Shown: one piece after another, positions 1 through 64,000 of the stretch | Numbering within the stretch: position 1 is the first letter of the stretch | Layout: the number at the start of each line of letters is the position of its first letter | Assembly: GCA_964016885.1 (NCBI GenBank) | Contig: OZ024757.1 | Span: 40,734,001 to 40,798,000, forward strand | DNA: 64,000 nucleotides | Direction of reading: 5' to 3' | From: Eledone cirrhosa | Taxonomy: Eukaryota | Made by a program: the position numbers and the translations under genes | The notes under the pieces: model-generated | The model's database searches: none | The model's input: only the letters and a program-made list of their open reading frames with translations | What the model was told of the DNA's origin: nothing

Positions 1-3000
1 ATCTCTTAGAAAAAAACTGAAAAAGTTTAGTGAGAGCCCCAATGAGTAATTATCACATTTTTTTTAATTTTAATTATATATAATTATATATAATTTAATT
101 TGATTTAATTAAACTTTTTTTAAAAGTAGGTTTATAAGTATTGATTTTCAGTCAATCTTCGTAGCTGTCTCTGTGGCTTAGTGGGAAGTGGAGAGACGTT
201 GGTGATCCTGGTCTGGGTTTCAATCTTGACGGGACAGACATGTAGAGTGTTCCATTCACTTTTTTTTCAGTTTTCTTTTGACATCTCTTAGAAAAAAACT
301 GAAAAAGTTTAGTGAGAGCCCCAATGAGTAATTATCACATTTTTTTAAATTTTAATTATATATAATTATATATAATTTAATTTGATTTAATTAAACTTTT
401 TTTAAAAGTAGGTTTATAAGTATTGATTTTCAGTCAATCTTTGTAGCTGTCTCTGTGGCTTAGTGGGAAGTGGAGAGACGTTGGTGATCCTGGTCTGGGG
501 TTCAATCTTGACGGGACAGACATGTAGAGTGTTCCATTCACTTTTTTTTCAGTTTTCTTTTGACATCTCTTAGAAAAAAACTGAAAAAGTTTAGTGAGAG
601 CCCCAATGAGTAATTATCACATTTTTTTTAATTTTAATTATATATAATTATATATAATTTAATTTGATTTAATTAAACTTTTTTTAAAAGTAGGTTTATA
701 AGTATTGATTTTCAGTCAATCTTTGTAGCTGTCTCTGTGGCTTAGTGGGAAGTGGAGAGACGTTGGTGATCCTGGTCTGGGGTTCAATCTTGACGGGACA
801 GACATGTAGAGTGTTCCATTCACTTTTTTTTCAGTTTTCTTTTGACATCTCTTAGAAAAAAACTGAAAAAGTTTAGTGAGAGCCCCAATGAGTAATTATC
901 ACATTTTTTTTAATTTTAATTATATATAATTATATATAATTTAATTTGATTTAATTAAACTTTTTTTAAAAGTAGGTTTATAAGTATTGATTTTCAGTCA
1001 ATCTTCGTAGCTGTCTCTGTGGCTTAGTGGGAAGTGGAGAGACGTTGGTGATCCTGGTCTGGGGTTCAATCTTGACGGGACAGACATGTAGAGTGTTCCA
1101 TTCACTTTTTTTTCAGTTTTCTTTTGACATCTCTTAGAAAAAAACTGAAAAAGTTTAGTGAGAGCCCCAATGAGTAATTATCACATTTTTTTAAATTTTA
1201 ATTATATATAATTATATATAATTTAATTTGATTTAATTAAACTTTTTTTAAAAGTAGGTTTATAAGTATTGATTTTCAGTCAATCTTTGTAGCTGTCTCT
1301 GTGGCTTAGTGGGAAGTGGAGAGACGTTGGTGATCCTGGTCTGGGGTTCAATCTTGACGGGACAGACATGTAGAGTGTTCCATTCACTTTTTTTTCAGTT
1401 TTCTTTTGACATCTCTTAGAAAAAAACTGAAAAAGGTTAGTGAGAACCCCAATGAGTAATTATCACATTTTTTTTAATTTTAATTATATATAATTATATA
1501 TAATTTAATTTGATTTAATTAAACTTTTTTTAAAAGTAGGTTTATAAGTATTGATTTTCAGTCAATCTTCGTAGCTCTCTCTGTGGCTTAGTGGGAAGTA
1601 GAAAGAGAGACGTTGGTGATCCTAGTCTGGGGTTTAGTCCTGGTCGGGAGAGACATGTTGACCGTCATATTGTATTTTAATTTAATTTAATTTAATTTAA
1701 CTTCAGATAATTAATTTAATCTAATTCTTCTTTGAAAGTAGATTTACAAGTATCAACTTTCAAGGTCTGGGGTTCAATTATGGTCGAGAGATACAAGTAG
1801 GGTGTCGTATTCCCTTTTTTTTCAGTTTTCCTTTGACCTCTCTTAGAAAAAACTGTAAAAGGTTAGTGTGAACCCCAATGAGTAATTATCACATTTTTAT
1901 TTTATTTTATTTTAATTATATATAATTTAATATAATTTAATTTGATTTAATTAAACTTTTTTTTAAAGTAGGTTTATAAGTATTGATTTTCAGTCAATCT
2001 TCGTAGCTGTCTCTGTGGCTTAGTGGGAAGTTGAGAGACTTTGCTGATCCTTGCCGGTAGAGACATGTAGGGTGTCTTGTATTCACTTTTTTTCAGTTTT
2101 GATTTGACATCTCTTAGAAAAAAACTGAAAAAAGGTTAGTGTGAACCCCAATGAGTAATTATCATATTTTATTTTATTTTATTTTAATTTTATATAATTT
2201 AATCTAATTTAATTTGATTTAATTAAACTTTTTTTAAATGTAGGTTTATAAGTATTGATTTTCAGTCAATCTTTGTAACTGTCTCTCTAGCTTAGTGGGA
2301 AGTAGAGAGACGTTGGTGATCCTGGTCTGGGGTTCAATCTTTCCGGGAGAGACATGTAGTGTGTTGTATTCACTTTTTTTTCAGTTTTGTTTTGACATCT
2401 CTTAGAAAAAAACTGAAAAAGGTTAGTCAGAACCCCAATGAGTAATTATTACATTTTATTTTATTTTAATTATATATAATTATATATAATTTAATTTGAT
2501 TTAATTAAACTTTTTTTTAAAGTAGGTTTATAAGTATTGATTTTCAGCCATTCTTTGTAGCTGTCTCTGTGGCTTAGTGGGAAGTGGCGAGACGTTGGTG
2601 ATCCTGGTCTGGGGTTCAATCTTGCCGGGAGATGCATGTAGGGTGCTGTATTCACTTTTTTTTCAGTTTTCTTTTGACATCTCTTAGAAAAAACTGTAAA
2701 AGGTTAGTGTGAACCCCAATGAGTAATTATCACATTTTTTTTAATTTTAATTATATATAATTATATATAATTTAATTTGATTTAATTAACCTTTTTTTAA
2801 AAGTAGGTTTATAAGTATTGATTTTCAGTCAATCTTTGTAGCTGTCTCTGTGGCTTAGTTGGAAGTAGAGAGACGTTGTGGATCCTGGTCTGGGGTTCAA
2901 TCTTGCCGGGAGAGACATGTAGACCGTCATATTAATTTTTTTTCAATTTTCCATTTGCATCTCTTAGAATAAAACTGAGAGTTGAAGGACAAGGCCAGTG

Positions 3001-6000
3001 TGTAATTATTTCATTATATTGTCTTTTAATATAATTTAATTTAATTTAACTTCAGATAATTAATTTAATCTAAATCTTCTTTGAAAGTAGATTTATAAGT
3101 ATCAATTTTCAAGGTCTGGGGTTCAATCGTGGTCGAGAGATACAAGTAGGGTGTCGTATTCCCTTTTTTTTCAGTTTTCCTTTGACATCTCTTAGAAAAA
3201 ACTGTAAAAGGTTAGTGTGAACCCCAATGAGTAATTATCACATTTTTTTTTTTTTATTTTAATTATATATAATTTAATCTAATTTAATTTGATTTAATTA
3301 AACTTTTTTTAAAAGTAGGTTTATAAGTATTGATTTTCAGTCAATCTTCGTAGCTGTCTCTGTGGCTTAGTGGGAAGTGGAGAGACGTTGGTGATCCTGG
3401 TCTGGGGTTCAATCTTGACGGGACAGACATGTAGAGTGTTCCATTCACTTTTTTTTCAGTTTTCTTTTGACATCTCTTAGAAAAAAACTGAAAAAGTTTA
3501 GTGAGAGCCCCAATGAGTAATTATCACATTTTTTTAAATTTTAATTATATATAATTATATATAATTTAATTTGATTTAATTAAACTTTTTTTAAAAGTAG
3601 GTTTATAAGTATTGATTTTCAGTCAATCTTTGTAGCTGTCTCTGTGGCTTAGTGGGAAGTGGAGAGACGTTGGTGATCCTGGTCTGGGGTTCAATCTTGA
3701 CGGGACAGACATGTAGAGTGTTCCATTCACTTTTTTTTCAGTTTTCTTTTGACATCTCTTAGAAAAAAACTGAAAAAGTTTAGTGAGAGCCCCAATGAGT
3801 AATTATCACATTTTTTTTAATTTTAATTATATATAATTATATATAATTTAATTTGATTTAATTAAACTTTTTTTAAAAGTAGGTTTATAAGTATTGATTT
3901 TCAGTCAATCTTTGTAGCTGTCTCTGTGGCTTAGTGGGAAGTGGAGAGACGTTGGTGATCCTGGTCTGGGGTTCAATCTTGACGGGACAGACATGTAGAG
4001 TGTTCCATTCACTTTTTTTTCAGTTTTCTTTTGACATCTCTTAGAAAAAAACTGAAAAAGTTTAGTGAGAGCCCCAATGAGTAATTATCACATTTTTTTT
4101 AATTTTAATTATATATAATTATATATAATTTAATTTGATTTAATTAAACTTTTTTTAAAAGTAGGTTTATAAGTATTGATTTTCAGTCAATCTTCGTAGC
4201 TGTCTCTGTGGCTTAGTGGGAAGTGGAGAGACGTTGGTGATCCTGGTCTGGGGTTCAATCTTGACGGGACAGACATGTAGAGTGTTCCATTCACTTTTTT
4301 TTCAGTTTTCTTTTGACATCTCTTAGAAAAAAACTGAAAAAGTTTAGTGAGAGCCCCAATGAGTAATTATCACATTTTTTTAAATTTTAATTATATATAA
4401 TTATATATAATTTAATTTGATTTAATTAAACTTTTTTTAAAAGTAGGTTTATAAGTATTGATTTTCAGTCAATCTTTGTAGCTGTCTCTGTGGCTTAGTG
4501 GGAAGTGGAGAGACGTTGGTGATCCTGGTCTGGGGTTCAATCTTGACGGGACAGACATGTAGAGTGTTCCATTCACTTTTTTTTCAGTTTTCTTTTGACA
4601 TCTCTTAGAAAAAAACTGCAAAAGGTTAGTGAGAACCCCAATGAGTAATTATCACATTTTTTTTAATTTTAATTATATATAATTATATATAATTTAATTT
4701 GATTTAATTAAACTTTTTTTAAAAGTAGGTTTATAAGTATTGATTTTCAGTCAATCTTTGTAGCTGTCTCTGTGGCTTAGTGGGAAGTGGAGAGACGTTG
4801 GTGATCCTGGTCTGGGGTTCAATCTTGACGGGACAGACATGTAGAGTGTTCCATTCACTTTTTTTTCAGTTTTCTTTTGACATCTCTTAGAAAAAAACTG
4901 AAAAAGTTTAGTGAGAGCCCCAATGAGTAATTATCACATTTTTTTTAATTTTAATTATATATAATTATATATAATTTAATTTGATTTAATTAAACTTTTT
5001 TTAAAAGTAGGTTTATAAGTATTGATTTTCAGTCAATCTTTGTAGCTGTCTCTGTGGCTTAGTGGGAAGTGGAGAGACGTTGGTGATCCTGGTCTGGGGT
5101 TCAATCTTGACGGGACAGACATGTAGAGTGTTCCATTCACTTTTTTTTCAGTTTTCTTTTGACATCTCTTAGAAAAAAACTGAAAAAGGTTAGTGAGAAC
5201 CCCAATGAGTAATTATCACATTTTTTTTAATTTTAATTATATATAATTATATATAATTTAATTTGATTTAATTAAACTTTTTTTAAAAGTAGGTTTATAA
5301 GTATTGATTTTCAGTCAATCTTCGTAGCTCTCTCTGTGGCTTAGTGGGAAGTAGAAAGAGAGACGTTGGTGATCCTAGTCTGGGGTTTAGTCCTGGTCGG
5401 GAGAGACATGTTGACCGTCATATTGTATTTTAATTTAATTTAATTTAATTTAACTTCAGATAATTAATTTAATCTAATTCTTCTTTGAAAGTAGATTTAC
5501 AAGTATCAACTTTCAAGGTCTGGGGTTCAATTATGGTCGAGAGATACAAGTAGGGTGTCGTATTCCCTTTTTTTTCAGTTTTCCTTTGACATCTCTTAGA
5601 AAAAACTGTAAAAGGTTAGTGTGAACCCCAATGAGTAATTATCACATTTTTATTTTATTTTATTTTAATTATATATAATTTAATCTAATTTAATTTGATT
5701 TAATTATACTTTTTTTAAATGTAGGTTTATAAGTATTGATTTTCAGTCAATCTTTGTAGCTGTCTCTGTGGCTTAGTGGGAAGTGGCGAGACGTTGGTGA
5801 TCCTGGTCTGGGGTTCAATCTTGCCGGGAGAGACATGTAGGGTGTTGTATTCAGTTTTCTTTTGACATCTCTTAGAAAAAACTGTAAAAGGTTAGTGTGA
5901 ACCCCAATGAGTAATTATCACATTTTTATTTTATTTCATTTTAATTATATATAATTTAATCTAATTTAATTTGATTTAATTAAACTTTTTTTAAATGTAG

Positions 6001-7190
6001 GTTTATAAGTATTGATTTTCAGTCAATCTTTGTAGCTGTCTCTGTGACGTAGTGGGAAGTTGAGAGACGTTGGTGATCCTGGTCTGGGGTTCAATCTTGC
6101 CGGGAGAGACATGTAGGGTGTCGTATGCACTTTTTTTCAGTTTTCCTTTGACATCTCTTAGAAAAAAACTGTAAAAGGTTAGTCAGAACCCCAATGAGTA
6201 ATTATCACATTTTTATTTTATTTTATTTTAATTATATATAATTTGATCTAATTTAATTTGATTTAATTAAACTTTCTTTTAAAGTAGGTTTATGAGTATT
6301 GATTTTCAGTCAATCTTCGTAGCTGTCTCTGTGGCTTAGTGGGAAGTGGAGAGACTTTGCTGATCCTGGTCTGGGGTTCAATCTTTGCCGGCAGAGACAT
6401 GTAGGGTGTCGTGTATTCACCTTTTTTCAGTTTTGATTTGACATCTCTTAGAAAAAAACTGAAAAAGGTTAGTGAGAACCCCAATGATTAATTATCTCAT
6501 TTTATTTTATTTTAATTATATATAATTAGATATAATTTAATTTGATTTAATTAAACTTTTTTTTAAAGTAGGTTTATAAGTATTGATTTTCAGTCAATCT
6601 TTGTAGCTGTCTCTGTGGCTTAGTGGGAAGTAGAGAGACGTTGGTGATCCTAGTCTGGGGTGCAGTCCTGGTCGGGAGAGACATGTTGACCGTCATATTA
6701 ATTTTTGTTGTCGTATGAAATATTTTTCAATGTTTCTTTTACATCTCTTAGAACAGAAAAAAATGAAGTTTAATGAGAACCCCAATGTGTAATTATTTTA
6801 TTTTATTTTATTCTATCTTGATTTAATTTAATATAATTTGATTTAATTAATTTAATTTTAAATTGAAAGTAGGTTTATAAGTATCAATTTTCAGTAAGTC
6901 TTCGTAGCTGTTTCGTTGAACTATTTGGAGATGTAGAGACGGTAGAACTTGTAACCTGTGGATCACATTCCCTCTGGAGATGCATGAAGGCTATCGTATT
7001 AATCGTTTTGAATTTTTCTTTATATATCTTTTAGAATAAAAACTGGAAAATGTTAATGAGAACCCCATGTGTATTTATTTCATTATATTTCATTTTATTG
7101 AAATTTAATTTAATTTAATTTAGTTTAATTTAATTTAATATATTTTGAAAGTAGCTTTATAAGTAGTAATTTTCTCTAGATTTTTGTAGC
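1..7190 (+). repeat. 282-bp tandem satellite (~25 monomers) with a tRNA-like segment in each monomer; continues off the left edge
   Basis: ATCTCTTAGAAAAAAACTG recurs at 1, 283, 565, 847 and onward. Monomers are near-identical, with variant monomers interspersed and progressive decay after ~6650. Confidence 0.97.
167..268 (+). ncRNA. tRNA-like Pol III cassette within the satellite monomer (representative copy)
   Basis: GTCTCTG start, A-box TGGCTTAGTGG, D-stem GCTT/AAGT, B-box-like GGTTCAATC (in most monomers; this copy reads GTTTCAATC), AGAGAC acceptor partner in variant monomers, then a T8 run. Anticodon and T stems pair poorly. Confidence 0.5.
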
Positions 7191-7569
7191 TAGAAAACCT
7201 TTAAAATAATTGAACCAGTCACGTCATGGTAGACCCTGGAATGTAAATCTCCACATTGGATCAACCGTCGTACTCCTATGAAAACGGAACCGTTTCACCG
7301 AAAGATGAAAATTAAGTTTAGGTCGATTCAGGCACTTTCTCCCATTTTTCACTCTAGTGAAGAAGACCAAAATCTTAAGTAATCGATAATTAGTATTGAT
7401 TAGCGTAATTTTATATTTATGTATTTGTTTATTTATTTATTTAAGATTATAACATTTGAATATTATTGAAAGTTCCACAAAAGACGCATCGATTTTTTCT
7501 TGTGATTTTATTCTTTATTTTATCTTATTTTATTTTACTTGAAATTGCAGAGATAGAAATAGAATTAGT

Positions 7570-7619
<50 letters not shown>

Positions 7620-7646
7620 CATAGATAGATAGATAGATATATAGGG

Positions 7647-7714
<68 letters not shown>

Positions 7715-7842
7715 GACAGAGAGAGTGAAAGAGAGTGAAATAGAATTAGTCAGGAGGGAGGAATGAAGGAGAAAGAGGAAAAAGAGTTATGAGATAGATA
7801 GATATATAGATAGATAGATAGATAGATAGGTGTATATATATT

Positions 7843-7940
<98 letters not shown>

Positions 7941-8103
7941 GAGAGAGAGAGAGGTTGATATAGCGAGTGTGTAACTGAAAGAGAGAGATAGAGAATCAGA
8001 GAAGGGAGATGGAGATCTGAAGAAGGAAGAGTGAGCCACGTAATTGAAAGACAAAGACAACAGACGCAGCATCTTAAAGAGATGGCTCCTGCTGATGAAT
8101 GCT

Positions 8104-8154
<51 letters not shown>

Positions 8155-8863
8155 GCTGCCATTTTTTTTCACCAGTTTCACTATTTTTTCTCTTACTTCT
8201 TCTCCTTTAGGTTTGTTATTAGTAACAAGGATAATTGTTTTATAGCGACATTAGCCATGAACGGGTGTGAGGAGGGTCGGAGAGTCGGGGGTATGGTAGA
8301 TGGAGAGATGCTGGTGGTGATGGTGGTAGAGCTGCTGGTAGTTTTGTTGTTGTTAGTGGTAGTGGTGGTGTTCGTGGTGGTGGTGGTGGTGTTGGTGGTG
8401 GTGGTGGTGGTGGTTGTGGTGGTGGTGCTGGTGGTGCTGGTAGCGAGGGTGGTGGTGGTGGTGCTGGTGGTAGTGGTGGTGTGGTAGGGGTGTACGGGTG
8501 TGTGATTACGTGAAGAGACTATTTATGACGTGGGTTAGTTACTGTCTTCATGAGCTTTTGACAATCAGAACAACAACAACAAAATCAATAAAAACAACAA
8601 AAACAACAACAATAACAACAAAAACAATAACAGCAACAACAGCGGCAACAACAACAAAGGAAACAGCAACAATAAAACAATAAGAGCAGAAATGAAACAA
8701 AAAAAAAACGACAAAAAATGAGACGACATCAACAACAACAAAAACAGTAGCAGCAACAACAACAACAGCAATACATGAATAAAAATGAAAATAAATAAAT
8801 AAAATAAACAAAATGGTGCGAAAATCTATATTGTATTGCAAGATAAAACGAAAAAAAATGTAT

Positions 8864-8921
<58 letters not shown>

Positions 8922-8948
8922 GTATATGTATGTATTTATATATACTTT

Positions 8949-8988
<40 letters not shown>

Positions 8989-9270
8989 CAATTAAAAGAT
9001 CGAAACGAAAACATTAAATTATAAACAAGGAAAATATATAAAGTACACCAATAAAATATAATGTATAACACTACAAAAAGTAACATATATATATATACAC
9101 ATACATATATCTATACATATATACATACATATATCTACATATATATCTACACACACACACATATATATATATACATATATATGTATATATGTATATGTGT
9201 GTGTATATATATATATATGCATATATATATATGTGTATATGTGTGTGTATATATATATATATATATATAC

Positions 9271-9355
<85 letters not shown>
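7570..9355. repeat. Compound microsatellite field: (GATA)n, (TA)n, (CA)n, (GA)n, (ATT)n, (GGT)n, (AAC)n
   Basis: Read directly from the sequence. Confidence 0.95.
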
Positions 9356-9357
<2 letters not shown>

Positions 9358-9623
9358 GTCGCATTAAAGGCTGGTTGACTTATTTCTTCATTCAGTTCCT
9401 TATATTAAAGATGTCCCTAACAGTGAAAACGATTAATCAAACGAATATATTTTTAGATTATTTTGTAATGGAGGAGAATAGCTTTAGTGAGTTTGTTGAG
9501 ACAGCTAGACAACGCGAGTGTTTGGTGAAATGGTTCCACGTCTCTTTTGAAGACGAGTACTTAATAGTTTAGGCAAAATTATATTTTATTTCATCCATCA
9601 TCCTTAGGCGAGACATCAAGCGC

Positions 9624-9966
9624 AACCTCAGCCATCAACCTCAGCCATCAACCTCAGCCATCAAACTCAGCTGTCAGCCTCAGCTGTCAGCCTCAGTTGC
9701 TCCATCAAGGTCTATAGGTCATTTTTGTCTGTTCCAGTGTCTCTTGCTATGCTATACAGTTATTTGTGTTTTTTGTCTTCTAATCTATAGTCCCTAGGCT
9801 AAACAGCAAGGAAAAGTTCACACCAGCAGTGTATTGTCCTCCATCAACTTTTGTAGGTCGTCCCTGTGAGCTCCAATGTCTCTTGCTATAGTATAAACTT
9901 TTGAGTTTCGTCTTCTTATCCATACCCCCTAGGCCAGAGAGCAAGTCCAACTTCACACCAGCAGTC
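9624..9966. repeat. Short 12-13-bp tandem repeat (AACCTCAGCCATC-like) followed by a diverged ~140-bp duplication
   Basis: CCTCAGC units at 9624-9697. CCATCAA...TGTCTCTTGCTAT...CTAGGC...TTCACACCAGCAGT occurs twice. Confidence 0.7.
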
Positions 9967-10020
<54 letters not shown>

Positions 10021-10022
<2 letters not shown>

Positions 10023-10210
10023 CGAAGGAAATGTGGTAAGGAACCAGGTGGACCATAACGCACCAAAGTACTCAATACTTGGGGTAGTAGAGTGGGTAAT
10101 AGGAACCAGTAAGACCCCGACGGCTGAGCTCAAGCCGTTTCGACGGCTAATTCTGGTCCAGAATTAGCCGTCGAAACGGCTTGAGCTCAGCCGTCGGGGT
10201 CTTACTGGTT

Positions 10211-10215
<5 letters not shown>
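10021..10215. mobile_element. Fold-back Penelope-like terminal fragment (family A) in (TA)n
   Basis: Perfect 58-bp-arm palindrome 10099-10215 centred on 10157. Each arm has GAAACGGCT-TGAGCTC-AGCCGTC, a hammerhead stem III plus GUC. Confidence 0.75.
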
Positions 10216-10253
<38 letters not shown>

Positions 10254-11080
10254 GGGAAATTGTTCAAGGATATACCGCATCACGCAGTACAGGAATCAAA
10301 CTTGCCACCGCTGGATTACTAACCTAACTCTCTAACCACTAAGACAGCCAGCCTCATGTTAATATTACAACTAGCACAAATTTTACAAACTGGTGTGGGG
10401 TCAACTTAATCAATTTATTGCATGATCAGAACTACCAAATATTTTGTATTCATGAAGCGTGGAAGGCAATTGTCTGATATATTCTTAATGTATTATCTTG
10501 AAGATAAAGCTATTTATAAACAGAATAAGCTTGTAAATAGTGGCAATATTTCTCTCTTTTTGACATTTCTGATCAAATAATTTTATAGCTCTAACTCTAA
10601 CTATTGCTATTGCTTCGTATATATATATATACATATATAGATGGAGAGAGACAGAGTGAGAGAGATAGAAATATATAGATAGATAGATGTAAAAATATAT
10701 ATAATATATATATGAATATATTAGATATATTTATATTATATATATGTATATATAAATATATACATTCACACATATATAACATGCCTACATGCATATACAC
10801 GCATACATACGCAATTATACATGCATAGACATACGTACATATACATACACACGTAATTTCGAGTGCTAGACAAGTATAATATTTGAGACGTATTAACAAT
10901 TTTATGATATTTCTCTAAATTACACATAGGTGGCGTTAGTAGTTTGCCGGATATACACACATATATTACACACCTATATTACACATCTTTTTAATTGGAA
11001 TGTCAATCAAGTGGTAGCTTAGTGAAACCGTACTGACCCTGTACACACCGACCTTATATTTCTGCTTACACACGCACACA

Positions 11081-11128
<48 letters not shown>

Positions 11129-12210
11129 TGTATTTGTGTGTGTGTATGTGTGTGTGTGGAGTACAATCCTGTATATTGTGTATGGACCATTCTAAGATAT
11201 GTGGTATTTATGAATAGATAGAGAAACGTAAGAAAATAAAATCCAAAAATATTGTTTCCATAATGAACTTCGTGATATTTTAAGAATAGTACATTTTTAC
11301 CCAAGTGACAAGAATGTAATTTTAGTGATGACCTCAAGCGGTTCTCCAACGCCATCAAACTGGGTCAGAGGATTTGCTGACATACACAAATCAGTGTAGA
11401 CACATTAGCCAATTAGTTTCATGTTACTTAAACCTGCTGTTAAATATTGATCTAATGTTTTCTGGCAGTTTAACCAGGTTAGGAGGTACAGCAGAGTTAC
11501 AGCAGAGTTACAGCATCAATGTACGTTGTGGGTTGTTCAAGGATTTGGAGATTCAGAAAATTTAGAGAGTTTAACCTTAACCACGGGGGACGTGGTTTGT
11601 AAATTTTAAATAGAATGGACTTCGTGAAAGATGGTCACGTGTTAAGTGGTGGTTTTACATAGAGCATTGGTGTGATGTAAATAAGTGGAAAGGTTTGATA
11701 TTTATTCAGTGAGGAAATAGATATAGATCCCAAAACGGAAATATTGTCCGTGGAGTAATGACTCGCAGCATGGAGTAAGGTTCCTGATTTAAGAATATCA
11801 GAGAAGAAGAAGAAGAAGAAGAAGAAGAAGAAGAAGAAGAAATCTGTATCGATTTCTGTCGATATTTTAAGGAAGGGCAACTAGAGAAACGTGAGACGTT
11901 TATTCGTTTCCTACAGATTTAAGTGCCTAAAGAAAATGAAATAGCCACCGCAAGGTATTGTCACAGCGTTTCTGACTCTGCTGACCGAGAATATAGATTT
12001 CATTCTTTATAGAACTGGCTACAATCTAATACTTGCACTGAATATTGCAGCAGTAGAGACAATTTGATGTGTCTGGAGGGTAATAAAAATTCTTCTTTAT
12101 TTCGATTTTTCGGGAAATGTTAGTCCATGCTGGAGATTTATGTATTGTGTGTGTATGTATGTACTGTATATATATATATATATATATATGTGTGTATATA
12201 TGTATATATA

Positions 12211-12287
<77 letters not shown>

Positions 12288-12484
12288 ATATATAATTTAT
12301 ATATATGTAATAATAATAAATAAATATATATGTATAAAGTATATATATATATATATAAAGTATATATATTATATATATATATATACTTTATACATATATA
12401 TATATATTTATATATATATATATACATATATAATTTATATATATATATATGGAATAATAATAAATATATATATATATATATATG

Positions 12485-12555
<71 letters not shown>

Positions 12556-12558
12556 AAA

Positions 12559-12592
<34 letters not shown>

Positions 12593-12873
12593 TGTTTATA
12601 TATATATATACATATATATCTGTGTGTGTGGATGTGGGTGTAAGCACATTACTTTCTATATTTAGCATAATGAATAAAATTGTTACATTCCGTCTATTTT
12701 CTCTACGTAAGGGAAAGAGGAGAATGTTTTGCATAAGAAAGAGTGGACTCGATTTTAATGTATATCACAGTCATTGTAATCATCATCATCACAATGGTGA
12801 TGAATTGGTAGAATTGGTAGAATTGGTAGACAGTCATATATATATATATATATATATTACCACAATTCCTTTG

Positions 12874-12931
<58 letters not shown>

Positions 12932-12933
<2 letters not shown>

Positions 12934-13135
12934 CAAAGGAATTGTGGTAAGGGACCAGATGGACCATAATGCATCAGAGTACTCAATACTTAAGGTAGTA
13001 GAGTGTGAAATAGTAAAAAGTAAGACCTCGACGACAGAGCTCAAGCCGTTTCGACGGCTATTTCTGGACTATTTCAGTCCAGAAATAGCCGTCGAAACGG
13101 CTTGAGCTCTGCCGTAGGGGTCATACTTTTTCCTA
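12932..13135. mobile_element. Fold-back Penelope-like terminal fragment (family A) in (TA)n
   Basis: Homologous to 10021-10215; palindrome centred at ~13073. Confidence 0.75.
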
Positions 13136-13154
13136 TATATATATATATTATTTC

Positions 13155-13325
13155 TGGTATTTGCTCCGGCTCTTTATGTTCTGAGTTTCTATTCTGCCGA
13201 AGTCAACTTTGTTTTTTGTCTTTTCATCAATCAAGTTTGATAAAATGAAGTACCAGTAATATACTGGTGGAAATTTAAATTGGCATTCCCCCTTCTCTCA
13301 AATTGTTCCTAAATTAGGAATTATT
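13155..13325 (+). mobile_element. tRNA-derived SINE family 1, diverged copy
   Basis: GTTCTGAGTT...CCGAAGTCAACTTTG...GATAAAATGAAGTACCAGT, matching the other family 1 copies. Confidence 0.65.
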
Positions 13326-13487
13326 CTAATCATGTACCCACACACACATGCACACACATATATATGTGTATATAATGTGTATGTATATATATATATATAT
13401 ATACTTGCTCTACGGTTCTTATCTATTTCATATATATTTATCCTTATCGAGCCCTCTTTGGATTTTAGTCTTCAAATTTATTATTAT

Positions 13488-13542
<55 letters not shown>

Positions 13543-14011
13543 ACTACTCCATTACCAAAGGTTTCAGGATCCCAGACAATATTAATATATGTCTCGGTCG
13601 GTATATATATATATATATATTTATATATATACGTTTAGGAATGTATAACATATTGTAAGGACATGCCAATACCTGATAAAAATTTAGTGCAATACCCTGA
13701 GGTGTAGTAAATATTATATAAAGGGATATAACATGATAACGCAAGTGGTTTTACTGTTATCTTTGCTTTTGTCAGACAGTCTATTACTATTGTCATTGCA
13801 CCTCTTACATAGGATTTTAATATTGATAGCTAAATATCTCCCGACTTAAAAGCCAATATATTTTCATGGAGTTAGAATGGTTTGTCTGCGGAGTTAATGA
13901 CTTTCACAGAAAATGATACATTATTTCACGTCAGAAAACAGAAAAAAAACCCAGATTTTATCACCTTATTAATATTAATTTACTTGTATAAATATATATA
14001 AATGTATGTAT

Positions 14012-14127
<116 letters not shown>

Positions 14128-14221
14128 TTATACATACATATATAAATACCTATATACATATCACTGAATATAACAACGAATTTTGCCATTACGGGAGAGA
14201 TATTAAAAGCACTAAAATGTA

Positions 14222-14268
<47 letters not shown>

Positions 14269-14326
14269 TTATATATATATATATATACATACATATATAA
14301 TATATTAATATACACACACACACATC

Positions 14327-14358
<32 letters not shown>

Positions 14359-14669
14359 AGACAAGAATCACAAGCACACACTCACATACGCACCTAAAAA
14401 CACACAGCGATCTATATACACACTAAAAATATATACACAGTAAAAATAAATAATAAAAGAGCTGCAGTAAAGTATCGTCTACATACCAAAGGCGGTGTCA
14501 ATGTATGTCGAAACGTTACGATTTACTGTCCAAATCGTATACTATCATGTTGACACTCACTAAACACACACGGTCGCCATATTGGACAGAAGAAAAATTG
14601 AATGGTTTAACATAACCCTACATGAACGACTGGTATACATCATGTTGTAGAATATATATATTACATAGG

Positions 14670-14956
14670 AGTTGGTGGGTGGTGGTGGGCGGTGGTGGTG
14701 GTGGAGGCGGTGGTCGTGGTGGTGGTTTGTGATGGTGGTGGTGGAGGCGGTGGTCGTGGTGGTGGTGGTGATGGTGGTGCTGGTGTTGGTGGTGGTGGAG
14801 CTGGTGGTGGTGGTGCTGGTTGTGGTGGTGGGCGGTGGTGGTGGGTGGTGGTGGTGGTGCTGGTGGTGGTGGTGCTGGTTGTGGTGGTACTGGTGCTGGT
14901 TGTGGTGGTGTGGGGGTGGGGGTGGTGGCGGTGGTGTTGGTGGTGGTGGTGGTGGT
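14670..14956. repeat. (GGT)n-derived low-complexity tract
   Basis: Read directly from the sequence. Confidence 0.95.
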
Positions 14957-15373
14957 AAATTTTCAGGAGTAACACACGTGCGTAGTGGTTTTATCGCTTA
15001 ATTATTTGGGAATAATTTTCAGACGAAATCACACAGGAAAATATTACAAAAAATAAAGTAAAAAAACAAAAGCGAAATTGATGAGCTTCGATCTGTATGT
15101 CCCTTTCAATTGCTTCTCAACGAGACTCTCATTATTTCTCGTAATTATAATCATTAAACCAACGTAATGTAAAGTAGAACCGATCATGCTAGTGTGATAA
15201 TCATTGATAGAAATTATAGAAATCGAACACTATCCCTGTAGACGTCCAATTAGTCTAGTTCTGCTATTATTGGTTTCAGTCACTGAAGTGTGTGGCCATA
15301 CTGGAGCATTTCCTTGAAAGGGTTTAGTTTTGTTTTGTCAATGAGGGTCCCTATTTATTGATTAACTCAGCTT

Positions 15374-15413
<40 letters not shown>

Positions 15414-15429
15414 CATATATGAATATACA

Positions 15430-15481
<52 letters not shown>

Positions 15482-15490
15482 CATATATAC

Positions 15491-15557
<67 letters not shown>

Positions 15558-15592
15558 CATACATATATATATATATATATATACATATATAT

Positions 15593-15671
<79 letters not shown>

Positions 15672-15712
15672 TATATATATATATGAATGTTAGAGTTAAT
15701 AACTCATACTGA

Positions 15713-15790
15713 AACCCCGATGATGCCCGTGGATTATCTCTTACAAACACACTCGGGGCGAAACAGATTAATCCCTAATCTGTCCGAGAG
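15713..15790 (+). ncRNA. Degenerate type I hammerhead ribozyme
   Basis: CCGATGA core variant, GCCC...GGGC stem II, GAAACAGATTA-atccc-TAATCTGTC stem III with GUC. Stem I is decayed. Confidence 0.55.
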
Positions 15791-15921
15791 ATATAATTGT
15801 TATTGAGGCGGTTTGTATAATATAATTTTATTTTATTTTATCATTCTGTCTGCTTCATGGTTAAATATTAGACACACGATTTACTGTGTTTCTTACTACA
15901 TATATTATATATATATATATG

Positions 15922-16056
<135 letters not shown>

Positions 16057-16253
16057 ATTAGTAAAAGGAAAAGAAAATGCTGACAAATTTTTTCCCAGTG
16101 AAAAATAGTTTAATTAGGAATAAGTATAAATTAGTAATAAGTATTGGTTAGTATTCAGTTTTAGTTTTAAGTTCTTACCGGTTCCGCATTTCCAATGATT
16201 TTCAATATAATTTTGAGATAGAGTGCTCGTGATGTTTGCTCTAATCTAATATG

Positions 16254-16300
<47 letters not shown>

Positions 16301-16516
16301 AGTGTGTGTGTGTGTGTGTGTGTGTTTGTGTTTGTGTGTGTGTGTGTGTGTAGGTTGGAAAACATTAATTGCTTCCAGAGAGCGAGAGAAAGAGAGGGGG
16401 GGGCAGACACGGAGAGAGTAAGAGGAAGGGGGAGAAGGGGAGATGATGAAGAGATATAGAGGAATAATTGAACCATGTCTGAACTGGACTAAGATAAAAA
16501 CTTTCTTTAGATTTTC

Positions 16517-16625
16517 AAAGAAAGGAAACGAAGTTGATCTGAGCGAGATTTGAACTCAGCGAGCAGAGGATTAGTAGGAATGCCACAGGGTGTGGTATCT
16601 GATCACCTAACCACTCTACTGACCC
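16517..16625 (-). mobile_element. SINE family 1 fragment
   Basis: Reverse complement of GAGTTCAAATCTCGC...AACTTCGTTTCCTTT. Confidence 0.55.
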
Positions 16626-17140
16626 CTTGGCTATATAGACGTCTGTGGAATGATTCGAGTAAATTGATATCATTTGGTTAATATCGAGTGTCATAGTCTG
16701 CATCATTACTAGACAAGTCCTTAGAGATAAGAGTAACTGGTTAGTTTATAAAAGTTATTAAACATAATTACATACATAGGGGTTCATACGTCTTTGGATT
16801 GAACCTACTTGAGTGCGCTTAATCACCATGGTCGTTGTTTATGAATATCCAAATGTCAGTGTACAATGATGAAAGAGATTATCAAAGAAATACGATCAAA
16901 GACCTGTGATCGGAGACCCATTATAAAACCCAACTTATTATTGCAGACATATGATCAAAAACCTCTCATGAAAGACGCATAATAAAACATTGAAAAATAA
17001 AAGGTGACCAATCATCAAAAGCCTATGGTCAAATTTGCTCCAGACCTATTTATTGCGTCTGGCTATAAAGTAAGGTGCTTAACGAAGGCGTCGCGTAAAA
17101 TTCCCTAGAAAGGTTTTTAACCTTTCCTGTGTGTTGATAT

Positions 17141-17285
17141 GAAGGCGCATGGCTTCGTGGTTAGAGCATTGGGCTTGCAATCGAAAGGTTGTGAGTTCAA
17201 TTCTCGGACCGGGAGATGTGTTGTTTCCTTGAGCAAGACACTTTATTTCACGTTGCTCCATTTTACTCAGCTGTAGAAATGAGAT
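17141..17285 (+). mobile_element. tRNA-derived SINE family 2 (CORE-like body), 5' part
   Basis: GGCGCATGGCTTCGTGGTTAGAGC A-box, GAGTTCAATT B-box, then GTTTCCTTGAGCAAGACACTTTATTTCACGTTGCTCC. Confidence 0.8.
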
Positions 17286-17547
17286 GATAGGACTGGGGTC
17301 CCTATCATTAATTTAACCAAGACACCTCCAACGAGATGTACCCTGGAGGAGGCCAGCTAATCCTGCATAGGTGTTAGGGAACTGACGAGGGTAATTTGGC
17401 AGAGACGATGAAACCTCGGATAGAAGACTTCGTTCGGCACCTCTTAGCACTGAATTCAAACCCAACTGAGGTCAACTTTGCCTTTTTTTAAATATATATT
17501 CCTGGTCGATAAATTAAAATACCAATCCAGTTCTGGCGTCAATTCCA

Positions 17548-17633
<86 letters not shown>

Positions 17634-17716
17634 TGTGTGTGTGTGTGTAGTAAGTATACTGGAGCAACGTGAAATAAAGAGTATTGTTCAATTGTTCAAG
17701 AACATAATGCGCAACC

Positions 17717-17885
17717 CATTCTTTAGAAATCATCAGATTCCTGATGATTTCTAAAGAATGAAACAGTTCTAGTCCTGTAGAATCTCATCTATATTAAAAC
17801 TTTTATACTCTGCTCTGTATTGAGTATCTTACTTACTGTGGTTACCTCCGATTCAACCCGGAATATCTTTTACCTATATTTCTCT
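17717..17885 (+). mobile_element. Penelope-like terminal fragment with an intact hammerhead (17735-17785) and a 20-bp 5' inversion
   Basis: AGATTC-CTGATGA-tTTCtaaaGAAt-GAAACAG-loop-CTGTA-GAATCT. Palindrome at 17717-17760. Ends in (TA)n. Confidence 0.75.
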
Positions 17886-18564
17886 ATATATATATATATA
17901 TATTTATATAACCCTATCTCTATCTCGGTTTCACTATATATGTGCAAATACATCTCTTTCTGCCTTTAATATTTTCTTTTTTCTGGAAGAAATCGATTCT
18001 GTTCAGACAATAATTGAGAAACGCCCAAGATATCGAAACCCAGTATTAGAACGGCACCACCAGGAATCCATTTCTCTTAGATTCTACAAATGTATTAATT
18101 CTTCTGTTCAGTAATTCTTCATACATAAATAAAATAAATGCTGGTTTTCTTGAAATCTTTATAGCTAACGATAAATATGTCTATAAAAGCATTTTACAGT
18201 TTTTAAGAAGCTATAAATTTTAGTTGAACGATCCCCCGTTGCAAAGAAATATATTATTTATTAGGAAAGAGTTGTAGTTTATATATGTATAATAAACAAT
18301 TTTAACTAATAACTTTTTTTTTTTTTTTTTTTTTTTTTTGGCAAACAATGGTTTTATAGCAAAAATATACGTTGTCAAATGAGACGAAACTTGTAGCAAA
18401 CGACGCCTGTATTATATGGGCGATATGTATTGCTTGACGGAGTCTCACATTTTCTCGTTATTTGCCACTCTTTCTCGCTCTGTCTGTCTCTCCATATCTC
18501 TCCATCTCTTTCACACATATTATAGATGCATATGTATAGAAAAAAAGAAAGAGAGAAGATTATA

Positions 18565-18646
<82 letters not shown>

Positions 18647-18750
18647 TAAATATATATATATGTATATATATTTATTAAAATAACAATATTTGATATATAT
18701 TTATCCTTATCAAGCCCTCTTTGGATTTTAGTCTTCAAATTTATTATTAT

Positions 18751-18829
<79 letters not shown>

Positions 18830-18855
18830 CATATATATATGTACACACACACACG

Positions 18856-19142
18856 TGGAGGCACGTGACCTACTGGTAAGAGTCTTGGACTTACGATCAT
18901 AATGTCGTGGGCTCCATTCCTAGGCTGTGTGTTGTGTTCTTGAGCAAAACACTTCATTTCACGTTGCTCCAGTATACTCAGCTGAAAACGAGTACCAGTA
19001 ATAGCTGGAGGTTTAACCCTGCGATGGACTGGCATCCTGTCCAGGGGGTGGAGAGTCTTGTACTCTCAGTCGCTTCACGCCATGAAACCGGGATAAGCAC
19101 CGGCCAAATGAGGCTTCTGGCTTAAGACATACTTTAGACTTT
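18856..19142 (+). mobile_element. SINE family 2, near full-length
   Basis: tRNA-like head, GTTGTGTTCTTGAGCAAAACACTT body, CCTGCGATGGACTGGCATCCTGTCCAGGG segment, short ACTTTAG repeat tail. Confidence 0.85.
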
Positions 19143-19161
19143 AGACACACACACACACATG

Positions 19162-19235
<74 letters not shown>

Positions 19236-19535
19236 CATATATAGTATGTATATATTCATATATATGCGCATACACTAACGCAAGCACATAAGCATACACA
19301 TACATACACATACATAGATATAACATGTGATAAATAATCTAGTTGGATCGGAAGTTGGTTCAAGAATATGTAGCTTCTTAAAATTGTTAAATACTTTAAA
19401 AGCCATATTTATTGTTAGCTATAAAGATTTCTACTAGCTACATCTACACCTACACACGTATGTATGATGTGTGTGTATATATATACACACACATCACACA
19501 CACACACACGTATATATATTTATATGTATGTGTAA

Positions 19536-19567
<32 letters not shown>

Positions 19568-19634
19568 ACATATACACATATAAACTTTAATCTGTTATTT
19601 TAAGAAATATATATATGTTTCTTTGTATTTATTA

Positions 19635-19668
<34 letters not shown>

Positions 19669-19671
<3 letters not shown>

Positions 19672-19802
19672 AAATAAGCCAGGCGGCTGAGCTCCGGCCC
19701 TTTCGGAGCTCAACCGTCGGGTCCTGACTCTTTTCCTATCCATTCTACTACAAAGTATCGAATACTTTGGCACGTTATGGTCCTCATGGTTCCTTACCAC
19801 AC

Positions 19803-19806
<4 letters not shown>
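19669..19806 (+). mobile_element. Family A Penelope-like terminal fragment
   Basis: GAGCTCAACCGTCGGGTCCTGACTC...GGTTCCTTACCACA followed by (TA)n. Confidence 0.7.
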
Positions 19807-19851
<45 letters not shown>

Positions 19852-19859
19852 GTAATATA

Positions 19860-20030
19860 GAAATGGCTTCTACAGGACGAGAACAGTTTGTTTCGAAGAG
19901 AATCATCAAGAAAGCCCATGATTTTCTTCGAATGCAACAGTATTAGTTCTTTAGAACCTATTTCTTTATTAAATACTGTATATATTCTACTATGTATTGA
20001 GTACTTTACTTACTTGGTTACCCCTCATTG
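19860..20030. mobile_element. Diverged fold-back fragment related to 17717-17885, with a degenerate minus-strand hammerhead
   Basis: Minus strand reads GGCTTTC-TTGATGA...GAAAC...TGTA-GAAGCC. Plus-strand tail TGTATTGAGTA...CTTACTTGGTTACC is shared with 17815-17850. Confidence 0.55.
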
Positions 20031-20033
20031 CAC

Positions 20034-20078
<45 letters not shown>

Positions 20079-20100
20079 ATGGTCTTACTAGTTTAATAAT

Positions 20101-20315
20101 GGTTTCTCATATAGGCACAAGGTCAGCAATTTTCGAGGAGGAGAAATTCGATTAAATATACCACAGCGCGTGACTGGTACTTTATTTTATCGACCCTGTA
20201 AGGATGATAGGCAAAGTTAACCTCAGCGGGATTTGAACTCAGGTCATAAAGGGCCGTAATTCTATGCTGCAAAGCATGGCGTCCGACTCTCTACCAATAC
20301 TGCCAATCCACCACC
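20101..20315 (-). mobile_element. SINE family 1, full-length
   Basis: Reverse complement of the copy at 35581-35765. Confidence 0.88.
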
Positions 20316-20764
20316 AATACTGGTTTCATAATGATATATATATATATATATGAGTGTGTGTATGTATACATACATACACACATACATATACACATATATA
20401 CATACATACCTGCATACATCTACATACATACATTGTTAAAGAACCATTTACGGAGACAGCGGATTCGTTTCAAATGTTCTTTTCCGTTAGTGTTTGCGTT
20501 TCCTTGTATTAGCATATGTTATATGTAGGCAGACATTTTAGATATTAAATACAACTCAAGTAGAATCACCTCTATGTCTTTAACTTCTACAGAAAACATT
20601 GTGAGTTTTCTACACAAATCTTGTTGGGGTTTTATACAATCTTACAAGTACGTACTTTATATCTTCCGTTTTATTTTAAATATATTATATATATACTATA
20701 TAGATATACAAATATATAGGCACACATATAAATACATGCATACCTATAGATATAGATACATACA

Positions 20765-20802
<38 letters not shown>

Positions 20803-20824
20803 ATATATATATATTATATATATA

Positions 20825-20875
<51 letters not shown>

Positions 20876-20878
20876 TAT

Positions 20879-21032
<154 letters not shown>

Positions 21033-21425
21033 GATATACATTTCAAATATTCATTGTTTTCAATATATATACGAGACTGGATGTTCAACAATTCTAAGGA
21101 GATCTTATTATTATTCTTCTTCTCGGAATGCAACAAGATGAGGAAATAGAAGTATCCTTAAAATTATCGGTGTATATAATCTGTTCCCCAACAAGTTGTA
21201 ATAGAAAGTCAATTGATGGGTTGATGGATGAAATTCACTGAAAAGATCTTATTTCGTATTCATTGACACAGAATGGAGAGAGAAACGGATGCGATTTCTA
21301 CGGAGTTTATAAAGAAGGTTTCAATAGAATTACTTCCGCCAATTTTAGCACTTAATCTTCAGGAAACAATTAGGAATGGCTTGTACTTGTTTTGACACAA
21401 ACTAACACACACACATATATATATG

Positions 21426-21538
<113 letters not shown>

Positions 21539-21743
21539 TTATATATATATATATATACATGTGCATGCATGTATGTATATGTATATATATATATATATAT
21601 GACTATATACATGTATGCATACATGCGCAGGCACACACACTTACAAACATACATACACACATATCAACTCAGACGCACATATATATATATATGCATTAAT
21701 ATATGTGTATGTGCACGTCTGTATAAACACACACACACACACA

Positions 21744-21877
<134 letters not shown>

Positions 21878-23614
21878 GCCATTTTAATTGCTTTATCAAC
21901 GCTGGTGTTAAGAGTTTCATCACAAGTGAAATACAATAGGATTTATCAGAAGTTTCGCTGAGATTTACACATTAGATATTATTACAAGTGTGTGATTCGT
22001 TAAAGCGACACAATACAGGCGGATCTGTGAACAATTTAGTTTTACATTATAACATCGGCGTCTTATTTCCTCGAAAACAAGAACAATTCTAGTAAAGTAT
22101 GGTATAGTCTGATTCCGCAACACCTGGTGAAGTTGTAGGGGCGCCATAGTCGCATATGCTGTTTTTAAGTCATTTTAAAGCTTTCTAATCTATTTTGATT
22201 GATTTGGAAAGAAACACCATGATGTATGTATATTTTTGATGATATTCACACAAATTTTTAAGATGATTAAATACTCAGATGGAATCTCGCCTGGGCGGAC
22301 AGAATAGAGAAGAGGTCTCAACGGAGGATAGTGAGTGAGAAGCGCTGGAAAAGCCACTCCGGCTTGCGAAGATCTCACCTACGGGTAGCCAATGTTGTGC
22401 CGATGGTGCTGAGTAGGTAGGTGGCCCTAGGGCCAAGTACACCAGAAGTCTCCACTACTACAGGTAGCCAACTCTGTGCTGATGGTGGTGAGTAGGGATG
22501 TGGTCTTAGTGTCAACAACAGGCGTCTCCACAGTCGCCGTATCTACTGGAAACGTCTCTGAGAGCGACCGACTTCTCTCCAGGTCTGAATACAACATATT
22601 TCTCCCAAAGAAGGAGAGGAAGGGAGACAGAATGGAAGTGAGAAAGAGATACAGGGGAGGAATCGACCCCAGTATTTGACTGGTACTTGTACATGAGAAC
22701 TCACATGTCTGTGTGTGTGCGTGCGTGCGTATCTGTGTGTGTATGGGTGGGTATGTGTATATATTGTGCGTGTGTGATTGTTTCTATATGTGTGTGTGTG
22801 TGTCTTCATGTGTCTTTCTGTGCATTTGTGTGTATGCGCGTGTGCATATGTGTGAATGTGTGTGTGTGTTTGTGTGTATATGTAAGTGTGTGCGTTTGTG
22901 TGTGCTTGTGTGCGATTGTGTGTTTACGCGTGTGCTTGTGTGCGATTGTGTGTTTACGCGTGTGTATATATGCGCCAAAGTTTTTCTTTTTGTGTGTTTG
23001 CGTGTGTGTTTATTTGTATGTGTGTATATGTATATTTGTCACTGTATATGAGTTAATATATGTGTGTATGTGTGTATATATGTATATGAGTATGTGTGTA
23101 TATATATATATATGTTTATGTGTGTATTTGTCAAAGAAAACTTAATAATATTAACCCCCCCCCCCCCCCCCAAAAAAAAAAAACATATTTTTTAAAGTTG
23201 AATATTTAGAAGTTAATATATTTTCGTTATTACCAAATGACATGTAGAAAACAAAACCACAAACATATAAAGACAAGATTGTATATTAAATTGAAATAAA
23301 AAATAATATTGATACAATATTGTTAGCCTTTTCATCAAGAACATTCAGGAATGCTCGAGAAAATAATCAATTACAGAAGACAAAACAAAATAAGAACAGA
23401 TAGAAAAAAGCTTGTTAATATCTTGTGTAAATTAATATCAGGAAAACAATACTGTAAACAATGAAATAATTCTTCACATCTCTTAATATGGCGGCCGTGT
23501 AGGGTTTCGTATTAAATAACAAAATAACGAGCAAACTGACAGAATAAGCGTTTGTCGCATATCACTGAAAATAGATTCCTGCGTAGATATAAGCCTATAT
23601 GACAGCATATAGAC

Positions 23615-24224
23615 GTGCATGCTTATAAATATACAAACATGTATACATGCATACATGTTTTTATACATATAAATATGCTTGCAAGTGTGTACACATACAT
23701 ACATGTATACATGCATACATGTTTTTATACATATAAATATGCTTGCAAGTGTGTACACATACATACATGTATACATGCATACATGTTTTTATACATATAA
23801 ATATGCTTGCAAGTGTGTACACATACATACATGTATACATGCATACATGTTTTTATACATATAAATATGCTTGCAAGTGTGTACACATACATACATGTAT
23901 ACATGCATACATGTTTTTATACATATATATATGCTTGCAAGTTTGTACACATACATACATGTATACATGCATACATGTTTTTATACATATATATTATGCT
24001 TGCAAGTTTGTACGCATACATGTATACATGCATACATGTTTTTATACATATATATATGCTTGCAAGTTTGTACGCATACATGTATACATGCATACATGAT
24101 TTTATACATATATATTATGCTTGCAAGTTTGTACGCATACATGTATACATGCATACATGTTTTTATACATATATATATGCTTGCAAGTTTGTACGCATGC
24201 ATGTATACATGCATACATGTTTTT

Positions 24225-24260
<36 letters not shown>

Positions 24261-24360
24261 TAGCAGGTTTGTGCACATACATACTTGTATACATGCATAC
24301 AGGTTTATATATATATATATATGCTTGTAAGTTTGTACACATACATACATGTATGCTTGC
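23615..24360. repeat. ~60-64-bp minisatellite (ATGCTTGCAAGTGTGTACACATACATACATGTATACATGCATACATGTTTTTATAC...)
   Basis: About 12 tandem units; periodicity is 64 and then 60-61. Confidence 0.95.
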
Positions 24361-24494
24361 TTTGTAAATATATATACATATATACATATATACATATATA
24401 AATATATATATCTAGACATGTTTGTAAGCATACATACATAGGTGCATACATACATACCTACATGGATATAACACTACATACAAACGCATATATA

Positions 24495-24554
<60 letters not shown>

Positions 24555-24650
24555 AGATATCAACATGAATGGACCTATTATTTTCATGTAAAGACACTTT
24601 TTTGAATTCCACCCTACCCGCCCCCTCAATCTATCTTATTTATCATTCTT

Positions 24651-24686
24651 TCTTCTGATGAAGGACTAGCGTTCGAAACGTTAAGA
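24651..24686 (+). ncRNA. Minimal type I hammerhead ribozyme (Penelope-type)
   Basis: TCTT-CTGATGA-a-GGAC tagc GTTC-GAAAC-GTT-AAGA, with palindromic AACGTT as stem III. Confidence 0.7.
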
Positions 24687-24795
24687 TCTTCCTGCTATAT
24701 CAAACGTTAAGCTAATATATCCCTTCCATATACTGTACCGATTGTGTTGTTATTTCTCATTACCTTTTACACATACATATACACATATATATATG

Positions 24796-24904
<109 letters not shown>

Positions 24905-25192
24905 ATATATTGATATATATTAATATGTAATCATTCAGAAGGCCTATATTAAATTGTCAAGGAACAATATTTGCAGCTGTGAACAATAAACATAACCTAC
25001 ACTGCCTGAAGAACCACTTTGTGACGAAACGCTTACATTTCATAGGAAACCAAATATTCAGTTGTTAATAAAATATATATTTATAGTATCGCGTTCTGCT
25101 TAATAATGCTTTTAGTTTATATACACACACATATATATATATGTACATATAAATATACATATATATGTACATATATACATATCTATATATAT

Positions 25193-25355
<163 letters not shown>

Positions 25356-25537
25356 CATATACACAAAGCAACGGTTCGTGCGTTCTATACGTTAGAATTA
25401 TCGCACTTGAATATGTATTGTCACACATATATATACAGATATAGGCAAACATACTTTCTCGTATATATATACATATACATTTATATTTAATTATCTACAC
25501 GTGTCCTGTATAAGCATATATGATATGTGTGTGTGAT

Positions 25538-25569
<32 letters not shown>

Positions 25570-25729
25570 GATGCGTGTATGTGAAGCATCGTGCTCTCTC
25601 ACTTCACACACACACACATATAATGTACATATATATATATAAACACATATACAAAAACACTCATATGTATACGTATTTATATAAATATATATATATACCT
25701 CATATATACATATATGTATATATTTACGA

Positions 25730-25796
<67 letters not shown>

Positions 25797-25893
25797 TATA
25801 CATCCATACGAGCATATATTTATACAAACAGGTGTATTTCTTGGTGTGAATGTAGTTACTCGTATACGTAGATATAAATATTTACATATACAT

Positions 25894-25964
<71 letters not shown>

Positions 25965-26175
25965 TATATCACCAGTGTATATATAAAAATATATATAATA
26001 TGGAAGGAAGCTACTTTATTATTTAAACTAACGAGATTAACGACCAACTCTGTGTTGCCCATAATTTCAGGTTTCGGCGTTTTTGGTTTCAGTTAGCGAC
26101 AGAAATTAGATTAGGATTGTTTGGCTCAGGTATGGAGTTTGAACGATGTGTTTGTAGATACTATGGTAACAAATA

Positions 26176-26495
26176 TGGTGGTGGTGGTGGTGGTGGTGGT
26201 GGTGGTGGTGGTGGTGGTGGTGGTGGTGGTGGTGATGTAGTGGTGGTGGTGGTGGTGGTGGTGGTGGTGGTGGTGGTGATAGTGGAGGTGATGGTGGTGG
26301 TAGTGGAGGTGATGGTGTGATGGTGGCGGTGGTGATGGTTATGCTGGTGATAGTGGAGGTGATGGCGGTGGTGGTGGTGGTGATGATAATGATGTTAATT
26401 ATGATGATAATAGTGACGATGGTGATGATGTTGATGTTGATGTTGATGATGATGATTAGAAGGTGGCGGAGGAAGATTATGATAATGATGACGAC
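26176..26495. repeat. (GGT)n/(GAT)n tract
   Basis: Read directly from the sequence. Confidence 0.95.
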
Positions 26496-26614
26496 GGCAC
26501 TAAAGTATAATGTGTGTGTGTCGGTGGTGTCTGTGTGTGGTGGCTGTTGGTGTGCGTGTGGTGTCTGTGTGTTGTGTGTGCGTTGAAATGTGTGTATATA
26601 TGTCCATATGTATA

Positions 26615-26731
<117 letters not shown>

Positions 26732-26790
26732 ATATGTAATTATATATAAATATATATATATATATAAATACATATATATATATATTTATA

Positions 26791-27240
26791 TACAATATTA
26801 AATAAATGGAAACTATATTTATAAAACCATATTTATTTCATTATATATATTCAGGGATATCATATTAACAATATGCTATGCCTTCCTCAGACAAAATACA
26901 ATATAAACAGTTTTATAGATAAATAGATTTGACATACCGTAACAACATCGACTTGTATTTGAAAAAGTTGAATTGGCATTTTTCAAATACAAGTCGATGT
27001 TGTTACGGTATGTCAAATCTATTTATCTATAAAACTGTTTATATTGTATTTTGTCTGAGGAAGGCATAGCATATTGTTAATATGATATCCCTGAAATATA
27101 TATAATGAAATAAATATGGTTTTATAAATATAGTTTCCATTTATTTAATATTGTAAATATACTCCAAATACTTGTCGAGTGATTTTATATCAGTTATAAA
27201 TATTTACTAGTTGTAACCAACAATTTAAATATAACTTTCC
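26791..27240. mobile_element. Palindromic hammerhead-bearing element (family B, copy 1)
   Basis: ~176-bp inverted arms 26791-27155 with a 12-bp loop. CTGAGGA...GAAAT-atat-ATA hammerhead at 27047-27112, mirrored in the left arm. Confidence 0.8.
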
Positions 27241-27310
27241 ATATATATTTATATAATATATATATATATATACACACATATATATATATATATATAAATA
27301 CATATATATA

Positions 27311-27860
<550 letters not shown>

Positions 27861-27869
27861 AATACATAC

Positions 27870-27964
<95 letters not shown>

Positions 27965-27969
27965 CATAC

Positions 27970-28048
<79 letters not shown>

Positions 28049-28151
28049 CCACTTATCGAGTTATTGTTATTGATTATTTTCCTTAACACGCTGCATTAAT
28101 CGCAAGAACTTTCAACTGTCAGCACTTATATCATTTAATATTCCAGTCTCT

Positions 28152-28203
<52 letters not shown>

Positions 28204-28517
28204 CCATCTCTCTCCCTCTATCTATCTACCTATCTATGTCTCTCTGTCTCGCTCTGTCACTCTCTCTATCATTCTATCTCTTTCACCATCTCTCTCTCTC
28301 TTTGATTCTCTCTCTCTCTGTCTATTTATCTATCTATCTCTATCATACTCTCTCACTCATTCTCTCTTTTTCACACAGTCTATCTCTCTCACAAACTCTC
28401 TTTATCTCTCTCTCTCGTTCTCTCTCTCTCTCTCTCTCACACTGTCTCTCTATCTATCTACCTATCTGTCTTTCTATCTCTGTACGTGTCATCTAATATT
28501 TCACACTATCTCTCTCT

Positions 28518-28552
<35 letters not shown>

Positions 28553-28635
28553 TATATATATATATATATATTTGCTTCTTTCTTTCACCCTATCCATCTG
28601 TCTACCTATCTATCTATCTCCCTATCAATCTCTCT

Positions 28636-28912
28636 CTCTCTACGTCATCACACCACCACGCCACCTATACCATGTCTACAGCTAGTTACACTCTCTACGT
28701 CATCACACCACCACTCCACCTATACCATGTCTACAGCTAGTTACACTCTCTACGTCATCACACCACCACGCCACCTATACCATGTCTACAACCAGTTACA
28801 CTCTCTACGTCATCACACCACCACGCCACCTATACCATGTCTACAACTAGTTACACTCTCTACGTCATCACACCACCACGCCACCTATACCATGTCTACA
28901 GCTAGTTACACT
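28636..28912. repeat. 55-bp minisatellite, 5 copies
   Basis: CTCTCTACGTCATCACACCACCACGCCACC... at 28636, 28691, 28746, 28801 and 28856. Confidence 0.95.
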
Positions 28913-29126
28913 ACTAATGCTGCTGCTACAATTGTGATATCTGGCAATAGAATGATTAGCTGGAATTAAGCACATGGTCACATGTATTGCATATATATAA
29001 TATATATACTGTATATACATCTAAGAAAATATATACATTCAATATATATATATGGGGCGGGGGCTCTGAGTGCGGGTAAAATATAGATATAAATAATATT
29101 AATATATCTATATATACTATAAATAC

Positions 29127-29159
<33 letters not shown>

Positions 29160-29177
29160 ATATATATATATTATATA

Positions 29178-29530
29178 ATTAATCAAATATTAACATAGAT
29201 AGTCTTGTGATCAATTATATTTTTATTATACATATTTCAGAGGTATTGAATTAAGTTCAACAGTACGTCCTTATCAGTAGTACCTTGATTAAATCTTAAC
29301 CATCTACCATGTCAAGGTATGTCATGTATCATTTTATTTTATTCTGATGAGGACGTACTGTTGAACTTAATTCAATACCTCTGAAATATCTATAATAAAA
29401 TATAATTGATCACAAGAATATCTATTTTGTTAATATTTTGAATTAATATTAATAACTCTGGAAATATAATACTGTAGAGTGCTACCAATCTATTGTAAAA
29501 CTCATTCTTTGATGTTCTCATTGAATCTGG
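29178..29530. mobile_element. Palindromic hammerhead-bearing element (family C)
   Basis: Inverted arms ~29178-29280 and 29344-29446. CTGATGA-GGAC...TTGAActtaaTTCAA...GAAAT hammerhead-like motif at 29336-29401. Confidence 0.7.
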
Positions 29531-29802
29531 TTTAACTCTTTAAAAAATATATATATATTAGAAAGTGAGGTTTTTTTTACAAAATGGAAAAAAAAACGAG
29601 GGTGTCCTACACGAGTGAAAGTATAAGGAAAAAAGATGAAATCGAAAATGCAACTGGAGTCTTTTTAAAAACAAAATATTTATTCGGTTCCTTTACCGGT
29701 TTCGCAGTTCTTGTGTATTTCAAAAGTAGAATGGAGAGATGGAGGGTTTGTGGTTTTTAATAAAGACTGCAGTTGCGTTTTCGTTTTCATCTTTTTTTCT
29801 TA

Positions 29803-29850
<48 letters not shown>

Positions 29851-30062
29851 GTACATATATACATTGTTTCCGAAGAAGACGGTCAGATCGAACCAATATA
29901 TGAAGTATGAGAGCATGCAGCTATATAACCGCTATAGATCAGACAAAATGTCAATGTGATCAACCTTAAAACAACCGTTAAAACAATGATATGAATAGGT
30001 AAAATAACCCGACTTTGTTGTTTTTATTTTCATTACTAAATTAATATCTAATATATATATAT

Positions 30063-30729
30063 ATATAAGAAAATTGGAGTGCTGCGTGGTTGCATATGGG
30101 TTACATATGAATAAAATTAGTCCTTCATAAGTGATCTTCCAACTTTCATTGGTATTTCATCGCTTTAAAAATCATATACCTCTGGTTGGTGCGAGCAATA
30201 ACTAAATAAAGTTATTGAGACAAGTAAAATAAGGTGAAACGAGCGAGACATATAAACAAACAACGATGGTATTGCAACGGAAAGATAGGAAGAGACAAGT
30301 ACATGATATCTGTAAGCTTAAGCTTGGTGAATTCATAGACGAGAGATACAGACCATCCGACATGGGTGAAATGTGAGCGAGAAAAGGATTTCACACAGGT
30401 CAAACGGGAGGAAGTGAGAGACGGGAGAAGCAGAGAGTGAGTGAGTGGAAGTATGAGGAAGAGACCAGCCGAGAGAGAGTGTGACTGGCATAGGGGGTAA
30501 AAAGAAGGTGAGAGATACAGAGAGAGGGCAAGCAGTAAGAAAGAAACAGACAATCGCAGCTGAGGAAAAAATAAAAATATAAGAAAAGTGGAGTGTTGCG
30601 TGGTTGCACATGGGTTACATATGAATAAAATTAGTCCTTCATCAGTGATCTTTCAACTTTCATTGGTATTTAATCGCTTTAAAAATCATATACCTCTGGT
30701 TGGTGCGAGCAATAACTAAATAAAATTAT
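30063..30729. repeat. ~150-bp direct repeats (30063-30217 and 30577-30731) flanking a GA-rich core
   Basis: ATATAAGAAAA.TGGAGTG.TGCGTGGTTGCA...GCAATAACTAAATAAA occurs twice at roughly 93% identity by eye. Confidence 0.85.
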
Positions 30730-30737
30730 TGGGACAA

Positions 30738-30815
<78 letters not shown>

Positions 30816-31371
30816 CAAGAAAGTACGTTTTGAAACTGAGTGAGTTTGAAATTAGAAATAGAATCTTTCGCCGCATTTATTTCACCACTTATTAACCTGA
30901 TAGTAGTTTTCTAAGCCCCACTATCAGGCTAAAATTTTGTTAGACAGAATAAACGGCGAACGCTTCTTTCCTTATATATATATATTTATATATATATATA
31001 TATACATATATATAAGTGTGAATGTGCCAGTGTTTGTGTATGTGTGCGTGTGTGTGTGTCTGATTGTTTATCAGTTTTAGTCTATATCTATGTGTTCTCA
31101 TGTTGTGTCAGTGTGGATGTGCCAGTGTATGTGTGTGTGTTTATGTGTGTGTCAGTGAATGTGTACATGTGTATCTGTGTAAGTCTGTACGGATGTATTT
31201 ATAATTTAATATTTGCAAGAAAATGGCGCACTTTTTACTTTTCTCTTAGGCCATATTTTAAAATGGAAGAAAAAAATAACTTGAAATTATAGAAAAAATT
31301 ATGTCCACAAAAAATAGTTACACGTAATTGTTGGTCTTATTGATTATATTCCAGCCGTCGTCTCTTATCTA

Positions 31372-31419
<48 letters not shown>

Positions 31420-31450
31420 TATTATTATTATTATTATTATTATTGTTATT

Positions 31451-31998
31451 CCTTGAATCTCAGTCATTGATGTTGGTTAACTGGAAAGTCCGTTGGATTG
31501 AATATCAAGCCACTACCTGCAGCCTCAGATATTCAGGACGTATCGGAGGGTTCTTGCCGTTCCAAGCAAGCATGCCTTTTGAAGCGTTCCAAAAAGCGTG
31601 AAGGGGCCGATTTTCTTTAACCATCCCTGGAAACCTTTGGAGATAGTCCCCAGTGCGCCTATGACAATCGGGATCACTTTGACTTCATGGCAGTTCCAAA
31701 TCCTTTTCACCTCCCACTTTAGGTCCTGGTATCGGTTAATTTTCTCCCTCTCCTTCTCTTGCACTCTCGTGTCGAACGGGCAGGCCACATCCACAATCAG
31801 GCACGATCTTTTTTCTTTGTCCACAACCACCAGGTCAGGTCTATTGTATTCCAGTTTTTTGTCCGTCTGTATCCTAAAATCCCACAGCACCTTCACCTGA
31901 CTGTTCTCCATCACCGCCTCTGGCCTATGCTCATACCATTTCTCAGAATGTGGTAGATTGTTTACTTTGCACAGGTGCCAGTGGATCACCCTGCCCAT
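31451..31998 (-). mobile_element. 5'-truncated R4/Dong-like non-LTR retrotransposon (restriction-like endonuclease C-terminus plus 3' UTR) in (TAA)n
   Basis: IHWHLCK...WYEHRP...VLWDFRIQTD...NRPDLVVVDK...IVDVACPFD...EKINRYQDL...IPIVIGALG is a PD-(D/E)xK RLE domain. Stop at 31525. Flanked by (ATT)n. Confidence 0.9.
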
Positions 31999-32001
31999 CA
32001 C

Positions 32002-32034
<33 letters not shown>

Positions 32035-32047
32035 CATTATTATTATT

Positions 32048-32325
32048 CTTTGAGTCTCAGTCATTGATGTTATTTAACTGGAAGGTTTGTTGAAATGAAT
32101 ATCAAGCCACTACCTTCAGTCTCAGATATTCAGGACGTATCGGAGGGTTCTTGCTGTTCCCAGCAAGCATGCCTTTTCAAGTGTTCCAAAAAGCGGGGCG
32201 GGACCAATTTTCTTTAACCATCCTTCGAAACTCTTTGAGATAGTACCTAGTGCGCCTATGACAATCGGTACCACTTTCACCTCATGGCAGTTCCAAATCC
32301 TTTTTACCTCCCACTTTAAGTCCTG

Positions 32326-32328
<3 letters not shown>
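32048..32328 (-). mobile_element. Second, shorter R4/Dong-like 3' fragment in (TAA)n
   Basis: Clearly similar to 31451-31732 (YQDLKWEVKRIWNCHEVK...). Confidence 0.9.
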
Positions 32329-32365
<37 letters not shown>

Positions 32366-32382
32366 TATTATTATTATTATTA

Positions 32383-32570
32383 AGGGCAGTGGTTTGGCAG
32401 TATCGGTGGAGCGTCAGACACCATGCTTTGCAGCATAGAGTTACGGCCCTTTGCGTTCTGAGTTCAAATCCCGCCGAGGTTAAATTTGCCTTACAACCTT
32501 ACGGGGTTGATAAAATAAAGTACCAGTAATGCACAAGGGTAAATGCTGGCCTTGTGCCAAGAGTAGAAAC
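32383..32570 (+). mobile_element. SINE family 1
   Basis: GGCAGTGGTTTGGCAGTATCGG head, GAGTTCAAATCCCGCCGAGG B-box, GATAAAATAAAGTACCAGT, (ATT)n tail. Confidence 0.88.
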
Positions 32571-32591
32571 ATTATTATTATATTATTACTA

Positions 32592-32790
32592 TCATCGGTA
32601 GAGAGTCCGACACCATTCTTTGCCGCATAGAGTTACGGCCCTTTATGATTTGATGTCAAATCCCACCGAGGTTAACTCTGCCTTTCATCCTTACGGGGGT
32701 CGATAAAATAAAGTACCAGTCACGCACTGGGGTCGATTTAATCGACTTTCCCCTCCCCCAAAATTGCTGGCCTTGTTCCTATGTAAGAAA
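32592..32790 (+). mobile_element. SINE family 1
   Basis: Second tandem copy with an (ATT)n tail. Confidence 0.85.
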
Positions 32791-32791
32791 C

Positions 32792-32827
<36 letters not shown>

Positions 32828-33089
32828 AATCTATGTAATGATAACCATTTTAAAATATATCCTGTCTTCTCACTTTGTATAAGAAGTCATTGTCCGCCAA
32901 TGTCGAGTGGAAAGGGAGACAGTATTTAAAGTTTAATTCAAAACTTTAAATGGAAAGACTATTTTTTTGTTGTTGTTTACTTTGAAAGGGAATTTTTTTT
33001 AATCATCTATTCTAGCTTATTTATTGACCGTGTCTCAGAAATGGACTTATTGTACCTATCAGCATATTCAGTTTAAAAGCATTTAAAAT

Positions 33090-33110
33090 ATATTTATATC
33101 TCGACAAGTA

Positions 33111-33207
<97 letters not shown>

Positions 33208-33272
33208 TATATGTATATATTTGAGATACTTGTCGATATATAAATATATATATATATATGAGATACTTGTCG

Positions 33273-33336
<64 letters not shown>

Positions 33337-33345
33337 TACTTGTCG

Positions 33346-33377
<32 letters not shown>

Positions 33378-33390
33378 GAGATACTTGTCG

Positions 33391-33402
<12 letters not shown>
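33090..33402. repeat. GAGATACTTGTCGATATATAAAT units separated by variable (TA)n; 4 direct copies plus 1 inverted
   Basis: Direct copies at ~33223, 33260, 33333 and 33378; inverted TCGACAAGTATCTC at 33101. Confidence 0.9.
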
Positions 33403-33455
<53 letters not shown>

Positions 33456-33540
33456 CATATATATGTGTATACACTTAATATACTTATATGCATATGTACA
33501 TAGATATATATACTTATATCATACACACACACATATATAT

Positions 33541-33638
<98 letters not shown>

Positions 33639-33992
33639 TAAATAAATCTCGAAATATATTTTCTGAAAGGCAGCTAGCGAAAATAGAACATTATTGGAAG
33701 GTATTAGTAATATTTAGTTAAATTGACAGAATAAAAACGAGAAGCATAATGAAGATCAGCTTCAGGCTAATGTATTTGACCACTTAAGTCATTTAAAATT
33801 TAGTTTTATCCAAAAAGTGTCTAACTTTCAATGGCAGTCTTTGACGTTTTTCTGTTGGAAAAAATTTTAAGTACTTCGTTTCGATAATAAAATACCATCA
33901 ATCAATCAAAAAGTTAATAGTATTAATCGATGAAAAATATATCGATCTATGTATGTATGTTTCTAATTTCATTTACATTCGTTTTATATATT

Positions 33993-34024
<32 letters not shown>

Positions 34025-34106
34025 AAGAGACATATATATATCGATATAGATATATGTATATATATACATACATATATGTATATATATATATATATATATA
34101 CGTATA

Positions 34107-34147
<41 letters not shown>

Positions 34148-34167
34148 ATATACATACATATATACAT

Positions 34168-34211
<44 letters not shown>

Positions 34212-34214
<3 letters not shown>

Positions 34215-34382
34215 TAAATGGTCAGGACCCCGACGGCTGATCTTCGACCGTTTCGACAGCTATCTCTGAGCTCAGCCGTCGGTGTCCTGGCTCTTTTCCT
34301 ATTAGCAACTCTAATACCCATAGTATCGAGTACTCTGGTGCGTTATGGTCCACCTGGTTCCTTATCACAGTTCCTTCGTTAT
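34212..34382 (+). mobile_element. Family A Penelope-like fragment with a short 5' inversion
   Basis: AGGACCCCGACGGCTGA...TCAGCCGTCGGTGTCCT, then the family A tail ending TTCCTTCGTTATA. Confidence 0.72.
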
Positions 34383-34656
34383 ATATCTATATCTGTTAAA
34401 TATTTTCTTTCCTCCTATCTCCTGATGAAGGACTGGTGTGCAAAACCTTTGAATCCTTTCTTACTTCATGAATATTTAAACTAATATATTTCTTCATTGT
34501 ACTGTGACGTTTGCTTCTATATTTCTGTTTTCTTTCTGCATGCATAACGAGGATGTAGTTTATGGAACACCCAAATGATTTAGAAGTCGATCTTAAGTAG
34601 GAGCAATAACATTAAAAAAGACATCAACAACACCAGACCATTTTGTATTCAAAATA

Positions 34657-34965
34657 TTGAAAGTAGGTTTATAAGTATGACTTTTCAGCAGACTTTAGTA
34701 GTTGACTGAGTGGTCTAGTGGTAGGTACTAGACACGGTGGAGATCTTGTTCTTGGGTTCAATCCTGGTCAAGAGGAACATGTAATCTTTTTCAGTTTTTA
34801 TTTTACATGAAATAGAAAAAAACTAAAAAGGATTACCGGGAACCCTACTCCCTACCATGATCGAATCCCAGACCAGGATCACCACCGGCTGTGATTCTTC
34901 CAGCTAGGCCACCGAGACAGCTACCAACGTATAATGAAAATTAATAATTATAAACCTATTTTCAA
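34657..34965. mobile_element. Inverted dimer of the satellite's tRNA-like monomer (MITE-like)
   Basis: Termini TTGAAAGTAGGTTTATAA...TTATAAACCTATTTTCAA. Both halves align to the 282-bp monomer, including the A and B boxes. Confidence 0.75.
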
Positions 34966-35580
34966 AGTTAAAAAGATGTGTGATGTTCATGGCTTCCCTA
35001 GAGCTGTTAGTCATATTTAGGGTCGACTTGTCAATCTTCTGGCTCTTTGGTAGCAACCTTATTATTCCTATATGTGTTTAACTGATGAATTAATTTAATT
35101 TGATTATTTTAATAAACTTATAACAGACACTCAATACAAATATATCGTGACAAATGTACTGGATGTGAAACGTGGAACTTTCTTATTCTACACACACACA
35201 TATTTGATCTACACAGAAAATATCTCCGCATTGCAACCACCATAATATAATAACACACCCGGTTTAAGTGCTTGTATTTTGTATGCAACACCCAGCATTC
35301 ATATATGCTTGATACTTTTGCTTGTTCAATTAGTTTATATATGACTAACGCACGTACTGTGACTTTCATTTTATCTATTTACTAGACGGTCTTGTATTAT
35401 CTGTCACATGTGCTCCACCAAAAGCTTTTAATTTTAATTTTGAATCTTATTGTACAATTATAGTATAACATAATATATGTCACATCCATCCCACACTGTT
35501 GTCCACAATATGTATCTGTATGATTCTTCAGCGGAATAGGAGGCTGATTATATGTACAAACATTATTAATAATGCTCCGA

Positions 35581-35765
35581 TGGCGGTGGATTGGCAGTAT
35601 CGGTAGAGGGTCGGACGCCAAGCTTTCCAGCATAGTTACGTCCCTTTACGATCTGAGTTCAAATCCCGCCGAGGTTGACTTTGCCTTTCATCCTTACGGG
35701 GTCGATAAAATAAAGTACCAGTAATGCACTGGGTAATTGCTGGCCTTGTGCCTAAAGTAGAAACA
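35581..35765 (+). mobile_element. SINE family 1, full-length with a 19-bp target-site duplication
   Basis: ATTATTAATAATGCTCCGA at 35562-35580 and 35766-35784. tRNA head and GCCTTTCATCCTTACGGGGTCGATAAAATAAAGTACCAG body. Confidence 0.92.
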
Positions 35766-35914
35766 ATTATTAATAATGCTCCGAAGACCTCAAGCCTAGG
35801 CTTGGAAGAAACAATTGTCAGCAATTAAATGTTCTAACATAGTTTTGATTCTTGTGTATTCTATATATATTTATATATATTAAAATAAAAGATTATATTA
35901 CTATAATAAAAGAT

Positions 35915-35971
<57 letters not shown>

Positions 35972-36024
35972 GAGAGAGAGAGAGAGAGAGATACACGGGT
36001 GTGTATGACTGTGTATAGAAGATT

Positions 36025-36261
36025 ATATTAATAAGAGGAATTTCAACTTTGTCTGATTTACTCGTTTTATTTACAATCCTTTAACATTTATAATGGTATT
36101 ATAATGAAATAGAACCTGAAGATTGCGAAAGCATGAAAGTACTTGTCCAATTAACACTTAACATTTAATATTCTATCATACTATTTCATTATAATACCAT
36201 TATAAATGTTAAAGGATTGTAAATAAAACGAGTAAATCAGACAAAGTTGGAATTCCTCTTA

Positions 36262-36268
<7 letters not shown>
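36025..36268. mobile_element. Palindromic element with 88-bp arms and a hammerhead-like motif in the spacer
   Basis: Arms 36025-36112 and 36181-36268. CTGAAGA-tTGC gaaa GCAt-GAAAG-ta-CTT at 36116-36144. Confidence 0.72.
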
Positions 36269-36325
<57 letters not shown>

Positions 36326-37452
36326 CAAGGCACGTAAGTCACGATGGTCCCTCTTTCCCACCCTCTCTCTTTCTCTCCCGCTCTCTTTCTCTCATTTGCT
36401 CATGTTTTCCTGCAAAACGAAAAACGAAAGAAAGACACCGTAACATAAAACTGAATGCCTTGTCCTCTCCATAACTCTTTATCTGAAACATAGAGACAAA
36501 ACGGACAGGACTAAAATTCTTTGATCGCTGGTCAGACAAATCATCTTTTTAACACAAGAAGTTATCTTTGTAGAACCATTAATGCCAATAGGAAAACACA
36601 AACCAAAAAAATATTTTAAAAAAATTATCATTACTGTTATTTTAGTAATGTATTATTATCGGGTACGTGTTGAACAACTATAGTTTTATCATTTGTGGCG
36701 AACGACATTTATATTATATTTTTATATTTTTTATTCCTTATTTTTTTTTTTTTTTAGTTTTGTCATTTTTCTGTCTTAATCAATTCCTTCCTATCTCTGT
36801 TTCCAAGTTGTTGTGCATTTTATTTTTATTTTTTGTAACAATATTTTTTCAGTTCTCCTCAACAGAAATCTCATTCAATTCGAAGAGATGATCTTATTTT
36901 CTCTTTTTCCATTTTCTTTTTATTTTATTGTCATTCTTTTCCTTTTTATTCTATTTTATTTTATTTTATTGTTTTGTTTTTTTGTCTTTTTTTTCTCGCA
37001 TTTTTTTTATTTTTATTTTTGGTTTCCATTTTTGTGCGACATAACAGTTTCATATCTAAAACGTGTGTTTGATCTGTACGAATTTCGACTCTCATCAAAA
37101 TTGCACATTTTCTTCGATCTATTCATAATCCTTGGCTTCTGTATTATATTTTATGTAAAAATATAAACAAAATTTTCAACGTTCCTATTTGTTTTGCTTT
37201 TTCTTTTACTCGCCAAAGCATTTTTATATCACTCATAATCATTTTTTTTTTAAACATCTTTATTGGATAAAAAAAATATTACGATAAACATTCTTTTTTC
37301 TGATTCATATTGGACTTTTCATATCATTCGTTCCTATCATTCTTAATCCGAGCTGACGTTATTTTTGCTGATAACATATTCTTTCATAAAGGTGCTACGA
37401 AATATTGGATGGATGAGGCGGACACAACCCTCGTGATAATATATACATACAT

Positions 37453-37520
<68 letters not shown>

Positions 37521-37667
37521 TCATTTTATTATGGCTAAATAGTGTGTCTTGTTACTCTAGAGTTTCACATGTTTTTCTGTTAGACGTTTAAATATACATT
37601 TTATTAATAAAATGTATATTTAAACTCTACATTGAATATTGAATACTCTTCTCTCTCAGCCGTCAAC

Positions 37668-37761
<94 letters not shown>

Positions 37762-38749
37762 TATATAAATATATATATATATGGAGGGAGATGTGAGTGA
37801 GGTTGTGTATGTATGTTTGTGTAAGTATGTGTGTGTAACTCTGTGTATGCGCATGTACATGTGTGTAAGTCTTTTTATGTATGTGTGTACGTATACGTAT
37901 GTGTGTACACGTGTGGCAATAATGAGCCCGAGTTAAACGTTGCTGTTTTTCCTTGGTTAACTGTTTCCTTATATGGCCTGATCCATGCGTAACCGAAACG
38001 CTTCACTTAGTTTTGGCATGAACCTTCATTGTAATGGTGGCACAATTTCTAATGAATTTTCTTTATTCTCTGCACGACAGAAAATACGTCTTTGTACAAA
38101 GATACTTTCTCTCTCTTCCTCGTAATATAACGAATGTCACAGCGATAAATTCGTATTTTCATTGGGTTAAAGGAATATGAACAATTTCTTTCTGGGTAAG
38201 GTATTGATATATCAAAGCTAATATTTTCTAGGTATATCTCACTGTTTATGTTAGTGCAGTGAGCAATATGAAAAGTGTAATTTAGAGCTTATACATTTAT
38301 ACTGGTTCAGTTCTGCATTCTGTGATGTTTTATCTCATAGGTTGTTTCTTGAATGTTTAGATGATAGGGTCCTCAGTTTAATTGTGAAAATCAGCGTGAT
38401 ATAAAACGTCTTTGTACAGCAACACAATGTATATTTCAGTCAAGTAAGTAAATCGATAGCCTTATATTCATGCGTCCAAATCCCTAACATTAAGTCAACG
38501 TACCATCACAGTAGAGTGTATACAGAGTGTCCTTAAAGGTTGGGCGCAGAGATACATAGGCAATATATATATTTTCAATAAGACAAATTCAACACCATTT
38601 TGGAATAGAATATAAATAATTAGAATTTTCAATGTGAGTCCCAATATTTCGGATGGAGGTTTGATACAACGTTCGATGCAAAGTTCGATGCCCTTTGAGA
38701 GATTCACGTGAACACGATGTATTGACTCCACATTTCTGTTCTGACAAAT

Positions 38750-38850
38750 GAAGGCGTGTCGCTGATTGGTTAGAGAACTGGATTCGCAATCGTGACGTTG
38801 TCAATTCGATTCCTGGACCAGTGGATACGTTATGTCTTTCTACCTGGAGC
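38750..38850 (+). mobile_element. SINE family 2, 5' fragment
   Basis: GAAGGCGTGTCGCTGATTGGTTAGAG...TTCGATTCCTGGACC. Confidence 0.65.
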
Positions 38851-38984
38851 TGCGACCGATAGATAGTATTAACAATTGAAAAGACATACGGAAACATTGT
38901 TTCCTCGGTCCGATTTGACGAAAGTCGATCGACTCCTTCTGTTTTGACTTTAGGGATACACTGCAGAAATAAACCTTAAATATG

Positions 38985-39046
<62 letters not shown>

Positions 39047-40489
39047 GGACGACGCCACATCGGCAGATTTCAAATGAGAACATTTTATTGATGGATGTTA
39101 CAAATTATATAATTACTGAGACGTAAATAGCCAGAATTTATCGGTATTTGATAAAGTTCTTAATGAGCTTATATTGCGTGCCTGCAATCATGTTGGAATG
39201 GGTAGGATTTGGGCTTCACAATCAGCAGGACCCAGCTTCAATTCAACTCAGTCATATCTCGGGTAAATTGTTTTTCGGCCTTGTTTTACCACTATACAAT
39301 CAGGTTTAGTGAAATTTGGTAGATGACATCTAACTGTTTAGAAACCCATAGAATGATCAATCCCTGTGATTGAATGGTTCCATCTAGTCCCACCCTATGT
39401 CACGTAGAATCTCCCTGAGAAATGATTGCTTCAAGAAAAGACGTGTCTTTGGAATATTCAGCCCATTACAGCACGAGCTACATTCAAAATTGGGGAACTT
39501 ATCCGTTGTTTGGCCAATTGAAATACTCACTGTCGAAATTCGGTAAAAATCTTTAAATATTTCGCATTGTTTTCAAATGTAAATAAGATTATATGTCGTG
39601 GAGAGACAAGAAAATTGTTATTTAGAGTCAATACTTATGATGAGTTGTTTGTTTGTTGTTGCTGTTGTCAATGGATAAACATCTTTCTTTTAAAACATTA
39701 AAACAACATTTCCCTCCCCGACAAATGTTTTGCTCCGAACGTCAGTACATTAGTCTCCAGGAGAAATACAAATTTAACGAAACGTATCATCTATGATAAA
39801 TAATGGCGATATATCATTTATATTCGATATGTGATGGAGCATTGCACATTATGCATTAATCTTTAGATAATGATCCAAATGTTGCGATAATAAGTAATAG
39901 CAAGGGACCTTGGAACTTTCGATATATAGCACATATATACAGCCCAAGCTTATAATACACTATAGCGTTTGTCCTGTCAAATGCGTTTATTTTAGATTGC
40001 TAGTGGGCCATTATTTCCATGATTGAATGCTTATTTGTTCATGGAATACGTAGTGCAGTCATTAATTTAGGCTTTGAAATTCTTCCTTTAATAGGATCCT
40101 TACAAGTAGTTTCAAGATGGATGGAAATTATAGCTATAAATTATTGAGAAAAGACATAATATAAATTCCGATATAGTGTATATATATTATAAATCTTCCA
40201 TCTTCCAGCTTTCATCTTTGTGTGGTGTAACGTAATTTGTATATAAATATTCCGTTTTGTATATGGCTACCGAGGGTTAAGATTGATGCATAATTTCCTT
40301 ACTGTCCAGGTGATATATGCACTCAAACATGATATATGAGATTCCAATAACTTATCAATTAGGTCGCCATTTCCATTTGGCAAATTGGACAAGAGTCAAC
40401 GATTGGAGGATCTCTATGAGCTTGTTACATCTGCTAGAAAAAACAAACAAACCTCCCTCAAATCATACACTTATGGTTAAAACCTGTTT

Positions 40490-40765
40490 TAAGCCGAAGG
40501 CTCATCTGGCTGGTTATTATTCCCGTTTTTCTTGGCGCTAAGTGGGTGGAAGTACAAGACTCTCCAATGACATGGCGCCGGTCTCTCGCAAGAATCACTA
40601 ACCAGTTAAGTTATTGTTCTTACGCATCTTAAGCCGAACGTTCTGTAGCAACGTGTTATACAGTGTTTTGCACAAAAGGACAACACAGCCTGTCCAGATA
40701 TCAAACCGACGACATAAATATCCCACGTCAAGACTGCTAAACATTAGGCCATACGACTTCAGCAA
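40490..40765 (-). mobile_element. SINE family 2, diverged copy
   Basis: Reverse complement contains GGTTTGATATCTGGACAGGCTGTGTTGTCCTTTTGTGCAAAACACTG...CACGTTGCT. Confidence 0.6.
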
Positions 40766-40796
40766 GAGTACAAAGAGTTGACATGAAGCGTAATAA

Positions 40797-41015
40797 GGTT
40801 TCTTATATAGGCACAAGGCCAGCAATTTTTTGGGGGGTGGGGGTAAGTCGATTAAATCGAACCCAGTGCTTGACTGGTACTTTATTTTATCGATCCCGTA
40901 AGGATGAAAGGCAAAGTTAACCTAGAGGGATTTGAACTCAGATCATGAAAGGCCGTAACTCTATGCTGCAAAGCATGGCGTCCGACTCTCTACTGATACT
41001 GCCAATTCACCGCCC
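40797..41015 (-). mobile_element. SINE family 1, full-length
   Basis: Near-identical in layout to 20101-20315. Confidence 0.88.
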
Positions 41016-41234
41016 TGACATGAGACGTAATATAATTGTATATATACAACGCATGGGAAACGAAGCGAAAGTAACGCAGCTGTGACGCCATTTATTAAAG
41101 CCTCGCTCAATCAAATCTTAACCTGAACTAATCACAAACAGCAGCAGTAGCAGCAGCAGCAGCAAATAATCCCTTTTAAATTCGACATAACTATGTTCTC
41201 TTGTGTTATTGTACGTTTTAGTTTAATTAAGTAC

Positions 41235-41345
41235 GGAACAAGTCACCATGGTTGGATAATATCCACGACCTCGGCGGATCTCGCTTGGAGATCCAACAGG
41301 ATCAATTAGAAACGCTTACCTCTGATAGAACCCGCTGGAGTGTAT
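41235..41345 (+). mobile_element. RTE-clade LINE 3' relic
   Basis: Translates to WLDNIHDLGGSRLEIQQDQLETLTSDRTRW, the RTE C-terminal W.D...DR..W pattern. Confidence 0.55.
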
Positions 41346-41371
41346 GAAGACTGTGTCCATGTAACTCTCTC

Positions 41372-41490
41372 AAAAAGGATGAAAGAGGCAAAGTTGACCT
41401 CGGTGGGATTTGAACTCAGAAAGCATAAAGCCTGAACGAAAACCATAAAGCACTCTAGCCGACGTTCTAACGATTCTAGCATTTCGCCGC
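41372..41490 (-). mobile_element. SINE family 1, 5' half
   Basis: Reverse complement of GAGTTCAAATCCCACCGAGGTCAACTTTGCCTCTTTCATCC. Confidence 0.75.
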
Positions 41491-42460
41491 AGTAACAGAT
41501 TAAAATACTCTAAAAGAACGAAAGCATGTTTACTTATTAAATGTTTGCTGCGCACGTCACATTAAGTACGTTAGCACTTAGACAGCTAAAATATTTACAC
41601 TCCGGGTAAAATTGAGTCAAACAGTTTTTCACCGTCTGGATGACAAGTTAAGTAAATATTATTCTATTACTAAACTGTTATATTTGTGAAGATAGTAAAT
41701 TGTTAATATCACATTTCTTTTATAAGAACTTCGTAGAAAAATATATATTTAAAATTTTAATATCCATATTCCCACTTGAACAGGTAAATGGTATTGTATG
41801 TTATGAAATATATATTTTTTTAAATCTGACAGACGAAATAATAATATATGTCTGTATAGAAGGAAAAATGTGACGACGAAATAAGTACATACCCATAATT
41901 GCTCGTCACTCAAACAGACAAGCACACAAACACAGACACTCACACATACACACATAAGAGACGAAGCTTATCGAAAAGAATGGACACAAACTTTGGTCAT
42001 TTTCTCACTCAGACAATAATCTAATTAAGTGCGTATTGTTAAAATTCAAACCCAACTAATTAGAGTGTACACATACGTTAATCAGTGATGAAGACGATTT
42101 TGTGTTGGTAGGAAAATTAAGATACCCAGCCGAAGAATCAGTTTTTGCTGGCAGCCTTCAGAGTGGAAACACCATGTGCAGATAATTATGTAACGTTAGT
42201 ATACATTACGAAGTTGAGAGGGGAACCGAGTCATCAGCGGGAGTTTTCCTACCTGTGATGGAAAAATCCATATGGCGTTTTAGTAATCCCATTTCTGAAC
42301 GCAAGTGAAAGTAGTAGTTCTCAACTTCTAGTGACGCGTGACATCACATCAAAGAAAAGATAAGGCATATATATATATATGGAACAGCTGAATCTGTATA
42401 TATATATATATATATTAAGAGAGTAAAACAAAGAAGCCTTCAATACATCAAAAGTCTTTA

Positions 42461-42503
42461 TTAGCCGATAATGTTTCGTCCTATTAAGGACTCATCAAGG
42501 CAA
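42461..42503 (-). ncRNA. Minimal hammerhead, C3U variant
   Basis: GCC-TTGATGA-GTCC ttaata GGAC-GAAAC att ATC-GGC, followed by AATAAA. Confidence 0.65.
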
Positions 42504-42624
42504 TTAAAACAACAAGAAGTAATATCGGCAGATACAAGCCGGAATCTCCGAAGAATATGGGGTGTACATACACTAAAGTATTGCAAAAATACTGTTTAAC
42601 TCCAACACGCTCCAGTATTTTAAC

Positions 42625-42715
<91 letters not shown>

Positions 42716-43702
42716 TTCAGCTGTTCTAGGATGGGGTTGTATCTTTAATGAGGTTTCACGGGTGTATTAAAGATAGGGCTTCAGTTTTTTCGCGAAGTGC
42801 AACGTGAAATAAAGTGTTTTGCTTATTAACAGTGTGTTGCATGGTTTAGGAATAGAACTCATGCACACACACACACACGCACTTGTATGTATATATATAT
42901 CCGTGTATGTGTGTGCGTGTGTGTGGGTGGGTAGGCGCTTGATACAAAAACCAAAAATGTAAATGCAAATAGAGTAAACATTCTTAGAGCTACTCCTAAT
43001 TAGCTAGAAAATGTATTTTATAAATGTTGCTTTTCTTTAATCTAATATTAATCAGAATGACATAGATTATATTGGATTAAGTACACATCACTCTCTATTT
43101 AGATATAACTAACATAATTACACTTTCAGTAATTCACAGTCAAGCATTCCTGATTACACAAAGTAGTGTAAAATTTTGACTTGACATAAAATAACTAACT
43201 TAAAATATATGAAAGGCGCCGTTTAGACACATTCTAACCGAAGCAGAGGAGCAAAATGCCGCATTCTATTCATAATAGCGAAGAATTTTATCATATTTAA
43301 ATAGCACTCTAAAATATGTTTCATGGATCAATTTTCAGCAAAATACACTATATTGCAAAATACACTATATATACATTCATATATATATATATCGCTATTT
43401 CAGAGCGCCAATTCTAATTTTCAATTTCTGCTTGACCAGCAACAGCTCTGTATAATCAGTTCCTGATTATTACTAGAATTCTATAAGAATCAAACATTCA
43501 TGATTTTCAGCAAACAGGTGGAGTACTTAGCTTTGATAAGTACCAAAAAGTACGAAACAGAGCTCTGTCAGCTTTATCTCCCCTTGTTTCCTGAAAATTT
43601 AAAGTAAGTGAGACTGTCACTACTCTAAAACAATAGCGTAAGGTCTTCGAAATTCTTTTAATTAAGCATACAGTGTATTGCAAAATACACTATATATACA
43701 TT

Positions 43703-43735
<33 letters not shown>

Positions 43736-43766
43736 GTGTATATAAATATATATATATATAGATGTG

Positions 43767-43803
<37 letters not shown>

Positions 43804-43881
43804 ATGTATATATATATAATTATATATATACATATATATATAAATATATATATATACATATATATAAATATTTATATACAC

Positions 43882-43915
<34 letters not shown>

Positions 43916-44248
43916 TTATACACACACACATATATATGTATATACATGCATATAGGCTCAAATAAAAGAAACAAATTATATTTATCCCGAGGCAAACATT
44001 TCGTCTGCTATTATGGAAAAATAAAAGATGAAAGAATATCCATAAGTGTGCGTTGGCGCAGGTCGTGTCAGATATTCCGGAAAAAAAATGCGTCTTCTCC
44101 ATTAATCGAAATTTAATATCAAAACGAAAGAATGTCCCAACGTCTTACGTAAGATTTGAATTCTTGCCAAAATAATCAAAATTTTGCATGGAAAGCAATA
44201 TTTCATGTATTTCGTCTGCCTTTTATATATATATATATATATATATGA

Positions 44249-44350
<102 letters not shown>

Positions 44351-44426
44351 ATGTATATATATATATATATATATTGTTATACTTAGGCAGGGTCATGTTG
44401 CCAATATATATATATATATACGTGTC

Positions 44427-44483
<57 letters not shown>

Positions 44484-44595
44484 GGAGTGTAACTTGGAGT
44501 TACTGTAGGTTAACCCGGGTGAGCACTCGATGTTTAGATTCACTTCAGTGTCGTGGTGTAGAGCTAGACAGAGTGTATTATAGTAAAATACAAGG

Positions 44596-44690
44596 GGTCT
44601 GACAACCCGCAAATTACAGAGTCGGCTCAGATCGATACAGATTGAACCTTGAGCTGATAAGTGCCGAAACGCGCGTCACCAACCAATAAA
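44596..44690 (+). ncRNA. Hammerhead with extended stem II (core CTGACAA), followed by AATAAA
   Basis: GGT-CTGACAA...GTCGGCTCA/TGAGCTGAT...GAAAC-GCGC-GTC-ACC. Confidence 0.6.
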
Positions 44691-44730
44691 CGTAATGAAG
44701 GAGTAACCTATCGCCCTTGTTATTTTATGT

Positions 44731-44782
<52 letters not shown>

Positions 44783-44786
<4 letters not shown>

Positions 44787-44990
44787 CAAAGAGAGTGTGG
44801 TAAGATACCAAGTGGACCATAACTCACCAGAGTACTCGATACTTAGTGTAGTAGAGTGGGTGATAGGAAAAGAGTCAGGACCCCGACGGCTGAGGTCCGG
44901 CCGTTTCAACAACTGGATCCGAACTAACCCACCAGTTTTTAGCACGGCGGGGATTTAGCTGAACTTATCACGGAGTACAGTCCTTATATG
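44783..44990 (-). mobile_element. Longest family A fragment, with a full but degenerate hammerhead (44880-44975)
   Basis: Minus strand reads ACTCC-GTGATAA-long stem II-GAAACGGC...GCCGTC-GGGGT, then the family A tail into (TA)n. Confidence 0.65.
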
Positions 44991-45098
44991 GGCATGGAGT
45001 CAAAACAAAATAAGCAGAAGTATTAAATCAAACAATCGTATATATATATTTATATATATATATATTTATATTTATATATATATATATATATTTATTTA

Positions 45099-45191
<93 letters not shown>

Positions 45192-45394
45192 GTGTGTGTG
45201 TGTGAATATATATATTGTCAGATTCTTCCTGTATATACTTTTATTTCTCATTCTCTCTTTCGACGTTGGATTAACGTCCGAAACGTTAATGCTCTTTTCC
45301 TAGTATACCAAGAGTTAAACTACTAGATAACTTCGTCATACTGTATTATTAAAAACTTCTTTTCGCATACATACGTGTATTTGTGTGGTGCGTG

Positions 45395-45425
<31 letters not shown>

Positions 45426-45615
45426 GTAGATAAATCTACCAAGAGTTTACGGTAGTGTCCAATCCGTATGAAGAACTCAATATATTCCGGATATCATGGA
45501 AAGAAGAGATGTAATGAAAATCCAATTTCGGTGAAAGATAAACGATATACAGAGTCAAGATAAAATATTAAACAAATAATGAACAAACAATTCCTTATAT
45601 TAAACAAAAAAAGTT

Positions 45616-45766
45616 CACTATTTAACGATCGTTTCTAGGGCATATATGTGTTATAATTGATATGCATATTTAACAGATCTATGTACAAAATTATACAAAA
45701 TTATACAAATTATCAAGATTAAATATACATACCTAACTCATATATACGCCGTCTTCAGAAATAATG
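45616..45766 (-). ncRNA. Type I hammerhead ribozyme with ~115-nt stem II (left copy)
   Basis: Mirror of 54449-54599 with one substitution. Confidence 0.78.
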
Positions 45767-46537
45767 AAGTATATTTATTGATAATAACAACAATTCAAAA
45801 TATCAGTTCAAAATTGACCAATGAAAACACAAAGGGTTAAAAAGCAGTTTGGTGTGTGTATATACATGTAAAACCCCACACACATTTTACAATAATGTGT
45901 GTATAATCTGTATGTGCATACTAAAAAGATGGATGCAAATAAAAAATTTCAAGGTTAATATCTCTGTAAGCTTAATGCGCTGATAAGATACGCAATGATA
46001 CTTATGGAGTCAAGCATATAAATATATTTTTTTCATACTCACACATATCAGTATAATCACACATACATGTGCGTATATATATAAATATACACATAACCAC
46101 AAACACACAAACACACACACTCCCCCACTCACATTTATATATGTGGATATAAAATCATAAGCAAATAGAAATTAAGTCACTCACATAAACACACTGGTAC
46201 ACACATTTCAAGATCAAGATACAGAAATTAGGTGGGAGGGGGGGGGAGGGGTCAGTATTAGACTGTCAGACCAGACAACCTTAATATAAATGTATCTATA
46301 AATTATGAAAAATAAAAAAATAAAAACAATAAAGTATAATACATATAATATAATGTACGTACGCATACAGATATACATACACATACATACATGTACGCGC
46401 ACATAGAGATATCTATACATACATACATACACACATACCTATACTGTCATACACACACATACATTTACACGAACTTACACATACACATATAAAAAGATAT
46501 AAATACGGACACACACACGCGCAACACATACATACAT

Positions 46538-46588
<51 letters not shown>

Positions 46589-46697
46589 TATACACACACA
46601 CGTAGACTCATATATATATACATACACATACATACATTTATACACAAACATATATATCCCACACTCATACCACCATAAAAACACATACAAACATCCA

Positions 46698-46748
<51 letters not shown>

Positions 46749-46969
46749 ACATACACACACGTACACACATATGTATATATACATACATATATACACACAT
46801 ACACATATATATATATCCACACACACACATAAAATACGGACATGCACATATATATATATATATATATATATATTTCATTACTCTTATATATACACACAGT
46901 ATATATACATACACAACCTCACTTATACACATATACACATAAGTTATATTACAATAATAATAAAGAATA

Positions 46970-47000
<31 letters not shown>

Positions 47001-47149
47001 CATATATATACACACATATACACATATACATACACACACATACACATACATACATACATACACATACATACATACACCTAAATATAAACATATATAAATA
47101 CACACATACGAATAAAGACATATATTCACACATAGACACCTATATACAC

Positions 47150-47181
<32 letters not shown>

Positions 47182-47211
47182 CAATATACACACACATACA
47201 CATACATACAC

Positions 47212-47249
<38 letters not shown>

Positions 47250-47278
47250 GCACACACATACAGACACACATACACACT

Positions 47279-47309
<31 letters not shown>

Positions 47310-49037
47310 GTGTATGTGAGTGTGCGCCAATACATATATATACATATATACACACACACATACAAACACACACAAACTCATACATATGCATACGCACACA
47401 CACACACACATATACCACATAGATACGAAGATAAACATATAAATAGAGAGACATACAAATATATACAGAACCCATATACACATACATACAAACACGCATA
47501 TACATATATATACATATATACACACATATATATTCCTATATACAAGCATACACATACACACACATATATACATATACATACACATATACATATCACACAT
47601 TCACATACACGTACATATATAATACATATATATACATACATATACATATATATGTATGTACAATCATATACACACTCAATCTTACATTCATATTTACATG
47701 CTCATATATGTATTTTTATATTTAGAAATAAATACCAAAAAAAAACTATATAGACACCCATCTACATATATATTCATACATATACACTTACAAAAACAGA
47801 TGATAATAGTATGGGGGAAAGGGGGGGTTTGGAGAAGGGGATCAAAATAAATATATGTTTCAAGAAACATATAATATTTTCCATATCTTAATTCAATGTA
47901 TGTTCCTAACATATTTTCAGTGCTAGGAAATACGAAATCTATGCATCACAAAATAAAAAAAGTATACTATTAATCATATGTCAACTAAACCAAAGATAGT
48001 CAACATATTGATTTCCAAGGTGTAAATTAGTTAGGTTTATAATATTTGAGGCAGAATTATGAAGTCAAACAGTAGTAGATTATTAATTACATTATAACTA
48101 AATTAAAGTTAATAACGTTATGGTATCAATATTAGGAGATGAATAGGGAAAAGAAACCCAAATAAAAATAAAAATAAAATAAAGTATTACATCGGTAGTA
48201 GCATATAAATTATATGTTAACTAAGTTAAAAATTATATATTTATTTCAATAGTATATGTTAATTAGTATATGTTAATTAGGTATACAATATATAAAGCAG
48301 ATATTGTATTTCATCAATAGCATAATATAATTATATGCAAATAAAAATCAAAATTAATACGCACACATATACATATACATACACATACACATACCTATAC
48401 ATATACATACACATATATATATATATATATACATATATATACACATACATACATATATAGTCACATAAATATACATACAGATACACATACAACACACACA
48501 TATACATATACATATAGATATACATATCTTTTTCAAAAAATTTGCACAGAATATATTAACTAGGTATATATCCAAAAACACCTCCCATTCTATGATTACA
48601 TGACATTCTGCAATTTGTCTGTACAATGATACTAATTTTAAGCAAATTAAAGTTAAAATTAAAGTTTTAGGTTGATTAAAGCTAAAACCAAATAATAAAT
48701 ATATTTCCAAAATGTATATTAATTAGGTCAATAATACTAAAAATTCTTTCTCCGTCATAGGATACATGATATTATTTTGTTATATTTTATCTGTAAAAGA
48801 ATTATAATAAAAAAAATTATAATAAAAGGTTAAACTAAATTAAAAAATTATAATAAAAGGTTAAAATAAGTTAAAATTAATCTATAAATTAAATTACTGA
48901 ATATATATTAGTAATATTTAAAGGTTTTTCAAAATTAATGATTACATAATATTTTCTCATCTGTAATAAAATATTAATTAAATTAAATTTATAGGTTAAC
49001 TAACATTTAAATTAAATTAAATTCTAGAATAATGTTA

Positions 49038-50413
49038 TTAATTAGGTTTATAATATTTAAATGTTTTTTTTAGTTTATGATTACACGATATAATTAATTC
49101 CTGTCTTTTATTTAATAAGATATCCCTAGACTTCATTATTTCAAATAGTTCTTGGGAACATAATCTACATTCCTTTCTATTATTTTGATAAGGGGTGGCT
49201 CTTTTGAGCACACTCCAGGTCAAATCATATTTTATATTTTTATTTTTATAACTATTGATTTTTTCTGCTAGAGATGTTGTATTAGCCAGTGCGGCATTTT
49301 TAAAGCTATGTTTGTGGGTATTATATCTTGTCTTAAAATTGTTAGAGGTAGCTCCTATATATGAGCAAATAGAATCTTTAGTTTTAACATTACATTTATA
49401 GACTATGTTGTTAACAAGACAATTCCCTTTTAATGGGCAGTTTGTTTTGTTTCTACAGTTACATCCTTTCGTTAATTCTGTATTTGAGGAGATATTATTG
49501 TTAATTTGATGTACTGGTGGTATACTTATAGTTTTCTTACATTTATATGCATTATATGCACTTATATTTTGTTTTATGTTATTTGTTGTAGAATATGAGA
49601 ATTTAACTGTAGACCTATTTAAGATTTGATGGTATTTGTGGTTTGGCGGGAAGTTTTTCTCAAGGATATAAAAAAATTTTTTAGCAATATTATCCTTAAC
49701 TTGTAAATTAAAAGGAGCATTATACCAAGTAACTCGTCTATTACGGTTTCTATGTTGTTTATTATTTTTATTATTTTTATATGTTGTATCATGATTTTTA
49801 CTAGGAGGAATAATGTTAATGATCTCACCATAACTATTTTTAGTTATATTTGTAGATTTAGGTGTTTTATCTTTTTTATTAGGAGTTTTATTATTAATAT
49901 TTATTATAGTCTTATGATGAGTAGTTTTTTGAGGGTTACTATACTTTATATTAAAAGATTTAGTATTTTGGGGTATACTGTGGGTGGCATTTAGGTGTAT
50001 ACTTTTCATTTGGTGTTTGTTGGTAATATTATGCTGTATGCTTTCAGTATTTTTAGTAGAAGGTATATACTCTAATCTATTTTTGTGGCCACTTCTATCT
50101 AGAGCTTCATTATAAAAGGTCGCATTTTTATCAAATACATCTTGGTTAGAAGAAAGGTTAGAAATTCTAAGTGATATATTATATGCAAGGTTTTTAAGGA
50201 TAGATTTAGGGTGATTAGATTGTGAGTGTATGTAATGTAAGTTTTGGTTAGGTTTATGGTAAGGTTGGTATATACCCGTAGCTAAATCTAAAGTTATATC
50301 TAGGAAATTTACTACTTTACTTGTTTTTTCAAAAGTAATATTAAGATTATAATAGTCTTTAAGGAAAGTTCTAATATGCTTTTTGTTTTTTTCGATTTCT
50401 GAAAGGCTAAGGT
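49038..50413 (-). CDS. Partial Penelope-like polyprotein: RT C-terminus/thumb, linker and GIY-YIG endonuclease
   Basis: VNFLDITL, YHKPN, YIHSQSNHP, RRVTWYNAPF, CNCx5CPLxGxC, VYKC...YIGAT...FKTRYNTHKHSF, CRLC. The frame is uninterrupted. The first ~13 aa of the listed ORF come from the inverted arm. Confidence 0.9.
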
Positions 50414-50414
50414 T

Positions 50415-51167
50415 GATACAACATATAAAAATAATAAAAATAATAAACAACATAGAAACCGTAATAGACGAGTTACTTGGTATAATGCTCCTTTTAATTT
50501 ACAAGTTAAGGATAATATTGCTAAAAAATTTTTTTATATCCTTGAGAAAAACTTCCCGCCAAACCACAAATACCATCAAATCTTAAATAGGTCTACAGTT
50601 AAATTCTCATATTCTACAACAAATAACATAAAACAAAATATAAGTGCATATAATGCATATAAATGTAAGAAAACTATAAGTATACCACCAGTACATCAAA
50701 TTAACAATAATATCTCCTCAAATACAGAATTAACGAAAGGATGTAACTGTAGAAACAAAACAAACTGCCCATTAAAAGGGAATTGTCTTGTTAACAACAT
50801 AGTCTATAAATGTAATGTTAAAACTAAAGATTCTATTTGCTCATATATAGGAGCTACCTCTAACAATTTTAAGACAAGATATAATACCCACAAACATAGC
50901 TTTAAAAATGCCGCACTGGCTAATACAACATCTCTAGCAGAAAAAATCAATAGTTATAAAAATAAAAATATAAAATATGATTTGACCTGGAGTGTGCTCA
51001 AAAGAGCCACCCCTTATCAAAATAATAGAAAGGAATGTAGATTATGTTCCCAAGAACTATTTGAAATAATGAAGTCTAGGGATATCTTATTAAATAAAAG
51101 ACAGGAATTAATTATATCGTGTAATCATAAACTAAAAAAAACATTTAAATATTATAAACCTAATTAA
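50415..51167 (+). CDS. Partial Penelope-like linker plus GIY-YIG endonuclease (no start codon)
   Basis: DTTYKNNKNNKQHRNR...YIGAT...KYYKPN*, the mirror of 49038-49790. Confidence 0.85.
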   Translation, partial: DTTYKNNKNNKQHRNRNRRVTWYNAPFNLQVKDNIAKKFFYILEKNFPPNHKYHQILNRSTVKFSYSTTNNIKQNISAYNAYKCKKTISIPPVHQINNNISSNTELTKGCNCRNKTNCPLKGNCLVNNIVYKCNVKTKDSICSYIGATSNNFKTRYNTHKHSFKNAALANTTSLAEKINSYKNKNIKYDLTWSVLKRATPYQNNRKECRLCSQELFEIMKSRDILLNKRQELIISCNHKLKKTFKYYKPN

Positions 51168-52905
51168 TAACATTATTCTAGAATTTAATTTAATTTAAAT
51201 GTTAGTTAACCTATAAATTTAATTTAATTAATATTTTATTACAGATGAGAAAATATTATGTAATCATTAATTTTGAAAAACCTTTAAATATTACTAATAT
51301 ATATTCAGTAATTTAATTTATAGATTAATTTTAACTTATTTTAACCTTTTATTATAATTTTTTAATTTAGTTTAACCTTTTATTATAATTTTTTTTATTA
51401 TAATTCTTTTACAGATAAAATATAACAAAATAATATCATGTATCCTATGACGGAGAAAGAATTTTTAGTATTATTGACCTAATTAATATACATTTTGGAA
51501 ATATATTTATTATTTGGTTTTAGCTTTAATCAACCTAAAACTTTAATTTTAACTTTAATTTGCTTAAAATTAGTATCATTGTACAGACAAATTGCAGAAT
51601 GTCATGTAATCATAGAATGGGAGGTGTTTTTGGATATATACCTAGTTAATATATTCTGTGCAAATTTTTTGAAAAAGATATGTATATCTATATGTATATG
51701 TATATGTGTGTGTTGTATGTGTATCTGTATGTATATTTATGTGACTATATATGTATGTATGTGTATATATATGTATATATATATATATATATGTGTATGT
51801 ATATGTATAGGTATGTGTATGTGTATGTATATGTATATGTGTGCGTATTAATTTTGATTTTTATTTGCATATAATTATATTATGCTATTGATGAAATACA
51901 ATATCTGCTTTATATATTGTATACCTAATTAACATATACTAATTAACATATACTATTGAAATAAATATATAATTTTTAACTTAGTTAACATATAATTTAT
52001 ATGCTACTACCGATGTAATACTTTATTTTATTTTTATTTTTATTTGGGTTTCTTTTCCCTATTCATCTCCTAATATTGATACCATAACGTTATTAACTTT
52101 AATTTAGTTATAATGTAATTAATAATCTACTACTGTTTGACTTCATAATTCTGCCTCAAATATTATAAACCTAACTAATTTACACCTTGGAAATCAATAT
52201 GTTGACTATCTTTGGTTTAGTTGACATATGATTAATAGTATACTTTTTTTATTTTGTGATGCATAGATTTCGTATTTCCTAGCACTGAAAATATGTTAGG
52301 AACATACATTGAATTAAGATATGGAAAATATTATATGTTTCTTGAAACATATATTTATTTTGATCCCCTTCTCCAAACCCCCCCTTTCCCCCATACTATT
52401 ATCATCTGTTTTTGTAAGTGTATATGTATGAATATATATGTAGATGGGTGTCTATATAGTTTTTTTTTTTTTTTTTTTGGTATTTATTTCTAAATATAAA
52501 AATACATATATGAGCATGTAAATATGAATGTAAGATTGAGTGTGTATATGATTGTACATACATATATATGTATATGTATGTATATATATGTATTATATAT
52601 GTACGTGTATGTGAATGTGTGATATGTATATGTGTATGTATATGTATATATGTGTGTGTATGTGTATGCTTGTATATAGGAATATATATGTGTGTATATA
52701 TGTATATATATGTATATGCGTGTTTGTATGTATGTGTATATGGGTTCTGTATATATTTGTATGTCTCTCTATTTATATGTTTATCTTCGTATCTATGTGG
52801 TATATGTGTGTGTGTGTGTGCGTATGCATATGTATGAGTTTGTGTGTGTTTGTATGTGTGTGTGTATATATGTATATATATGTATTGGCGCACACTCACA
52901 TACAC

Positions 52906-52936
<31 letters not shown>

Positions 52937-52965
52937 AGTGTGTATGTGTGTCTGTATGTGTGTGC

Positions 52966-53003
<38 letters not shown>

Positions 53004-53033
53004 GTGTATGTATGTGTATGTGTGTGTATATTG

Positions 53034-53065
<32 letters not shown>

Positions 53066-53214
53066 GTGTATATAGGTGTCTATGTGTGAATATATGTCTT
53101 TATTCGTATGTGTGTATTTATATATGTTTATATTTAGGTGTATGTATGTATGTGTATGTATGTATGTATGTGTATGTGTGTGTATGTATATGTGTATATG
53201 TGTGTATATATATG

Positions 53215-53245
<31 letters not shown>

Positions 53246-53466
53246 TATTCTTTATTATTATTGTAATATAACTTATGTGTATATGTGTATAAGTGAGGTT
53301 GTGTATGTATATATACTGTGTGTATATATAAGAGTAATGAAATATATATATATATATATATATATATGTGCATGTCCGTATTTTATGTGTGTGTGTGGAT
53401 ATATATATATGTGTATGTGTGTATATATGTATGTATATATACATATGTGTGTACGTGTGTGTATGT

Positions 53467-53517
<51 letters not shown>

Positions 53518-53626
53518 TGGATGTTTGTATGTGTTTTTATGGTGGTATGAGTGTGGGATATATATGTTTGTGTATAAATGTATGTATGTGTATGTATATA
53601 TATATGAGTCTACGTGTGTGTGTATA

Positions 53627-53677
<51 letters not shown>

Positions 53678-54448
53678 ATGTATGTATGTGTTGCGCGTGT
53701 GTGTGTCCGTATTTATATCTTTTTATATGTGTATGTGTAAGTTCGTGTAAATGTATGTGTGTGTATGACAGTATAGGTATGTGTGTATGTATGTATGTAT
53801 AGATATCTCTATGTGCGCGTACATGTATGTATGTGTATGTATATCTGTATGCGTACGTACATTATATTATATGTATTATACTTTATTGTTTTTATTTTTT
53901 TATTTTTCATAATTTATAGATACATTTATATTAAGGTTGTCTGGTCTGACAGTCTAATACTGACCCCTCCCCCCCCCTCCCACCTAATTTCTGTATCTTG
54001 ATCTTGAAATGTGTGTACCAGTGTGTTTATGTGAGTGACTTAATTTCTATTTGCTTATGATTTTATATCCACATATATAAATGTGAGTGGGGGAGTGTGT
54101 GTGTTTGTGTGTTTGTGGTTATGTGTATATTTATATATATACGCACATGTATGTGTGATTATACTGATATGTGTGAGTATGAAAAAAATATATTTATATG
54201 CTTGACTCCATAAGTATCATTGCGTATCTTATCAGCGCATTAAGCTTACAGAGATATTAACCTTGAAATTTTTTATTTGCATCCATCTTTTTAGTATGCA
54301 CATACAGATTATACACACATTATTGTAAAATGTGTGTGGGGTTTTACATGTATATACACACACCAAACTGCTTTTTAACCCTTTGTGTTTTCATTGGTCA
54401 ATTTTGAACTGATATTTTGAATTGTTGTTATTATCAATAAATATACTT

Positions 54449-54599
54449 CATTATTTCTGAAGACGGCGTATATATGAGTTAGGTATGTATATTTAATCTT
54501 GATAATTTGTATAATTTTGTATAATTTTGTACATAGATCTGTTAAATATGCATACCAATTATAACACATATATGCCCTAGAAACGATCGTTAAATAGTG
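54449..54599 (+). ncRNA. Type I hammerhead ribozyme with ~115-nt stem II (right copy)
   Basis: CATTATTT-CTGAAGA-c-GGCGTATAT...ATATATGCC-cta-GAAAC-GATC-GTT-AAATAGTG. Confidence 0.8.
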
Positions 54600-54646
54600 A
54601 ACTTTTTTTGTTTAATATAAGGAATTATTTGTTCATTATTTGTTTA

Positions 54647-54686
<40 letters not shown>

Positions 54687-54734
54687 TAATATATGCATAT
54701 AGATATTTATTTACATTTATATATATATATTAAG

Positions 54735-54766
<32 letters not shown>

Positions 54767-55298
54767 GTGTGTGTGTGTATGTGTGTATTTCTGTGTGTGT
54801 GCGTCTGTACACGTCTGCTTGTGTATATGTGTGTTATATACTATGTACAATACACCGATATATTTTCATAGATATTTTCATAAATCTAGACAAGAGCAGA
54901 TAAACAAACATAGGATATATTAAACATGAAATATTATATAAAGAGATTGTAAAGACTGTAGAGAGGAGCAGGAAATGAATATTGTGTCCTCTCGATGAGA
55001 GATAAGTGAGCAGCTAGCTGTTATTTTCAATGAAAGATCTGTCAACGTCACAAGTAAACATAATGAAAGACGTCGACGTCGTTTATAGGGATTTTCAAAG
55101 GAAGAATGACAAATATGAATATTTATTCTATATTTATTCTACAGCTTCCGTAATATGCCTTCAAGTGGAGAATCAATGCATATCTTCACATGAATACACA
55201 CACACTTGTGTGTGTATGTGTATATATATAAAAATATATAAAATAAAGTACCAGTAATGCACTGGGGTAATTACTGGCCTTGTGCCAAAAGTAGAAAC

Positions 55299-55339
<41 letters not shown>

Positions 55340-55366
<27 letters not shown>

Positions 55367-55692
55367 CATATATATATAACATATATATATAACATATATA
55401 TATATATAACATATATATATATAACATATATATATATAACATATATATATAACATATATATATATAACATATATATATATAACATATATATAACATATAT
55501 ATATATAACATATATATATATAACATATATATATATAACATATATATATATATAACATATATATATATATAACATCTATAACATATATATATAACATATA
55601 TATATAACATATATATATATAACATATATATATAACATATATATATATATAACATATATAACATATATATAACATATATATAAACATATAAA
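55340..55692. repeat. AAC(AT)n minisatellite following a SINE family 1 3' fragment (55241-55300)
   Basis: Read directly from the sequence. Confidence 0.9.
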
Positions 55693-55976
55693 TGTGTATA
55701 TTCCTTTCCGTGAATCAATTTCTTTCTCTGTTTCTCATCTTTTCACTCTATTCGTGCTAAGACACCACGTCATCCTTTATTTCTCTTCAAATACCTCTAC
55801 TTCCTGTCCTCTAACTCACTATCTTTCTCTTTTTCTGCTAACTTTACTCCTTTCTGGTGAACGACAAACTTACGATACGTTGAAACATCATACTTTCCTT
55901 CACTGTAAAGCGTGCAACTAATAATATTTTATAATTATATATATAAACATATATATATATATATATATTTATGCAT

Positions 55977-56087
<111 letters not shown>

Positions 56088-56174
56088 TATTACACAAATA
56101 GAAGTGTGTTACACAGTGAGATGTGTGTAAAGAATTATTACAAGTGACGAATACTCTTAATTCCGATCCTAGTA

Positions 56175-56232
<58 letters not shown>

Positions 56233-56322
56233 CTTTGACTTTGAATAACTTTGAAATGTTTTGGCCAGTATTGGCCCAGGCCATGTCTAACTTAATAGCA
56301 CCACCTGGCGAAGTCTTTCAAT

Positions 56323-58290
56323 TCAGGATTTGGGCACCATGGCCCATTCGAGAAGAGAATTACTGTTTGCGGAGACATATCCGGGTGTGGGTGGTTTGTC
56401 CGGGATTACTTGGAGGAATTTGTCCAAAGACTTCTTGAATTTTGTGTGGTCAGTTTCTGTTTTGACGTGTCCTGGTGTGATGTTGAAGAGAGCAGGGCCG
56501 ATTGAGGTGAAATAATTGTGCCGTATTGTTGTTATGAGTTGCGATTTAGATTTTTGAATGGGACGGATAGCACGGGGCCCAAGCCTTGGGTGTATCTTGA
56601 AGGCGATGCCAACATCATTTGGGCAGTGATGATGGAACATTTTCCACATCATGCAGATAATATAACGCTCACGGCGACGTTGGAGTGAGTAAAGTTTCAG
56701 GTTTTCCAATCGACCCCAGTAGTCAAGGTCTGACATGCCATCTATCTTTTTCGTGATTGCCCTTTGAGGAGCTTCAAGTTTCATGATACTTTGTTTCGTG
56801 TGGGGAGACCACAGTGGACAACAGTATTCAAGGTGTGGTCGGGCGAAAGTAGAGAAGAGAAGGATAATGGTGCGGGAATCTCTCGACTGGAAGGTTCTGA
56901 GGATCCAGGAACACATTCTGCGGGCCATGTCAACTTTGCTGCTTATATGCGTGGTCCAGCTTATGTTGCTGTCCACGGTTACTCCCAAGTCTCTGATGTT
57001 GTTAGATGCCACGAGAGTTTCCCCGGAGGGAAGGGAGTACGGGAGTTTCAGAGCATCCTCTTTTCCAAAGTGGATCAGTTCGAATTTGTCTTCGTTCAGT
57101 AACATGTTGTTCTTTTCTGCCCATTGGGTAACAGCCAGTAGGTCTGACTGAAGGCTTATCCGGTCATCCACGCCATTGATGACCTTTTGGAGCTTGGAAT
57201 CATCAGCGAAAATTTTAATGTTGCTGTGTTTGATGATGTCAGTGATGTCATTAATATAGATGATGAAGAGAAGTGGGCCCAACACAGTGCCTTGTGGGAC
57301 TCCACTACTGACTTTGGCTGGGCTTGATTTGACTCCCTCAACTACAACATGTTGGGTTCTGTTTGACAGGAAGCTCTTGATCCACTGCAGCAGCTTTCCA
57401 GTGACACCAATATTGGACAGCTTTCTCAGTAGAATGTTATGATCAACCCTGTCAAAGGCCTTGCTGAAATCAAGGTAGATAACATCAGTGTTGGAACCCT
57501 CTCCCAAGGCTCTCAAAATGTCATCAAAGTGATGCAGTAGTTGCGTCAGGCAATCCCTTCCATTACGGAATCCATGCTGGTTGGAGTTCAGCATATTGTT
57601 ACTCTCAAGGAAGTGGGTCATTCGCGATCTCACCACTCGCTCAAATACCTTAATGATATGAGAGGTGAGTGAGATTGGACGGTAATTCACGGCAAGGGAT
57701 TTGTTTCCCTTTTTGAAAACTGGGACAACAGACTGGGATAGAAGGTTTTCTGGCACATATCCAGCATCCAGTGAGTTCCGCCACAGATTGGCAAGAGGAG
57801 AAGCAAGTTGGTGTTGACACGCCTTCAAGACACAAGCAGGGAACCTATCGGGACCTACTGCTGAATTATGCTTGATTTCCTTTATTGCCGCCAAGACATC
57901 AGGGGCGCCAAACGTTATGTCCGATAAGGTGTAATGGGGAGTAACATCGCCGATACAGCCCAGATCGGCCATATCAGGATTGCTGAAAACAGAGCAGTAT
58001 TGTTTCTGCAGTATCTCACCCATGGTTTTAGCATTGTCTTGAAGAGTGCCATTTTCATCAATTAGAGGGCCAACAGTAGAGCCAGTGATTTTGTGTTTTT
58101 TTGCAAATGAAAAGAACACTTTGGGATTGAGTTTGATCTTCTCAATGGCCCAGGCCTCTTCAGCTCTTCTCTGATTGTTGATGAGGGACATTATGTTGTT
58201 TTGGAGGTTATGTTTTTTAATCTCTAGTGATGAAATGGCAGTCAAGTTGATGTGTTGCTGCTGACAGTATTTCAGATTGTTGATTTTTTT
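56323..58290 (-). CDS. LINE ORF2 C-terminal part: reverse transcriptase, split from APE by a 1-nt homopolymer frameshift
   Basis: GPD, PVFKKG, NYRPISLTS, QHGFR, YLDFSKAFD, GVPQGTVLGPLLF, FADD, RDLGV, RPHLEY motifs. Confidence 0.95.
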   Translation of the reverse strand, partial: KKINNLKYCQQQHINLTAISSLEIKKHNLQNNIMSLINNQRRAEEAWAIEKIKLNPKVFFSFAKKHKITGSTVGPLIDENGTLQDNAKTMGEILQKQYCSVFSNPDMADLGCIGDVTPHYTLSDITFGAPDVLAAIKEIKHNSAVGPDRFPACVLKACQHQLASPLANLWRNSLDAGYVPENLLSQSVVPVFKKGNKSLAVNYRPISLTSHIIKVFERVVRSRMTHFLESNNMLNSNQHGFRNGRDCLTQLLHHFDDILRALGEGSNTDVIYLDFSKAFDRVDHNILLRKLSNIGVTGKLLQWIKSFLSNRTQHVVVEGVKSSPAKVSSGVPQGTVLGPLLFIIYINDITDIIKHSNIKIFADDSKLQKVINGVDDRISLQSDLLAVTQWAEKNNMLLNEDKFELIHFGKEDALKLPYSLPSGETLVASNNIRDLGVTVDSNISWTTHISSKVDMARRMCSWILRTFQSRDSRTIILLFSTFARPHLEYCCPLWSPHTKQSIMKLEAPQRAITKKIDGMSDLDYWGRLENLKLYSLQRRRERYIICMMWKMFHHHCPNDVGIAFKIHPRLGPRAIRPIQKSKSQLITTIRHNYFTSIGPALFNITPGHVKTETDHTKFKKSLDKFLQVIPDKPPTPGYVSANSNSLLEWAMVPKS

Positions 58291-59344
58291 TGTTCGTTCT
58301 CTTAATTTTTCTGATGAGCGTTTTTCTATTTCTAGGGATTCTGCTCTTAGATTTGTTTATAGTTCTTAATGGGGTGTGTTTAGCACATATGTTTGTAACA
58401 GTGTCCACAAATGTCTGCCAGGACTTTTTGATGTTAGTGGGTGTATGAGTGTGCGTGAAGGACCAGTCGACATGTGCAAGATCATGACTGATCGCTTCCC
58501 AGTTTGCATTGTGGAAATCCATAGCGTCAAACGGATGGGCAGGAGAAATGACATTGGGTTTGTATATTGGACGGTGGAATCTCAGATCACAGAGAACCAT
58601 GTCATGATCAGAGAGTAGAGTTTTCTCCACTGCAATATTGTGGATATTGTCAGTGTGATTGCTGAAAATTAAGTCTAGGACGTTTTTGTGGCACCTCGTT
58701 GGTTCGAGCACTAGTTGGGATAGGAAGAAATCATCCATGAAGTCAAGAAGCGATTCCACAGCTTCCCTGTCAGAGGTTGAGGCAGAAGAACCTGGTGGCA
58801 GGGTGTTTGTGGACCAGTCAACTCCGGGGAGGTTGAAGTCCCCCATCATTAAGATGTTGTCAGGGTGACACTCTTGGATGAAACACTTTATGCTGTTGAG
58901 GCATTCCTTGAAGCATGGTACAGGCGTTTGGGGTGGCCTATAGAGCCCAACTACTAATAGGTTGTTGGTTTGACTGAATACAGTGACTGCTTCACAGTAT
59001 CCATTAGTGAATATGTTCATAGCCTCTGTTGAGAAAGAATTATGGACATAAATGGCAGTTCCGCCCTTTCTTCTGCCAGCGCGATCAGCACGGATGGCTT
59101 TGAAATTTTTCACTTTCACCTCGGCTTCCAAGTGGAGGTTACTGAGATGGGTTTCAGTGAGGACGAAGAAAGGGATGTGGTTTGGATGGACATCAATCCA
59201 GTCCTCCAGGAATTTGATCTTCCATTTTTGAGTATTGGTGGAAGGGCTGATGCCTTGGGCGTTAAGCAAAAATGTAGAGGCGAGGGTGGATGGTTTTAAT
59301 TGTTTTGGTGTGTTGTTAATTTGTTTGTTTGTTAATGGCAGCAA
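58217..59344 (-). CDS. LINE ORF2 N-terminal part: apurinic-like endonuclease
   Basis: LLNAQGI, LTETHL, RADR...GGTAIYV, LYRPP, MGDFNLP, PTR...LDLIF, SDH motifs. Confidence 0.93.
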   Translation of the reverse strand: MLPLTNKQINNTPKQLKPSTLASTFLLNAQGISPSTNTQKWKIKFLEDWIDVHPNHIPFFVLTETHLSNLHLEAEVKVKNFKAIRADRAGRRKGGTAIYVHNSFSTEAMNIFTNGYCEAVTVFSQTNNLLVVGLYRPPQTPVPCFKECLNSIKCFIQECHPDNILMMGDFNLPGVDWSTNTLPPGSSASTSDREAVESLLDFMDDFFLSQLVLEPTRCHKNVLDLIFSNHTDNIHNIAVEKTLLSDHDMVLCDLRFHRPIYKPNVISPAHPFDAMDFHNANWEAISHDLAHVDWSFTHTHTPTNIKKSWQTFVDTVTNICAKHTPLRTINKSKSRIPRNRKTLIRKIKRTNKKNQQSEILSAATHQLDCHFITRD

Positions 59345-60486
59345 TGGGAGTTTGTGCAGTGGGGTGATAGTGGAGGGTGGTGCTGGGTGATAGCTCGAAT
59401 GTTTTTTTCCAGTTCTTTTGCCAGATTCATTATGGCTAAAAAAGAGGAAGAAGTTTCCTGTTTAGAAGACTGTTGGTGACTGTGGTAGTGGTTATTTTTA
59501 TGTAGGTTATGGTTTTTGTTTTTGCTTTTATTTTTAATTTTATTTTCATTTATCCGACGGGTCCCCGGGAGATGGGTAAAGGGACAATCCCGGTCTAAAC
59601 ACAATCTGTCTCGCAGGGAAAAACGGCAGATTTGTGGATTCCTTGTTTGAGTTATTGGTGGTTGTGTTGGTGTTAAATTAGAGTATGTATTATGGTGGTG
59701 GCTGTTTGTGGGGATAGATCGTTTTGTCCTAGGTAAATGGGTGAATTTGCAGCCACTATCCGTACATATTCTATAGCGTAGAGAGTAGCGGCAAATGATG
59801 GGGTTTCGAGTGGGTGGGTATGTGGGTGTGGGTGTTGTGAGAGGTGTAGATGATGGTTTGGGTAGGATTTGACGACCTTTGTGGACTGTGGGAGGGAGAG
59901 TTCTTGTTCTGGTATTAGAAGGTAAATTCCTTGACATAGCAGTAGACAAAAATGTTGTAGTAGTAGTAGTAGGCAGAGATGTTGGCAGTGGTGATGATTG
60001 GACTGCTGGGCCAGAGAAAGGATGTGGCGTTTCATGCTGTGAGACAGAGGCTACTGGGGGGTCAATAGTTTCATTTAGTAGATCGGCCATTGTTGATGAA
60101 TCAAGGAGTGGTTCACACTGTTGTTGTTGCTGTTGTTGATGTTGTTGTTGTAGCTGTTGTTGATGTTGTTGTTGTAGCTGTTGTTGTTGTTGCTGTTGTA
60201 GCTGCTGTTGTTGTTGTTGCTGCTGCTGGACAGCATTCGAAGAGAAAACACACCGTAGTTTATCCAAATGTTTATTGATTAATTTAAAAGCAATTTCGAT
60301 TTGCTTTAATTTATTTTGAATCTGTTGTTCAGATCGAGTTTTCAAAAATTGAACTGTACGTTTAGCAATGTCGTTCAGAGATGAAACATCTATATTTTCT
60401 GTTTGGGAAAGGCAATGCCATGTGTTTATTAGAATGTCGATTTCATTATCAGACCAGTTCTGTTTGGATTTTTGCTGGTTAGCCAT
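59332..60486 (-). CDS. LINE ORF1: Myb/SANT-like N-terminus, polyQ, two CCCH-type zinc fingers
   Basis: NWSDNEIDILINTW...TRSEQQIQNKLKQI; CRYSLRYRICTDSGCKFTH; CRFSLRDRLCLDRDCPFTH. Lies directly upstream of the APE domain. Confidence 0.85.
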   Translation of the reverse strand: MANQQKSKQNWSDNEIDILINTWHCLSQTENIDVSSLNDIAKRTVQFLKTRSEQQIQNKLKQIEIAFKLINKHLDKLRCVFSSNAVQQQQQQQQQLQQQQQQQLQQQHQQQLQQQHQQQQQQQCEPLLDSSTMADLLNETIDPPVASVSQHETPHPFSGPAVQSSPLPTSLPTTTTTTFLSTAMSRNLPSNTRTRTLPPTVHKGRQILPKPSSTPLTTPTPTYPPTRNPIICRYSLRYRICTDSGCKFTHLPRTKRSIPTNSHHHNTYSNLTPTQPPITQTRNPQICRFSLRDRLCLDRDCPFTHLPGTRRINENKIKNKSKNKNHNLHKNNHYHSHQQSSKQETSSSFLAIMNLAKELEKNIRAITQHHPPLSPHCTNSHCCH

Positions 60487-60497
60487 TCTAGTTTTGA

Positions 60498-60958
60498 GTG
60501 TGTGTGTGTTTTAGTTAAGTATTTCAATATATATATATTTTTTTTTTAAATTTATTTTTGATTTATTTTTGTTTTTTGTTTTTCTTGTGTGTGAGTGAGA
60601 AGCGTATATATATAAATATGAGTATATATATATATATATATGTATATTCTGGTTATTTGAAATTAATTAAGTTAATGAAAAGACGAAAGTATATAATAAT
60701 AATTTGTAGTTAAAGGAAAATGTACTCACAAGTTCGTGTGTGTGTGTTTTAGTTAAGTATTTCAATATATATATATTTTTTTTTTTTAAATTTATTTTTG
60801 TTTTTTGTTTTTCTTGTGTGTGAGTGAGAAGCGTATATATATAAATATGAGTATATATATATATATATATATGTATATTCTGGTTATTTGAAATTAATGA
60901 AAAGACGAAAGTATATAATAATAATTTGTAGTTAAAGGAAAATGTACTCACAAGTTCG
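60498..60958 (-). repeat. ~238-bp tandem duplication in the LINE 5' UTR
   Basis: GTGTGTGTTTTAGTTAAGTATTTC...GTACTCACAAGTTCG occurs twice. Confidence 0.9.
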
Positions 60959-61099
60959 AAAACACGTGGTTTCAAATATATAATAATATAGATGTATGAA
61001 AAATGTATTAACCGGTCAATTTTTGTTTGTTTGGTTTTGTCTTGTGGTTTTGTTTTGTGGCTGTGTGACTTGCTGCTTACTCGGGGAGAGAAGTAAAAA

Positions 61100-61137
61100 C
61101 ACGTCCTTATACTTCAACTGCTCAACTGCTCAACTGA
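61100..61137 (-). promoter_or_regulatory. Inr/DPE-like internal Pol II promoter of the LINE
   Basis: TCAGTT with A+1 at 61135, and GGACGTG at +30 to +36. Confidence 0.55.
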
Positions 61138-61221
61138 ATATTTATATATAAACGTATGCGCGTGTGTGTATTTATATTTATTTATGTCCATATAAGCACT
61201 TTTGCTCCATGTATGAAAATA

Positions 61222-61285
<64 letters not shown>

Positions 61286-61883
61286 ATGCATATATAAATG
61301 TATATTTTATGGAGTGTATTGCAGCAGCGCGACTATGGAAGATATTTTGTATGTGAAACATATTTCATTTTTATGACAATATTTCGTCTTACTGGGAACC
61401 ATGATCGGTGACATAGTCTAAAGTAATTCTATATATGTTCACCATGCATCATATATTTCCAAACGTTAACTTGATAAATTCGTTAAAACTTCACCAATGA
61501 CACAATGAAGCAAATGATGTCATAAACCCTCTATACTCAACCGTTTACTAATGTCGTAAAATTTATGTATTTACCCGATGATAAAGCCTAATAGATTTTG
61601 AAAAAATAATGGGAAGGTCATGCCTCTTTAGTTTCATAACCATATTTCGCATTGTAAAACTAAAACTGTAAAGTTCAGCACGATTAATTGCGTTTCGAAT
61701 ACATCAACTGTGTATATTTTAAACATGCTATCACCTAAGAAACATATTTGAGATGTATAGACAAGTTCTCTCTCATCTGTCTCTCTTTCTCTCTCTCTCT
61801 CATCTCTCTCTCTCTCTCCCTCTCTCATCGCCCTCTCTCTCTCTTTCTATCTCTCTCCCTCTGTATATATATATGTATATATG

Positions 61884-61999
<116 letters not shown>

Positions 62000-62034
62000 A
62001 TATAAGATCAAAAGATGGTTAAAAGAGTTCCAAT

Positions 62035-62104
62035 TATTTTATTATGCGCATTTCAAAAACAAATATCATCATGGGATGATATCTGCGTCCTCATCAGATA
62101 AAAT
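62035..62104 (-). ncRNA. Type I hammerhead ribozyme in a Penelope-like terminal fragment between (TA)n tracts
   Basis: TATTTTAT-CTGATGA-GGACGCAGATATCATC ccat GATGATATTTGTTTTT-GAAAT-GCGC-ATA-ATAAAATA. Confidence 0.8.
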
Positions 62105-62235
62105 AGGGAGACATGATATAAAGCTTAAAAAACACTTGTGAGCAGTGAAGTTTTAAATCAACATATATCAAACTGTAGAGTGCTACTTATCCGATATTTG
62201 CATTGCTTTATTGTGCTGCAATAAAACTCACCTCC

Positions 62236-62366
<131 letters not shown>

Positions 62367-62371
62367 ATATA

Positions 62372-62497
62372 ACGTATGTTGATGCCCTAAGGTCAGACAC
62401 TGGTCTGTTGGAGACGCAGGACATGGCAGCGATAATGAGGGACAGAGACCGCTGGAGAGAACTCGTCCATGGATCTCGGGAATTTTACCCGCCTTAG
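62372..62497 (+). mobile_element. RTE-clade LINE 3' fragment in (TA)n
   Basis: [41 protein letters not shown]. Confidence 0.7.
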
Positions 62498-63377
62498 AAT
62501 ATATATATATATATATATATATTACTCCTATATTTTCAAGGAATTCTGGTATTCTGGCCTAGTTTCGGAACTGGTAGAGGGATCGTTCCAGCATATACCC
62601 AGGATTAATATATATATATTATCAAGTACTGATAAGTTTGAAAGTAGCGATGATACAACGCAGTAGAAATATATAAAAAGCAGAGAATGACAAATAAAAC
62701 AATACAAAATAATATTTCGGGGTTTCAAGCCCCTTTTCAAATGTGATACAGAAACTATACTACATTATAAAATCCATTTTATCAGAATTATTTTGTGAAT
62801 ATCTCTCTCTATATAGGAAATTTTCCGACTATATACTTTTCAGTCGAGCCTCTTGTAAATGTAACGTTGAATTAGTTTTTGCCTGGATCAAACATAATTT
62901 GCATAATGCAAAATATGTTCCAAGATTCATGAAAAAAAAAAGTTACATAATGCGTTTATGTGAATGCTATTTAAACTACATTTTATGCAACTACGGATAA
63001 TATCGATTTCACGTAATTATTCATAGAAGGAAATATTTTCCGGGTTTATATATAGATGCCTGAATCGATTATTAGTTAATGAGAGATATTTATACCGATA
63101 TCTAATATGTAAAGTGATCTCTGGTCTTAATTTGTACTATATATCACGTGATATTTAATGACTAAACATTACAGCTTCGAAAAGACTCTTCACAATTCTC
63201 GTCACATCTAGAAGCCAAGATAAATAAGGAATACTTATTCAAAATTTAAATTTTCTTTAGCATATTTCTAATTTTAAAATATACACATTGCCTATCATGT
63301 TTATATCATTTTGAAAATCTTCAATAATTATCTCTGATTTATGAATATAATTCTTTATTAATATAATGTAGTGTTTA

Positions 63378-63556
63378 TGCAGTATCGGAGCCGAGGAGCG
63401 TCGGAGAGAATGTTATGCGGTATTAAATAACGGTTCTTTACGTTCTGATTTCAAATCCCAGGGAGGTTAACTTTGCCTTTCATCCTTACGGGGTCGATAG
63501 AATAAAGTACCAGTAATACAATGAGATAGTTGCTGGCCTTGTGCCAAAAGTGGAAA
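63378..63556 (+). mobile_element. SINE family 1
   Basis: TTCAAATCCCAGGGAGGTTAACTTTGCCTTCATCCTTACGGGGTCGATAGAATAAAGTACCAG...GGCCTTGTGCC. Confidence 0.82.
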
Positions 63557-63607
63557 TGATATACGTTGTAATGTAAATATGGACGTGATTTTTAATATCT
63601 ACTAAAA

Positions 63608-63941
<334 letters not shown>

Positions 63942-64000
63942 TATGCACGCCTACACATACATATACATATGCACATATATATATACACGCCTACACATGC

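What the first reader, a model, noticed from the sequence alone, without database searches (positions are those of the whole stretch)
45425..54655. 9.2-kb palindrome from two head-to-head Penelope-like (Naiad-type) copies
Seen: arms 45560-49791 and 50414-54655 (~4.23 kb each) are almost identical, even through long microsatellites. The 622-bp spacer is extra RT sequence of the left copy, and both 3' ends run into (TA)n. Differences I could see are a 10-nt poly(A/T) length change (47736 vs 52459) and two substitutions near the outer ends. The left copy extends ~135 bp further 3'. Known: inverted, truncated partial tandems are characteristic of Penelope-like insertions. Inference: a very recent single event from an active family, unusually large, and a potential source of multi-kb dsRNA (ADAR or siRNA substrate) and cruciform instability.
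Basis: partly seen in the sequence, partly recalled or inferred. Interest (0 to 1): 0.75.

Follow-up and report, generated by a model that had tools for sequence, protein, structure and literature searches.

The report
Giant palindromes from a Hydra-clade Penelope
This 9-kb mirror-image stretch is real but routine: it is one insertion of a high-copy Penelope-like jumping gene (Hydra clade, not Naiad) whose two-armed insertions pair one long and one short outer end, likely because both ends of a cut TA repeat copy the same RNA from two fixed start points and the copies are then joined head to head.

Summary
The palindrome is confirmed (arms 45560-49791 and 50414-54655, 99.7%). It is one insertion of a 6.2-kb Penelope-like element. 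Natural full copies encode 812 aa, RT then C-terminal GIY-YIG, with Hydra-clade motifs and a hammerhead motif: Hydra, not Naiad. It is not unusually large: the genome holds thousands of ends, 8 of 34 sampled pairs span 9 kb or more, and one palindrome spans 38.8 kb. The family shows a rule: 23 of 23 two-ended insertions have one tailless end and one end 137 nt longer. Either arm can be the longer one, and sister arms differ at 1 of 319 polymorphic-site comparisons (117 expected). 670 mini-palindromes fold back at one upstream site with a cap-like extra G. Likely mechanism: both target ends prime reverse transcription on one sense RNA, then join. Two loci also show DNA fold-back. Inverted copies and tails are published; earlier unreviewed notes of this scan reached the same model on other families of this genome. 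dsRNA, editing and instability are untested.

The parts
45401..45424 (.). (TA)n target, left side
   Evidence: sequence
45423..50415 (-). Left copy, 5'-truncated at position 1354 of the 6213-nt unit, with tailed (T) end
45423..45559 (-). 137-nt tail; in tandem copies it is the first 137 nt of the next unit; its end is the inferred distal RT start
   Evidence: 4134 exact tailed ends genome-wide
45614..45768 (-). Type I hammerhead motif of the left copy; predicted RNA start at 45765
45769..49037 (-). About 3.3-kb 3' spacer rich in (TA/TG/CA)n, shared by all long family copies, so part of the element
49038..50413 (-). ORF remnant, about residues 356-812: RT thumb, about 110-aa N/K/T-rich insert, CxCx5C linker, GIY-YIG endonuclease; lacks the YRDD catalytic motif
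49792..50413 (-). 622-bp spacer: extra 5' sequence of the left copy
50414..50415 (.). Head-to-head joint with 2-nt overlap
50414..54655 (+). Right copy, 5'-truncated at unit position 1978, with tailless (S) end
   Evidence: 2029 exact tailless ends genome-wide
50414..51167 (+). ORF remnant, about residues 563-812 (linker and endonuclease only)
51168..54446 (+). Microsatellite-rich 3' spacer of the right copy
54447..54601 (+). Type I hammerhead motif: 10-bp stem I, CUGAAGA core, about 105-nt stem II, palindromic stem III, predicted cut after 54591; predicted RNA start at 54450
   Evidence: fold z=-5.65; pair-keeping variants
54653..54682 (.). (TA)n target, right side
   Evidence: sequence

Best explanation
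The palindrome is one recent insertion of a 6.2-kb Hydra-clade Penelope-like retrotransposon, likely made when both ends of a cut (TA)n target each primed reverse transcription on the same sense RNA, one at a proximal and one at a distal site 137 nt apart. Shown: identity of the element, the two fixed outer ends, their one-of-each pairing, independent inner ends, a shared template lineage, short overlaps at the joint. Inferred: the GIY-YIG domain cuts both strands; two RT molecules start 64 and 201 nt downstream of the hammerhead cut site; each cDNA stops on its own (here at unit positions 1354 and 1978); the two 3' ends are joined through 0-10 nt of microhomology and filled in. When the two sites in the 5' pLTR are used, both cDNAs run off the capped RNA start and give the 0.55-kb mini-palindromes. 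In some insertions part of the second arm is instead made by fold-back copying of the first cDNA.
For: End rule: 23 of 23 insertions with both outer ends read (of 30 loci, window included) are one tailless plus one tailed end, none two alike (1e-7 if ends were drawn freely). On C1 0-100 Mb, 34 of 46 exact tailless ends have a divergent tailed end within 20 kb; random mean 0.45, maximum 4 in 2000 trials. Tailless arm longer in 10, tailed arm longer in 10, within 30 nt in 3 of 23. Sister arms differ at 1 of 319 family-polymorphic site comparisons against 117 expected for arms of other loci (20 pairs). Joints overlap by 1-10 nt in 16 of 23, blunt 1, insert 6. 670 palindromes fold back just 5' of the hammerhead core; G precedes that start in 29 of the first 100 listed of 1753 against 5 of 100 of 345 at the next base (p=7e-6), and both arms carry it at 2 insertions among 30 loci viewed. 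No long arm is paired with an arm starting at that site in 23 + 17 long loci. In vitro, the Anolis Poseidon protein cleaves and extends both strands and starts at two internal sites that bound the tail (PMC11167929, parts 1-2 of 4 read).
Against: Not every insertion is two-armed: 4 of 30 loci showed one arm only, 9 of 20 tailed ends without an exact partner had no inverted arm in 10 kb, and tailed ends outnumber tailless 4134 to 2029. 2 divergent tailless-tailless pairs among 100 listed ends and 1 tailed-tailed among 100. Two loci carry an inverted copy of 1.4 and 2.7 kb of their own host flank, which RNA copying alone cannot make. Sister identity could also come from fold-back, gene conversion or assembly polishing. 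4 of 11 G cases viewed in context are ambiguous. In vitro the two strands showed no difference in start site (PMC11167929). No RNA, no empty site and no reads of this individual were seen.
Confidence: 0.72

Rival explanations
1. Fold-back as the main route for long palindromes: one cDNA is made, its 3' end snaps back and copies itself as DNA, and this strand then meets a short cDNA primed at the other target end.
For: C3:362.80 Mb and C1:30.69 Mb: both long arms end at the tailless site, 1413 and about 2670 bp of host flank are duplicated in inverted form, then a short tailed arm follows. Near-equal inner ends at several loci (1455/1456, 1217/1217, 5901/5901). In 20 young pairs 8 of 16 arm differences lie in the outer 500 nt (p=0.005, post hoc).
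Against: The outer enrichment did not repeat in 15 further pairs (9 of 50, p=0.88). Mini-palindromes often have perfect centres with no loop, and some carry the extra G on both arms. It still needs both target ends primed at two sites, so it changes only how the inner part of the second arm is made.
Confidence: 0.2
2. Self-priming on an antisense transcript makes a hairpin that is then integrated (proposed in PMC3846280).
For: Published reading of junction palindromes (discussion read); junction palindromes are common here.
Against: With a fixed antisense start one arm type should always be the longer at the centre; found 10:10. The cap-like G sits at a sense-strand start. Spacers of hundreds of bases with 1-3 nt overlap are common.
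Confidence: 0.04
3. Assembly artefact (fold-back chimera or a collapsed repeat), or two separate insertions side by side.
For: No read of this individual was available; the assembly shows indel noise in microsatellites, so the poly(T) difference may be an error.
Against: Flanks are unrelated, the outer ends differ in the family-typical way, arms carry private substitutions, the same design recurs across chromosomes, and the arms share a haplotype (0 of 15 polymorphic sites differ, 5.4 expected).
Confidence: 0.04

Closest known systems
Hydra clade of C-terminal EN+ Penelope-like elements (PMC8557442; e.g. Hydra-1_Obim, Penelope-13_HM)
   Same: Single ORF RT then GIY-YIG; DKT, RWK-like, CxCx5C, CxxC, CxH motifs; no CCHH; hammerhead near the 3' end; (TA)n target; Penelope-13_HM is listed with a 5'-truncated inverted copy.
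   Different: Unit 6.2 kb against under about 3 kb for listed members; 3.3-kb microsatellite spacer; about 110-aa linker insert; about 105-nt hammerhead stem II; 137-nt tail against the 30-40 bp described for PLEs. By eye a different family from Hydra-1_Obim (not aligned by tool). Best database relative 40% identical over the whole length.
Naiad clade (PMC8557442)
   Same: (TA)n target, inverted 5'-truncated copies, tail.
   Different: Naiad has an N-terminal endonuclease, DKA, CCHH and no canonical hammerhead; none holds here.
Anolis Poseidon PAc in vitro (PMC11167929)
   Same: Two internal RT start sites downstream of the hammerhead bound the tail; both strands cut and extended; AT-rich target.
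   Different: Other clade; no coupling of site to strand was seen in vitro, and inverted copies were not explained in the parts read.
Adineta Penelope families (PMC3846280)
   Same: Inverted pLTR, tail on one end, junction palindromes, N-rich ORF inserts, host-derived spacer before the 3' pLTR.
   Different: Few copies; spacer 0.9-1.5 kb; explained there by antisense self-priming.
L1 twin priming (recalled, from no call)
   Same: Both target strands prime cDNA on one RNA; joined by microhomology.
   Different: In L1 the second primer anneals far inside the RNA and gives an inversion with little duplication; here both start within 137 nt, so the copied part is doubled into a palindrome.

Membership tests
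Hydra-clade PLE | Single ORF with C-terminal GIY-YIG endonuclease | tested here: met
   812-aa ORF at 4 of 4 full-length loci; VY...YIG near the C-terminus. Pfam scan found no family; assignment rests on motifs and on relatives.
Hydra-clade PLE | DKT in place of DKG; RWK motif; divergent RT4 | tested here: met
   SDKTGN; RVRWRA (RWR, also in P0001/P0003); FDITMGSSDSA like published FDVTMGSYDGA
Hydra-clade PLE | CxCx5C linker; CxxC and CxH around the conserved E and N; no CCHH | tested here: met
   CNCRNKTNC, CRLCSQE, NKRQELIISCNH; one Cys only on each side within VY-YIG, no PLE CCHH spacing seen by eye
Hydra-clade PLE | Canonical hammerhead near the 3' end | tested here: met
   Core, three stems, GUU cut triplet; z=-5.65, 0 of 200 shuffles; G-C/G-U/A-U exchange in stem II among 147 matches (core required by the pattern). 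Rfam missed it. Cleavage not tested.
Hydra-clade PLE | (TA)n insertion | tested here: met
Hydra-clade PLE | Generally short (<3 kb) | tested here: not met
   Unit 6213 nt. The paper gives this as a general trait, not a criterion; the coding part is of normal size.
Hydra-clade PLE | RT phylogeny with published Hydra members | not tested
   Published sequences were compared by eye only; no tree was built.
Naiad | N-terminal GIY-YIG endonuclease | tested here: not met
Naiad | DKA motif, CCHH, no canonical hammerhead | tested here: not met
   DKT, no CCHH, hammerhead present
EN+ PLE insertion structure | Partial tandems, inverted 5'-truncated copy, tail at one end | tested here: met
   25 of 30 loci with an inverted partner; seamless tandems at 7 of 30

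The most novel reading that the evidence does not exclude
Penelope-like elements insert by strictly coupled two-site twin priming: two RT molecules on one RNA, one per target end, and on a hammerhead-closed circular RNA both roll round several times, giving palindromes of up to 39 kb with three units a side. In a 3-Gb genome this family alone supplies hundreds of multi-kb near-perfect palindromes, a likely large source of hairpin RNA for editing.
Probability: 0.3. Interest if true: 0.75.

Novelty: new member of a known kind. Interest (0 to 1): 0.47.

Why it matters
The locus itself is one of many. The family matters because how Penelope-like elements build inverted copies and one-sided tails is an open question (PMC8557442 section 15, PMC11167929), and this young family with intact ORFs gives counts that constrain it: one-of-each ends, one template, either arm longer, a cap-like stop. 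It names the two start sites and the RNA start, so an in vitro test is direct. Arm divergence also dates single insertions, as LTR pairs do (0-3 substitutions in young pairs, 22 in one older pair). Long near-perfect inverted repeats are the main substrate of A-to-I hyper-editing, and octopus scores high on both (PMC5625713, passages); a link to this family is untested.

Tried and rejected
Rfam scan: only microsatellite noise and a weak hammerhead hit outside the element. Pfam: no family for the PLE protein. First hammerhead pattern failed through my own regex, fixed. First arm comparison was inflated by gap placement, redone with masking. Circle versus linear multimer: six units of the 38.8-kb palindrome show no mirrored variants, but differences are few and noisy, inconclusive. 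Outer enrichment of arm differences not replicated. Homodimer prediction of residues 1-478: no verdict, alignment not used. Sequencing runs: no RNA holder listed; laid runs hold related copies, do not cover the left flank, and gave no empty-site or junction evidence. 3' spacer as locus-specific transduction rejected: it is in all long copies. A-to-I origin of the two arm differences rejected: they are private C>T and G>A. No tRNA in the window. Host gene context not established. Literature: searches listed no paper that, by title, abstract or the parts read, reports the one-of-each end rule; most subscription papers are not in the library. Seen: PMC8557442 abstract, sections 3, 4 (part 1 of 4), 11, 15, supplement part 2 of 59 and search passages; PMC11167929 parts 1-2 of 4; PMC3846280 passages and discussion; PMC5625713, PMC13282606 and bioRxiv 10.64898/2026.07.22.740005 passages only (its supplements not seen).

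Full report
Observation. The inverted repeat is as described: 45560-49791 against 50414-54655, 99.7% over 4242 columns, with two substitutions and a 10-nt poly(T) difference. The 622-bp spacer is further 5' sequence of the left copy, the copies overlap by 2 nt, and the left copy runs 137 nt further before (TA)n.

What the element is. The window lies on contig C18 of a 3.0-Gb genome; the host was not identified (size and TA richness look octopus-like, from recall). A search with the endonuclease region returned 40 scored places of 1633 candidates at 99-100% identity, in 30 loci including the window; all 29 others were fetched. The 3.3-kb microsatellite-rich stretch behind the stop codon is present in all long copies, so it belongs to the element. 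Seamless tandems define a unit of 6213 nt: 137-nt leader (the tail), ATG at 290, stop at 2731, hammerhead cut site at 6150. Four of four full-length loci translated give an open 812-aa protein, RT then GIY-YIG, with SDKT, RWR, YRDD, CNCRNKTNC, CRLC and CNH. These are the Hydra-clade marks in PMC8557442; Naiad has the endonuclease in front and no canonical hammerhead. 119 relatives at E<=1e-20 share the layout, the best at 40% over the full length; most lack the about 110-aa N/K/T-rich insert. A type I hammerhead with a long stem II folds at 54447-54601 (z=-5.65), matches the layout of published Hydra hammerheads, and its variants keep the pairs, including G-C to G-U to A-U. Both copies in the window lack the RT active site.

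Is it unusual? No. Exact end junctions number 2029 (tailless) and 4134 (tailed); 303 places read through into the 5' UTR. In the first 100 Mb of C1, 34 of 46 tailless ends have a divergent tailed end within 20 kb (random mean 0.45); spans run from 263 to 14526 bp, 16 at 5 kb or more and 8 at 9 kb or more (one of these proved complex, and one was not resolved). A locus on C2 is a 38.8-kb palindrome with 19.1-kb arms at 99.4% and three units a side.

The rule. Of the 30 loci, 23 had both outer ends readable on opposite strands; all 23 are one tailless plus one tailed end. The tailless arm is the longer in 10, the tailed in 10, and 3 are within 30 nt. Sixteen of 23 joints overlap by 1-10 nt. In 20 pairs, sister arms differ at 1 of 319 polymorphic-site comparisons where arms of other loci would differ at 117. 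Single-armed insertions exist: 9 of 20 tailed ends without an exact partner had no inverted arm, 11 had one with a variant end.

The short class. 670 palindromes fold back within a few bases 5' of the hammerhead core. 1753 places start at the A of unit position 6009 with a non-template base in front; G stands there in 29 of the first 100, against 5 of 100 at the next position (p=7e-6). That RT copies the cap as an extra G is recalled from LINE work, not from a call; 4 of 11 G cases seen in context are ambiguous and 2 insertions carry the G on both arms. No long arm is paired with an arm that starts at this site among 23 and 17 long loci, as expected if both primers act on the same pLTR of one RNA.

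Mechanism. Shown in vitro for another clade: both strands are cut and extended, and RT starts at two internal sites that bound the tail (PMC11167929). Inferred here: each end of the cut (TA)n primes at one of the two sites on the same sense RNA; the cDNAs stop independently and are joined head to head. The window's insertion is such a product with stops at 1354 and 1978. Two loci show that a cDNA can also fold back and copy itself into the host flank (1.4 and 2.7 kb duplicated), so the inner part of a long second arm may sometimes be DNA-templated; a test by position of arm differences was positive in one set and not in a second. Antisense self-priming (PMC3846280) fits the 10:10 split and the sense-side G poorly. 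Multi-unit arms suggest a circular or multimeric RNA; this could not be decided.

Consequences. The predicted starts at 54450 and 45765 point outward; hairpin RNA would need outside read-through. No RNA run was available and no host gene was established in the window, so dsRNA, editing and instability remain untested.

Prior work. Inverted truncated copies, one-sided tails, N-rich inserts and host-derived spacers are published for PLEs. My searches listed no paper that states the one-of-each rule, within the limits of the library. Earlier unreviewed notes of this scan reached the same two-start, one-RNA, cap reading from short palindromes of other families in this genome; my reading was written down before they were shown, but they are not independent support. 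What this family adds is the multi-kb evidence: either arm longer, shared haplotypes, fold-back overruns and a 38.8-kb case.

Verdict. Interest 0.47, carried by the testable mechanism.

Noticed in passing
G000:C2:36290961-36329728 (L175-L179): 38.8-kb palindrome of this family: 19.1-kb arms at 99.4%, two full and one truncated unit a side, tailless left, tailed right.
   Followed up: partly
G000:C3:362.805-362.818 Mb and C1:30.691-30.708 Mb: Both long arms end at the tailless site and 1.4 / 2.7 kb of host flank is duplicated in inverted form before a short tailed arm: DNA fold-back running into the chromosome.
   Followed up: partly
unit positions about 800-865: Cluster of 5' stops in long copies (10 arms), cause unknown.
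   Followed up: no
unit position about 6150-6157 (C7:68.17 Mb, L092, L110, L120): A few short arms start at the predicted hammerhead cut site, a possible trace of cleaved RNA as template.
   Followed up: no
L153-L174: Several subfamilies 86-98% alike to the reference all have near-identical sister arms, so several lineages moved recently; their 3' spacers differ in length.
   Followed up: partly
window 56323-60510 (-): Near-complete LINE: 392-aa ORF with a weak Myb/SANT match, AP endonuclease (414 aa frame) and RT (677 aa frame) in different frames.
   Followed up: partly
window 26780-27160 and 27290-27660: Two short head-to-head palindromes of another hammerhead-bearing family; more hammerhead-like motifs near 17.4, 17.7, 24.7, 25.0, 29.3, 36.1, 43.5 and 62.1 kb.
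   Followed up: no
window 1-7190: 282-bp tandem repeat in two nested blocks, with a tRNA-like stretch by eye; ARAGORN finds no tRNA.
   Followed up: partly
window 31528-32073 (-): 182-aa frame resembling a restriction-like endonuclease of R2/R4-type elements (recalled motif; no Pfam hit).
   Followed up: no

Follow-up and report, generated by a model that had tools for sequence, protein, structure and literature searches.

Predicted -1 ribosomal frameshifting at a conserved U UUU UUA heptamer joins ORF1 to an AUG-less ORF2 in a LINE family of Eledone cirrhosa

A LINE in the genome of Eledone cirrhosa encodes its endonuclease and reverse transcriptase (RT) in a frame without a usable AUG of its own, which raises the question of how these enzymes are translated. 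The copy lies on the minus strand of a stretch of 64,000 nucleotides (assembly GCA_964016885.1, contig OZ024757.1, positions 40,734,001 to 40,798,000), referred to here as the window, and is composed of the following parts.

56231..61139, minus strand: full-length APE-type LINE copy of about 4.9 kb, ends approximate, with a TA-rich repeat at the 3' flank
60498..60958, minus strand: tandem pair of ~230-bp repeats in the 5' UTR of the LINE
59332..60486, minus strand: ORF1, 384 amino acids, ATG at 60486 and TAA at 59334-59332
56323..59461, minus strand: ORF2 frame (1045 codons long when intact), comprising a linker, the APE endonuclease from about codon 59 and the RT
58284..58291, minus strand: run of eight A that splits ORF2 of the window copy between endonuclease and RT
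56231..56322, minus strand: short 3' UTR, near-invariant in subfamilies A, B and C, with terminal short tandem repeats

On the basis of RT motifs we tentatively place the element in the CR1/L2 lineages of the Jockey superfamily. Its status as a LINE is evident from an ORF2 with APE endonuclease (PF14529, E = 6.7e-14) and RT (PF00078, E = 9.3e-32), the presence of an ORF1, a repeat tail, dispersed 5'-truncated copies and the lack of LTRs. No protease domain was seen in its ORFs. ORF1 starts at an ATG with A at -3 and G at +4 and encodes, in order, a weakly Myb/SANT-like N-terminus (PF13837, E = 0.008, below the cut-off), a poly-Q stretch, two Cys-Cys-His finger-like repeats judged by eye, a Phe-Leu pair at the proposed shift site and an amphipathic-looking tail. 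The window copy has eight A in place of the usual seven within ORF2, leading to two frames of 414 and 677 amino acids; 25 of 30 other fetched loci continue past this position as far as the locus extends.

The ORF2 frame opens at 59461 in the -1 frame relative to ORF1 and overlaps it by 130 nt. The following features are found at this junction.

59462..59464, minus strand: TAA closing the -1 (ORF2) frame, six codons upstream of the first heptamer, with TGA as its counterpart in subfamily B
59436..59443, minus strand: slippery heptamer T TTT TTA (59443-59437) and the following G, the predicted -1 shift site
59420..59436, minus strand: GCCA/TGGC hairpin of 4 bp, weak and without spacer, an unlikely stimulator
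59401..59407, minus strand: second in-phase heptamer A AAA AAC, lost in subfamily B
59339..59344, minus strand: ORF2-frame codons TTG CTG, located 10 and 7 nt upstream of the ORF1 stop, candidate near-cognate starts

The initial annotation of this locus had described an ORF2 at -1 with an overlap of about 130 nt and no ATG until inside the APE domain; the coordinates agree, as does the first methionine of the ORF2 frame, which is encoded at 59020-59018 and corresponds to codon 148. Both heptamers it had reported are seen in the window sequence in X XXY YYZ phase and at the positions given. The first heptamer exceeds what chance would produce; the second heptamer and the hairpin do not. Met148 is an implausible start because the endonuclease begins near codon 59, where residue 1 of the L1 endonuclease aligns (PDB search; weak match, E = 0.002), and because 12 of 35 invariant endonuclease columns precede it. 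Translation from Met148, which lies within the endonuclease, would lose the first ~90 endonuclease residues. The comparisons described below make it probable that ribosomes reach ORF2 through a programmed -1 frameshift at U UUU UUA (U6A), yielding an ORF1-endonuclease-RT fusion.

The AUG-less -1 junction is the design of the whole family. A DNA search of the 3.0-Gb Eledone cirrhosa genome returned 1412 candidates, 40 of which were scored, and in unbiased pattern counts 620 copies had a run of six T, six copies had seven T and five copies had five T. The LINE family is young and abundant, its junction being present more than 600 times. Twenty copies were fetched at full length and represent a biased sample selected for junction likeness; their first methionine falls at codon 148 in 20/20, the 1045-codon ORF2 frame is found in 14, and 16 of the 17 having an ORF1 start show the -1 phase. 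These counts bear out the heptamer and its phase over family copies and yield neither the in-frame ATG before the endonuclease nor the fused single ORF that the initial annotation had named as contrary outcomes. They also bear on an alternative in which some transcripts gain an extra U because RNA polymerase slips on the T run or in which the active master element is a fused single ORF. Seven-T copies do exist, as noted, and at least one of them (L150) is an in-frame fusion. This was the one such case among 12 copies with unusual frame lengths, the junction being absent or cut in the rest, mostly owing to TA repeats at 5' truncations, and the long open frames of other copies derive from the same kind of repeat. 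Gains of a T (6), however, are about as frequent as losses (5), resembling homopolymer noise. Since slipped RNAs would be copied, the 620 copies with six T refute slippage or a fused master as the main route, and we give this explanation next to no credence.

Divergent subfamilies and a distant family of the same genome retain the first heptamer; the second is not kept throughout. Subfamily B (eight loci with the junction, ~70-75% DNA identity, upstream ORF1 not alignable) has kept six T followed by A in five of eight decayed copies, four of them with the G. A -1 stop is retained just upstream of the heptamer in this subfamily and the overlap contains 3- and 30-nt deletions. In subfamily C, for which 21 of 30 loci could be anchored, the T TTT TTA site is present in most copies. 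Family D, with an endonuclease ~30% identical, carries T TTT TTA G two codons past a -1 stop and possesses an overlap of 226 nt with the first methionine at codon 145, an arrangement seen in 17 of 18 loci displayed (20 fetched). The second heptamer, A AAA AAC, had been put forward as another possible shift site; it is canonical and in phase in subfamily A and its A run is present in subfamily C. Subfamily B however reads G AAA AAC, family D and the metagenome members of the clade described below do not have the motif, and no structure is found behind it, so that a shift at this position, alone or in addition to the first site, appears extremely improbable. A further family of the genome, family E, combines a 957-codon ORF2 at -1 and a first methionine at codon 101 with an ORF1 ending in G GGA AAC TAA.

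Canonical heptamers are found at the ORF1/ORF2 junctions of many distant LINE lineages. While a metagenome scan with a single protein as query gave no match, an alignment-based scan of metagenome contigs yielded 64 loci, which together with 17 loci from the Eledone cirrhosa genome resulted in 81 loci examined, 34 of them with an upstream frame of at least 150 codons. Before counting, L052 (no overlap), L144 (unlike a LINE) and L119 (same frame) were dropped, the decayed family D copy L059 was replaced by L184 and near-duplicates were merged (L061/L075/L079, L082, L115, L128/L129 and L088), leaving 19 lineages with a -1 overlap and four with a +1 overlap. An in-phase canonical heptamer is present in 16 of the 19 -1-overlap lineages compared with 3.9 expected from the upstream rate, and heptamers in these lineages are in phase in 17 cases and out of phase in four (p = 1e-5). 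T TTT TTA accounts for ten of the 16 lineages, G GGA AAC and A AAA AAC for two each, and T TTA AAC and A AAT TTT for one each; these five different heptamers include those of three unrelated families in the Eledone cirrhosa genome. All ten T TTT TTA lineages have G as the next base, as do 11 of 11 rows examined. The three -1 lineages without a heptamer have a methionine at codon 4-5 (two lineages) or 68 (one), and the four +1-overlap lineages have one at codons 4-26 and no such heptamer.

In an endonuclease tree of 39 rows, the window element belongs to a clade of 14 rows with 99/99 support. Five of these rows are proteins without DNA and all nine rows with DNA (9/9) belong to T TTT TTA G lineages, the subfamily B and family D rows being decayed copies whose sibling copies carry the motif. 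The motif occurs in ORF1 phase in subfamilies A, B and C, family D and six metagenome lineages of the clade, and in two further lineages outside it. Endonuclease identity is mostly 28-57% within the clade and 22-57% pairwise among the 10 lineages compared. The ORF1 proteins of the clade share Cys/His finger repeats (by eye) and a Phe-Leu pair followed by an amphipathic-looking helix, with weak PHD matches below the cut-off in some relatives. A more distant family, found in contigs from related organisms, resembles the window at the junction only over 59414-59445, representing the heptamer and the next 22 nt.

Codon and frame counts indicate that conservation at the heptamer acts on RNA, not on protein. 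Elsewhere in these elements, Phe-Leu pairs are never encoded as T TTT TTA (0/46). Given the amino acids and codon use, the chance of the heptamer is 0.009-0.08 per lineage, and the product over 10 lineages is 1e-16, a value weakened by the relatedness of the lineages, although their identities are 22-57%; for the eight clade lineages, in which Phe-Leu can be located from protein alone, it is 1e-13.5 (summed by hand). In eight of 10 lineages a stop closes the -1 frame 0-7 codons upstream of the heptamer, and in three of these it is immediately adjacent; in the other two lineages the stop lies 35 and 21 codons upstream. Between heptamer and ORF1 stop, the -1 frame contains no stops in 615 codons vs 22 expected from synonymous shuffles of the 10 lineages, a comparison that excludes a subfamily B row carrying an additional A and that involves some circularity for the two lineages not belonging to the clade. 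For the eight clade lineages, the corresponding numbers are 0 observed and ~15 expected (hand sum). Upstream of the heptamer, 85 stops are observed and 95.5 expected from the same type of shuffle. Overall, the junction possesses several features of a frameshift signal, namely an in-phase heptamer, a -1 frame closed before and open after it, no usable AUG and conservation beyond the protein.

The G following the heptamer could also be read as part of a splice signal. Here, TTTTTTAG would serve as a splice acceptor joining an upstream AUG-bearing exon to ORF2, which would also account for the opening of the ORF2 frame at this AG. The G found in 11/11 rows creates the AG, and a pyrimidine run precedes it in family A. 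Most relatives however lack a pyrimidine tract before the six T, and the sequence is always TAG and in ORF1 phase. Spliced retrocopies are expected under this explanation because reverse transcription should act on the very RNA that encodes the RT, but the spliced signature (two non-T at -4/-3), a pattern that junctions with an upstream exon ending in TNN would evade, is found in 0 copies vs 640 unspliced ones. The only two copies with a non-T at -3 (CAG) are colinear point mutants. Furthermore, none of the joints listed (15 of 29) from four contig sets guessed to be RNA is located at 59435/59436, and one contig of 2,033 nt is colinear across the site. We consider splicing at this position very unlikely.

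A serious rival, and the main one, is AUG-independent termination-reinitiation. Ribosomes would terminate on the ORF1 TAA and resume translation from the CUG or UUG located 7-10 nt upstream, producing a free ORF2p, with the heptamer as a by-product of Phe-Leu; reinitiation is the route described for L1 and SART1 (PMC2881922, PMC5009743), with L1 said to use an unusual initiation (PMC5009743). The TTG CTG is kept in subfamilies A and B, and the ORF1 stop lies near the start of the endonuclease in most clade members, with a stop-start TGATG in L085. Such a position of the stop would also be expected because a frame-0 stop in a -1 overlap needs an NTA or NTG (hydrophobic) codon in ORF2, and these codons first become common at the endonuclease. 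Contigs of a related organism from two runs show a 12-nt deletion at 59341 that, if its flanks equal those of the window, might give rise to an ATG 7 nt ahead of the ORF1 stop, but the Eledone cirrhosa genome has 0 copies of this kind. A methionine early in the ORF2 frame, at varying positions, in four of 10 U6A lineages (L081, L085, L092 and L121) likewise speaks against the frameshift reading. In this family, start-like codons near the ORF1 stop are limited to TTG, CTG, ATC and ATT; among the 11 rows compared, one has an ATG at +2. Across the clade, no start-like codon is common to one place. Reinitiation also leaves unexplained the fixed codons of the Phe-Leu pair (0/46), a -1 frame free of stops for up to 89 codons and the other canonical heptamers found elsewhere. 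As the explanation of the junction we judge it unlikely, while it could act beside frameshifting.

No stimulatory structure was found 5-9 nt downstream of the heptamer in this LINE family. The GCCA/TGGC hairpin pointed out in the initial annotation does exist, but a role as stimulator is not borne out given its folding energy of -4.4 kcal/mol, its zero spacer and a z of -0.7 vs shuffles. For folds of 30-200 nt with spacers of 0-9, short windows reached at best -2.2 to -5.6 kcal/mol, and windows of 50-200 nt after the heptamer were no better than shuffles (z near 0). A simple pseudoknot scan at the junction returned only weak, far-apart stems and no consensus structure emerged when 16 aligned copies of subfamilies A-C were folded together. 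Hairpins 7-12 nt behind the site are present in the relatives L084, L090 and L092 (z -0.7 to -1.6). Pairing of the junction with the 3' tail was also considered as a stimulator and is not borne out. The underlying 7-bp match ranks 3/54 in subfamily A and 1/71 in one subfamily B copy, but in four distant U6A lineages it ranks 10/26, 12/138, 97/167 and 14/38, and in co-folding the tail prefers its own stem, the 3' UTR being predicted to self-fold at -23.7 kcal/mol. The tail is invariant, which leaves no covariation to support the pairing.

In the proposed frameshifting mechanism, most ribosomes would read the Phe-Leu pair in frame 0 (QETSSSFLAIMNLAK at the junction) and finish the 384-amino acid ORF1p with its helix-like tail. 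A minority would slip back by one base at U UUU UUA to produce a fusion of ~1,390 amino acids, consisting of ORF1 residues 1-350 and, in an intact copy, 1,037 ORF2-frame residues that comprise a low-complexity linker, the endonuclease and the RT. The predicted transframe junction reads ...ETSSSF(L/F)SHNESGK. The initial annotation had proposed such an ORF1-APE-RT fusion through a -1 shift at the first heptamer, and the comparative tests lend it support through the phase, the missing ATG, the deep conservation and the lack of a spliced or fused master. The shift would likely be of low efficiency because no strong downstream structure is found in this family; it would be driven mainly by the U6A run and would set a high ratio of ORF1p to enzyme. 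As no protease domain was seen, the zinc-finger part would remain attached to the enzyme. U6A also permits -2 slips (PMC3458567); as read from the sequence, a -2 slip at this site would run directly into the UAG of the motif and terminate there.

The closest parallel is the gag-pol junction of HIV-1 (PMC4373837, PMC3458567), which has the same U UUU UUA followed by G, with a structural, RNA-binding protein in frame 0 and the enzymes in the -1 frame of a fusion, as predicted for the LINE. In HIV, slippage at U UUU UUA does not require the stem-loop, and the next codon starts with G (PMC4373837). In contrast to HIV-1, the LINE is a non-LTR element without a stable stem-loop or a protease, and its shift is a prediction. 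Frameshifting by -1 in non-LTR elements has precedent in Dictyostelium TRE5-A and TRE3-A, whose APE-RT ORF2 is said to require it (PMC5911963). These are protist elements of the L1 clade that target tRNA genes, unlike the window LINE, which shares its conserved heptamer with an entire clade. HeT-A gag of Drosophila likewise needs a frameshift (PMC5009743), but within a gag-only non-LTR element without RT. Jockey-superfamily CR1/L2 LINEs resemble the window LINE in having two ORFs, APE and RT in ORF2, a variable ORF1 and a short tandem-repeat tail (PMC4120745); 'frameshift', 'overlap' and 'CCCH' have 0 occurrences in the available text of this LINE survey. Human L1 and silkworm SART1 share the bicistronic RNA, and their ORF2 depends on ORF1 translation (PMC2881922, PMC5009743), but they reinitiate near the ORF1 stop to give a separate ORF2p, whereas the window LINE has no AUG, a long -1 overlap and a conserved heptamer. 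In the accessible literature searched, which included parts of PMC1965478, PMC4700185, PMC3592465, PMC1925062, PMC12857005 and PMC3894237, no description was found of a slippery heptamer where ORF1 meets ORF2 in CR1/L2-type LINEs.

How LINE ORF2 is translated has been answered only for L1 and SART1, in both cases by reinitiation. A slippery site kept at 30% protein identity indicates that a group of animal LINEs likely solves ORF2 translation as retroviruses do. Extending the comparison of overlaps and heptamers, we lean towards the view that Gag-Pol-style -1 frameshifting is the normal enzyme route across much of the diversity of animal LINEs, producing an ORF1-fused endonuclease-RT, in the present family from a bare U6A-G site. 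The predicted enzyme would then change from the methionine-started fragments found in protein databases to an ORF1 zinc-finger fusion of ~1,390 amino acids. Frameshifting would also account for AUG-less ORF2 annotations and may offer a point at which the ratio of ORF1p to ORF2p is controlled.

Candidate frameshift sites recur in other LINE families of the Eledone cirrhosa genome. Family D (L179-L197) is young, has an endonuclease about 30% identical to that of the element under study and carries the same T TTT TTA G site, with an overlap of 226 nt and the first Met at codon 145 of the ORF2 frame. Family E (L158-L162, L068), a young family unrelated to the element under study, has an ORF2 frame of 957 codons at -1 with the first Met at codon 101, and its ORF1 ends in G GGA AAC directly followed by TAA. 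This heptamer is a candidate for a second shift site in the same genome, different from T TTT TTA. Canonical in-phase heptamers other than T TTT TTA (T TTA AAC, A AAA AAC, G GGA AAC and A AAT TTT) occur among the distant LINEs L099, L091, L124, L131 and L114. Separately, five metagenome LINEs (L093, L110, L112, L123, L141) have a single ORF with a 2A-like GD(V/I)ExNPGP motif at its N-terminus; motifs of the 2A type are the known alternative recoding route (PMC3894237).

Features of the window are as follows.
31525-32073, minus strand, 182-aa frame
45560-49791 and 50414-54655, inverted duplication with 4.2 kb arms, 99.7% identical
56231-56322, minus strand, LINE 3' UTR
60498-60958, minus strand, LINE 5' UTR of two tandem units of about 230 bp each

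By eye, the 182-aa frame resembles the restriction-like endonuclease that R2/R4-type retroelements carry at their C-terminus, and a fragment at the centre of the inverted duplication (49038-50498, 50403-51167) resembles a Penelope-type RT tail/GIY-YIG gene; Pfam comparison returned no match for either. The duplication arms are separated by 622 nt; they may form a genuine fold-back or may have arisen in the assembly as an artefact.

The tandem 5' UTR units resemble monomer promoters, and some copies, such as L013, have three. The 3' UTR is nearly invariant across subfamilies A, B and C despite their diverged ORF1s, and a GG(T/C)GG...TGGCCTG pattern is found again in family D and L081 (loci L167-L176, L228 and L081). 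The 3' UTR or its pattern is likely the RT recognition signal. ATATAT lies directly 3' of 16 of 19 full-length copies (3' flanks, L031-L050; 3' end of the window copy at 56231), a raw count in a genome itself high in TA repeats, and TA repeats also adjoin 5' ends. The LINE thus likely prefers (TA)n microsatellites for insertion.
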